From positions 1-64,000 of the forward strand of contig JYFJ02001102.1 in NCBI GenBank assembly GCA_000934665.2: 64,000 nucleotides of DNA, read 5' to 3'. The notes beneath the pieces are model-generated. The model was not told where the DNA came from. It made no database searches and saw only the letters and a program-made list of their open reading frames with translations. Each line of letters starts with the position of its first letter. The first letter of the stretch is position 1. Positions 1 through 64,000 of the stretch are shown here, in pieces. Origin of the DNA: Catajapyx aquilonaris (taxonomy: Eukaryota). The position numbers were made by a program, and so were the translations under genes.

Positions 1-1049
1 AAATTTTTTTTCTTGTTTCTTATTGGGAACATGTTCAGAAAATGCAATAGGAACTGACATTGCGTTAAAAAATTCTTCTCAGGTCTCAGGAGGATATAGT
101 AATGACAAAGTGAGCCTTACGTAGATGCTACAGTTGACAACTTGGGTTTGTGACAACGAAATACTTTATTGTTGATAATTGTGCTGCTGCATTGATTTTT
201 AAAATGTGATTCACAGATGATAGAGTTTAGAGTGAATTGTTAATTAACACAACATGGTAGTTCGGCATATTATTTTCCTTGCGATTTTCAAATTACTGTC
301 AGGGTAAAAGAGGATAGCAGCAATGATAGATTCTTGCTGATTAGTGAATGAGCTGCACAAGTTGAAATGTTAGCCAAAGGATGAGTGATTACATGCACTT
401 TAGATTTTGCGCAATGGAATGAGCATTTTGACAGCAAGTCCGGATGTATTTTGATGGGCATTATGCATACAATATCAGAGCCGTTATTTTTTGACCAAAG
501 TACTGATCTGATGCAGGTCACATGGGGTTTGCTGAAACTGTAGTTTATTGCATGCAGCACTACTTAACCAATTGGTTCTGGAATTAATACTGTATTTGCA
601 AATGTTATTAATCAATGAAATGAAACATTTTTCAGTTGCTGTGTTTGAGTAATCTGAAACTTAAAAATAACAGTGCCGAATCACTAATAATAATAGACAA
701 CCTACATTTGTTTATCAGAACCAAGGGGGTAAAATGTAGTTGTGCGTGCCTAAACCTGAAGGTAAATCGACGATTGCACTGGAATTATGAATTCCAATTT
801 TTGGTGTAACTTGTGAATGGAGTATAAACCTGAACTCTGTAAATTGCACAATGCTTCTTCTCAAGTATGTTTGGGTAATCGAAAAATATGGTTGCACATC
901 CCAACTTCTGCTCCCACCTGTTGCCACACAAATTACATATGTTCCAAAATTGTTGAGTCTGTACCTCTAATGTGAGTGTGTGTGTTTGCTTGTGTGTTCC
1001 CCCAACTCCCTGCCTTTCCCCTGACCTGTTCGACAATCGACAACATCAG

Positions 1050-10881
<9,832 letters not shown>

Positions 10882-13800
10882 AAGGAGGCGGCGGCGGTGG
10901 GCGGGGGGCTGCTGGCGCCACTGTCGCCGTTTGGGTCGTGATTGAGGAAAGACAAAGTGAGAGCAGGGGTCGGGTGATTGCATTGAGTGTTGTTTGCCCA
11001 CCCACCCCTGCAAATCCAGTTCTTAGATTGCAAAAAAAAAAGCTGCCTGAGACAATTTACCAGACCACTCTGCCCCCCCCTGAAGAGAGGCTGGCGACAC
11101 CGATGGTTGCATCGATAGTTTTGTGACAAACAAGCAGTTTATTAGACACCGACTGGAAGTGCTGTTTTTTCAGATTGTCGTCTGGCAGCACTTGCTGCTC
11201 AGTTCCTGACACAGCTGGCGACACTGCCTCAGTCTTCATTTTTAGAGTTTGTTGTAAATCACGTGGTCATCTCTGCCTGCATGCTGCCCCCCCCCGACAA
11301 ACAGTTAATAATTTATAGGACAGCTGTGGCACAGAAACCAACGCAAAGTAATAATGTGAATAATTAGTGAACTCTTAAAAAGACGTTGCGTAATGCCGAA
11401 GTTCGGGAGGTACCAAGCGATTGTTTAAAAAAGACCAACTTAAGCAAAAAGGCCTGTTAAAAGGCTGCCCCATTGTGTTCAGGAAAACTAAATGGCCGCT
11501 CGGTGGCAGTTTCCCCCCCTCCACCACCCCCCACCCTCCACACACGCCCCCCCTTTTTTATATAGTGCACCGAGTATGTTGTGTACATGTGTGAGTGCAT
11601 CTCCCCCTCGGCCTTGCCATCCCCCCACCACCTTTACAAATCATGAAACATGACGCCATTTTTTTTTTTTCATTTCTTCTTTGGGTACCATATTTATAAT
11701 GGCAAATCTATATTATTACAGGCTAATATTGTAATAATATTGTGTACTGAGTTGACCTTTCTCCAACACTACACCAGTTTTTTAAGTTCAATTTGTTGAC
11801 TCGTAGTTTGATGTGTAGTGTCTGTACATAAAATCCTTCCTCGTCTTGTTATTCCTATTCTCTTTGTTGCTATTTAAAACATAGAAGAAGAAAAACAAAG
11901 GCAGCAATGAATCAGTGAGGTTGTGTCCGTTATTTATTTTGTACTTCTCCTTTGTTCCGAGTTGTCACCTGGACTGGTCAGAAGAGCAAAACAAAAACAA
12001 AAACAAAAAAAAAACTTTGAGTGTTTCCGCCCCCCCATCCTGCACCCTCCCCCCCCCTTCCCCCCCACACACCCAAGAAAATCACTGTTACAACAAAAAA
12101 AAAATTGGGCGGACAAATCAAGCCAGGCATCTGACTTAAGTAGTAATAAAAAACGATTTGAAAATGTTTATATACATAATATATATAGAGATATATAATT
12201 ATATATACATACAGTATATTCTTCACAAACTATTTTTTAAAAAGCGTGACTTGTTTTTTTTTTCTTCCTTCGCTAAGTGCGGCGGAAGTTTTTTTGTTCT
12301 GGTTTTTTTTTGTTTTTTCCTTTTTCAAAGCATGTGAATGGACAAATTTTGACCAGACAATTTACTCGCTCTGCCCTGCCCCCAGACATGTACACACTTG
12401 AATGGTGTGTACATATGTGGTTGATCATGTACTTGGGGGGGGTGGGTCAGTACCTCCCTTTGCAGTTACCAAATACTTTGCGCTGCCCCCCCTCCCCTTG
12501 CCCCCCCTTTGATGTACATAGACAGAAAGGGAAAAAAAAGTGAATTTTTTATATTTTTTGATACAGTTTCATGGTGTTTGCCCCCCCCCTTTCGACCCCA
12601 TCCCCCCCTCATTACTTGCAAGTTATGCCTAATAATAATAATTGTAGGGAGGGAATGGGGACAATTGTAGGGTTGGGGTAAAAAAAGGAAATACTGTAAC
12701 AACCTCTGTCTTGTGTGCCCATGTGTTTTAGTCTTGTCCGCTTTTTGTGTGTTGTACAGTTTAGGATAAAGAAAAAAAATGGATGTCACAAGTTCAACAT
12801 TGATGACGGAAATACTTTTTTTTCTCTTTCCCATTAATCCGTGTATGGCTCTTTAGGATTAGGTGAAGAAAAATTTGAGAAACCTCAGGTGTCGTGGCAA
12901 TGGAGGAAGCGTATGAAAACAGAAAAATGAAAGAAAAAAAAACGTACGTGAAGTACGTACACTTGTACATAGCATGTAAAAGAAACACAAGTTTTCTTGC
13001 CAGTATTTCAGTGACCTGAAATGAGAATGGAAAATAAGGATTTTTAATGTGTTCCCATGTACAAGATTTGAAAAAAGCGGGGATCTCGAATAAGTAATAA
13101 TTGTAGGTACATTTTTTTTTTGTACGTGAGTGTATCGTGTGTGGACTCAGATCTCATGGGTTATTTTTTTTTCTCCTCTTGTTCAATTTTTTTTTTCTTG
13201 TTATAATTTTATGAAGTTTTTTGGAAGAGTAGTGTTACATGTTTTTTCTTTCTAAACCCCCCCTCCTTCCCATATTTTTTTGTCGTTTGGTCACTACATC
13301 ACACATGAACTTGCGAACATTCCACCCCAAAGAACGGTGCAATTTTTTTTCGGCCATTAAGAGACTGAAAAGAGATTTGTTACGTACTCCATTTTGCAAA
13401 TTGTTTAATTAATTAAAGGGGGTGGGGGAAAACGTGCAATACCTGAAGAAGCTATGATTATTTATTGCGATTAAAACTTTTTTTTTTCTGGTAGCATTAT
13501 GGAGCAACTGGTATTTTGCATGAATGTTACGTGTCCGAGTGCAAGTGGGCAATGCGAGTACAAGAGAGGGAGCCCGGAATGAATTGCATTTTTTTTCTCC
13601 CTTGGGACAAGCTCAATGTACATAACTGTAAAAAGTGTTATGCAGAACAAAATCAGCATGCCCCGGACACCTTCCCCGCCCAACCCCTGAGTTTGTACAG
13701 TGGCAGGCAGCATTTTAGAAGCGTGAGAAAAACCGGTGCCCACTTGACACAGTTGTGTAGAAAAAATGATGGACTTTCCCCAATGTGCAGGTCATAAAAG

Positions 13801-14100
13801 TACGCCACCAGTGCTCCTGTGCCCTCCCCAAGTTTCATCGGTGGTTACGTGTCAGCCTTGCCATGCCGTTACAACCTGCTCGTTAAAGTGGTTGTGATAT
13901 AATGATAATTAGCTGGTAACCACTGATGAAAAAGAAGACTGGTTGTTAAAGCGTCCGGTTTACAAAGCGCGATTGCCATTCAAGTGGAATTTTGTACTTC
14001 CTAAATGCAGCCTGCAATTTACCCTCCCCCAAACCAAATGAAGTGGTAAATATTTCAGAGGTTTTTTTAAAAACAATAAATGAACCAAGTAATTCCAACT
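10882..14100 (+). promoter_or_regulatory. Long CBP 3'UTR with candidate poly(A) signals and RBP/miRNA motifs
   Basis: Follows the CBP stop codon; U/A/C homopolymer-rich; AATAAA at 12145-12150 and 14075-14080; five TGTACATA motifs. The true 3' end is inferred, not observed. Confidence 0.6.
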
Positions 14101-14157
14101 GGTTTTATTTACATTATATGGACAGTAACGGATGAGTTCTTTGCGGAGAATCTGGCT

Positions 14158-15084
14158 TCAACTCCGGATCTGCTCAATGACGTACGGAGCTGTAATACGA
14201 AAAAAACAATGCAATTAATTCAAGTACACTGTAGTTAAATGTTAGTTATTTCAGTTATGATTAAACCCAGTTCTTTTTTTGGGGGTCCACCGTGTAATGC
14301 TCACTTTCTCTGTATGTCTCCTTTTGTGGAGATTAATATGTAAGTGTTGCATCATAGATCAGGTAAGATATTTTTTAATACACACAGTATTTACAGTATG
14401 CAGCGCTCGTTATGTTGTCACACGATTTTGTGCTTTCATGAGGCGCAGGAAGCATTGCGCTGAGTCAATAAGTAATATGCATGCACATGTACAGTACACT
14501 GTGCACTGCAAAACATTACATATCAATTTTTAATGCTCTTGCGATGCTCCTGTGATCCTTTTTTGTTGCTCAAATGCATCACAAGAGCATTAAAAATTGA
14601 TGTTCCATAAAAGACTCACCAGTTTAATGTTTTGCGGTTTACACTGTACGAATGATAATATTCAGATATTAAAACTTGCACATCAGAAAATGTTCCGGTT
14701 GGAATAGTACCATCAACGTTCTGTACTAATGCAATGTTAACACTACATGAAGTTTATTATTGCAACTACTGTGCAATCCTGCGTGCCCAAAGGTTAGCGC
14801 TGTGGGTTAGGTCGTACGACGCTAACCTTTTTTGATTTTACTTCCCAGCATACGTCCAGCACAGATAGAGATAGAGATAGACTAAGAAGGGTGGAAATGG
14901 CGACACTTTTAAACTCCCCTCAACAAATTTTAAAGTGCGTCTGAACTCTTTCATGATGTAACTTACTGGCTCTGATGAGAGCGATGAGTAGGAAGAATGT
15001 GGTGAAGTTGCCGATCACGGCCTCCCGCATCTTCCTCTTCTCCATCGTGGGGTCCATGTCGCCCGAGGAGTACATCCGGATCAT
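14158..15084 (-). CDS. TOMM5: Mitochondrial import receptor subunit TOM5 (49 aa)
   Basis: Minus-strand exons 15084-14967 (ATG ... A|gtaagt) and 14189-14158 (ttacag|CT ... TGA) give MIRMYSSGDMDPTMEKRKMREAVIGNFTTFFLLIALIRATPYVIEQIRS. This aligns with metazoan TOM5 ([35 protein letters not shown]). AATAAA on the minus strand at 14109-14104; an acceptor at 15089 implies an upstream non-coding exon. Confidence 0.9.
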
Positions 15085-15538
15085 CTCTCTGCCGGAGGGG
15101 GTCAGAGGTCAGGGAATCAGCAGAAATTGGGAGGGGGAAAAAAATCCAACCCAAATGTGTGGTTCGAATGTTCGGGAAAAAAATAAGAGACGTCAGGCCT
15201 AGCGATCGAAGCGATCGAAAGTGCTGCTGTCTGCTGGTCACTTTCCGAAGCTACGACTAGTCCGGAGGGAAGTTTAAAACACTTATTCTTCAATTACGGA
15301 TTAAATTAAAATGAGTACAATTAATTAACTTGATACAATCGTACGGTCATATATCCGGAAACACCGCGGCATTGCCAGTTCTACCCTATACTTATGCTGG
15401 TTTGTATAACAGAGTCGATGTGGCAACGTTGAAATTCACTTGTATAATCAAAATGGTGATATCATTACATGTGTGAATCACTGTAAAAAGGGGCGTTGAC
15501 GCGTTGTATTATTTTTGCGGTGCACACCACTTTTCAAT

Positions 15539-18078
15539 ATGGATAGTCTAGACCCAGTGCGATCTGGTCCAGGGGCAGCTCCTGGGCAGGCACAAGGGCC
15601 AGCTGATGACCCACCAGCAGCCAATGGTGCTACTTCATGCGTACAAGTAGTGCCAGCGCAGGGAGAACCAACCCAATGTAGTGGCGGGGACGCCTCAGGT
15701 AAGGAGGAGCAGGTAGAATGAAGATAATTTGGAGGTAAATATTGTTCTAACAAGATAATTATTTTGCCCGGCTTTATGAATGCTTACTTTTTTTTTAAAA
15801 AAAAAAAAAGCGTCCCTAACTGGTTAGATGGTTTGGCCGGATTTGGCAGTCTCTGAAACGGATATGGTTCTGCTGGTGAAGATATATATAGTTTTCAAAT
15901 ATTCTACACATTATGCGAGTTCATATAAGCAGATGGTGTACTGCATAATGATTTGAGAAGATTCTATTATAGGTAGGAGAATAATTACATGACTGGAGAT
16001 GCTGGATATGAATGGACTTTTCATGAGATGCATTTTGTTTTGTGACTGATACTCATGAATTTACTTCATGAAACCCTTATTGGCTTATTCTCAGGCATAT
16101 TTTTATAGATACTCGGAATTATATGTGTTGCTCTGCATCGTAATCAAGTTTGGAGGCATGACATCCTGTTCCAATAGTTTACGTATGCAATGAAAATAAT
16201 ATCAGCTACGGTACCTATGTACGAGTAATTGATGGTTTGACCTTCAAGCATTAGGTTTTTTCACTATTATTTAATCGAGATTAGTCTACTTGCATGGCCA
16301 GATTTCCTTAATTCTGGTATGTGCTGGGCAGTGCGTTGCATGTTGGTGGAATTGTTTCAATTGCACTCTCTTTTTATATGTAGCAGAAATTATTGTCCAG
16401 AAAAGCCATGTTCAGTTGCTGTAATACCTCCTTTTCCAGCTGTCCCTCCTTCAGTGCAACCTGCCGTACTGCCGAACAATGAAGAATGTGTTGAACCACG
16501 TGAGAACCTGTCAGGTAGGGGAGGTCGTCATGCTCTGTACCTCAGCATGCTTCTCATCGAGGCAGATTATTTCACACTGGAAGCACTTCACAATTCCTGA
16601 TTTTCCAGTGTGCAGTGCACTTGAGGGGCCTGGAGGAGGACAGCCTAACTCAGGAGGAGGTGGTGGAGTGGTCAGTATGCCTGCAGATCCACAGATGCAG
16701 TTGCGCCGGCAAGAGGTGCTTCAGCGCATGAATCAGAACCAGCTGTTGAGGAGAAGAGTGGCCACCATGCTGATGGGCAGCTGTCCCCCAGTGGCTCCCT
16801 CCATGCCGTCTGGTATGCCGCAGCAGCCATCACCAACTACTCCATCTGCAAGCATGATGAGGGTAGGGCAAGTGGGAGGGGGCAGAGGAGGTGGCCCACC
16901 ACTTCCCCCGCAGATAATGGCACAGCAGGGAATGAGGGGCCCAGATCCAGGTCCTGCCCTGGGACCTCGTCCAGTGGGGATTCCAGGTGGCCCACCTGTT
17001 GTCCCTGGAGCTGCTGCTGCAGCTGCAGCAGGGCAAGCAGGGATTCAACAGGGGGGGATTCCTCAGGCTCTACAGCAACTGCTTCAGGCACTCTGCTCAC
17101 CCAGCTCCCCTCAGCAACAACAGCAAGTCCTACAAATTCTCAGGAGCAATCCTCCACTTATGCAAGCATTCATCAGGCAGCGGCAACAACTGCAGCAGCA
17201 GCAGGAGGAGGAGGTGAGATTAATTTTTTCATGAGCACCTTATGGCTTAGTCCAGGCTATTTCATAAGTATCGTCAACATAACTGATACACACAAAGTAG
17301 CACTTACAGTTAGTATGTTCTATCGCCTGGTGAAGTCCATTTCATTTAGTCATAACTCATAAGGTTGATAATCGGCCTGCACGCCAGAATTTTTTGTCAT
17401 CATTTACATTTAAGCAAGTGCAAGATAAAATATTGGCCTTCGATCAACCTCGAAATTGATTTTTTGGGACACAGTGCGTTTCACTTACAGCAATGATAAT
17501 AATAATTATATAGTCATAGGTAACCCTTGAAATTGTATTGGATTGGCTCTGTTTGCTAACAGTAACTGATCATTTTATGGGGAGAGGTCCATGAAAAGCA
17601 TGTGCTATTTATGTACAGTTGACTCGGGATATAACAATCTCGGTCATAACAGATTCTTGGTAATATCAGACTCAAAAAGCTAGTTCCACGCCACACTTCC
17701 ATAAGGCCCTGCATATTTTGATATCAGTCATAATTATGACAGACCTCGATTATGGCAGACTGATTTAAGCGGCCTTTTGAAGTCTGTTATATCCGTAGTT
17801 TACTGAATAAGAGATGAAAATACAATAGAAATTTGCATATGGTGCAGATAATAACACGATATGAAGAAAGTTCTGATCTTTATAATCTGGTTTTTCCTGT
17901 CCAATAATGCCTGGAAGGGGCTGGTGTGGTTGTGATCATCTAAATTCATGATGTCTTGTTTACTATTATGAAGTAATACTGCACATGATCGTATCTCCGT
18001 TGTCACTAATTCGAGGCATTGCAGCAGGAGATGCAAAGTGGAGGTTGGGCAGGAGCAGACATGCACTGTGAAGAGTAG
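15539..18078 (+). CDS. CBP-derived partial paralogue A (NCBD-containing, HAT-less, degenerate TAZ1); functional gene or young pseudogene
   Basis: Open model: 15539-15698 (ATG; G|gtaagg), optional 16440-16514, 16609-17213 (GAG|gtgaga), 18016-18078 (TAG), giving 275 or 300 aa. Alternative: ORF from ATG 16479 through the TAZ1 remnant. High DNA similarity to CBP 8353-8420, 8024-8190, 9140-9488 and to the CBP intron 9489-9777. Confidence 0.65.
17616..17805. mobile_element. pogo/Tigger-like MITE remnant in an intron of paralogue A
   Basis: TA-CAGTTGACTCGGGATATAACA ... TGTTATATCCGTAGTTTACTG, imperfect TIRs starting CAGT; absent from the homologous CBP intron. Confidence 0.6.
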
Positions 18079-20301
18079 CATGTGGTGCTGTGGATGAAGT
18101 TTCAGCCTTCAACTGTTGTATCCAGTTGGACTGGAGACGCACCTGATGGGCCAGAAGCGGATCACACCAGATATTTATCCAGAGACACTGTTGCATCAAA
18201 GTGTGCTTCACAGCCACTTGTTGTCGCAGGGATTCATTGTTCTACTGCTCATATACTCCCAAGTTTTTGTTGACACGCACATCACATATTGTGGTGCAGC
18301 AAGAGTAAAGAGAACTAATGTGGAGATGAGGAAAGTAATTATTCAGTTGTACTCTACCAGGTTGTTGGATGAATGGAACAGAAGCAATGATGGCTATGAT
18401 CAATGGCTGTGAATTTTTTAAAATAAACAAACCGTGCCATCTGCTTTTTAAATCTTAAGTATTATTTCCTATTATTTCAAATCCACCCTTCCTCCTAATT
18501 GCAGGTTGCAGAATGTGGCAATCATGCATGAAGAAATCCATGTCATTCATTGTTCACTTGCGGTCTGGGATTTAAAGTTACTTATCAATTGTATACCAAT
18601 GACGATGAGCAGAGAAGTTGTTCTACCTGCTTCACTCCAGCATGTAACAATTTCTCTTTTGCATTACTGCAGCAGAGAGAAATTCTGTGATTTAGTTCTA
18701 AAGCGGAAAGAAATGCTGGGTTGTGATCTGAGTTGACACCCATGCAGTTTCTTTTAATTTCTGTAATGGGTAAGTGAATGAATTAAGTGGAGAAGGTATC
18801 GAATGTTTACAATCTTATTTTCAGAAGGAATTTCAAGAAAGTAGGGGTTTATAAGTTATGGTACAGTACATTTCACATTAAAAATTACTTGTTGTTAGTG
18901 TAGTGTTGTAGATTTGTGCTCTATTTCATCCCTTGATGATTCCTGTCAGAAAATTAGACTGACAGTCATATCTAGAGTTTGTTAGATTTTTGAACGCAAC
19001 TTACTGTAGCAAATTCGGTCAAAATAAGGAGTATGGAACAGCACCATACAAATCACCTGCAAAATAATAGTCATCCTGGTATAACATTAATAATGAAACG
19101 TCACTTTGGAGAAAATTAATTTTTCATCATTATTTTAATGTCAATATCATAGATGTTTTCATTGCAGATGATCAAGGAAGTTTCAATCTAGGTGTTCTTG
19201 GTGTCTGAGGTGTTTGCCAGCCTCCATCGCCATGACCATATGCCTGACCATAGATATTAATATCTACGGGCGTGACCTCTTACCCCACTCCAATAATGAC
19301 ATGTTATACTTGTGCTCTTGTGCTGAATGGTTATACTGACTTGAGGGTGTGCGGTGTGGCAATGTTGGAAACATGGATTAGGTATGTAAGGACTTCCCTG
19401 CCTTTATCAACGTTGACAACCTGTATATATTATGGGGGGTGACAAATGTGATGAGCCACGTCTAAATAATATACGATGCAGTTGGCTAGTTTGCATTGCA
19501 ATTAACTGGTAAGTTTAAAAGGGTTCTGCAACCACAATGAAATATTGCATAAATATGCATAATGTAATTATTGCTCACAGTATTCTACATCTTAGACGGC
19601 ATAAGAAAATTATTATGACCCTTTTCGGTCCTGCATAATTTAAGGCTGACCTAATTTTGCATTTTTTTTTGATACTTTCATTAATTAGCATGGAATATAG
19701 TGTGCATTTTAGGCATAGAGCAGGCAGCAAAAGTTGTGAATTATTGTCTCGGTTGGCCCCTTTATTTATAGCAGTCTGCCTTGAAGTCTCACATTTGTCA
19801 CCAATATTTCATGGATCAACTTTTATTGCGACTGATGCAGCATCGATCTCCTCCTTTCAAATTTCGCGCGCACGTTTGTTTTATTTTGCGCTTATACTTT
19901 CGCGACATATTTACTATTTACATGTACCTAATATTTCCCCCCTATTGTTTAATTCACAAAATGCCATGTTTTAAAATGTACGGCGATTTTAGACTAAAAT
20001 ATGGTAATTTTGACTCTAGTTGTTCGGCAGATTCTGGGTAGCTTATACACGGGTCAGGTTGGCAACGCTGCCCCTACGCGTTCGGAGGGAAACGTGATAA
20101 GGGGACCTGGGGAAGTCCCCCGGGTTGGAAATGTCAACGACATGTGGGGGCATGCAAGTATAAGGACCGTGTGATTCATGATCACAGGATAAAAGAAAAG
20201 AGGCGTTGCCCCAACAGGCTCAGGAAGAAGAAGAAGAAGAGTTGGTTGGGCAGGACCGAGAGCAGGACTCGTCCTTTATTGCTGTGCACACCACTTGCAA
20301 T

Positions 20302-23218
20302 ATGGATAGTCAAGGCCCAATGCAATCTGGCCCAGGGGCAGCCCCTGGGCAGGAACAAGAACAGACTTACCCAGGTCTGCGGGGGACTAAGGAATGGCAC
20401 CAGTCAGTGACTCCTGACCTCAGAAATCATCTGGTACACAAACTGTGAGTATCCAGTTTTGGGTAGGAATTTGTAAGAAGATGTATTTTCCTCTGAATAA
20501 TGTCAGTGGTGATTGACAAATTCTGTAAACCACAGGGTACAAGCAATATTTCCAACACCGGACCCTCAGACCATGCAAGACAATCGGATGCACAACCTGG
20601 TGGCTTATGCCAGAAAAGTTGAAGGGGACATGTACGAGATGGCTAACTCGAGGGTGAGTGTTGTGCCCAGGTTGTGCCCCAAGTAGTTAGCATTGCTGCC
20701 AGAATAACAAGATAGTGTAATACTCCTAAGATAATTCCAACTAACATAATGGATGTCAAATGTTATATTGACTAAAGTGAACAGCATGGCATTTCAAATC
20801 TGCAGCTTCCAACTTTAGGGGAACTCACATGACAAAATATCCTGATCACTGTTGAGACTTATACTTGCGCAGCTGTAATTTTTTTGGCCCTCTCGCGACC
20901 AAATCAATATGGTATCTGAAATTAACCCTGGAACCGTGCCATGCCTACGAGTATTACGGCAACCGTGCCGTGGGGTCTTTTCGGACCCCACCATATTTTA
21001 ATTTTTATTAATTATTATATAATACTTTTCGATGTGTTGACTATATTATACAATCATTCTTTGAACAATGCCTAAAAGGATCGCTAATTCAAAAGAAACC
21101 TGCAATTCCTGTTATATAATGTAAAAAAATGGCAGAAGTTCATTGTAATTATCATTTTAATGCATTTTTTCCTTGGGGTCCAAAAAGACCCCACAGCACG
21201 GTTCCAGGGTTAATGTTTTCATGTAGCCTTGCTATGTAATTTGAATTTTTATTTTTCTGTGTATATGAATGTATCAAAAGTGATTCCAGGCAAATTGGTC
21301 AAGTAGTTGCGAGCCTCGCGAATTTGTGTCCATATACTCATGGACAACCCTAGCAACACGTAACTGTGGAGTGGCATGCTTGAAGAGCACTAATGCAGAG
21401 TTGAGGAAAAGAAATATTATTTTCAACTGCAGAGTGGAGCAGGATCAATGAGATATGAGAATGTGTGGGGAGGAGGAAAAAAAGTACTTTTAATACCTGC
21501 TAGCACCAGGTCAGACGCATTAAGCTTTTGTCAGATCAAGTCAGATGTATTGAGCTTGTCAGCTTTTGGTCTGTGGACATTTTTGACAGTCAGACACAAT
21601 CAGATGGAAGAACCATCTTGTGGAAATCAGAAACAATGTGTATGTCTGCAGACAGCCCTAAGATGTGGTTGCAATTACTAGCAGTTGTAGAAAATACCTA
21701 TCAGGCTCTATACTTTTCAAATCTGTCATAACCCTTTGCAAGTGACAAAGGGTAGCATTTATACATGGAGAAGTACAAGCCATTCCTTGTTTAGTTCCGC
21801 CCTAGGTCTTAAAGTTTCTTGTTGATTTAATTTTAAGTGATGGCTGAAGATATTCTCTCACAAGCTTCACTGGAATACTACCAAGTTGTGATTTTTCCTT
21901 GTTTCTCTAGTGTAGAGATATTCATTGATTTAGATCCATCCTGTAGAAGATTGAAAGTGATGTCAGGCTGTGATCTGAGTCGGTTCCAGGTTTCTAGAAT
22001 GAGTAATTGAATGAATTGAGTAAGGTGATGAATATTAAAACTTTATTTTCAGTCGGAGTATTACCACCTGCTGGCAGAGAAGCTTTACAAAATCCAAGCA
22101 GAACTAGGTGAGCTATACAGACGGATATTTGGAATTGGTTCGAGGAGATGTGACCCTACCAACACCTGTGGGCTGCTCTTTGCAGAGGAGAAGAGGCAGA
22201 AGCGAATGGAGATGCAACAGCAGCAGCAGGCACCTCCCCAGCAGCCAACTCAGCTGAGGCCGGTGGTACCCAATGTGTCCTTGCCGCTGAGGGGAGGACC
22301 TATGCTTCCAGCGGGTATGCAGGCAGCCCAAGGTGTGTGGAGCCAGTCCCCTGGTAAGTATACTTTTCAACTCTCAACTTGAAATTATGGGGGAAATTAT
22401 TTTATTGGTGGCTGGAAAGTCATGTAAGGAGAACGCAGGTGCCAAGATCATACAGGAACTACCAGGAACCAGATCCATTTGTATTCGAGTTCAAGTGCAG
22501 ACATGATTGTGCTTATTAGAGAAACTTCAGGCCTCCAGCTGCTGTAAACCTCAGAGATGGGATAACAGGGAAGAAATAACACTCACTCAGAATACACGTA
22601 GAATCTCTCAGCAAATATACTGTATCAGGCACTTCAATGCAATGATCAGTTAGCTCTGCCACTTGATTGCAAAATGTAACAAATAGCGTGGTTTTGATAT
22701 CCACTGTTAAATAATAATTGATGCCTAGAAGGGGTTGGTGTGGTCATGCTTTTTTATTTTTTTATTTTATTTTTACGTTACCCTGTGATAAGGCTGAGCC
22801 TTTTTAGGTGGGGTGGAATACCACCATTCCACTCCATTTTCCTGTATTTACTTCATTCACCGGTGCAAGGAGTCAAGGATGTAGGGTAGGGATAGGGATT
22901 TTTGGGGAGGGAACATGGGTGCAAGGTGCAATGTCGTAGCTATGGATCATGTGCTGTTCCCCAGGAGGTTAGGTTGCCAGACGCCTCCTTGGTGCAGGTC
23001 AGAGACCCTCCTGACGCATGTGAAAGGAGAGTTCCCCAGGCGGGGATTGAACCTGGGGCCTTTCACTCAGCAAGCCGAGACGTTACCATCTCGGCCATCT
23101 ACACCTCCCCTGGTCATGCTTATCTAAACTCATGACATCTTGGTCACTAATACTGAAGTAATACTGAATATGGTGTTTCTGTTGTTACTAATTCAGGCAG
23201 TGCTGCAGGAGCAGCAGC

Positions 23219-23250
<32 letters not shown>

Positions 23251-23403
23251 CAACAACAACCAATGGGCATGAATCCTGGTCAGAGGGAGCTTTGGATGGA
23301 GCACCAACTGCATTGTGGTCAGCCAGCCGAGGTCAGAGAGGAGCACACACCTACCCTGAAGAGTGACATAGTTGTGGGTCAAATGGCAGCCTTAAACTTC
23401 TAA
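20302..23403 (+). CDS. CBP-derived partial paralogue B: stand-alone KIX-domain protein (217 or 228 aa)
   Basis: Exons 20302-20444, 20536-20653, 22053-22107, 22186-22353, then 23201-23403 (polyQ/H frame) or 23197-23366; all GT-AG and phase-consistent with no stops. [86 protein letters not shown]. Confidence 0.82.
20926..21209. mobile_element. piggyBac-type MITE (284 bp) in intron 2 of the KIX gene
   Basis: TTAA on both sides (20922-20925, 21210-21213); perfect 14-bp TIR CCCTGGAACCGTGC; asymmetric subterminal inverted repeat AACCGTGCCGTGGGGTCTTTTCGGACCCCA / TGGGGTCCAAAAAGACCCCACAGCACGGTT. Confidence 0.9.
22752..23110 (-). mobile_element. tRNA-derived SINE in intron 4 of the KIX gene
   Basis: Minus strand begins GGGGAGGTGTAGATGGCCGAGATGG (box A) ... 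GGTTCAATCCC (box B); A-rich tail; 11-bp TSD TGGTCATGCTT at 22741-22751 and 23111-23121. Confidence 0.88.
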
Positions 23404-25165
23404 TGCTCCACATTTGATCTCCTGGTTGGACAAAGTGATTTTCTCCTTCATTGACTTTTCTCTGGAGTGTTTTTATGCCCTTTCCCTTCCAAATACGATA
23501 CATCTACATAATAATGCAGTCACTTAATAAAGTCAAGCCAATAAAAGAAAGGTTCCATGAAATACCCATTGTCATAAACTGTATAATTATAACTGCATAC
23601 AGCTGCTACACATTGTATTACTATTTTACGAAAGATATCAGTGCAGGCCTAACACTCCCTGATGTTAATCATTGGTTGCTGCTCTTCCAGTGAACCTCTT
23701 TAAACGAGATGCTGTTATATTCATATTGGACTGGCGGCACCTGAAGGACTGACATTAATGCATTGTCATAAGATATTTATCCAGAGTGCATTTTTTGGTC
23801 TACCTAAACAGGTACAGTAGGCTATAGTAGGAATCAGAATATTATGAACTTTGAAAAAATTGTAGAGCTGTAAATTGCACCAGTGCAAGGGTTTGGGCTG
23901 GTCATAGTAGGAGGGGGTCAGATAATTCAGACCCTTCCTAATCTACCCTCCTTGGGCTTATATCAGGAGGGGTAGTGGGCCTTCTAAACTAATTCGTTAA
24001 CTTTTTTGAAGACGCACCCTTTTGCATTTTTGACAGCAAATATGAATTCTAAGGTGTCGAAAACATATATTTTCATACCTGATTCATACCAGCCATGTCA
24101 AAAGTAGATCTAGCACCCACGTCAACCCAAGGTGATAAATGAGGAACAGAAAGAGTTGACCCCCTGAAGTAGCCACGCCTCTGTGGGTGGGACGAAGGTT
24201 CCCTTCTTGGTTCGGTCTAGTCACGCCAGAGGGAAACTAATCGCAACACTTCCCTGCTCCATCAGAGGTTCAGTCACGGCAAAGGACTTGTCACATGCTC
24301 TCAAGTTATTAGCTCTTGCTTGTAGCACATAATATTGTGGAGCAGCAACATGGCGACGAGAAAAGTAATTGTTCAGTAGCAAATAAATGGAACAGGAGCA
24401 ATGATTATAGCAATGATCAATGGTTGTAATTAATTTTAATAAAGAAACCAATATATTCCATCTGCTTAATAAATTCAAGCATTATTTCATATTATCCACC
24501 CTTACTCCTTGCATGTCACATTATGTTTCAATCATGCATGTCATTCCTTGCTCACTTGCAGTATGTACAGTATTTACTTATAATAAGTTATTTATAAATT
24601 TCATACCAATTATGACTAAGAGACTCAGTCTTTTAAACGTACCCCGCTATTTTGTAGCTAATATTATTAGTAGCCGCTTTGAAGTCACTGCTATCTGCCT
24701 CAGCCGTTGTGCTTGTTTCGGTCCGACCGAGTATAGGGAATGATTAGCGGGTTAGCCAACCACGAAAGTGTCATCAGCAACTGGAGGACACTTCTAGACC
24801 CTCTGAGAGTCTGAGTGCAGCAGGGGGGACGACAGACCGGGGGTTCGATGCTGGGGACAAGCCTCGTCTGGCCGTCGACAGATCACCCGGCCGGCAGCGG
24901 CACCATCAGGATGGACGGCAGCGCTGTAGCAGCGCCAGACGGCCGGCAATGTTGATCGTTCCATCGCCATCAGCTGCAGCAGAAGGAGGGGATCACGTGC
25001 GGGACATCTGGACGATCACTAGTCCCCACTCGAGGTGCCTGCATTTGTCACTTGACTCTAATCACACTACAGGATGTAGTACACTCAAGAGTTGTACGTC
25101 TTCTCCTTCAACCGTCCGCATTGTTCCATTCTAGGAATGTCCAGTGACCTGGCCAAATCAGGGGG

Positions 25166-28100
25166 ATGGGCAGCCAACCGGTGCTGTTTGAGCGCTGGTC
25201 CGGTTCAGTGGCGGACCCAAAGTTCGACTCGGAGATCCTCGAGGGGCAGTTCCGCAGGTCCACGGCTCCGCAGATACGCCTGCGTCTGAGGGTGGCCCTG
25301 CTCTACGTCCTCATCTCCTCCCTGGCATGGACCCTCTTCTTTTCATCCGCACACGACTCCGCCCCAGGGATGGCCCTCGGGTCCTTCTCCCTGGCGGCTC
25401 TCTCCGGGGCGGCCTCTGTCGTCACCAGGACAGCGTTCTACAAGCGGAGGGTCTATGTCGTCGGAGGAGTGGCGTCAGGAGTGCTCTGTCTTGCCACGCT
25501 GCTTGGGTTCATGGGAAGAGGTATTGCCTGCCTATCCAAATCGCATCAGTACAGTTAATGCACAAGAGTTGACAAACTCCCACTCTGAGAATATGGAAGT
25601 GTGCTTTTGTCGCATTTTTATTTATGGATCTTAGTAATCTCTCTCTGCACATCTGTGTGCACAGTTCTGTGCACATTGATCAGTTTGAGTTGCAAGGCCA
25701 TCTGTAAAAGGGAGTCTTTGTCACTCTTCCATGAATTAGCATGTGCATGTTAATGCATTTGTGAGACATGGTAAATAGACTCGTTTAAACGTGCACGTGT
25801 ACACCTTCAGCTGTTCCGTGAATCACTTGTGACCTTCACAGTATTTGCGTGTAACATGTAGTACATTTGTTTTCACTGTTGCAGATTACACATTTATTAA
25901 GTAATAGCCAGAAGCTTGTCTCTTGATGATGTAGGGATGAATTTGATGATAAACTTCGGGTTACTGAAACTTCCTGCATCGTCATCAGATAAAATGTGAC
26001 TGCAAGATGATTTAAATCACTGAATTCTTGGCATATTTGCAGAATATCCTAGTGGAGTAACGCATTTGCAATGGAATAATTTACAAGGACAGTATTATTA
26101 ACTTCACAGAAGTAACTTTATTGCCACAAGCTCTATGCGAGTGATGTCATGATATTGTAAGACTTTATCTTTTCCGCAGATGGCAGCCCTGTATCGGTGA
26201 GCCTGACTGGCTTGTCATCAATGGCCATTCAGGTGCTGCTTCTGAATTACACGGTGATGCCGCTTCCCCTGTACGCATGTGTGGTCATCAACATCGTGTA
26301 CTCCATTGCTTTTGAGATCTTGGCCGCCCTGGTTGGGGAAGGTTGCGGTGGCAGCGGTGGAGTGATATTTGCCAGGTGTCTGTTTCACCTGTGCGTGCAT
26401 GTTATCGGTCTGCACATACTGGTCAAATCCCAGGTGCGGATGAGAAGCATGTTCATGAAGGTGGGACAGTCGCTGCTTGTTAGATGCCAACTGGAGATGG
26501 AGAAGCATCTGAAGGAGAAAATGATCCATTCGGTCAGTTCAAAGGTAGAAGGAAATTTCCAGAGCATTGCGTAACATGCAGCATTTAATTTTAACAGGTG
26601 ATGCCGCCTAAAGTAGCAGAATGGCTTATGTCTGAAGCAGTTGCCGAAGAGAGTGTGACAATGGGTGAAGATGGGGAACGTTCAGAGTGCTCTTTTGGCC
26701 TTCGAAAGGTGTCATCACCACGTTCTTCTAACACTGCAGCCACCTTGAATGCAGTGGGCAAAGGTGATGACCTCCGCTCCCTCTTCCGGCCATTCAACAT
26801 GCACCGGATGGAATCCGTCTCCATTCTCTTTGCGGACATTGTGGGCTTCACTGGAATGAGCTCCAACAAGACAGCAGAGCAGCTGGTGACCCTCTTAAAT
26901 GACCTGTTTGGAAGGTTTGATGTCCTCTGCGGACGCCATGGATGTGAGAAGATCAGCACTCTTGGGGACTGCTACTATTGTGTTTCCGGTTGTCCCGAGC
27001 CACGTCCTGACCATGCCCTCTGCTGTGTTGAGATGGGACTTGCCATGATAGGGGCTATTGCTCTGTTTGACCAGGAGCGTAAAGAGTCTGTGGACATGCG
27101 AGTTGGTGTCCACACAGGGACTGTCCTCTGTGGAATTGTAGGGACCAAGAGGTTTAAGTTTGATGTTTGGTCTAATGATGTCACACTAGCGAACAGAATG
27201 GAATCCACTGGACGTCCTGGGAAGGTGCATGTGTCGGAGAAGACCCTGGCCTTCCTGCAGAATCAGTACTATGTGCAGCCTGCTGAACCTGTTCAAGGGG
27301 TGAGTTTTCAAATGCATGTGTAATATTTTTAATTTTTGATGATTGCCATAGTATTGATATACCTGTGTCTCCAATTGCTAGCTGAAGACTTACTTTATAC
27401 TTGGCCGCCGAGCTGAGATGGTGACCCAAGCCCTGGCTGTAGAGCCGTGGCTGTGCCCCCCTTCCCCTCTGCAACAATCGCCAGTGCGGCACCATCCATG
27501 CCCTACGCAGGGGCTGCCCCTAAGTAACCTGCCCCATATGGATGAGAAGAAGTCCTCCTCACTACCCTCTGTGTTTGATCCATCGAAGGGTGCAGGGGTG
27601 AGCATTCGCGATTTGGAAGAAATGGCCATCAAGAAGAATCCGAAGAAGAGACGGGAATCACGTCGGAAAGGGCTGGCAACGCTTCAGAGGTTGAAGAGGG
27701 CATCGGAGCGTCGGCAGCCATTACTAGACAGGGGGGCTAATGGAATTACTAACGGGGATTCCTTCCGGAGTCGCAGCAAGACCATGGTGCATGGGGCAAG
27801 CGAAGGGGTCAACCTTGGACAGCTGTCGCCTGGGAGTCTAAGCTTGAGCCATGGCTCAATCCAGCAACAGATTTGTGCCATGAATGGGATTGCCCCAGAA
27901 TGTGGGGGGCACGCAGGCAGCCGGGTGAGCAGCTACTACACTGCCAGCCACTCCACCATAAATGATCCAACTTCCACCAATGGTGAGTTGCATTTTTAAA
28001 ACCCTTAACATGTCCCTTCACTTACCTCGGAAGTCTGCGCAGTTGGTGGAACATTTGTTTCCAACTCAAGTTGATACCTATGACTTTAGAGTGACAAAAT

Positions 28101-29777
28101 TGACACCGCATTTGCGTCATTAATCAGTATTATTCTATTTAGCAAAATTTTAATACCTTTTTGTACCCACTAGATGTGTCCCCGGTAGCTACGAGTGGTG
28201 GGAGCGGTGGTGGACCAGAAGCGCAAATTCCACTGAATGAGAAACTAGCCCAGTCGCTTCAGCTGCGCAAACAGTCTGACATGCAGATGATTCGTTGCAT
28301 CCAGGACGATTCTTCCCACCGCCAGTATTTTTTGCGTCCTCCACTGCATCTGGCCACCCTTTTCTTCCTGGACAAGGATATGGAGAGGGCCTACCGACAG
28401 TGTGCCCACTGCTACGACGAGGGGCCGCCAACCACTCTGACGTCCCCCAAAGTCAACACTATAGTGGATGTTGGCGTAGCTGCAGTGGTGGTTGCGCTTC
28501 TCTGCATAGCCATGTTTGCATCCTTCCCACCTTCCATTCCATATGCAGTGATCTTCCCACTGGCAACGCTGACTGTTTCTGCCGCACTCTACACTGTCAT
28601 CAGGCATTCCCGGTTACTGACTGGCAAACAGTCATGGGTAATACGGCATGTGACAGGTGGAATAGTTGTTTCCATACCTGCTATAATAACACTTTCAAAT
28701 GCGGGTTGCACTGATCTAGCGACATTGAGCACTGCTGCTCTGGTCTCGCTGGTTCACTTTTGCGATTTCTCCCAGCTGGGATGCTGGGCCCGGACAGGGC
28801 TGGCTGCCCTGGCTGGTGCGGCCACAGTGGGAATCTGTGTCCCATGCCCTGCTCCAGCATGGCAGCATTGGGAGCTGGGTGTCTGCATCTTGCTGACCCT
28901 GATTTTAGTAGGATTCCTTAACCGCGAATTTGAGATGGGATTTAGACTTGGATTTCACTGCGCCAAGGTGGCCGCTCAGGATCGTAAAAGGGTGCAGACC
29001 TTGAAAGACCAAGCTGACTGGCTGCTTCATAACATAATCCCAAGGCACGTGGCAGAGCGACTTAAGACGGAGGCCAAGTACTCACAGAATCACCGCCGGG
29101 TTGGAATCGTGTTTGCAAGTATAGTCAACTTCAACGAGATGTACGATGAGACATACCAGGGCGGCAAGGAATATTTGAGGGTACTGAACGAGCTGATTGG
29201 CGACTTTGATGAGCTGCTGGACTTACCGCAATATCATAATGTGGAGAAGATCAAAACTATTGGCAGCACTTTTATGGCTGCCTCAGGACTCAACCCTCAA
29301 GCCAGGGAGACCAACGAGCATCCAGACCAGCATCTTTTTGAGTTGGTTGACTTCGCGTTGGAGATGCAGGTGGGTGTACGACCCTGTATAAGGATTCAAA
29401 GTACTGTGCTAATATCTTAAGTTCTTAACCTGTTGTTCTGACAGGATGTGATAGCCGAATTCAACCGTGACCTGATAGAATTCAACCTGATTCTGCGTGT
29501 TGGTTTGAACTTTGGTGACGTAACGGCAGGTGTGATTGGCACGACCAAGCTTTATTATGACATCTGGGGAGATGCGGTGAACATTTCCAGCAGGATGGAT
29601 ACTACTGGTGTTCAAGGAAGGATTCAGGTCAGCCAAGCCTGTGTTCCCGTACTCCAGGACAGGTACGAGCTGGAGGAGAGAGGGGACATATACGTCAAAG
29701 GGAAGGATCACATGTTGGTCTATCTGCTCAACAGTAGGAAGAAGGAAGAAGTTAGCCAAGATAGAAAGGAGGTCTAA
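25166..29777 (+). CDS. ADCY9: Transmembrane adenylyl cyclase type 9 (Ac13E-like), about 1180 aa; start codon uncertain
   Basis: Exons 25166-25520, 26180-26532, 26598-27299, 27382-27982, 28174-29369, 29445-29777, phase-consistent. Two hydrophobic TM clusters; C1a SILFADIVGFT, EKISTLGDCYYCVSGCPEPRPDHA, RFKFDVWSNDV; C2a FASIVNF, KIKTIGSTFMAASGL, GTTKLYYDIWGDAVNISSRMDTTG are AC9-type signatures. Possible extra 5' exon 24949-25034 spliced to 25162. Confidence 0.93.
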
Positions 29778-32700
29778 TGCTAGTCAGAAACATAATGGTT
29801 TTATTTGCAGGGGCGATATCATGCAGTTACCTGTACTACAGTAGTACCCATGTTATCAGTTTATGGGTCAGTTAGCATAAGGTGAAGTGAGAGGTTCATA
29901 CTCCAATGAAATGGGCATGGAGAGACGAAAAGGCCATGTGTTTCTTGGCACAGTAACAAAGAGTTGCTCTTTGAAATGAACCTAAATCCATTTAGATTGA
30001 CTTGTTGGGAATTGCACTCAACTTTTGGGAAATATCAATACCAATCCTTGGGGGTACTGTAATTTTTACGAAGGTCCCGTTGAGTGTAGTTGGGGTTGAT
30101 CAGCAGTGTCAAATTCTAGAGTACGTTTCGAATAATTATTTCTCTGGAAGTGGATTAAAACTTCCTTCAAAAATTGCACTTTAAGATAGTGGCTTTTAAA
30201 TGTTTTATTTAGGTAGACGAATCACCAGAAGGTCAATTTTTAAAGAATTATCCTCAACTCTCAGAAAATAATTGCTGTTACATATTGACAAACATTTTAT
30301 GGCCTTTTAATATATTAATACTTTCATGCATTTAAAATGCATTCCGTAGACGCTTGAAATATGTGATTGAAATATATTGAAAGCTCATGAGTCATACATA
30401 AAGGGTATTGACCATCCAGCAATACCCGCAATACTACTGGAGGATTGAAACTCATGTTCAAAATGCGTAATATTTTTATGGAGAGTTGGGGCTTTACTTG
30501 AAAGTCAATGCACGATGATGTTAATGTGAAAATGTTCGATTCCTTATATCTACGCTTGGAATTGCGTGAGAGAGAATAATTGGAACAACATCTTGAGTAC
30601 GTACATTTTGCCACTACTTATACATATTGATCAGAAGGTATTCTTGAAACGCACAAGTCCATTTCAGACCAAAAAAGATCGTGTGAATGTGACGGAACAG
30701 CAAAGACGTCAATCATTTACCAAAATGCTAGTCGTAATTTCCCATGTGCATGTGGTTTGTGGGATAAGATGTAATGAAACTAAGCACTTGGGAAGTCATC
30801 ATAATTCTTCTCTTTCCACATTTGAAGTGAATGAGTGCCTAAGTTAAAAAAAACAACTCTGTTCCTATACCATATAATATTGTTAACGAAACCTGTTGTT
30901 GAATTTTATTCACCAAACTATTTTTCTTGAGCACTGTTTCTATCACTATTCTCTTGTGCTATCCTCTGTGCCTTTTAAAACACACCAAAAAAAAAGCTGA
31001 ATGTTGGTTTGAATGTAGGAGCAAAATCTCAAGTTAATGACTTTTAAACATTGTCAAAACTCTTGTGAACAACAAAATATTCTCAAACATGGGGACTTTT
31101 TTTTTCTACTCATTGGGTCCAATATGGGAACCTCATGCTGATATATACATTGTTTTTTTCTTCGTGCTTTTATAATAATCAGGTTGTGAGTCGATCAATT
31201 CAAGTGCGAGTCCATTGTATTGTAAGAGATACTTATTTGCAACATTGGGTATTGGTTTTAAATAAGCAAAAGTAGAGATTAATGTCGAAAGTTATATTTC
31301 GAAGCAATTATTTTTTTTTGTACATTTTGTTTTGTCTGAGGGGCTTCTCGTGTGAGTTGTGATAATTGTGCAGGTGATAGTTTAATGTTGTTACACTATA
31401 TTTTAGTTTATATTATTGAGAGATTATATAAGAGACAGATTTTAGTCATTTTTAAAATGTCACTATTATTTTATCCCAGATCAAAGTTTATTAGTTCCTT
31501 CTACGTACTCGTTTACTCCTGCAGAAGTAACAAGCATGATTTTAATTATTTCTGTCGATAGAACGTCTGCTTTTTGTTGTTGAGAATTTGCTTTAAGAGT
31601 TGATCATTTTACGTTCCCTTTGCTGGTTTTGCTGAGGAACTGTACATGATCTCAACTTGGATCATCTTTATGAAGCTATGAAATTGCTGAAATGTTTGGC
31701 CTGCGGTGAAGGACACTGGAAAATATCAGAGTGAAAGTGAAAAGTTGTGTGAATGTAAATAGGGAAATTGTTGGATTGAAAAGCATGGTACGTGTTGGTG
31801 TAAGTTTAATTGCCTCATTGACACATGAATCTGGGGTGAAATAGCCTTTGGTGAATTTTGACACATCGTCAGCAGTGCTTCTTAGTTGTTCACAGACCGT
31901 CACAAGCTGCATTTCTCACAGCAGTTGCAGGCAATGACTAGGGAAGGGGAAATAAACGCAGTAAATAATTTGTTGCCACTTTCGGGATCCAGATCATGGC
32001 TTCCTACCTTGATATTCTTTCCTTCAGTTTCTCATGTCATTGTGTCCTGCTGCGAGATATGTAGATAATGCCATTCCTGCAACACCTCTTCGTCCATATT
32101 GTGGAATTAAATCGATAATGTATCCCTCCATAACAGTAGTTACCATGAAGAGTGGGAGGAATGATGTGAATCAACAAGATTGAATAAAGAACGATTAGAA
32201 TATGACTGTGTACTCCAATGTTGTCACACATGGGGACATGTATTTCTTTTCGCTTAAAGTTGCTTGAATACAAGTTGCCTTCCTCCTCCCGCTGTTCAAA
32301 CTATTGTTCGTCATATCTAGTCCGCTGTGTGATTTACATGTTTTAGATTTACAAATAGCAACATGCAAGTTGTGCAGTTTTGTGTGCATAATACCTCATC
32401 AAATATTACGCAAATTGTACAAAGCAATCAATATTGACTGGTTCAGATGTTGGCTCAGATTTAATTATGTCACGGAGTAATTTTAGGGAGATGAATGACC
32501 TGCAAAGTACATGCCATGATGATTTCCAGTGTCTCGACCCAAGGAATATATTTTTATCCTCTTCCCATGTATTTCTTCCAAGTGCATTGCACTACTGCTT
32601 TTCTGATAAGCCTTATGAACAACCGTGTGGCAGATTTTGTTACGATGGGCATTGGTGTTTGCTGGTTTTCAAAAAAAAAAAAAAAAAGGTGAAATTACAA

Positions 32701-33397
32701 TAGTGCCAAAGCAGTGATGAGCGTCGCTGATCAAACCACTTTGTCATCACCTGCTGGTTTTTTTAAGTTCCCAGTTGATGTGATGTTCGTCCTCACAATA
32801 CTCGTGATTTATCAACGCAGTATGATCGAAACCATATTTATACTGTTGCAATGTGCAAGTTGTCTCCAGTACCATATATGCACTTTTGTGTACCAAGTTT
32901 TCACTACGAACCTGCAGCTTCTTGACTCCCTGCAGCGAAAATAAAAGGCTATGGACCCACCGAAAGTGTCGCTTTAAGTACCGCATGTAACAAGAACTTT
33001 TTTGCAAAATGTTCAAGTGCACAAGTGCACAAGTGTTAGCTCACATTCCTTGTACTTTTACTAAACTATACTCAGCTTGTCGAACCTGTGGCACAAAATA
33101 AGTGTCGATAAAAGCTTATTAAAAAATTGCCAGTTTTTTTTTTCCTCCCCCCAACCTTTAGGAAATAAATGACTGGTCATTCTACCAAATTGTTAACTCA
33201 TGTATTTTTTTTTCTGTGGGTAAATAAATGGGGACCATGTGTATGTAATGCGTATTATTTAGTCCATTACAGCGAGAACTGTTGGAGAAGAAAGGCAAAA
33301 GTTTGAATTTGGAGGGCTCAACTAAAGCATGATGGCCACCTCACATGAGGTATTGGAGAGAGAAAAATAATTGCGTATTGTTTTCAATATTTATACT

Positions 33398-33857
33398 GCC
33401 TGACAGCCAAAAACTTTTACCGCCAACACATATTTTCCTTTATCGCCAATTTCCCTGACAACCAATTCCCTTTACAGCCAAACTATTTTACCGCCAATTC
33501 CCTGACATCCAATTTACTTTGCAGTCAAAATCTTGTACCGCAAATTTCCTTTACAGCCAAAACCCACCCTGACAGCCAAAAACTTCTACTGCCAATTCCC
33601 TGATATCCCATTTACTTTACAGCCAATTCCCTTTACAGCCAAACCCCTGACAGCCAAAATCTTTTACCGCCAATTCCTGTACAGCCCAACTATTTTACCG
33701 CCAAATTCCCTGACAGCCAATTTACTTTACAGCCAAAATCTTGTACCGCCAATTTCCTTTACAGCCAAAACCCGCCCTGACAGCCAAAATCTTTTACTGC
33801 CAATTCCCTGATATCCAATTTACTTCACAGCCAAAACCCCTGACAGCCAAAATGCCA
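33398..33857. repeat. Minisatellite of ~15-16 bp units ending in (A/C)GCCAA with a 208-bp higher-order duplication
   Basis: Repeated CCTGACAGCCAA / TTTACAGCCAA / TTTACCGCCAA; block 33511-33626 recurs at 33719-33834. Confidence 0.9.
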
Positions 33858-34123
33858 GGGCGGCGACCCCTAGTTAAATTTGTATCATTTATAAGTTATG
33901 TACAGTACCGTACTTCGGTAGTGACGTCGTGCTGATCGACTACTACTGCCAGGAACGAAAAATGACCTTCAGAACTAATTATTTTATAATACAATGCAGA
34001 TTTTAATTACATTACGTTATAATGTAAGTGTATGGTGCCGAGCCGACGTTAAACGCTAACTTTGATTAGTTTTTTTTCCGTTTCAGTTGATCGCGTGGTC
34101 TTTCCTGTCCTTCTGGTCCCAAA

Positions 34124-37100
34124 ATGGAGGTTTTGGAGAAGCTGAAGGAGACGGGCTGGTGCGTTCCAATCAATCTGAAATCCTCTGTACTTACACCTCC
34201 GTCGGTTCTCACCTGATTGCACAGCCCGCAATTGGGGCGTCGGGCTTGAGGCCACGGATAGTTGGGGGCAATTGGCCCACGTTCCATACTCTAGGCCTTG
34301 CTTTCTTGTTGTTGTTGTTGCTGGCAGTGTACTTACAAGGAACACTGGTTATATCATTAAGGTTAATTAGTAGTGCCAGTACATGTTGGTTGCTCTTGCA
34401 GGTTCCTGAGTGAAGAGGGCTTGGCGCAGTGCAGAGAAGGAGTGCACGGGAATGACGTTAGAGCGATCATACGTAACGCGCTGGATGTAAGTGAATGGCT
34501 GGAATATTGGTGGTAGTTGACATTTGTGTTAGCAAGAGCCTGAAATGGCTGATGACATTTATATTTATGTCAAACAGCATAATCCTATACAAAATTCGGA
34601 ACAAAAAGAGGACAGATTTTTATGTCGTACCAAATTTGAATAGTTTCAATGCTAAGAAGTAGCCTACAATTGTTTCATAGTACTGTTAAAATTTGAGGGC
34701 AACACTGTGGCGGAGTGGTTAGCGCCACAGCCTTCCACCTCTAAGGTCCCGAGTTCAATCCCCGGATCGGACGGAGGATACTTATGTGGATAGAGTTTCA
34801 ATGGGTTCTCTCCGTGTTCGCGTGGGTTTTCTCGGGGTTCTCCCGTTTCCTCCCACTATGAAAATCCATCACAGAAAAGGCAATGTTAAAGACGGGTAAT
34901 TAAAAAGATGATCCCCTAAAAAGCCCATGGAGGCTTATCACAGGGTATCCATTATTAATATTATTATTATTACTGTTAAAATTTGGCCCATTGAATCATA
35001 AAATTATTAATATTTAAAAAAATACATTTGGGAATACCTAATTTCGTCCAATTTGGCAACATTGATGATCATGTCAGTTTCAAAATAATCGCAACTGCAG
35101 TAAAGGCTGCATAGTTACATTACATAACCTACTCAGAGGAAAGGTGCACTGCATTTTTGTTAGTTGCATTGTGAATGAGACAATTCATTTACGAGTTGGG
35201 AAGATGTGATTTTGTTGGGCAGTGTTCATAATGAAATGAATCTTTTCAGACTGACCTGCGAGAGATAGGAACAACTTCTTTTCCAGACGATGTTTCTCGA
35301 GCCAAAGGCGCAACGGTTTGTGATGTTTTCGTACCTTTTTTCTTTGCATGCATTTTGTAATTGGCTTGTTGAATCCTCATTATGCTTGATTTTAGGTGGA
35401 AGGTCCGCTGGTGTTCCAGATCCAGAAGTTACGCAATGTAGGTGCTCCTAAGGCTAACGAGGAGTCAGGTTCGGCTCCTCGTATGCTGAGGTTGATCCTG
35501 ACTGATGGGAAACTCAGTTTCAATGCATTAGAGATGGTGACACTCCCTCGGCTAAGCCTGAACACACCGCCAGGAACTAAAGTGTGCCTGAATGGGTCTG
35601 TGCCTGTATCGAATGGGTTTCTTCTATTGCGGCCATCATGCATCACTGTGCTCGGTGGGAATGTTGCTGCCCTAGTTGAAAAATGGGACGTCCATAGGGT
35701 ATGTCTGTACTGATATTTTTCTTTGGTTGATATGCATATTTTTTACTGCAAATCATTTAGTAATTGAACATTGATTGCCTTATTTTTGCAGAGTCTTGCC
35801 AAACACAACCGTGGTTTGGGTCTGGGCTTGGAAGGGGGCCCACCACCTTGGATCCCATTTGGACAGAAGCGCATGTCATCCAATCCTAATGACAAGAACT
35901 TCAAGTCCCTGGGTGGTCTCCTAGGCTCAGATAAGGAGGGTCGCGAGGACTCGGAGTTTGAGGCTCAACGTAAAGATGCAATTGCAGAGGCAGCGAGGGG
36001 TGGATCCAAGAAAGTATTTGGTGGAGGCAACAAGCACATGCTGGATCGCAGCGTGCAACAAGTGGTGGACGCTGGATTCAGTGTGGATCAGGCCCAGGCT
36101 GCTCTGGCTAGGTCTAATAGGGAGGTGGATCGAGCCATCCGTAACCTCCAAAGGGTCACTGTGTCTGACTCTTCAGGAGAAGGGTTCAGGAAGCGCGAAC
36201 CACGATCTAAGGGGAAGGAAGCAGCAGGTGGAGACCGCAGGAAGCGGAATGATGATTCAGATGAGGTGCAGTCGAGGCCGTCTGGACCAGTTAGTCTGTT
36301 TGCTTTCTTGGAAGACAAACTGCCTGCCAGTGCTGCTGCTGCTGCAAGTGTGACACCGAAGGCTGAGCAGGACAACAAGTGGTACAACCCAGAAGAATCC
36401 CGCCCGAGGCGATATGACAACCGGGGCGAGAATCGTGATAACCGCTACGAGAACCGTGAGAGCCGTTATGAGAACCGGGACAGCCGCAGCAACCGGGGTG
36501 GGTTTCGACGTCAGCCGCAGAGGTTTCAAGACCAGTCTGATGGTCACAGCCGGGGACGAAACTATGATGACCACGACCACAATTACAACAGGGGTCGTCC
36601 TAATCAGCCACAGCCTGAGAACCAGAAGCCCCCACGGTTCCAGAACCGAAACAATAACAACAACAACAGCAGCACCACAAACAGCAGCTGGCCTTCAGGT
36701 AGTTTTGTACAGGGTTCCTGGAGCAACAACAGTTATGAGGAGAAACGAGATACGCAGCCACCACGTGTTGAACCCCAGCATGATCTCTGGGGCAGCATGG
36801 ATGGTTGGCCGCCACGAAGCGAGTCTCAACCTCAACCCCAACCGCAGCCGCCCCCACAACAGCAGCCCCGCAATTTCCCCCCGCCATTTTCTCAACCTTC
36901 GATGGGTTTCCAATCCTCGAACACATCGGTTGCAGCTGCCCTGCAATCATATGGAGGGTACTCGTGGCCCAGCGGATTGGATACCTCTACCCCTCCCCCG
37001 CAGCCATCGCAGCCATCGTATATCCAGCAGCATCAACCACCACCACAACAACAACAGCACCAGCACCAGCAGCAACAACAGCAGCAGCACCAGCAGCACC

Positions 37101-39092
37101 AGCAGCAGCACCAGCAGCAGCAACAAATGTCGCAGCCTCCTCCTCAACCTGGTGTCAATGGTTTTGCTCACCAGTGGAAAGTGGGAGACAAATGTCTGGC
37201 ACAATACTGGAAGGATAATAAGGTATTTTGAAGCACAATTTCTTTGACCATGTACACTTGTGGTACGTACATAACAGTCACAGTTGCTTACAAATATATC
37301 TGCAATTATTTTTGCAGTACTACCTGGCAGAAGTAACAAATGTGACCCAGCAGACATGCGTAGTCCATTACCTGGAGTACGGAAATCAGGAGGAGGTTTA
37401 TCAGCATGATTGCATCCCCCTTCCAGTAAGATGATTGGTTACTATTTCTCATGCACTGATTCAACAAAAATTTGTTTTTCCTTCTGGGTAACGTAGGATT
37501 GCATGAACTACCATGTGATGCCTTCCAACCCGAGTTCGGGTGGGACCTTCATGCCATTCAGCAACGGGCAGTTCTCAGGTTAGCAATTGTGCATTGTTGT
37601 AGAACCTGCTTGTCTGGCTGTAAGATGAGTTTTTGTTAAATATACATTTTGTCCTGCATGTGACCTTTTTTATTAATTGTAAGCTGACTTGCGCAGTTGA
37701 ACCTCTTCCAAGAAAATTTGAATCACCGAGAATTGCAGGCCTTCTGGGTAAAATGGACGCAATTGGATTGCTTGCCTCCACTGCTCCTTTGTGTTTAAGA
37801 ACTCGAGCAGGCATATGTTGACATCCGAACGTTACCTCGTTATATCGACACTATGTGCTCAGAACTAGCATTGCAATGATTTGTTCGTGACGTACTGAAC
37901 AAACTGAAATTCATTTTCTTGATAATACGCTGTACTCCCGATTATCCGGGTGCGGATTATCTGTGCATCACCAAAACAAAGGGGCCGTCCATAATCCGCG
38001 CGGACAGATTTTTGCACTTTTTTACCTCCCCTTTGCGGACAGACGCGGACAATATCTTACCTCCCCCCCTAAAAATTGCGCGGACATGGCCTCCTTGACC
38101 CCCCCCCCCCCTTCCCCCGCTTCGCCACACTGAAAGTGTTATTTTCAATATAATTATTATTGGTATTTTTCATTTTTTGATATCTACACACAAATTCCTT
38201 TTTTCAGAGGCATTACGGTATATATTTGAGAGGTCTGACTAAAAAAACGGCCGAGTCCTTAATATTCATTTGACGCTTATTGTCCGCGCGTACAACTGAC
38301 TCCTACCCCCACCCCCCTGTACGGACAAAAGTGGACCAAGTGCAATCCCCCTCCCCCCCTTCACTTGTCCGCGCGGACCCGCGTGGACGGCCCCAAAGGA
38401 AAATAAATAGATGTCTGAAAAAATGTCAATATAGTGTCTTGCAAACAAAGAAATATAACATACTTTTACCAGAGGACAAACTAAAATTGTGTGGGAAGTT
38501 TCGTCATTTGGATTAAACCATTATTTAAAGCAGCGTACCGTATATACAGTAGTTAATTTAAAACCTCTGAATGTCTCACTTTTATGGTATCTAAAGCCAT
38601 TTTCTGATTATCAAGCGACACCCATACAGTTATTAACCCGGATAATTGAAAGTACAATGTACATCATGTGATAGGGTAAGACATAGCATGTATTGTGCTT
38701 AAAATTTTCGATTCCAATTGTCCTATTTGAAACATGCTGCTTTTCTTGGGAGGCCTGTAATTTTTGGGGCGGTTACAGCGAAGAGGTTTTACTGCCAATT
38801 ATGTCGTGAGCACCTGGGAAGACTGAACACCGAACCACCATTGCCAGGTTCAGTGGAGTTCCGCCGGGGTGGCAACCGGCCGTACTTCAAGTACTCGTCT
38901 GGCGGGAAGTCGGGCGACCCCAGGGTGTCCAATGGCAACCAAATAATGGATGGGGATGGGGGAGGAGGCATGGGAGGAGGGGTGATGGGTGGAGGAGAGA
39001 TGGGAGGAGAAGGGATGGGAATGGGGAACAGGGAGAGGAGAAACCAGTGGCCCACACAGCAATACTACATGCCACCAGCACAGCGGAAATAG
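34124..39092 (+). CDS. TDRD3: Tudor domain-containing protein 3 (about 784 aa)
   Basis: Exons 34124-34158, 34402-34486, 35250-35315, 35396-35698, 35792-37222, 37318-37425, 37497-37578, 38848-39092 (alternative in-phase acceptor at 38779). N-terminal GWFLSEEG..ALDTDLREIG, OB-fold (FQIQKLRNVGAPKANEES..APRMLRLILTDG..LSLNTPPGTKV), UBA (VVDAGFSVDQAQAAL), Tudor (WKVGDKCLAQYWKDNKYY..HYLEYGNQEEV), C-terminal EFRRGG..PTQQYYMPP. Probable 5'UTR intron 34024-34086. Confidence 0.93.
34696..34970 (+). mobile_element. tRNA-derived SINE with V-SINE-like core in TDRD3 intron 2
   Basis: Box A TGGCGGAGTGG, box B GAGTTCAATCCC, core GTGGGTTTTCTCGGGGTTCTCCCGTTTCCTCCCAC, (ATT)n tail, perfect 15-bp TSD TACTGTTAAAATTTG (34681-34695, 34971-34985). 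Confidence 0.9.
37928..38659. mobile_element. Degenerate TA-flanked Tc1/mariner-pogo-type non-autonomous element
   Basis: TA flanks; inverted ends CGCTGTACTCCCGATTATCCGGG vs CCCGGATAATTGAAAGTACAATG (18/23 match). Confidence 0.55.
37981..38394. mobile_element. PIF/Harbinger-like MITE nested in the previous element
   Basis: TIR GGGGCCGTCCA..TCCGCGCGGACA / TGTCCGCGCGGA..TGGACGGCCCC; 3-bp flanks AAA/AAA; internal GCGGACA repeats and poly-C tracts. Confidence 0.7.
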
Positions 39093-42000
39093 CGGGGCCT
39101 AGGCTGCGGTCCGCAGGAAAAACATTTCGAGTGTCAAGTGATGGCAGCTGGCATGGGAAATGATGGCACGTATGCCTGTAAAATATGTCTCCGTGTGAAT
39201 TACCATCACTTGCACTTGAAACTCAGTTTCTGTCATAATAACAAGAGACTTCTCAAGTTTATTTCGAGTTCTGCAGTGTGTGTGTGAGAGTGTGTGTGGA
39301 AATCTTGTGGGGGAAACGTCACAACTATTGTTGCTGTTTTGTAGTAGGGCAGCGTCCTTGTAGAAGACACATTACACTGAATAGTTCTATTTATGGGTGC
39401 GAGTGACACTTGTTGGTGCACTGCATGCAGGCCATGTAGAAATCAAACTCTCTATGCCACCACAGCTAAATTTAACCGTTCCGATCCAACATTGGCCAAA
39501 TATCGTGTGAATGATAGTTTATGTAAAGGGAGAGCAAGAAAGAGCGAGTGTGTGTGCACATGTGTAGACTACTATCAAGGATTGGAAGCAGTAGTGTTGA
39601 GGAGGTTAATTGCAATTCAAGTGTCCAACCTCACTGTTACAGTGATTTTAACGGTAGCTATTTTCTTTAGTCAAAGACTAAAAATCACATCACATGAATT
39701 ACATTTGAGTGCAGTTTTTGTAACATACTGTATTCAGGAATGTTTGCTACTTGTGTGGTTATCTATGAGGTGTCTGCCCTTTTTTTTCTGACTCTAGGAC
39801 TTTGTAACAATAGATTTTGTTAATAACATCGATAGATTTGTTAGTAATATATTAAGCCAATGGGAATAAATATTGCAAAGTATGATATGTGGAAGTGATT
39901 TTGGTTTCAGATACTGATTTCAGGTGTGTTTTTTTGGTTTATCCCACATTTGTTCCCTTTCATTTTTCAGCTCCCTAACGTTGTTCTGACTTGACTACTA
40001 TTGTCCTTTCAACATAATAAATCGCAATCAACATAATAAAAATTGGACCGTGATTTTGCAGACCAGCAAAGTAATGACCAAATTGCGGTAAGTATGTTTA
40101 TTGCATATCTCTCGTAAAGTAAACTACATCTGTTAGTTGTTCACACATTTCAACATGTTAGAAATAACACACTCTTTAAAAACGTCCATAATATCACATA
40201 CCCAGGTAGCACCTCGTAAGATTTTCTTGATTACATGGTGAAATTTGTATCCAATTACAGTATACATTGTGTGATCTTTGTCTTAATAACTACAAGAAAA
40301 TTGGACATTGAATAAAAATTCGTGAAAAAATGTCCCAAGTTTCAACTGTTTGTACCAAAACAGAATTAAAAAGCTTCCTGCACCATTGCACATCAAGTTA
40401 TTTTGGGAACCACACTGTAGTGGCCATCACCCTTGACATGGAAAAATATTTGCCCTCTTTTGCCCCTAACGGAATAAGACGTATCTCGCTGTGAGCTGTT
40501 GACATTGCGTAGACTACCTTGACTGCTGCCACTTTGAAATTATTATTATTCAGAAACTAGTTATGTAGAGGAGAAATCATGCCTATTTTATGCCATCTCA
40601 ATGCTAAGTACGTTTTATGTTTGCGTTATCAGGTGGGCCTGTACTTACACATTATTGAAGGCCACTATTTTGAAAATATTTATTCTATGATGACATTTTT
40701 ATAGCTATTCATACTTAAATTCAATTTATATTGCACTTTTGAAGCTATTCTTACTGAATACTGCAATAATGAGGTCTTTTACGATTGCCTAAAATCATAC
40801 AGCCAACACGAATAGGTCGACTAAAAAAAATCACAAAAATAATTCTTCACGTAATAACGACTCGTGTAAATCAGTTGTTGTGGTCCTAAAACCAGCGCCA
40901 GGGATTTCCTTTCTGAGGAACTGCATGTAACACGAGTCTAGTAATGTGAACCCCCCATCTCGAAGGCAAACGGTCTGAAGATGAGGTTCCGTGTACCTCC
41001 CACGATGAGCCTGTTTCAGTCACGTATACTACTCGCCAAGGTGTGTTAGGCCACAAGACGTGCTGCTCTTGCAATCAACTATAATTTTGGGCGGTTAAAA
41101 AAAAAACGATTGTGTTCTTCCTTTGTGCAGCGTTAAATAAATTTTATTGTCTTTAGTATATTTTTTAAAAAAAATTGTCATCCCCAGATGAATCCAGTTT
41201 ATCTCGTTTTTTGGTCGTCTGTCGAATAAGGTCATTTTGACGTGCTGCATGTCACGTTCGCACATGTGCATCCTGCTAGAAAATATGTCGTGCCACCTCG
41301 GCTAATGAGTACATATCGGGCAGCATGTAAACCTGTCAATATCATGCTTATTACTGTACCATCGAGAAAAGAGACCTTGGTTACCCCACTTATACTTTTT
41401 TGTGTGTGTGTTGTGTGTGTTCAATTTAATGCCTGCCAAAAGGTGCGTGCATGGTGCGACTCACCTGTTCGTAACTAGAACATGACAAAAACGCAGGTTA
41501 ATGTGTGAAAGGGTTGTGCGTTTTATGTGGGAATCTGGCAGCTGCAAACAGGGCCATGGGTAGAGATATACCATAAGGGGGGGTTCTTTTTGTTAGGTGG
41601 AGGAAGGTTTGTCCACGTGTCGAGCTAAAAGTAGTGTCCTCCGAATAACACTATACGCCTGCCAACTGACTCGGACGAATTGCTTTACATGTAAAAGCAG
41701 TCTGTGAACTAGCCAATGTGTTTGTGAGGAGAAATAGCCGCACTCTGATATTTTCATATTATGATGATTAAGTACGTGCACAACATGCTGTGTAATAATA
41801 TATTTCAACTGCTAGTTACTAGATCGTGCACACTAATATTGGGAATATCAAACGCACCCCTGTTAGTTGTAGCAAGAGCTAATAACTTGGTTGTAGCTAC
41901 ATAATCAGACATTTTCTTCACCCAGATTTGTACAGTTGTTACACTTTTGATCATTATGTTGCTTATAAAATATGTAAAATAAATTTACACAAAATAAGCA

Positions 42001-45000
42001 ATATTATGAAATGATGCTCTGATTTGCAATCAGGTGGCAAAATCACGATCACTGGTGACCCCAGTAGTGAAAGTTTCATAATAAGGTCCCTCCTCAATGT
42101 TATGTAAGGGGTTAGTTAATCCAGGAGACGGTTGGCTGAGCTCTGATGGGGTTAATTGGCCCACCTGTCTGACAGCACCTGCGATCGACCTTCTTCCCCC
42201 TTCTTTTTCCTTCCACATGGTAAAATTAGAATACGAGGCTGCACCGAGGCGCTTTAAGGGAGGTCACACACACGTACAAAAAAAAATGTTTTATCATGAT
42301 GAGGGGGTTCTAAAAAAAAATAGGAGGGAATGATCACAGTCTGCACCTGACTGGGTGGAATTTCGGAAGCTTTGAGTAAAGAAAAAGGTGAAAGAACCAG
42401 TTTTCTAAGCTCGAGCTCACCCTCCCAGTGCGTATTGCGTTTCGCACCTGCCTCATTCTAGGTTGATGCGTTGCCTGGCTTTCAATGTCAGAAAAAGCCT
42501 TTTGGTGTTATTAAATATTTAATTTGTGGGGCTTTGTCAGAATTTTCAATAGGAATTGGGGCAAGTGCGTGTGGACATTGTATATTAGGTCATCATATGG
42601 TCGATGAATTATGATGAAGCAATAGGACTATGAGGAAATGTCTACTAATTATCCAGAAGCAATGGACATTACATACAGAATTATTTGGCAACCAGGCAAT
42701 GTTCGTGTCAAGATCAAGGCCAGAAAAAGGGTTAGTGTCCATCCTAACCACCATTTTTTTCTGTATTTTTGCCTCCAAGGGATTGGACCGAAAAAAACGG
42801 ATTATATGCACCTTTACAGATCGACCCACTGACTTACTGACTCTGTAATTGTCTCGCCGAAACTTGCAGCATCCAAATTAATATTTGTGTATACCGTTTT
42901 TTTTAAAAGCAGGGTTTCGTGTCGTGGCTTCAAGTTTTGTCTTCTAGTGCGTGGCGTACATTTCTGAAGAGCTGCTGAGTGTTAGACCCCTGGAGGCAGA
43001 CACGTGGAGAATTTTTTCAAAGGGGAAATGACCCGATGCCATGCACTTCCGCCCCCTCTATCCTATATGCGTTACCTACCTAATATTATCCACAAGGTTA
43101 CATAATGACCGATGGTGGACTCTGATCGGGACTCGTTCTCCGGCTGTCGTTGACCAGGAAAAGAAAATTACTTGCCCTTGACCTGCTGATCTTCATTCAG
43201 GTACCATTTAGTTCGGCAGGGGTTCTGGTATCAGCATACTGATAATATGTACACATATAATGTACGGTCTCTCCTGCTGTTATTTGATCATAAAAATATT
43301 TAGAAAATTATACAAAAAAATAATTCCGTTTTTTTTTGTACGTTTTGTACGTCTGCTCATTATGCAACCTGATTCGTGACAATGTAGTCAAATGTATTCA
43401 GTAACATGGGACAAAAATTGTCAGGGTATATAAATGACCACAAATATAACTTGGGCTCAAGTGAAAGCCCATATTTTATTTGGGAAGCAGGTTTGTAGGT
43501 CAAAGTCACTTCTTATTTCATTTGGGGGGTGTGTAACTTCCATATAAAAAAACAGAACTTTGTGATAGATGGGATGAGCATCATTATTTTTAGTTTGACC
43601 CCAATTTCATGCACAATTTTGGTCACACTTTCACTCGAAATTGCTTATTAATCGTTTAGGACTTTACGCCCACTGCTCGTCCACGTGCACTATAAATGCT
43701 CTGAAGATTAAGGCCTTTTAAATGAAGTTTTAAGATTGGAGGCGATTTAGAACACTTAACTTCCATTGGCCTTGGCTGGAGTAAAATACATCCTTGAACC
43801 CGACAGCAGCCGAGTATATACGGTCATGAGGCCAAAATACGTAATGGGCCAGCGTCACCTGCTCTGCCCAGGCTCATCACACCTGTCCACTGCTCACCTT
43901 TTCTGATTACGCATGCCCCAGAAGCCCAGCCTATTTGGTATTCTGATCCCAAAACAGACCCTCAAACCTCACACTTTTCCTCTTCTACACGTCCTGCTGC
44001 TGGCCATTCTCCGCCCAGCATTACGTACAAGACGTAACACTGGGGCCCTGTAATAGCCTTCGGTAAGGGGCGTTTAATTTGGAGAGGAGTGAGGGGTTGT
44101 AACTCGAGGCAAGGCTAATGTCAGCGTGTTTTTCGGAGATGTTTACAACTGGTGCGTTGGGTATATTAAGAAGGTGTACAGAGAATAGCTAGAGCATGTG
44201 AAGAGTATAAGAGAGTCTGATCAGAAATGTTGCTCTGTGAACACAACGAACAGTCTTTGCATTTTTATTTTACACTTTAAAAATACCTGTAATGCAGACT
44301 TTTCAATAATCATAATATGGCCGCTCTGCACACCGAGTACTAGTTAATTATTATTATTTATTATACCTGTAATATCAATATTAATAAATATATTAGTAAG
44401 CTATACTGTGTTATAATAATATATTAATGCTACATATTAATAATTTAATCGTGCAATATTATTTGCAGAGGAAATTATGAAAACCAAAAAAATTAGCTGC
44501 AAAAAGTCCAATTACACACACACACACATGGGCAGTATTTTAATGTAAGATCTGACAGAACTGTATGTTCCTGATATTTTTTCAGATAATTTTTCTGGAA
44601 TTATGTAGTATAAGACTCATACAAATTATGGTGAAATTTCATTGTATCGTATAAAATAGCTGGGTTTTTTTTGCTGGACAGGAAATGCGCACAAGCTTTT
44701 TCTGTATGCAATGTAGTACGTACTAGTTTTGACTGGTTTTTTAACCAAAATGTTTTTGCATTCTTCTTAGCTGGATGGGAACGACAGTATTTAAAAAAAG
44801 AGAGCTCCCAGGGGACGTTATATAAGTCCTGGAAAAATTACAACAGGTTTAACGCTGCCATGGTCAAAGACAACCCAGTAGTGTAATACTCTTCGCCGAA
44901 AGACTGTGTGAACAGGTTTTCTTTGTGTAACCGTACTGATTGTAAATGGTTTTTTCTGCTTCTTCCTCCTCTTAACTGATACGCTCCATTTCCGTGGACA

Positions 45001-45840
45001 TGTCTTTTTACAGTGTCATCGAATTGCCGACCTGTTTTTTTTTTAGACTACTCACCCTTGAAAAAAATCAGGACCTGCTCTTTAAGAAGAAGAAGAAAAA
45101 AAGCGTTGGGTGTATAGTAAAGAAGTAGTCAGAAAGAAGAAGGATGAGGGTTTGTTGTTAGGAGGGCTTGAAAAGCATTTTTCTTCTCTTGTCCCAGCCT
45201 TGGATCGTCTCAAGACTGGGTTGTAAAGGGGGGTCTTTTGCGGCCACTCAGGTAAACCCAGGTGGTACCAACCGACATTTTAAGAAGCGGTTTGAAAAGG
45301 TTAGGTTTCGAGGCAGCAACGAACCCAAAAAGTTTGAATAATGTTCCAGTTTTTATATGAGATATGTCATACTGAATATCTGGTATTTATTTTTTTTAAA
45401 GTTGATATAAAGGAACTGGGCAGCTGCTGAAGAAGATTCACTCCCAAATTGTGGGGCGGGTCCCTTCAAGCAGTGCCATATAACATTTTTTGGGAGGTGG
45501 GTCCTCGTCCTCCATCTGTTGTCTTCTGAAGCTTCAAAAGACAACCTTGAGTAAACGGCGCCTCGAATTTTTTATCGATACATTTTTCTTGCTCTCTTTT
45601 CATGGATCTTACCTGACCACTCAAGGTCTCTCTACGGTCCCTTCAGTCCGTTCCGTCGCGGTTTCACAAAAATATTCCGTAACATATCGTGAAATCTGAG
45701 CCAGTTGTTGGAATGCACAGGTTTGGACTCACTACGACTGGTGTCATTGTTTATTGTTGTTGCCTAATTGGATATTTGAGTGGAAATTCAGATTTTTGTA
45801 TAGAGACACTGCTAACCCACATTCCTATAGCGTCCTTTAA

Positions 45841-46054
45841 ATGGACGGTGATGTGCAATAATGTGTCAACCCACAAAAATGTCAAAATTGAGTTAATAAG
45901 CCCAGGATAGTACTCAGTTAAAATCAAGCTGGCGAAATCTGCATACTTCTGTCATAAATGACCCGAAAAGGACACTGAATAGTAATTTCACTGCTGTGAC
46001 ATTCAAAGCCAATTTTCTCAAAATTGTTCTCATGTGGGTTGACTCATTGTCCAT
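45841..46054. repeat. Degenerate inverted-repeat element (old MITE?)
   Basis: ATGGAC..AATGTGTCAACCCACA..AATTGAG at left versus CTCAAAATT..TGTGGGTTGACTCATTGTCCAT at right. Confidence 0.4.
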
Positions 46055-49000
46055 ATGGGACACTAACTTGTAGATTTTTAGTTAGATTGTTATATTGTTA
46101 GATAATAATTAAAATACTAACAAGAAATATTTCAGGCATGGGCGTTAATTTTTCTCTACAAATTACCCAATATGTTGCTTATTATTTGAGCTAAATTTTC
46201 GCTCAAAATATTTTACTCTCACTGAAACGGAAATGGCCATCACCAACTTCTGAATACTCCTTCCCTCTTTGTGTCCCAACTTTTGTGTACCCGATGGTCT
46301 TCAAAGGGCTTCTCCAATATCCCAATATTTCGCGATAATCCGAAGAACTGACAACCTACAAAGGACATGTCCAATGTTTGGTAAAGAAGGGCTTGTTGCT
46401 GCTCTTCCTGCGACAACAATCTGTGTGTATGTGAATAAGAAGTGAGCAACAGGAAGTGCTGGAGGAAGAATCGGTGGGAAAGACCGAGAGTGGAAGCACT
46501 CAGCACAAGAAAAAAAAGAAGAAGGGTCTCGCTTGATGAACCTTACTTCTGAAACCCTCCTTTTGCTCCCAAAAAGGAATCATGCACTTCCAGCTGGCAG
46601 GGACAAAAGGAGGGTCTCAAAATTTTTGGGAGAACCTTCTCCTCCTTCTGGAAACTCAATCCACAACTCCTTGTTCCCTCAGCAGGAGACTAAAAATTTT
46701 TGGCTGGTTGTCCAAGAAAAAGGGGTTTTTCCTTCCCAAGTATAAGACGAAAGAGAGCGTGAGAACAATTTTATGTGTGGGGAAAGGTTTTCCTTTTCTA
46801 AGATGATGGGACGGAAGATGGAAATCTGACACGAGGTCTTCATTTTTTGGGGGGACCTTATCCCGTCCCCTTCCCCAGATATTTTTTGAGGGGACTTCCC
46901 GATAATAGTTTTTTTTCACTTTCCGGACGTGGATGGGACAGTGTGTATTTGCATCTGTTTGGAGCACAGCCAGTGCGAGTTTTATCACCTGGGTTGGATG
47001 AATGAAAAACTTGGTTTAAAAAATAAGGGTGTTAGGGTAGGGTTACGCGTGGGTCTTCTTAGAGCAGCGTGAGAGTGAAGATATTGGACAAGTGAAACTG
47101 GAAGTGACAGTGAATAGGACATAAAAAGTGAAATGGTGTGAGGGACCGGCCGTTTTTTATATTCTGAGATTAAATATGAAAAAAATGTGATATCAGATGG
47201 TTGCTATTCGCAAACGAACGGATATTTATTGAATAAAAACAGGCTGTCTTATAAAAACAAGTTTTTACCACTGATGAAACGGTATTTCAGTGGTAACCTT
47301 TGTCATTTCACGATGTTGTCGCCCGGTTAGTGTAATTCTGTCCCATGAGGAATAGCATCATTGTATATCCAGAGGCATGAATAATGATATTTCGAAGCAA
47401 AAGTAAACAGGTTTGTGTGCCTAACAGTTTTCAAGGGATGTCAAGGCGAGGCGAGGGCAATCAACAGCCAATATGGCATCATCTACATGAGGTCATCTGG
47501 ACGTAGAGCATTTATCTCGAAGGAAATCCTTCGGACACCGGATTTTCGAGGCTGGGATGCATCTGCACACCGCTATAAACAGATTATATACTCATCATGC
47601 ACTTTTGATGCTCTACAGCCTTGCAATAATAGCACCTTCGCGTGGGAGGACGTTTGCTGCTGATTACAAAGCCACAATAACATTCGTTGGCATGAGGCGC
47701 CACAAGACGGACAGTCATGTTGTGGCTACACAACCCACAATAAGCGCCTAGTACTTAATATGTACTGAGCAAAAATAGGCGAACGAAATATTCGGAATTT
47801 AAATTAATTTTCATTTTTAAAGCAAGCAAATTGAATATTGTGTATATAGAGCATGAAACAGCCAGTTTGTCCCGTAATACGTATTGCGTACTGATTAATC
47901 ATGGCAGGAAGCATTATTGTGCAATGCACACAGTAATATATCGGACATAATGTAGGAAAGTACACACTGATAATTTAATTGGGTGTAATTTAAAGTCAGG
48001 CACAATAGAAAGGGGCCGGAAATTCGGATAGTAGAAGCGTGGAAGAGACGATATGTTATTACCTGAAAGTGTCGGCCTCGTTCTTGACCTTGTGACCCGA
48101 CTCGTGAGGGTTTTTCTCTGGAGGTTGGAGACCTTCAGAATCTCTCGACCGTGGTCACCTCCCGTCCCCCCCCCCCCCCCCCCACGGTCTTCACTCCCCT
48201 ATTATTAAATTGCGCTGCATCATTGCGTCTATTAAGATGCTTTGCATTCTTTGGCATTTTTTGATGGGGAGGAAAAACAACGATAATTAATCCAGTTTGT
48301 TCTAAAAATATACCGGTTGGGCCAAAGTATACACACACGCAGAGTTATTTTTGGGTACCCTGATGCCCGAACTAAAAATTTCTAGTAACAAAAAATAGTT
48401 GAAATTTGGATACCACCTTGGGTCTAATGATGAAGTGTTGGTGTCATAATGACATCACGGTCCTTGACAGATTGTCTTCCGAGTTCCTTTCGCGTGCTAT
48501 ATGGACCCCCGAATTATGGCTCGAGGCTCCTTTATTTTCTCACAATGGAGTCATGAGAAATAGCGTAACTAGCAGGTCAAATTCGTGGCCTTCTCAGAAA
48601 GTCAAGGGCCGAGGTCTTTCGCATCGCTTTGTGTAGAGACGTATTACCTCAACGTCCTCACGGTATAAGGTATTTACCAGGCCTCAATCGTCGTTATTAG
48701 ATATTTTTGTTTAGGATTTATATCTCCAAAATTGTGTAATAACACCCTTCAAAGTGACGTCAAAATACCGGAATACTTGGATCCAATGGTGCAATGGTAC
48801 CTATATCAGAAGAGTTCAGAAACCTTCTGTGGTGCTCTTAATTCTTGCTTGTGACGTATGCATGCATACTTGCAAGGTGTACCTCGTAGAATCGGTCTAT
48901 ATTATTGTTCTTAGAAAGGACGTGTTTTGAACGTATAGCTCTGAATAACGTATGGAAATGTATACCGGATGTACCAATTATTCTGACTAGTTTGGTTGTC

Positions 49001-50230
49001 GAAATGTTCGCGAAAATAGATAATATCTTGAAATACAGAATATTCATACCATTAGCGGATATGTTGGAATTTCAGCTTTAAGCCTGAAATTTTAATGCCG
49101 TATTTTCCATATGAATAAGTGTTATTACTACACAAGTGTGTTGACAATTAGTTAAATTCTTACCAGGTATGTACATTTAAATGCCAAATAAATGGTGATT
49201 TAATAGAAAGTTGGCCGTGAAATTTCGATTCGACAGGAAGTGATTTTTTAAATATGGATGGCTAAAAGCTGTGCCCTTTGTTGAGCACATGTTCCTCACT
49301 TTATGACTCGGCTTATTAAGCATGTTGCCAAAAAACTCAAAACCTGCCCGTGTCACATCTGCCACTGACCATCGTCAACATCGTGCAAATACGACCATGA
49401 AGACAGGTGTATGACAGCAGGTCATCACCCTATAGGGTCGTCATCCAGTTCTTTAACAAAACATGACTGAAAAAAACAGGGCGCAAGAAAACAGCAGATG
49501 AGTACGGAAAGAAATGTGCTGGTGGCGAGTGTGTGTATAAGGGATAGGTCAGCGGCCGGCCGTAAATTCGCGTGCCAATTTGGGTATACCTGATAGCCTC
49601 GGGATACCTGCACGAGGCCCGGGAAATGACGTCACGAGCGTCGTTAGCCAGGTGACGGGGTCAGGATCGCCTTATTCTAGTAGGGCAACAAACTTTTGGG
49701 ACTGTTTTTTCCCAGTATTTGTTTGGGCTGTCTTCGCAACCAAGTGTGGCAATTTGCAAAAAAATTAGTCTTTTGAGTTATTGCGTGGCCGTATTCCCCG
49801 AATAAAGGGGATGTAAAATATGTTATTATTGGTGGAGATTATGATGTTTTGTGGGTGTCACTCAAACGAATAGGAGATTATGACCTGCATGCCACAACAA
49901 TAAACATGACTAACCAGTAGCACAGTAGCCTGTTGACCTTTACCAACAGGTGTCCTACGTAATTTATACGAACACCTGAGATCTAGACCAGTTTACGTGA
50001 CCGCATTGTGTGATATAGTCATCGAAGCCAATGAACTTTCTGATAGAGTAATGACAGTCCCAGAATTATTTAGTTTTATATATTTGCATAGTTTGCAATC
50101 TTCAATTTGCAATCTCGTAGTCGGTCAACTGTGATTTCGGCTATTCTTATGGAACGGTCGTGTAGAGCCAGGATATGTTCAAATCGATTATTGACATAGA
50201 GTAGGGTACAGTAGGTGGATAGGTAGAGTA

Positions 50231-50355
50231 CATCGGTGGAAATTAATGGATAAGCGCAAGTATCGCCGCCTGTCGGAGCTTTTCGTTTCCTTCATGTAAA
50301 GGAAAAGCTCCGCCAGGCGGCGATACTTGCGCTTATCCATTAATTTCCACCACTG
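50231..50355. mobile_element. 125-bp near-perfect palindrome; TA-flanked Tc1/mariner-type MITE
   Basis: Arms of about 58 bp (GGTGGAAATTAATGGATAAGCGCAAGTATCGCCGCCTG.CGGAGCTTTTC) with ~4 mismatches and a very short loop; TA at 50229-50230 and 50356-50357. Confidence 0.85.
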
Positions 50356-53300
50356 TACATTACACATTCATGTCACATTCATGTGCTTTACCGATAAATG
50401 AATTCTGCCGACCACGCTTGACAGATGTTCCTAGAACTATACCATACGGTGCGTCGGTCGGCTTATGTCACAAAAAGACCATAAGTATGGGATAATAACG
50501 AGCCCCTCTGCGGGAGAAAGTGGCCATACATCGAGCTCTCCCGCCATCTGGTGCGCAATGTGCGCAACATGCATCCTGCTGGGTTTATCCTCTGTAGTCT
50601 GTAGTGCTTAGAATCTGAAACTACACATTTTCTGTCAAATAAAATGCTCATCAGTACCTCTTAGCAACATTTATGCACAATAAAATACTGTAATGTATTC
50701 ACATTCCTTTTTTTAATTGTTGGTCATTGTTGACGTGAGTTATAGAATTTCCGGGCACATCCTTAGCTCGCAAGGAAAATAATAATGACATAGGTGTGTC
50801 AGCGAGTACCGGCAAAGGAGTAACGTTAGAGCGCAAATGAGTCGGACCTAAGGCACGTTCCTAGGGGAACGTGATAGGTTAGGACCGTAGTTGAGTGGCC
50901 ATGCGGAAAGATGCAGAATGGAAGATTTTTGGTCCCAGAGATGAGGCCAAATGGATGGTCCCCCCCCTTTTTTTCGACACCGTTATCCCAGTCCCCCACT
51001 TGAGATGCTGGCGATTCGGATGGCGGATCCGGACTCTTCCGGATTGTTCGCATCGCAATATCTTTTTGGTTAAGGAAAAGAAGTCACGAACTTATTGTGT
51101 CTTCCTGTGACGTCACTTGTGGTGGCATGAGTTGGGTAAGGGTCCGGATGATGCATACTTGTTGCAAATGTCGGGCAGCAAGTTCAAGGACTTGCCAGCA
51201 CCTGAGAAGCGCCAGGTGAGACCCGTGCCCTCTGGTCTTTCACTTTTTTTGAACGCTCCATTCACCAAGGTCAAGGAACACTGGTGTTATTGAACTCTGA
51301 CTTGAACGAAATGTGATGCAATGCAATATATGAACCCCAGCAGATGGGTCATTGAATTTTTAGGCGGTATTTTCGGTATGTAAGAATTGTTATTAAAGTG
51401 TAAAGCCACCTGCCACACGCTAGCAAATTGGAAAATGACAGTTGATTTGCATTTCATTGCAGGAAAGAGCACGTGAAATGCTTGATTAAGGGTATCAGGA
51501 AGTTCAAAGCACTCCGGATGTATTTTTACACATTTTTTTTTTGAATATGTAATTCCGGAAAATGCACCCTACGGTAATATCCATATAAAAATTATTTTAA
51601 CAATCAAATATTTTGCCAAAAGCTATCAGGAAATAACCTACTAATGTTGATTTACGATTATGGCAATTAGCAGTGATTAACCTGTTGACTCTTGCACCGC
51701 TCTGCACGAATACCATGCAAGTGATGAAAGACAGGTTTTAATATAGTGTCTCCTATAAGTTGCTGAAAATGGATGGGAAGTTGTTGAGGAAGGGGGTAAA
51801 TAATTGGAGGGAACAACAATGGTCGGTGCGTGCTGGAGGAACCGGCTGCATTTTTTTTTCACCATTGGAGGTGAACCGTGGCAACATTGCTTCCTCAGGT
51901 CACTCAACTCTTCGGTTCCTGTAGAGTGAAACCACGTGTCAATAACCATATAGATCTGTGGTTATTAATACACCAAACACTACTGAAGACATTTTTTTGT
52001 CAGTGTATATGCGCCACAAAAATTGGGCTCGAACCTGGATTGGACCTGGTTTTCGCGAATTTCTGTATGCAGTTGAGGTGTCCACCGCCAGATGGGGAAC
52101 CCGTATAATGGCGAGCATTTTACCGCAAAAATTTCGTAACCAGCGCAACATTTTTGTGGAGACTTTAATGCTGGAATCGGATGTGACCTTTACGTAGCTA
52201 CACATACTCCATCCTGCTGACAAGCATTGACCTCCCCACAGTTTGGCAGCATCGTAAAACATATCCGCCTGAGTTTAATCTGATGCCATCAAGCACCACC
52301 CACTGGGGGTGTCGTCCTAATAAATAAATAAGCGCCAATCTAGGGGGGGTTGTAAAATGTAAACAAAGCAGTGTCAGCATATCCGAATTTGTCCTCCTTG
52401 TCCATAGTTGGGTTTGGGAGGACAAGTGGAAACGTTCCAAGTTCGTATGGGGGATGATGTGGGGGGGTTCGTGACGCAACCAGAATAACGGTGATGGCCT
52501 CCTCCTCCTCCTCCTCTTCTTCTGCTTCTTCTCCTTCTTCTCCAGCTCTTGCTCCGACATGCAGCTCGGCTCAAGTGCAGAGGTGAATGTCCTGCCATAC
52601 CTGAATCTCCCCCCATCTCCCACAAGCCCCCAACCACCCTGACTGCTATCTACCCCCTTCCTCCGGCGCTCTTTGGGCGATGCCTGGGGAGAAGGAGGAC
52701 CGTAAGAACGTCTCTACCATAGAAACCTTTTCCTCTTGTGTACGCAGTCAGCGTTGGAAGAGACGAAAGGAAAATATTCACTTGGAAAGCGTTTATAAAT
52801 AGTGCGTTGTCAGCATGCAAAATGACATTTATGTTCAAGTTAGGTGGAATAGTGTGGCAGGGAAATGTGGGTTAGAGTTTACATGTGATGATGCAATATT
52901 TGTACATAACATGTTATTGAGGCAGAATTTGCGATTATTATTTATTTATTAAATTGTAGAGAACGACAAACCAAATAATTACAAACGATAGGAAATGCAT
53001 GAATTCCACGTAGATGCATTGTGCTAGTTTAGGTCAATGAACTGTCCTAATTCTACTCCTATAATTACGTAAAATGAGGTATGAAAATATACCTGTTGAC
53101 TCGAATTTAACTCAATAATCTACATTGCAGAGAGAGGGGGGAGTAAAAAAAATAATGTCATTAAGTTGATTGAATCCCAAAATTTACTTGCAGTTTGATC
53201 TTCTTATGTAAGGCTGAAATACATTCAACATATGGAATTAGCATTCGTACAGGTTCCAGCCGGTACAGGTTGTGAAAATATTGAGGTTGTGTTTGGAGTA

Positions 53301-55981
53301 ATCCTAACGGTACTTCCCTGTCTCTTCCTATATGCTAAGCACATACACTAATTAGAACTCTGTTGGACATCGCCTTCACTTTGTCATGCAGCTGTGTACA
53401 TGACTAGCACATACTCTGTGTGTGTAATAATTTACATTATATGTCACCTGCAGGCAAAAAAAAACAAGCATCACCATGTATTAAAAGTGACTCGCGTGTG
53501 TATGGGCACTGTACAACATTGACGTTGCCTGTGTTTCCCACGATCCTGCGAACAACTTCATAGTGTGAGAGTGACGTAATAGTTTTAGGAGAGAACTTGT
53601 GTGAGAACTAAGTCTGAGGAGAGGGGGAGATAGGACACGAATCACAGACAGTAATTTCCCTCCTCCAGGCAGATAAGTGGATGAAAAAAAAACTTCCATT
53701 ACACTCGAACGTGCAAATCCGGTGACTTCAATGAGCACCAGCCAGTCAACCAGTTGACAATCACCAGCAACGGTTAATTTTCGCCAAACGTTGTGGCAGG
53801 TCAGGAGACATTGATAAAGTTTGCCACATAGCGGACACAATAGGACCCACTAAAATTTTTTTAGGCTACTCGTGACTCCCTTATGCAATTAATAAACCGG
53901 CTGGTTATTTTCGCACATTGTGGCAGGTTAGTGATTGCCACTGTGATTTAGTGCAACTGTCTTGTGGGGGCAATGTCGCTGTCATATTTAATGATTGTTG
54001 CTGGGTTGTTAGGATGAACAATCAATTGTTGGGCAATGCTGTTCATTCAAAATGGCGGAAGCTTTCGGAGAGTTATGTGCTTTTTTTTTCTGAAAGCATC
54101 CATATTTTTTCATGATGGCGTCGATGGCGTCCTCTTCCCAACAATGGGGCTGTGCTGCTTGGCATGACAAGTGCTGAGGGGGGTGTTGAACAATGGAAGG
54201 TCACGGTCAGTGACGTCAGAGGGAAGGATAAGAGTCTCCCGGAAGTGCAAGTGCGGTGCGGCGGTGCCGCCAATTTTTGCGAGGGAATGGGATGGCGGAC
54301 TCTGAGGTCGTTGGCCGCCATTCGGCTTCCGCCCAACACACCACCACCACCACCCATCCTCTACCATCCTCCTCCTAGAAAAACCCCCTCCTACACACAC
54401 CACACAGATGCGGGTCTCCGGGTCTTAGGGTTGCCCCGGGTTTTTACTGTTGCCCTCTACTGCTCCCCTGGAATTCCTGAGGCAATAAATTAATGAAGGT
54501 CGCGATATCTAATTGTAATTATTCTACGAAGCGGATGGAGGCATATTGTATACACGTGTATGGCCAACGTTGAGTGAGCATTATTTTCGTTACCGGTACT
54601 TTTGGAGGAAGTGTGCTTGTGAGCTTGGATCCATAAGGTTTTGGAGCACAGCTATGCTCATGGCGGAAATATTGAGAGGTCCGGTTGCTTATCTACAATA
54701 ATGCGTTTCTTCTTGATGTCAACAATCAATGGCTCTTACTCTTACTGAAGGGATGTTCAGCTTGTGTACAATTTATATCAGATGATTTTAAACGGTGCGT
54801 TTATGTGAATTCCACCGTAATAAATTTATAATGCGGCTTTTGAATATGGGCCATAGGAGGGCCACGTCTGATAGGATAATGCGGCTTTTCTAAGGAATTT
54901 TTGTGCAATAATGTGGTGTGCATGAAAGGTAGCATCTGCTTTGCTCAGTCGAATTTACCACGACAGTGATAATAATAAAAGCAATGGTAGTGTTCCTGCA
55001 CTGTGGCCTAATGGATTAGGCTTGGCCTTCCATTTTGTGGTCCCCAAACTCCGATCTGGCCACCAGCGAATCGGGAGGAGAATATTTTCATGTCTGGAGG
55101 GATGCTTGGAGGTTGCTTGGGTATGACCTGTATTGCCAGTAATAGGCGGCGATAGGCGTGGCTCCGTGAATATTTTACAGTTAGCTGATTCAATGGGTTA
55201 GGAGACTGATAGCAAAATCATCGGATGTGACGTTGCATGTTGATGCACAGGGTTATGATGAGCAAGGGTATGTTGCAATCCAAGCAAATAATTGCACTCT
55301 CAGAATTTATAGGCGTTCCATATATTGCGGGTGGATTTTTTATATTAGACACTTTGTACAGGATAATACAGGATGAATGAATCAGTTTCTTTCTCCAAAA
55401 TTTAAGTCTCGTAAACAATTTCCTTTACAACAAATCATGCGCAACATTTTGCTCATTTTGCTTTTTCCAGAATATGGGAAAATCCCAAAGTTTATTCCTA
55501 TGAAGATTATTTTTTCTCCCACCTTTCAATTATACGCCACGTAATTTTTTTTCGAATTATTAATCCGCCTCTCTCAGTTGCATGATGTGTGGATGAACTC
55601 TTGCAACGTTTAATCTGTAAATAATTATGATAATGAATTGTGCACTGAAAATTATGAATAATAAAATATAATAATGAATATAAATATTCGGGAAAATATT
55701 TATTCAATATTTAATGTTCTGTAAAAATTCTAGACCATCTTCAAGGCCAGCTCATAACTCGAGGCATACACGCATTCCACACATGTGTCATACCCTTCTC
55801 AGAGCCAACTCATGACTCAAACCCCTGACCACTTGGCCCGGTTTTTCGCCCACCATTTCCTGCACCACACAAAGTATGAATCGGCAATTTATACTCACCT
55901 GTATCTAGAATGTCACCCTGATTTTTGACTTTTTGAACCACCCACTCACCCCCATGTGACGCACACAGTCACGGAATTTCA

Positions 55982-56015
55982 CCCCCCCCCCCCCCCCCCN
56001 CCCCCCCCCCCCCCC
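55982..56015. repeat. Poly-C homopolymer containing an N (56000)
   Basis: Directly visible; the length is unreliable because of the ambiguous base. Confidence 0.9.
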
Positions 56016-59000
56016 TTCCGAAGCCAATCTTGTAATCGGACATGAGGCGGTGTGAATTTTTGGATCCCATCCCTCCCTTGGAAGATGGACGTTGTCGGCG
56101 TCTGTTGCAACAGATGGTAGATAGGAAAGACCCTTCTTGTGTTTTGAAGATCAACAACAACAGGTGGAAAAGATGTTGCGTCACTTGGCCCCCTTTTGCT
56201 CGGCGGTGCTGATGGAATGCTGCTGGATGGATGGATGGTTCTCTGGGCGATTCAAATAGACTGGATATACTTAGCATCGAGCTTCATTTAGAATTGAGAG
56301 GTCAAACCAGGTCATTCGTGTGTGAGACAGAGGACAACAAGTTTGATATGTGACTAAAATTCACCTGATTCGCTCATCGGTTTGGATTGACGTCATTTGT
56401 TGTCATTGTTATAGTCACTTGCAGAAATTCTTTAGAATTGATATCAACATTTGTTCCATTAACAGTCTATTGCTAGTAAATAGTATAGCAACTTTGCTTC
56501 AGTATTTCATCAGTCTGCTTGTGTCAGTAAAAATAGCTAAAATGTATATGATTAGACTAGAGCATTGCTACACATTGTTTTCATACTTCTTCACGTTTCC
56601 TACCTTTATTATGCTCATTTTTGCGTCTGACATGAAAGTGCGTGTCGTTTTAGCCTCCCTTTAAAAAGTGAAAATAGGGATTAAGCTCGAGTGATCTGGA
56701 AGGTCATACATATATTTTTTTGGGCACCTCCATAGCGGATGGGGTGAAGGTAGGGTCCGCTGCAATGGGGGTCAAGGATACTGTCCCCAAGGTCGAATCT
56801 TGGGCACTGACCAAACAGAGAGCGAGAGTGGGTTTCAAGTGATGCAAGGAGGGTGAAGAAAGATGAAGAAGAAACCCCAATGGTTACCGTAGTTTTACGG
56901 TAACTCTCTGAGAAGCCAAGGGGGCTATAGGGGGGGAGTGGGTGTGGGGGGAAATCGAAAGGGAAAAAACTCATCGTTCGAAAGGACTGACACCAGTTCA
57001 AAGTAGTAAATAAAAACTACAAACTATTTCATGTGTGTGTTGGGCAATCCAAGGCCGACATTGTAACGTCACGGACGCGGCCTTGCTTTTGTCACGTGAG
57101 CTCTAAAGTGGAGCTGTAAAAGGAAAGTTTAAAAAATATAGTATATTTGTACTTAATTGGATCCTTCATATGTCTCATTTTTAAGTATGCTCCACCATAG
57201 ATATAAACATTATACATGCACTATGCCAGCATTTGTAACGGTTGTCGCAACTGGAATATGTCCTTGAATTAGACTTTTATGCACTATTGCTCAACGTCCA
57301 CACTTTTTTATGCCTATGCTTGTGGCAGCCCTCCTTTATGCGTGCACAGATTTACAAATTCTCTCACGCATTGTATTTTCCATGCAAATTTATCCCATTT
57401 TTTGCATGGTACCTATTCGTCAAAGTGGTTCCCGCCTTGAACCAGACATAAAAGTGAGGATATTTTCTCTAATAGCCGTCGGGAATTGGTTCGTGAATTG
57501 GCAACATGCGAAATTGTTTACGGTATCTGTACGTGATATACATCCTAAAATAGCGCGTGAGTTGTTTTTTTTTAAGGTGGGAAAATAAAAACTGTTTAGT
57601 GGCCCGGAGTTTATTTGTCTGGAACGTCCTTGACAGATTGTTTGTGGGACATACAGAAGCAAAAGAGTATAGGTTTAAAAAAACCGTGTTCGGGGCATCC
57701 CTGACCTTTAGGGAGACTTGGAGTTCTTACTTTCACCTTCCCACCCCCCCTCATGGACCTTCCATGGCCTTAGCTCTCAGCCCCACTTTCACGCATTTTT
57801 GGGAGTCCCGCCTTCGACTTCTGTAAACAAGAAAAAGACTTTGGAGGGCGGTCAATTTTCCACTTGGAACAGTAGCACCATCGGGTCTAGAATGTGGCAA
57901 AAAAAAATAGCATTGAAACTTGTTTATTGGTTCAGCCTGCATTGTATTTGTCACATGTTTGACATGTGTCATACATCCGTAAAACTAGAAGTGTATGACT
58001 TCAGAGGTGTCATACCTGAAAGTTGAAAACACCTGCATATTTATTATGACAGTTCAGTAAAAATAGATCATTCAATGTTTACTGTGTCATCATTTTTTGA
58101 ATCCATGTCAGCCTAGTAACCTTCTAATGACTCACCACGATGCTATGGTGGTAACGGAACCCAGGGTGGTGGTATTGAGGGAAAAATGTAGGGTGTAGGT
58201 CCCTCAGGGTAATCGTAGAAGTTATGGATTGTTTACTCCCAGCAACCAGTTTGAAGAAAAGACGATTACCTCTCTTTCCAGTTGTATGGGGTAAACAATC
58301 CAAAATCTTCATCCCAATAGAAAGGTGTGTAGGTGGCCATCACTTCAAGGGCTTAAAATTTTTACTGTCATCTCAAACCTGCGTGAAAACATTAATTGTG
58401 ACATGTTGATGTACAAATGGCCCCCGCATGTTAGTTATGGTCAAGCTGTACGCCACGTCTAATAATTTGCATTGTCTCGAGTACCAAGCAGTTGGTCTTG
58501 AACTTTTGCAGATTTTGGAGCCTCTTGTTCGCGTAGGTAGCGAAACTGCGCATTGATGATGACTAAGGAAACAGCAATTACGTGTCACATATCCAACCCT
58601 CCCACTCGTCTTAGGGATTGTCCTGCGTCTTACAATAGAGAGCCCTCACCTGTAACGGCGTCTAATTAAAGGAAGGGGAAAAAAGGTGCTGCTCTAATAA
58701 AGTTTGCGGAAAAGGCTTTTGGTAGGAGACTTGGAATAAAAGTCAGCAGTGGAGGAAACGTGACGGGTCTTCCCGCATTACTGGCTTCGCGTGTGTGAAG
58801 ATGCACGTACACTCCCTTATATATTTTTTTTTCCACTCGTCTTCTCCATCTCCTTCCGAGCAACGGACACTAGAGCACGTGGCACAACAATCCCAGCACT
58901 GTCATTTTTTTTTTTTTCGTTTCTTAACTCCACTCTCTCCGTCATGTAGAACGCACTGTAATCATCAAACTGTGGCAGCAGAAATCTCTGCTCGCTCATC

Positions 59001-62000
59001 TCAGAAGCGAGGAAAGTCTGCTTGTCAGACCTGCTATTTCAAAAAAAAAAAAAAAAAAAAATGCCGTTGTAGATATCATTTTCTACGGAGTCCTAGAGTG
59101 AAATCTGCGAAATGTGCACGTGATGAATCTATGTGTGGATGAGGCAATCGCTGGGAAAAATACTATTAAATTTTTAAGCGATTTCATTCATTACATATAT
59201 TACTTGGGTTTTTAAAAAGATGTGGGGAGACTAGCCGGATTCGGTTTTTACCTGGCTTATGAATAAAACATGTTTACGAATAATGTAGCATTATTTTAAC
59301 CTTACGTGACGACGAAGGATGCAAATTTCATAAATGTAGCAATATGGGCTGTTCTGGTGGAATGTTAGAGCACATATTGTTAGAGAAGATGATACATTCT
59401 TGCTGGAATTATTTGGAGTGGTTTTTCTGCTCTTTTTACACTTGAATCAACACCCTTCATACCAGTGAAAATTTCTCCCAAATGAAATGCTTGTGTCCAT
59501 TTGAGGAGAACGTTTAATCAGATCGACAGGAAAATTATTGATAGTTTAAAAAGGAATTTAATCCAAGCGTGCCAAATGATTTTTCAAGCATTATTGTTAC
59601 GACCTATGAGAACTGCAACGTGCGTCACAACCCGATGCAAATGACCACCTGCCATTTATGACAACCGCATACTCGCATGTCCATACACAGCATGCGACAC
59701 TCGTTCAAAAGACCTCCCCCATGCGATTAATCACTTGGCTAAAACCACCTGTTTGTTTCGCCATTCCATTCTGTAAGGTCACAGGCCTGCTCCTCGACAT
59801 TTGAGTATTGTTTACAAGACTTATTTTCTCCTTGAAGGTACGAGGTGTGTGTTGACTCAGGGTGTGTGTGGATCGGAAGGGTACGGTACAATGTGTGGAT
59901 GGTTCTTTTTCTGCTCAAACTTCTTGCAGGGTGTACAAGATCCAGGTAGTACAGTAGTTCCAAGGCCTTCCGGATGTTGATGGCTTGTGCACCGTGGTTG
60001 GCTGGTGGGGGTTGGCCAGCTTGGTTGGCTGGCTGGCTGGTTGGGGTCAGCTGGGCGGTTTTGGGCTGCGAGGGTTGCGGAATCCCGCCGGGTCCTGTTA
60101 TTCCGCCCCTGGGCTTATGCACGGGGGTCGTTGAACCCTCAGCAGCCATCATTTTTGGTGGCGGCCACTTTAATTGGTACAGGGGCCATCGTCCTTTACG
60201 ACGGGGGGTGTTGTGCTGTCCACCACATGAAGGACAACTAGGGACAATTTTTCGATGGATACTACCTTGCTCGGACGTTGGAGTCACCCCCCTCCTGAGG
60301 TGCGTTTTCCCTTTCGGCACTTGGAGGTCAAGGGGAATATAAGGTTGGAACTACTCCATGTCCACTGTACTGTACCAGGTACCTGCAGTGTTACACGCAG
60401 GTGAAAGGAGGGTGAAAGGAGATGCAAATGACAGTCATCCGTACTAATATCTGCTTAAGAAGAACTGGAGCTGTAAAGGGCATGTGCGCGGAAAGTTATT
60501 GCCAAGAGTGGCTTGGCTGCCCTTAGGAGGTGCCACGCAAACAATATCCAAGGCGAATATATTCTGTAGGGCACGGCACCAACTTGCGAATAATAAAAAT
60601 TGTGGACTTACACGTTTGGGAATGTCGCATTTTGTGTGGAGGCAGACGAAGCTGCTCTATCCACAAAAGGGGTTATGAAGGCGAACGTAGACTAGTCATC
60701 GAGTCCTGTTAATCCCTGGAGCTAGTTTTGTGGCAGGTTGTTGGGTTGGAGGGGGGAAGGTATACAACTTTTGTATGGGATGGGGGTGTTTGTGGCAATG
60801 GTGGGTTAGAAGAGACAGCACCCTGCACTTTTTCTAGAGAGGGGACCATTTAATGAAGGGTGCGAAGATAACAGAGGGCCACTAGTAGAAACATGTCAAA
60901 GCGATCATTTTGAGCATGGAAACCCACATTCCTAAAAGGTAGGGTCTAGACCTGCCTTAAAACATGGGACCATCTTGGCTCCTATCCAGTTAGCCGGTGC
61001 CAACTATGCTGGACAGAAGGACGTCTTCTGGTGGGAATGCTGCATACCACAAGTGGCTAAAAGCAAGATCATAAAAATCTAAACATGGTTATAGATTTGA
61101 GGATAAGATTTTGGTAGCGTGAGATCCATCTGAAATATTTCAAAAAATGATCGACTCGCTGTCAATTTTTTTCGCATTTTTCTCAAGGTGTAAAATATCA
61201 TATTAACCCTCGAGGCAACAAAAATTGATGGATACTGGTTCCGAGCATGGGAAAATAAAAATATTGACCACACCCCCTAAAAGAGCTGCCCGATCTTCTT
61301 CTCACTTTTTCCCTCACCTTCTTCGCTTTCCCACCTCGCCCTTTCTTGAGCTGCTGCTGCTTTTTGGACCTTGAAGCCCCCAAAGTGGATGGCCTGTGAA
61401 GATCGAAAGTGCTGCCCCTCTCCTTCTCTCTCCTTCATGAGATTTGAATTCCCAACGGTTTCGTCATGGAAAGGTTGCCGACACTATCGCACAACTTCTC
61501 TGGCTCGGAACTGGAGGAAAGGAAAAAAAAAAAAATCAAGATGTGCTTTACACGTGGGCTCGTTAATCAACCTGAAGGCATCAGTATATAATAATTAGGG
61601 GTCCTGCAATTTTTGCGGCGGGATGACCATCCCACTGTAATTGCAGTACTTGCGTTTCTTGCTTGGTGACGTAAGCCACAGGGGCGTATGCGTAACCAAA
61701 TCCAAAGTCAAGGCCGCATTTTTAGCGCACGTTTTTTTTTACATTTTTTTTAAGCGCATAAGAATCCGGTTCTAATTCGGTGGGATGCTAGTATTGGCGT
61801 AATGCAGGTTACTGCTGATCTTGAGAAATGCGCAGTGCAAGCTACACGAGCAAGACTATTTATTGTAGTATATACGATACAAGGTTATGCACCGCTGATA
61901 GTACAGTATACAGTGTATAGGCTAATATGTACACCGTCTAACCACCTATAAGTACATTACTAAATAAGAAATATTCATGGCATATTTTATATTCTGGTAT

Positions 62001-64000
62001 TCCCATATGGTCATACTGTTTCAGTATCCACTAACAGTTACCAATAGCTCACAAGTATGTTACATTGTTATTGTAGTCCTATAACTACGAGACAAAAATT
62101 TAGCCTATATTCATAACCTTTTTATAATTACAAAATTGAGCAGATATTTCAGAAGTAATATAGACTGCACCGTATCACAAGTGTCCTAGTAACATCATAC
62201 ACCCTTTTTTGAATATTGAGTTGAATTCATCCACTTTAGGTTCACTTCCTTCTGCACGATCTGGCCATAAAACAATTTTGCTATGAAGTCGAAAACAGAA
62301 ATATATCGCCAATTTTAAGCCTGGCAAAAAATCAGCTCATCCCATCATGAGTCATTTACGAGCACTTATGTAAGCTGTGGCACACCTTGCTTATGTGGAT
62401 TTCAGGCAAGAACATCGCCTGCAGCCATGCTCCTTATACCGTAACTCACATCGTTTTAGTGACGCCTAGGAACGGAATTATTCAAGGCTACGAGTTTTTT
62501 ATATATATAAATTGGAGTACTGCACATCATGCGATCCGTCAAAAAATCCCCATGCAACTTTTTAAATCTAGAGTAGTAGCGCAGGTTTTTGCTGTACTAT
62601 TGAATAAGGTGCAAGGGGATGGAGGTGGGGGTGGGCAGACTCTCTTAATTGAAGCTCTTAAATCTCCTCGGATTGAATTACGTGAGATCCTGTAGCTAGG
62701 CAAACGGTCAAGGTGCCCTTGGCTCTTCCTTTCTCCCACACACCTGAGGTATATCATTTGGTCACGCTCGTTCGAACCTGCGTCTCATTACACAGTAGGT
62801 ACCAATAAGGCACAAAGTGCTCCATCCAAAAGAATATAAGACCTTTCCTAAATATTCAGTGCTTCAGGTGCAACAAGGTCAATTCGAAGTCGCCCGTGAT
62901 TCCAACACCACTTTCACTTTGGCAATGACCTTCGAAGTTCCACCATTTTTTATCCAGGTGGTAAAAGGTGGGCTGTCCACGTCCTCCAGTTCTAATCATC
63001 CATCTTGGATCGAACCTTGGAAGACCTTTCGCCGCATAGTTTCCAAGGGGGGTGTATACACATTCAGATTCAAAAACCAGGTGCCGGTATACAGCCACGT
63101 GCCCTCCTGTGTTATTTCCTCGCGAACAGACGCATTTTCATCTGAAAAGCCGCGAACCGTTAAGTTTTCTTCCCCCGCCACCACCTCCACAACCCCTGTG
63201 ACTTCTTCTCCGCACGTGAGATCCTGCTTTTGAGCAACTCGAGACGATACTTCCCGTGACCAAAGACCGACTATGAAACTCAGTTTCCGACCAGCTGCTT
63301 CGTTCCTTTGGCTACAGCTTGGGGGTCCACCGCAACCATTCTCTGCAGGAAACCCTTCTTGATTGTTGCGATGAAACTGAAGACAACATGTTGGCATGGA
63401 GGCAACCGCCATGTGACATACTAGCGCCAACTATAACTATTTCTTCATACAATGTTACTGTTAAAAGTTAGCAGCAGGACAGTTGTCCCACGAGTTATCG
63501 ACCCCAGTAGGACAGTAGGACCCTAATAACACTTTAGAAGTTGTTATTAGCTGCTATTATAGGTCGTCAAATTGATTAGGGTCCCCTTCGAACTATAAAA
63601 TTGGTGTCAGTGACTCTTGTGGATGCCCCGTGCATAATCGGACACCGGGTATATGGAACCCCATATAGGCCAAGCCGTAAACCCACCAGATCTTATTCGA
63701 CGTTCCAACCATAAATCTGGTTTTTCTGTTCCCTCTTCTGCGTTGGCATTTATTGGGACAGGGACGGAGAGCTCTCGAAGGGCGCCATAAAGGTCAGTCC
63801 AAAATTGCCATCAATTGGGTTGGAAGCGATGACCTCTCTTCTTGGGTGATGGTGGAGGAAAAAAAAGAGTTTGCGTGCTTCATTTTTGGTCAGGAGGTGC
63901 TGGAGGGAACGGAAGGTAGACCCCCCTGGTTCCTAGGTGCCAAAATAACGGGAGTGTCCTCATCCATCCGTCCATGGCACAGCTCCCAACCTGGGAAGGA

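Follow-up and report, generated by a model that had tools for sequence, protein, structure and literature searches.

HAT-less, rearranged partial duplicates of CBP adjoining the parent gene in Catajapyx aquilonaris

The CBP locus and its downstream copies

The window (the whole 64-kb stretch of DNA analyzed) carries the 3' coding exons of CBP at 7772..10881, identified by translation, Pfam-type matches and self-BLAST. They comprise an exon for TAZ2 and a linker (7772-8493), the NCBD exon (9074-9488) and a Q-rich last exon (9778-10881) with its stop codon at 10879-10881, followed by a 3' UTR of about 3 kb and an AATAAA at 14075. CBP itself ends at 10881, and self-BLAST and tblastn of the 64-kb window revealed partial, DNA-level copies of it at 15.4-24.7 kb, for which these exons are the source. 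The parental exons and the parts of both units are all on the plus strand. The copies include exon and intron sequence at 75–91% identity, in shuffled order and with internal deletions, and two units were distinguished among them, Unit A (15539-18078) and Unit B (20302-23366). Parental intron sequence (9489-9684 and 9674-9777) has been copied and the KIX introns lie at conserved positions, which rules out a processed retrocopy (intronless, with a poly(A) remnant). The introns at CBP positions, the reordered pieces and the internal deletions support the origin proposed in the initial annotation, in which parts of CBP were duplicated at the DNA level and rearranged. The 15.4-24.7 kb region is a group of partial CBP copies, unprocessed and rearranged, next to the gene itself.

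Searches by tblastn with two arthropod CBPs (1990 aa and 1012 aa) at E<=1 matched only TAZ1 and KIX pieces beyond 11 kb, and neither a bromodomain nor HAT, ZZ or TAZ2 turned up there, in agreement with the earlier statement that both units lack these domains. The unit exons give Pfam matches to KIX, Creb_binding and a partial zf-TAZ only, so that neither unit qualifies as a CBP/p300 (KAT3) acetyltransferase, which has a catalytic HAT domain together with bromodomain, RING/PHD, ZZ and TAZ2.

The two units share a homologous first coding exon, as had been noted before. The common leader (15512..15596), consisting of 27 nt upstream of and the first 58 nt from the Unit A start ATG at 15539, is 87% identical over 85 nt to 20276-20359 (self-BLAST, E 2e-21), which includes the Unit B start ATG at 20302. 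The last intron and exon of each unit were also correctly described as copied from CBP, with self-BLAST identities of 81% for Unit A (CBP 9674-9789 versus 17908-18027) and 84% for Unit B (CBP 9692-9806 versus 23111-23225). A homologous 3' flank with AATAAA had been proposed as well, and the flanks do align (18369-18600 versus 24383-24610, 69% identity, AATAAA at 18422 and 24438), but a third copy (21354-21936) sits within Unit B intron 2 and reaches the acceptor of KIX exon 3, so that the flank looks like KIX-intron sequence and not like a dedicated 3' end. The sequence downstream of Unit A (18280..18824) is homologous, up to the acceptor, to the 3' part of that intron (21354..22052, 64–72% identity to 18280-18698), and the copy after Unit B occupies 24340..24615. 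Unit B has closer AATAAA signals at 23526 and 23540.

Unit A: an NCBD copy with TAZ1 remnants

To keep the reading frame open, exon 1 of Unit A has to extend over 15539..15712, up to a weak donor (GTAGAA) at 15713. Within it, 15606..15677 is what is left of the first TAZ1 half, in the +1 frame relative to the ATG at 15539 and with an in-frame stop. The tblastn matches of this remnant to proteins P0187 and P0047 (58–62% over 24 aa, E 0.09-0.13) are weak alone, and the call is backed by its place just 5' of the second TAZ1 half and by the donor at 15699, which is phase 0 in that frame. Exon 2 (16440..17213, 258 codons), delimited by self-BLAST, tblastn and Pfam, holds the second TAZ1 half (16455-16625), followed by copies of CBP 8344-8419 (16622-16700), CBP 8022-8192 (16699-16869) and the NCBD exon, 9139-9488 (16867-17213). 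It scores 67 bits against Pfam Creb_binding (PF09030; cut-off 26.6) over profile positions 44-107 of 110. The last intron (17214..18015, donor GTGAGA at 17214) has both ends from the CBP last intron (17214-17415 from 9489-9684, and 17908-18015 from 9674-9777), separated by an insertion, and the last exon (18016..18078, 20 codons and a stop) consists of two pieces of the CBP last exon, 18022-18054 being 88% identical to CBP 9988-10020.

The initial annotation saw the units as partitioning the interaction modules of CBP, and the NCBD in Unit A (67 bits) and KIX in Unit B (profile positions 3-80 of 81) are indeed where it placed them, but the two TAZ1 halves of Unit A had been overlooked, so there is no clean NCBD-versus-KIX split. 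In Unit A only positions 21-72 of the TAZ profile (PF02135) are matched (33 bits), with the halves in different frames, and the second half has lost zinc ligands, with Cys replaced by Phe twice and a garbled stretch of ligands in the middle. A complete TAZ zinc finger in Unit A is ruled out by the frame split, the stop and the lost His/Cys ligands.

Canonical splicing into uninterrupted ORFs, claimed for both units, holds for Unit B (217 codons), but Unit A achieves it only through the weak donor at 15713. The ancestral consensus donor (CAG/GTAAGG at 15699) is phase 1 from the ATG at 15539 and leads to a stop at codon 106, whereas CAG/GTAGAA at 15713, 14 nt further on, is phase 0 and leaves the ORF open, but lacks a G at +5. 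That base is present in all 17 other donors examined at the locus: 11 of 11 in the parent, four of four in Unit B, and those at 15699 and 17214 in Unit A.

The NCBD core of Unit A retains 37 of 43 parental residues, including the hydrophobic core residues, and when judged against the NCBDs of other animals all six changes fall on the Unit A side. The dN/dS of this exon, put forward earlier as a check, gave a divided answer: Unit A and the parent give a pairwise omega of 0.33 (N versus S, p=1e-5), but neutrality on Unit A's own branch was not rejected (Fisher p=0.32, NCBD changes). The copied coding parts contain four indels, each with a length divisible by three. Under neutrality, 202 codons would stay free of stops by chance with a probability of 8–24%. 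The omega value, the in-frame indels and the retained hydrophobic core make some past or present constraint on Unit A possible.

Unit B: the KIX gene model

Unit B can be modeled as five exons (20302-23366, 217 codons) separated by four strong GT-AG introns that occupy CBP's own positions. Exon 1 (20302..20444, donor GTGAGT) contains the leader and KIX helix 1, exon 2 (20536..20653, donor GTGAGT) KIX profile positions 23-61, exon 3 (22053..22107, donor GTGAGC) KIX helix 3, and exon 4 (22186..22353, donor GTAAGT, phase 1) the end of KIX and a Q/P-rich stretch. The 78 nt mini-intron between exons 3 and 4 (22108..22185) lies at a conserved CBP intron position and, when retained, would keep the frame without introducing a stop; the same position is found in other arthropod KIX ORFs, which continue past that point. 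The 3' end of the last intron (23111..23196) was copied from the CBP last intron (84% identity to 9692-9806), and the last exon (23197..23366, stop at 23364-23366) comes from the start of the CBP last exon, read in the +1 frame. Upstream of the ATG at 20302 the frame is open for at least 34 codons. The predicted 217-aa protein has a complete KIX and no other domain, so the model has the features of a microProtein: it is small, with a single interaction domain, and comes from a multidomain regulator.

The Pfam KIX profile (PF02172) is matched over three exons at positions 3-21, 23-61 and 62-80 of 81, with scores of 19.6, 60.5 and 20.2 bits; taken singly, only the middle exon exceeds the cut-off of 27 bits. 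The parent's own exons for KIX are upstream of the window. Unit B and the nearest arthropod KIX in a set of 46 unique KIX sequences are identical at 79 of 84 residues, and only three Unit B residues are absent from all 46, two of them falling at otherwise near-invariant positions. Exon 3 carries Ile657->Leu and Lys662->Ala, both at near-invariant sites (Lys occurs in 44 of the 46). In an alignment to PDB chain 1sb0_A, on which Ile657->Leu was also mapped, Tyr658 and Lys662 correspond to positions 73 and 77; Unit B retains the former and has Ala in place of the latter. According to PMC2289845, these two KIX residues contact phospho-Ser133 of CREB. The change at Lys662 predicts a weaker dependence on the CREB phosphoserine.

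The five KIX changes over about 194 non-synonymous sites amount to 0.026 per site, while non-coding copies within the locus have diverged to 64–84% identity. A branch of 0.08-0.11 substitutions per site would be expected to produce 15–21 non-synonymous changes, with P(<=6) = 0.006 to 0.0001, although the neutral yardsticks are short (~110 nt of intron) or close to the BLAST detection limit. This disparity argues for purifying selection on the Unit B KIX, unless gene conversion has been recent. The conservation would need no selection if conversion was recent or the KIX copy is younger; the intron fragment next to KIX exon 3 is only 64–72% identical to its paralogous copies, which indicates that the segment is old. 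The tail of Unit B is frame-shifted CBP last exon, and the changes at near-invariant sites could equally mean early decay.

Interpretation and known HAT-less relatives of CBP

The duplication, the anatomy of the units, the quality of their splice sites and the pattern of conservation are direct observations. The explanation that fits them best, held tentatively and at somewhat less than even probability, is that Unit B is a maintained small KIX gene and Unit A a decaying copy, all being unprocessed CBP duplicates. The 217-aa product of Unit B, with KIX as its only folded module, would dock KIX-binding activators without offering acetyltransferase, bromodomain, TAZ or NCBD surfaces, and would thereby compete with, or adapt beside, full-length CBP; expression, binding and competition are all predicted from the gene model. 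Unit A would most likely be a pseudogene or a non-coding transcript, its NCBD recognizable but its coding not dependable. It resembles ordinary duplicated pseudogenes in its out-of-frame exon with a stop, its lost ligands and the near-neutral pattern on its own branch, and the KIX exons of Unit B have none of these hallmarks. The role of decoy or modulator microprotein, originally suggested for both units, is thus plausible for Unit B, with its intact model and conserved KIX, but unlikely for Unit A, given its dead TAZ1 exons, weak-donor ORF and near-neutral branch. MicroProteins, and the plant KIX-only proteins KIX8/KIX9, are small proteins that retain a single interaction domain of a larger regulator family and sequester or bridge partners; they are unrelated by descent to Unit B, the activity of which is a prediction. 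Isolated KIX or NCBD fragments are used experimentally as CBP competitors, and such engineered fragments have the same domain content as the predicted unit products, but a natural gene would need expression and selection.

A more specific version of the preferred reading, in which Unit B encodes an expressed and selected KIX-only protein that has partly lost the phospho-CREB switch and Unit A is its dying sister, is somewhat unlikely as a whole. Both units would then stem from one ancestral TAZ1-KIX-NCBD mini-gene, Unit B would have arisen independently of the nematode genes described below, and through Lys662->Ala it would constitutively compete for, or bridge, Myb/MLL-type KIX ligands. With such a protein, an arthropod lineage would have a built-in, natural means of attenuating CBP recruitment.

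That both units are debris (unprocessed pseudogenes), with the Unit B KIX young or recently converted by the parent, is quite conceivable, though not favored. The locus is a mosaic of shuffled pieces with at least three copies of one intron fragment, Unit A is clearly decayed, the last exon of Unit B is out of the parental frame, Lys662->Ala and Ile657->Leu are at near-invariant sites, no RNA run is among the sequencing runs matched to the stretch, and no protein in the public sets matches either unit. Debris would hardly be expected to retain a 217-codon frame without stops, opened by an ATG and spliced through four pairs of strong sites, nor a KIX conserved far beyond the adjacent intron copies, and the age of the intron fragment at KIX exon 3 also speaks against it. 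The full model of the initial annotation, with both units expressed as NCBD and KIX microproteins that modulate CBP-dependent transcription, appears improbable. It draws on the open frames reachable by GT-AG splicing in both units, on the score, hydrophobic core, omega and in-frame indels of the Unit A NCBD, and on NCBD-only proteins annotated elsewhere, but it needs the donor without G at +5 beyond the consensus one, the strong donor giving an mRNA with an early stop, and its reading of exon 1 overprints a dead TAZ1 half, while the NCBD changes are all on the Unit A side and neutrality on that branch is not rejected.

Very unlikely is another architecture: a single longer transcript of Units A and B, 3' exons used alternatively by CBP, or non-coding RNA from a divergent promoter shared with a minus-strand gene at ~15.0 kb. 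Every piece has the same orientation as CBP, the frame is open upstream of the Unit B ATG, and the minus-strand gene has its first exon ~450 nt from the Unit A ATG, but CBP has its own stop, 3' UTR and AATAAA, and each unit has an ATG context, a terminal exon and a nearby AATAAA. Hardly probable at all is a mis-joining or collapse that placed pieces of the CBP 5' region downstream. The assembly data are apparently from about 2014, and the only strong read matches may be the source reads. Against this reading, four sequencing runs contain 85–88% of the sampled words, though not independently of the assembly, and there are no N in 1-55999. Moreover, each unit has deletions, fusions and frameshifts of its own and the divergence of the copies from the parent is 9–25%, which haplotype or ordering errors would not produce.

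The initial annotation knew of no described equivalent, but HAT-less partial duplicates of CBP have been described, and Units A and B add another case. In C. elegans, PMC10320766 presents cbp-2 (TAZ1 and KIX) and cbp-3 (TAZ1 only) as partial copies without HAT in the vicinity of cbp-1, with effects upon RNAi. According to that paper and a preprint (bioRxiv 10.64898/2026.08.14.744963), both lie within 160 kb of the parent, have only N-terminal interaction modules and were long termed pseudogenes, yet RNAi alters reporter activity and CBP-3 has been expressed as a tagged protein. Units A and B are similar in being HAT-less partial duplicates that adjoin the parent and keep interaction modules. 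They differ in phylum, in their independent origin and in content (KIX alone in Unit B, NCBD and a dead TAZ1 in Unit A), and they are known from sequence, whereas the nematode pair has expression and phenotype data. Expression of Unit B would make it, after the nematode genes, a second, independent case of a retained, catalytically empty CBP fragment, a natural KIX variant changed at the phosphoserine contact and a useful handle on the titration of coactivator docking.

No orthologue of either unit was found in the public protein sets searched, and for exon 2 of Unit A none of 1.84 billion representatives matched at E<1e-30 (best match 106 bits, 46% identity). HAT-less CBP-fragment proteins are, as predictions, annotated for several arthropods in public databases, also ahead of the present case: Fopius arisanus XP_011306475.1 (181 aa, two NCBDs), Aphidius gifuensis XP_044018379.1 (two NCBDs and TAZ), Homalodisca vitripennis XP_046672049.1 (two TAZ and KIX), Phthorimaea operculella KAI5641887.1 (TAZ, KIX and NCBD each matched twice), and Planococcus citri P0015 and P0023 (precomputed Pfam Creb_binding matches). 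They resemble Units A and B in being short predicted proteins with CBP interaction modules only, and none is orthologous. If Unit B is not expressed, the locus would show instructively how debris of duplication can pass for genes, and the many similar short 'CBP-like' public models would merit equal caution.

CBP and its partial copies

The window opens with the 3' half of a CBP/p300 gene on the plus strand, which by translation runs from the bromodomain exon at ~2256 through HAT, ZZ, TAZ2 and NCBD to a stop codon at 10879-10881, and is followed by a 3' UTR reaching ~14.1 kb. This is animal DNA, and among the collected proteins the identity of the HAT exon is 89–92% with insect and springtail CBPs and 84–86% with those of chelicerates, which marks the genome as arthropod-like. 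Further along the same strand lie an adenylate cyclase gene (25000-30000), with two Guanylate_cyc catalytic domains and an Adcy_cons_dom, and a gene encoding a UBA-containing protein with a Q/N-rich tail (35400-37250). The proximity of CBP and adenylate cyclase resembles the CREBBP-ADCY9 neighborhood of vertebrates. The window contains a single N, at position 56000. A tandem repeat block occurs at 33399-33853 (copies ~100–210 nt apart and 71–91% identical by self-BLAST), and a 131 nt palindrome occupies 50228-50358 (90% identity to its reverse complement).

Two partial copies of CBP, Unit A (ATG at 15539) and Unit B (ATG at 20302), are found between CBP and the cyclase gene, and the partial duplication and rearrangement of CBP is real. 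Self-BLAST matched four segments of Unit A to the parent: 16699-16869 to CBP 8022-8192 (90.6%), 16622-16700 to 8344-8419 (82%), 16867-17415 to 9139-9684 (75.5%, covering exon and intron), and 17908-18027 to 9674-9789 (81%). In Unit B, 23111-23225 is a copy of CBP 9692-9806 (84%). The units also match each other around their start codons (15512-15596 and 20276-20359, 87%) and in their 3' flanks (18369-18600 and 24383-24610, 69%), with E-values for all of these matches ranging from 1e-14 to 1e-112. Pfam detected an NCBD in Unit A exon 2 (67 bits) and a full KIX domain across three exons of Unit B, while beyond 11 kb tblastn with two arthropod CBPs gave no match for the bromodomain, HAT, ZZ or TAZ2. 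The initial annotation, which described two HAT-less copies of CBP, one with NCBD and the other with KIX, was correct in these sequence statements. An origin by retrocopying was rejected, as introns are kept in the copies, and ARAGORN and Rfam each returned no hits in 11–26 kb, so that a tRNA/SINE or known-RNA identity for this region was also rejected.

The 3' flank common to the two units was among the shared features noted originally. The flank homology was confirmed, but the layout of the locus is mosaic and does not resolve into two tidy units. At sensitive settings, 18280-18698, downstream of Unit A, matches both 24340-24615 and 21354-21936, at 64–72%. The last of these lies inside intron 2 of Unit B and the match extends as far as the KIX exon 3 acceptor, and therefore the shared flank is best read, from its sequence, as a fragment of a KIX intron that has been copied three times. 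Relic KIX exons beside the flank of Unit A were considered and rejected, since homology ends at the acceptor.

Unit A and its TAZ1 remnants

The NCBD reported previously for Unit A (15539-18078) is accompanied by TAZ1 sequence that had been overlooked, and was found by tblastn. The second half of TAZ1 begins exon 2 (16455-16625), with 62% identity to an arthropod CBP (P0187; E 7e-15). Two of its zinc-binding cysteines are replaced by phenylalanine, and its middle segment agrees with the consensus for TAZ1 only when the frame is shifted, which we read as a compensated pair of frameshifts. The proposed exon 1 contains the first half of TAZ1 at 15606-15677, offset by +1 from the frame of ATG 15539 and carrying an in-frame stop; this tblastn match is weak by itself, although its position fits. 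The remainder of exon 2 consists of CBP pieces in a changed order, without the parental intron 8494-9073.

A consensus donor for exon 1 at 15699 (CAG/GTAAGG) is in phase 0 in the old TAZ1 frame, and is thus the ancestral splice site, but joined to ATG 15539 it leads to a stop at codon 106. No alternative acceptor gave a frame without a stop, and rescue of the strong-donor frame by this route was rejected. The frame is open only via a donor at 15713 (CAG/GTAGAA) that lacks G at +5, a base present in all 11 parental donors, all four of Unit B and the other donor of Unit A itself.

Compared with the parent over 189 codons (Nei-Gojobori), Unit A has dN 0.092, dS 0.282 and omega 0.33, the value being 0.27 in the NCBD exon and 0.52 in the linker. 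The parent agrees with the NCBD of other animals at all six core positions where Unit A differs, so the amino acid changes sit on the Unit A branch. If that branch is allotted half of the synonymous changes, the balance of non-synonymous and synonymous changes shows no departure from neutrality (odds ratio 0.74, p = 0.32), and the probability that the 202 copied codons would stay free of stops under neutral change is 8–24%. Two features count in favor of Unit A: all four indels in its copied coding parts have lengths divisible by three, and the hydrophobic core of the NCBD is retained. On the sequence evidence as a whole, Unit A is probably a decaying copy, that is, a pseudogene. Its architecture, or an orthologue, was not found among database representatives using exon 2 as query (no matches at E < 1e-30, best 106 bits).

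Unit A and the CBP 3' UTR are separated by a small minus-strand gene (14100-15250) without a Pfam match. The first coding exon of this gene, ~14961-15080, holds an ORF that starts with Met and includes a hydrophobic stretch, with a GTAAGT donor at its end. Given that only ~450 nt separate the 5' end of the gene from the ATG of Unit A, the two could have a divergent promoter in common.

Unit B, a candidate KIX-only gene

Unit B can credibly be read as a gene that encodes KIX alone. The splice model has five plus-strand exons (20302-20444, 20536-20653, 22053-22107, 22186-22353 and 23197-23366), with donors GTGAGT, GTGAGT, GTGAGC and GTAAGT and acceptors preceded by pyrimidine tracts, and predicts a product of 217 aa, or 243 aa if a 78 nt in-frame mini-intron is kept in. 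Its introns fall after residues HKL, ANSR and KEL, the identical points at which other arthropod KIX ORFs enter an intron, which identifies Unit B as a copy made at the DNA level. The last exon is that of CBP; splicing enters it in phase 1, and translation follows the +1 frame to give a novel P/T-rich tail, and AATAAA signals closer to Unit B than the shared flank are present at 23526 and 23540.

Two local peculiarities were observed. The seven-residue motif PNVSLPL lies 3' of KIX in exon 4 (22262-22300) and is found upstream of KIX in other arthropod CBPs (P0148, P0187, P0210), reflecting either a further shuffle within exon 4 or a second occurrence in the CBP of this lineage. In the last intron, ~370 nt (22740-23110) missing from the parental and Unit A copies of that intron look like a mobile-element insertion, for which ARAGORN and Rfam gave nothing.

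The Unit B KIX differs from the nearest of 46 unique complete KIX sequences at five of 84 positions. Three of its residues occur in none of the 46: Asn at column 35 (for Lys/Arg), Ala at column 74 (for Lys) and Leu at column 69 (for Ile), where the selection pattern for the set itself forced Ile or Val. In a set selected by helix 1 only, column 69 was also Ile in all 28 sequences that reach helix 3. When Unit B is aligned to PDB chain 1sb0_A, columns 69 and 74 fall at Ile657 and Lys662, and Tyr658 is kept. Tyr658 and Lys662 contact phospho-Ser133 of CREB (PMC2289845). The Unit B product would be expected to bind KIX ligands without the CBP enzyme or other CBP surfaces, and its phosphoserine contact may be weakened.

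Because the parental KIX exons, like those of TAZ1, lie upstream of the window, the non-coding copies of the locus were taken as the yardstick for selection; their pairwise K is ~0.18–0.35 for the last intron and ~0.45 for intron 2. At a Unit B branch length of 0.08–0.11, 15–21 non-synonymous changes are expected in KIX and at most 5–6 are observed (P 0.006 to 0.0001), while at a branch length of 0.05 the same test is not significant (P = 0.15). A recent conversion of the Unit B KIX from the parent would make the selection test wholly invalid. Weighing these results, we lean towards Unit B being functional. The stretch occurs in four DNA-type sequencing runs (share 0.85–0.88) and one of unknown kind (0.31), with no RNA run listed. 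No near-identical protein was retrieved with Unit A exon 2 among proteins of similar length, or with Unit B exon 1 and a parental exon among longer ones (up to 2000 aa for the parental exon); the sets seemingly do not include the proteome of this organism, so these negatives carry little weight.

HAT-less relatives of CBP

HAT-less partial duplicates of CBP are a kind already known. In C. elegans, cbp-2 encodes the first zinc finger and KIX, and cbp-3 the first zinc finger only; both are located no more than 160 kb from cbp-1, probably arose by partial duplication and used to be classed as pseudogenes, and RNAi of either affected reporter promoters (PMC10320766). A preprint (bioRxiv 10.64898/2026.08.14.744963) describes CBP-3 as a truncated paralogue that lacks both HAT domain and bromodomain and has been observed in tagged form, and a planarian study reports CBP paralogues that retain most domains (10.1101/2020.09.08.287045). 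The literature search found nothing on KIX-only or NCBD-only CBP duplicates in arthropods. The search of representatives with Unit A exon 2 recovered annotated HAT-less CBP-fragment proteins in Fopius, Aphidius, Homalodisca, Phthorimaea, Bicyclus and others, and such proteins are annotated in Planococcus too. Partial duplication of CBP seems to be recurrent and little studied. Among the collected comparison proteins, short HAT-less proteins with TAZ1, KIX or NCBD modules are annotated across invertebrates, including insects, a tick, a spider, a mussel, a bryozoan and echinoderms (P0208-P0218, P0015, P0023, P0022).

Follow-up and report, generated by a model that had tools for sequence, protein, structure and literature searches.

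The DNA analysed here (hereafter the window) is a stretch of 64,000 nucleotides from Catajapyx aquilonaris, positions 1 to 64,000 of contig JYFJ02001102.1 on the forward strand, and it opens inside a CBP/p300 gene, the parental gene in what follows. A much shorter CBP-derived unit carrying a KIX domain (unit B) follows 9.4 kb after the stop codon of the parental gene, with a sister unit (unit A) 5 kb upstream of unit B (Table 1). Because the 3' half of the parental gene fills the start of the window, the parental KIX exons must lie upstream of it, where the preliminary description had also placed them. Using tblastn with three CBPs (P0074, P0044 and P0175), we located HAT, bromodomain, ZZ and TAZ2 only at 2.2-8.3 kb, within the parental gene, and the same searches recovered none of these domains at 11-24.7 kb, where just a TAZ1 fragment and KIX were found. 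The locus as a whole is a set of scrambled CBP pieces; in unit A, for instance, material corresponding to parental 8344-8419 is followed by 8022-8192 and then by 9139-9684.

Table 1 Features of the CBP-derived locus, in positions of the window
Feature	Position	Strand	Content
Parental CBP/p300 gene, 3' half	1-10881	+	bromodomain, HAT, ZZ, TAZ2, NCBD, Q-rich last exon ending ...KFVEQL and stop; from open reading frames (ORFs), Pfam, tblastn and contigs of run X1
Sister unit A	15539-18078	+	exons 15539-15698, 16440-16514, 16609-17213 and candidate last exon 18016-18078; 300-codon ORF
Unit B exon 1	20302-20444	+	ATG start; 25 residues aligned with CBP pre-KIX stretch, then start of KIX helix 1; ends ...HK + CT, phase 2
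Unit B intron 1	20445-20535	+	91 nt, phase 2, GT..AG
Unit B exon 2	20536-20653	+	starts G + VQAIF, ends ANSR, phase 0; end of KIX helix 1, loop, helix 2
Unit B intron 2	20654-22052	+	1399 nt, phase 0, GT..AG
Unit B exon 3	22053-22107	+	KIX helix 3; ends + G, phase 1
Unit B intron 3	22108-22185	+	78 nt, phase 1, GT..AG
Unit B exon 4	22186-22353	+	AG + EKRQKR...SQSP + G; KIX end (EEKRQKR), then Q/P-rich post-KIX linker
Unit B candidate last coding exon	23197-23366	+	duplicates the beginning of the parental last exon (84% identical to window 9692-9806)

Along the pre-KIX to post-KIX region of insect CBPs, all four exons of unit B align in the same order (63-71% identity over 150-165 residues), from exon 1 itself to exon 4, which follows the insect post-KIX linker as far as ...SP. 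All eight splice signals are intact, with GT..AG borders in good context at all three introns, and the introns at HKL/VQA and ANSR/xEYY are also present in read-through ORFs from the CBP/p300 genes of other animals, including the vertebrate-type P0085 and P0087, in keeping with the preliminary description, which placed these sites in vertebrate CREBBP. A processed pseudogene is recognized by missing introns and the remains of a poly(A) tail. Since unit B keeps three introns, it is a DNA-level duplicate rather than the product of retroposition, as had been proposed, and the positions of these introns, common to other animals' CBP genes, rule out a retrocopy or processed pseudogene. The copied last exon together with its intron is 84% similar to parental CBP at the DNA level. 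Judged by its sequence, unit B is thus a partial duplicate of the neighbouring CBP gene. A 30-nt inverted-repeat element occurs at 20961-21203 inside intron 2, and transposon-like repeats are found both in this intron and downstream at 22.8-23.1 kb; a tRNA scan of 20600-23400 returned none.

Exon 4 stops in phase 1 at the donor CCCCTG/gtaagt, so that 22353 is a splice donor and not the end of the gene. The preliminary description had called the gene stand-alone, which is borne out in part, the unit having its own ATG and no other CBP domain but an exon 4 that runs to a donor. If exon 4 is joined to 23197, the candidate last coding exon is entered in phase 1 and is predicted from ORF building to add 56 residues ending ...PEE before a stop, giving a low-complexity A/P/T tail in a non-parental frame whose use looks accidental; alternatively, read-through past the donor at 22354 would reach a stop at 22380-22382. 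The predicted product is therefore 170 or 217 residues long and contains no domain other than KIX. Intron 3 is itself in frame and open, and would add 26 residues if retained (the ORF at 22032-22382 spans it).

Evidence for splicing comes from contigs of a single public run, X1, whose kind is not on record and which contains 0.20 of the words. One contig joins 20444>20536, 20652>22052 (cut +1) and 22105>22184 (cut +2), all GT..AG. The same run also lacks two parental CBP introns (7333>7769 and 8491>9072) and two introns of unit A (15695>16437 and 16511>16606, both cut +3, GT..AG), and is for this reason most simply cDNA-derived. Because the X1 contigs skip all three introns of unit B exactly at the exon borders, we conclude that unit B is transcribed and spliced; the preliminary description had made its case depend on expression, and a spliced contig is what we find. 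Exon 3 has no alternative letters listed in the contig that carries both of its flanking joints. Among the 8 of 168 X1 pieces listed, none joins the donor of exon 4 (22353) to a further exon; 14.3-15.0 kb, 19.0-19.7 kb and the region beyond 24.3 kb were without cover, and neither observation is taken as evidence here. The joints 9487/9488>10734-10743 and 9487>22210, which lie in CAG repeats and have sides of 21-27 letters, were taken as artefacts.

Unit A begins much as unit B does, with 88% identity over its first 65 nt and with the ATG, its context and ~25 upstream bases common to both, and the two units likely have their last exon in common as well. The TAZ1-derived exon of unit A is read out of the TAZ frame, and the 300-codon frame stays open through both X1-supported joints into an intact NCBD (Creb_binding, Pfam E 2.3e-18), from which an NCBD-only protein is predicted. 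An AATAAA lies at 18422, and X1 record 6 ends at 18434.

The KIX domain of unit B is complete. Exons 1, 2 and 3 cover positions 3-21, 23-61 and 61-80 of the 81 in the Pfam KIX profile (PF02172), with exon 2 alone scoring 60.5 bits where the cut-off is 27 (E 2e-16, far beyond chance) and exons 1 and 3 reaching 19.6 and 20.7 bits, each under the cut-off singly. Exon 2 also matches positions 23-61 of PDB chain 1kdx_A (E 1.6e-16), and the significant PDB matches of the unit B KIX are CBP/p300 chains in six cases out of six. Profile matches, translations, GT..AG borders and X1 joints hence agree on a full KIX spread over four exons with clean splice sites, as first described. The KIX fold is also found outside CBP/p300, in MED15/ARC105; a MED15-type KIX was rejected here, since every significant match was to CBP/p300 and the unit B sequence is CBP-type throughout.

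Residue numbers (mouse CBP) were fixed by alignment to the solved chains, with position 23 of 1kdx_A corresponding to Val608. On this numbering, CTT at 22083-22085 encodes Leu657 in place of Ile and GCA at 22098-22100 encodes Ala662 in place of Lys, with positions 72 and 77 of 1sb0_A (Ile657 and Lys662) facing the Leu and Ala of unit B, so that the second pSer133 contact is absent. The groove residues Leu599, Leu603, Leu607, Tyr650, Ala654 and Tyr658 are all present and are all majority residues, and the residues of the MLL face are kept; both substitutions and the retention of Tyr650, Ala654 and Tyr658 had been read correctly from the letters. Lys662 is a feature of CBP/p300 that is dispensable for the KIX fold. 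Across 57 distinct animal KIX sequences, unit B carries the majority residue at 73 of the 78 core positions (591-668), and Asn623, Leu657 and Ala662 each occur in none of the 57, a set that is without the parental CBP KIX; position 662 is Lys in 56 of them and position 657 is Ile in 56. These three unique changes are not scattered, lying at or near ligand-facing positions. A change from Lys to Ala takes at least two base changes within one codon, and the one seen here sits within an otherwise frozen helix 3.

As far as the available parts of PMC2289845 and PMC9814494 go, pSer133 is contacted by Tyr658 and Lys662, which is how the preliminary description had it, and the former source attributes the effect of the phosphate mostly to the Tyr658 hydrogen bond. 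Our literature search found no measured affinity for any Lys662 mutant and no K662A paper; K662 appeared together with KIX only in a simulation study.

Next to this near-majority core, the duplicated non-coding DNA has diverged from the parent by 0.24-0.30 substitutions per site (JC), and unit A differs from parental CBP with a dS of 0.42. In neutral simulations with 0.12-0.21 substitutions per site, 19-29 residue changes were expected, against the 5 of 78 core residues seen off the majority; the probability of five or fewer changes did not exceed 5e-5, and stop codons arose in 70-84% of runs. That the core has stayed near the majority while the duplicated DNA around it diverged suggests purifying selection on the unit B KIX. 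This argument assumes that the KIX exons are of the same age as the surrounding duplicated DNA, and recent gene conversion by the parent would mimic such constraint. For the NCBD exon of unit A, dN/dS against the parent is 0.38, a value that involves one constrained partner and in which the first ~25 aligned codons are doubtful.

We also searched for relatives of unit B and of its parent. With exon 2 as query, 557 of 575 candidate proteins were significant, proteins of more than 2000 residues, and with them any full-length parent, being outside the search; no identical protein was present among the 120 listed, the best reaching 95%. A search with the TAZ2-linker ORF of the parent gave 263 significant results out of 1674, and since the best full-coverage CBP hits, from arthropods, were just 63-66% identical, neither the species nor a close relative is in that collection. 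When metagenomes were scanned with unit B's ORF at 22032-22382, there were 522 pattern hits and no relative. A scan with P0009 gave 80 loci, with a best DNA match to unit B of ~80% in exons only. No orthologue or near relative of unit B was found in any collection searched.

The explanation that we favour, with moderate confidence, is that unit B is a transcribed and correctly spliced partial CBP duplicate, most likely encoding a KIX-only protein, with a proposed role as competitor or decoy in CBP recruitment. Unit B keeps the KIX exons alone under its own ATG, and its product, if translated, would most likely have ~170-217 residues, comprising a folded CBP-type KIX and a short tail predicted to be disordered. 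Because it is without any catalytic or chromatin-reading part, such a protein should act only via the two KIX ligand surfaces. In the nucleus it could bind the activation domains (of the CREB-KID, Myb and MLL/Trx types) through which full-length CBP is normally recruited, and so behave as an endogenous competitor or buffer in the manner of a microProtein-like decoy; unit A would do likewise for NCBD ligands. Cells contain limiting amounts of CBP/p300, for whose docking domains activators compete. With one of the two phosphate contacts gone in Ala662, phospho-dependent KID binding would be weakened, not abolished, and phospho-independent ligands would be unaffected. The loss may be modest, since Tyr658, the main phosphate contact in the available part of PMC2289845, is kept. 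The shift away from phospho-CREB suggested in the preliminary description may apply, as an inference.

Unlikely, though the strongest of the alternatives, is that unit B is a transcribed but functionless remnant, whose KIX exons are younger or were recently converted by the parent, with Leu657 and Ala662 as its earliest neutral substitutions. Decaying duplicates typically show what is seen in this neighbourhood: a scrambled order, an out-of-frame exon (the TAZ1-derived one of unit A) and transposon-like repeats (in intron 2 and around 22.8-23.1 kb). Splicing into the copied last exon would use a non-parental frame, and the searches turned up no orthologue. Such a remnant would nevertheless have to keep eight intact splice signals and have its three introns removed, to differ from the majority at only 5 of 78 core residues where 19-29 are expected and stops arise in most neutral runs, and to gather its three unique changes at or near ligand-facing positions, one of them through two hits in a single codon. 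If unit B is a decaying duplicate after all, it is an ordinary by-product of local duplication.

It is improbable that the KIX exons are internal to a longer transcript, running from unit A or CBP, or on into the adenylate cyclase gene, with the ATG at 20302 not a real start. The transcript ends are undefined, exon 4 ends at a donor, and units A and B stand in CBP's order of TAZ1 then KIX, as this would predict; yet no listed X1 joint connects CBP, unit A, unit B or the cyclase (9487>22210, with its 21-letter side, being a CAG-repeat joint), an in-frame stop at 20179-20181 precedes the ATG with no AG acceptor directly 5' of it, and the stretch around the ATG that units A and B have in common is as expected for like starts. 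Very improbable, finally, is that the residue changes are not specific to the copy, with Leu657 and Ala662 also in the parental CBP of this lineage or the window a rare allele: the comparison set has neither the parental KIX nor close relatives (the best full-coverage CBP hits being 63-66% identical), but neither residue occurs in the 57 KIX sequences from many animal groups, nearly all of which have Lys and Ile, and X1 gives no other letter in exon 3, though this run and the assembly may derive from the same material.

A KIX-only competitor, if selectively maintained, would be a genetically encoded competitor at the CBP docking step, notably beside its NCBD-only sibling, and Lys662Ala offers a natural experiment on what the second phosphate contact contributes to CREB recognition. 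A broader proposal, which we offer tentatively and think rather doubtful as a whole, is that the CBP locus has spawned tandem expressed minigenes with a common start and last exon (NCBD-only A and KIX-only B) that act as competitive inhibitors, with B retuned by Lys662Ala, together with Ile657Leu and Arg/Lys623Asn, to ignore the CREB phospho-switch and favour constitutive ligands.

Among known systems, the KIX domains of CBP/p300 themselves (PF02172; 1KDX, 1SB0, 2AGH and 6DMX) have the same three-helix sequence pattern as unit B but are embedded in an acetyltransferase of 2000+ residues, and the HAT_KAT11, bromodomain, ZZ and TAZ2 of KAT3 acetyltransferases are all missing from unit B. In decapods, we found KIX-only 'CBP/p300-like' proteins, P0088 and P0089 from Penaeus vannamei and P0111 from Scylla paramamosain, which like unit B combine a CBP-type KIX with a Pro-rich tail and no further domain in 194-258 residues; they are 60-62% identical to unit B but retain Lys662 and Ile657. 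The teleost protein P0004 (Myripristis murdjan) likewise contains a CBP/p300-type KIX copied out of the co-activator, and in its later KIX repeats Lys662 has been replaced by Gly and by Arg; unlike unit B it consists of four KIX repeats and a SOCS box, and its role is probably different. Our literature search on KIX-only, microprotein, truncated CBP and isolated or over-expressed KIX did not turn up a paper on any naturally occurring animal gene of the KIX-only type.

MicroProteins, characterized in the available part of PMC6003976 as single-domain competitors derived from multi-domain regulators, resemble unit B in being small, in having one interaction domain taken from a larger regulator and in their predicted titration of partners. 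Classic microProteins titrate dimerisation domains, whereas unit B has a co-activator docking domain, through which it would be expected to titrate.

The closest parallel is provided by cbp-2 (TAZ1 and KIX) and cbp-3 (TAZ1) of C. elegans, described in the accessible portion of PMC10320766 as HAT-less partial duplicates near cbp-1 with alike 5' and 3' ends, which are expressed, were once taken for pseudogenes, and affect promoters when targeted by RNAi. Like this pair, units A and B are short, HAT-less partial duplicates close to their parent with alike ends; unit B has an activator-binding domain and also shows spliced expression (one contig of X1, a single run of unrecorded kind, has all three GT..AG joints). 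The nematode genes, as that portion describes them, keep TAZ1 with KIX or TAZ1 alone, as opposed to the KIX-only and NCBD-only units found here from sequence, and the two pairs are of independent origin in different lineages. CBP offshoots of this broad type, lacking the enzyme, are therefore already known in nematodes, and unit B, as an independent example beside cbp-2 and cbp-3, suggests that such offshoots arise repeatedly and may be retained.

The KIX-bearing partial CBP duplicate (unit B) translates across its exons as [53 protein letters not shown]...[29 protein letters not shown]..., with exons 1–3 covering positions 3–80 of the 81 in the Pfam KIX profile and exon 2 by itself matching it at E 2e-16. 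Residue numbering (mouse CBP) was set by alignment to solved chains, position 23 of 1kdx_A being Val608; Ile657 and Lys662 of 1sb0_A align opposite Leu and Ala in the window, encoded by CTT (22083-22085) and GCA (22098-22100). Translation, Pfam and the 1kdx/1sb0 alignment agree in every detail with the preliminary description of a KIX domain spread over four exons with clean splice sites and carrying Leu657 and Ala662. Its further claim of a "stand-alone" gene is supported in part: the ORF begins at its own ATG, and exon 4 ends at a splice donor. Using tblastn with three CBPs, we found no bromodomain, HAT, ZZ or TAZ2 at 11-24.7 kb.

Features of the CBP locus and its neighbourhood in the window
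Feature	Position	Strand	Evidence or remark
Parental bromodomain	2226-2552	+	ORFs, Pfam
Parental HAT_KAT11	5266-6126	+	ORFs, Pfam
Parental ZZ	6.7-7.4 kb	+	ORFs, Pfam
Parental TAZ2	from 7751	+	ORFs, Pfam
Parental NCBD/Creb_binding	9051-9488	+	ORFs, Pfam
Parental Q-rich last exon, end ...KFVEQL*	9778-10881	+	ORFs
Unit B exon 1	20302-20444	+	following intron phase 2, canonical GT..AG
Unit B exon 2	20536-20653	+	following intron phase 0, canonical GT..AG
Unit B exon 3	22053-22107	+	following intron phase 1, canonical GT..AG
Unit B exon 4	22186-22353	+	ends at donor, phase 1
Adenylate-cyclase gene, two Guanylate_cyc domains	24748-29777	+	downstream of CBP
TDRD3-like gene, RMI1_N OB fold and UBA	35396-37231	+	downstream of CBP

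Stop-to-stop ORFs and Pfam place the 3' half of the parental CBP/p300 gene on the + strand of the window, so that the parental KIX and TAZ1 exons must lie upstream of it. With the parental TAZ2-linker ORF as query, the best full-coverage protein matches were CBPs of arthropods (63-66% identity), which indicates an invertebrate source that has no close relative in the protein collection searched. At human 16p13.3, CBP adjoins an adenylate-cyclase gene, ADCY9. The assembly has one N at window position 56000.

The 161 residues encoded by exons 1–4 of unit B align in order with insect CBPs from before to after the KIX domain (63-71% identity over 150-165 residues), and in some relatives a Met stands opposite the initiator Met. 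Two intron positions, HKL|VQA and ANSR|xEYY, are shared with read-through ORFs of other animals, two of them vertebrate-type sequences (P0085, P0087); the third, after KEL, is shared with several ORFs from invertebrates (P0009, P0014, P0031, P0034). These recurring positions indicate that unit B is a DNA-level copy, as had been proposed, and rule out a retrocopy. The parental stretch that spans the end of the last intron and the beginning of the last exon (9692-9806) is duplicated roughly 840 bases past exon 4 (23111-23225, 84% identity). Intron 2 additionally contains a pair of 30-nt terminal inverted repeats (20961-21203; 93% complementary, 183 nt apart) resembling a miniature transposon, with variant copies among the contigs there of X1, a public sequencing run. 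In the gap that separates exon 4 from the copied last exon, summed X1 contig depth reaches ~800 with many variant letters at 22800-23100, probably a dispersed repeat, in which ARAGORN detected no tRNA gene.

X1 is the sole public run found to cover part of the window, and its kind is not on record. One X1 contig joins 20444>20536, 20652>22052 (cut +1) and 22105>22184 (cut +2), all GT..AG, and shows no alternative letter in exon 3. Since two introns of the parental CBP gene (7333>7769, 8491>9072) and two of the sister duplicate (unit A) are likewise missing from X1 contigs, the run is most simply cDNA-derived. The removal of three introns in a single contig supports transcription and splicing of unit B, as the preliminary description predicted. 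Among the X1 contig pieces listed (8 of 168), none carries a joint from the exon 4 donor. Two endings can be read: exon 4 joined in phase 1 to a candidate acceptor at 23197, adding 56 low-complexity residues before a stop at 23364-23366 (217 residues), or read-through of the donor to a stop at 22380-22382 (170 residues). The 78 nt of intron 3 (22108-22185) keep the reading frame and contain no stop; read-through of this intron begins GELYRRIF, and because the P0009 and P0014 CBP read-through ORFs give GKYRRIF and GKYRIIF at this position, the start of the intron may be conserved.

To gauge constraint, we compared KIX sequences from 238 fetched proteins, 154 of which had an ungapped match to an 88-residue stretch and 81 of which covered 5-84, leaving 57 distinct. 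Within the core (591-668), five residues of unit B differ from the majority: Thr619 (also in 8/57) and Gln621 (3/57), together with Asn623, Leu657 and Ala662 (each 0/57). Duplicated non-coding DNA is 21-25% different from the parent (JC distance 0.24-0.30), and the unit A NCBD exon has a dS of 0.42 against the parent. When the 78 codons evolve neutrally in simulation at 0.12-0.21 substitutions per site, the expectation is 19-29 residue changes (five or fewer at P <= 5e-5), with a stop codon in 70-84% of runs. This suggests that the KIX exons have been under purifying selection, unless they arose well after the DNA around them or underwent recent conversion. The main rival reading, a transcribed, decaying duplicate whose KIX exons would be younger or recently converted, has the simulated expectation against it; we consider it less likely. 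Our best reading, held with slightly better than even confidence, is that unit B is a retained KIX-only putative competitor of CBP docking.

The change from Lys to Ala takes at least two base changes within one codon, notable amid an otherwise frozen helix. According to PMC2289845 and PMC9814494, pSer133 of KID contacts Tyr658 and Lys662, the phosphate effect amounts to ~1.5-3 kcal/mol, for which the hydrogen bond of Tyr658 is largely responsible, and Y658A abolishes binding. Because Tyr658 is retained in unit B, the phospho-dependent component is likely partly lost with Ala662, not abolished; no measurement on a Lys662 mutant turned up in the KIX literature searched. From these residues, the proposed shift in ligand preference, away from phospho-CREB, could reasonably be inferred.

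Unit A (15539-18078, + strand) lies 4.76 kb upstream and shares with unit B its ATG and context (15532-15596 vs. 20295-20359, 88%) as well as the first ~19 codons of its ORF; it also contains a separate copy of the beginning of the last exon (17927-18030). Once the X1-supported joints 15698|16440 and 16514|16609 are applied, the exon derived from TAZ1 falls in a frame other than that of TAZ, and the ORF continues into an NCBD that is intact (Pfam Creb_binding E 2.3e-18). With the conserved donor 17213 and acceptor 18016, the ORF spans 300 codons and ends ...CEE*; by alignment this stop is homologous to that of unit B read in phase 1 (...PEE*). An AATAAA follows at 18422, and one of the X1 contigs stops at 18434. 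The CBP-derived pieces of unit A (16622-17415) follow another order than in the parent (8344-8419, then 8022-8192, then 9139-9684) and are fused as one exon, lacking the intron that in the parent separates the second piece from the third, which implies several rearrangements. Similarity over ~200 nt (~70%) downstream of both units (18369-18567 vs. 24383-24565) suggests that the duplicated block does not stop at the last coding exon but takes in 3' untranslated sequence. As a predicted protein, unit A would be an NCBD-only CBP offshoot, thus forming a tandem pair with the KIX-only unit B.

HAT-less CBP offshoots are already known. According to PMC10320766, two partial duplicates near C. elegans cbp-1 lack the HAT and have similar 5' and 3' ends: cbp-2 (TAZ1 and KIX) and cbp-3 (TAZ1). 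Formerly called pseudogenes, they are expressed, and their RNAi alters promoter activity. Also annotated are short KIX-only "CBP/p300-like" proteins in decapods (P0088, P0089, P0111) and a four-KIX SOCS-box protein in a fish (P0004). Lys662 is kept in the conserved repeats of the decapod and fish proteins, whereas unit B carries Ala; to these known systems unit B adds this change of residue and, unusually, a partner that is NCBD-only.
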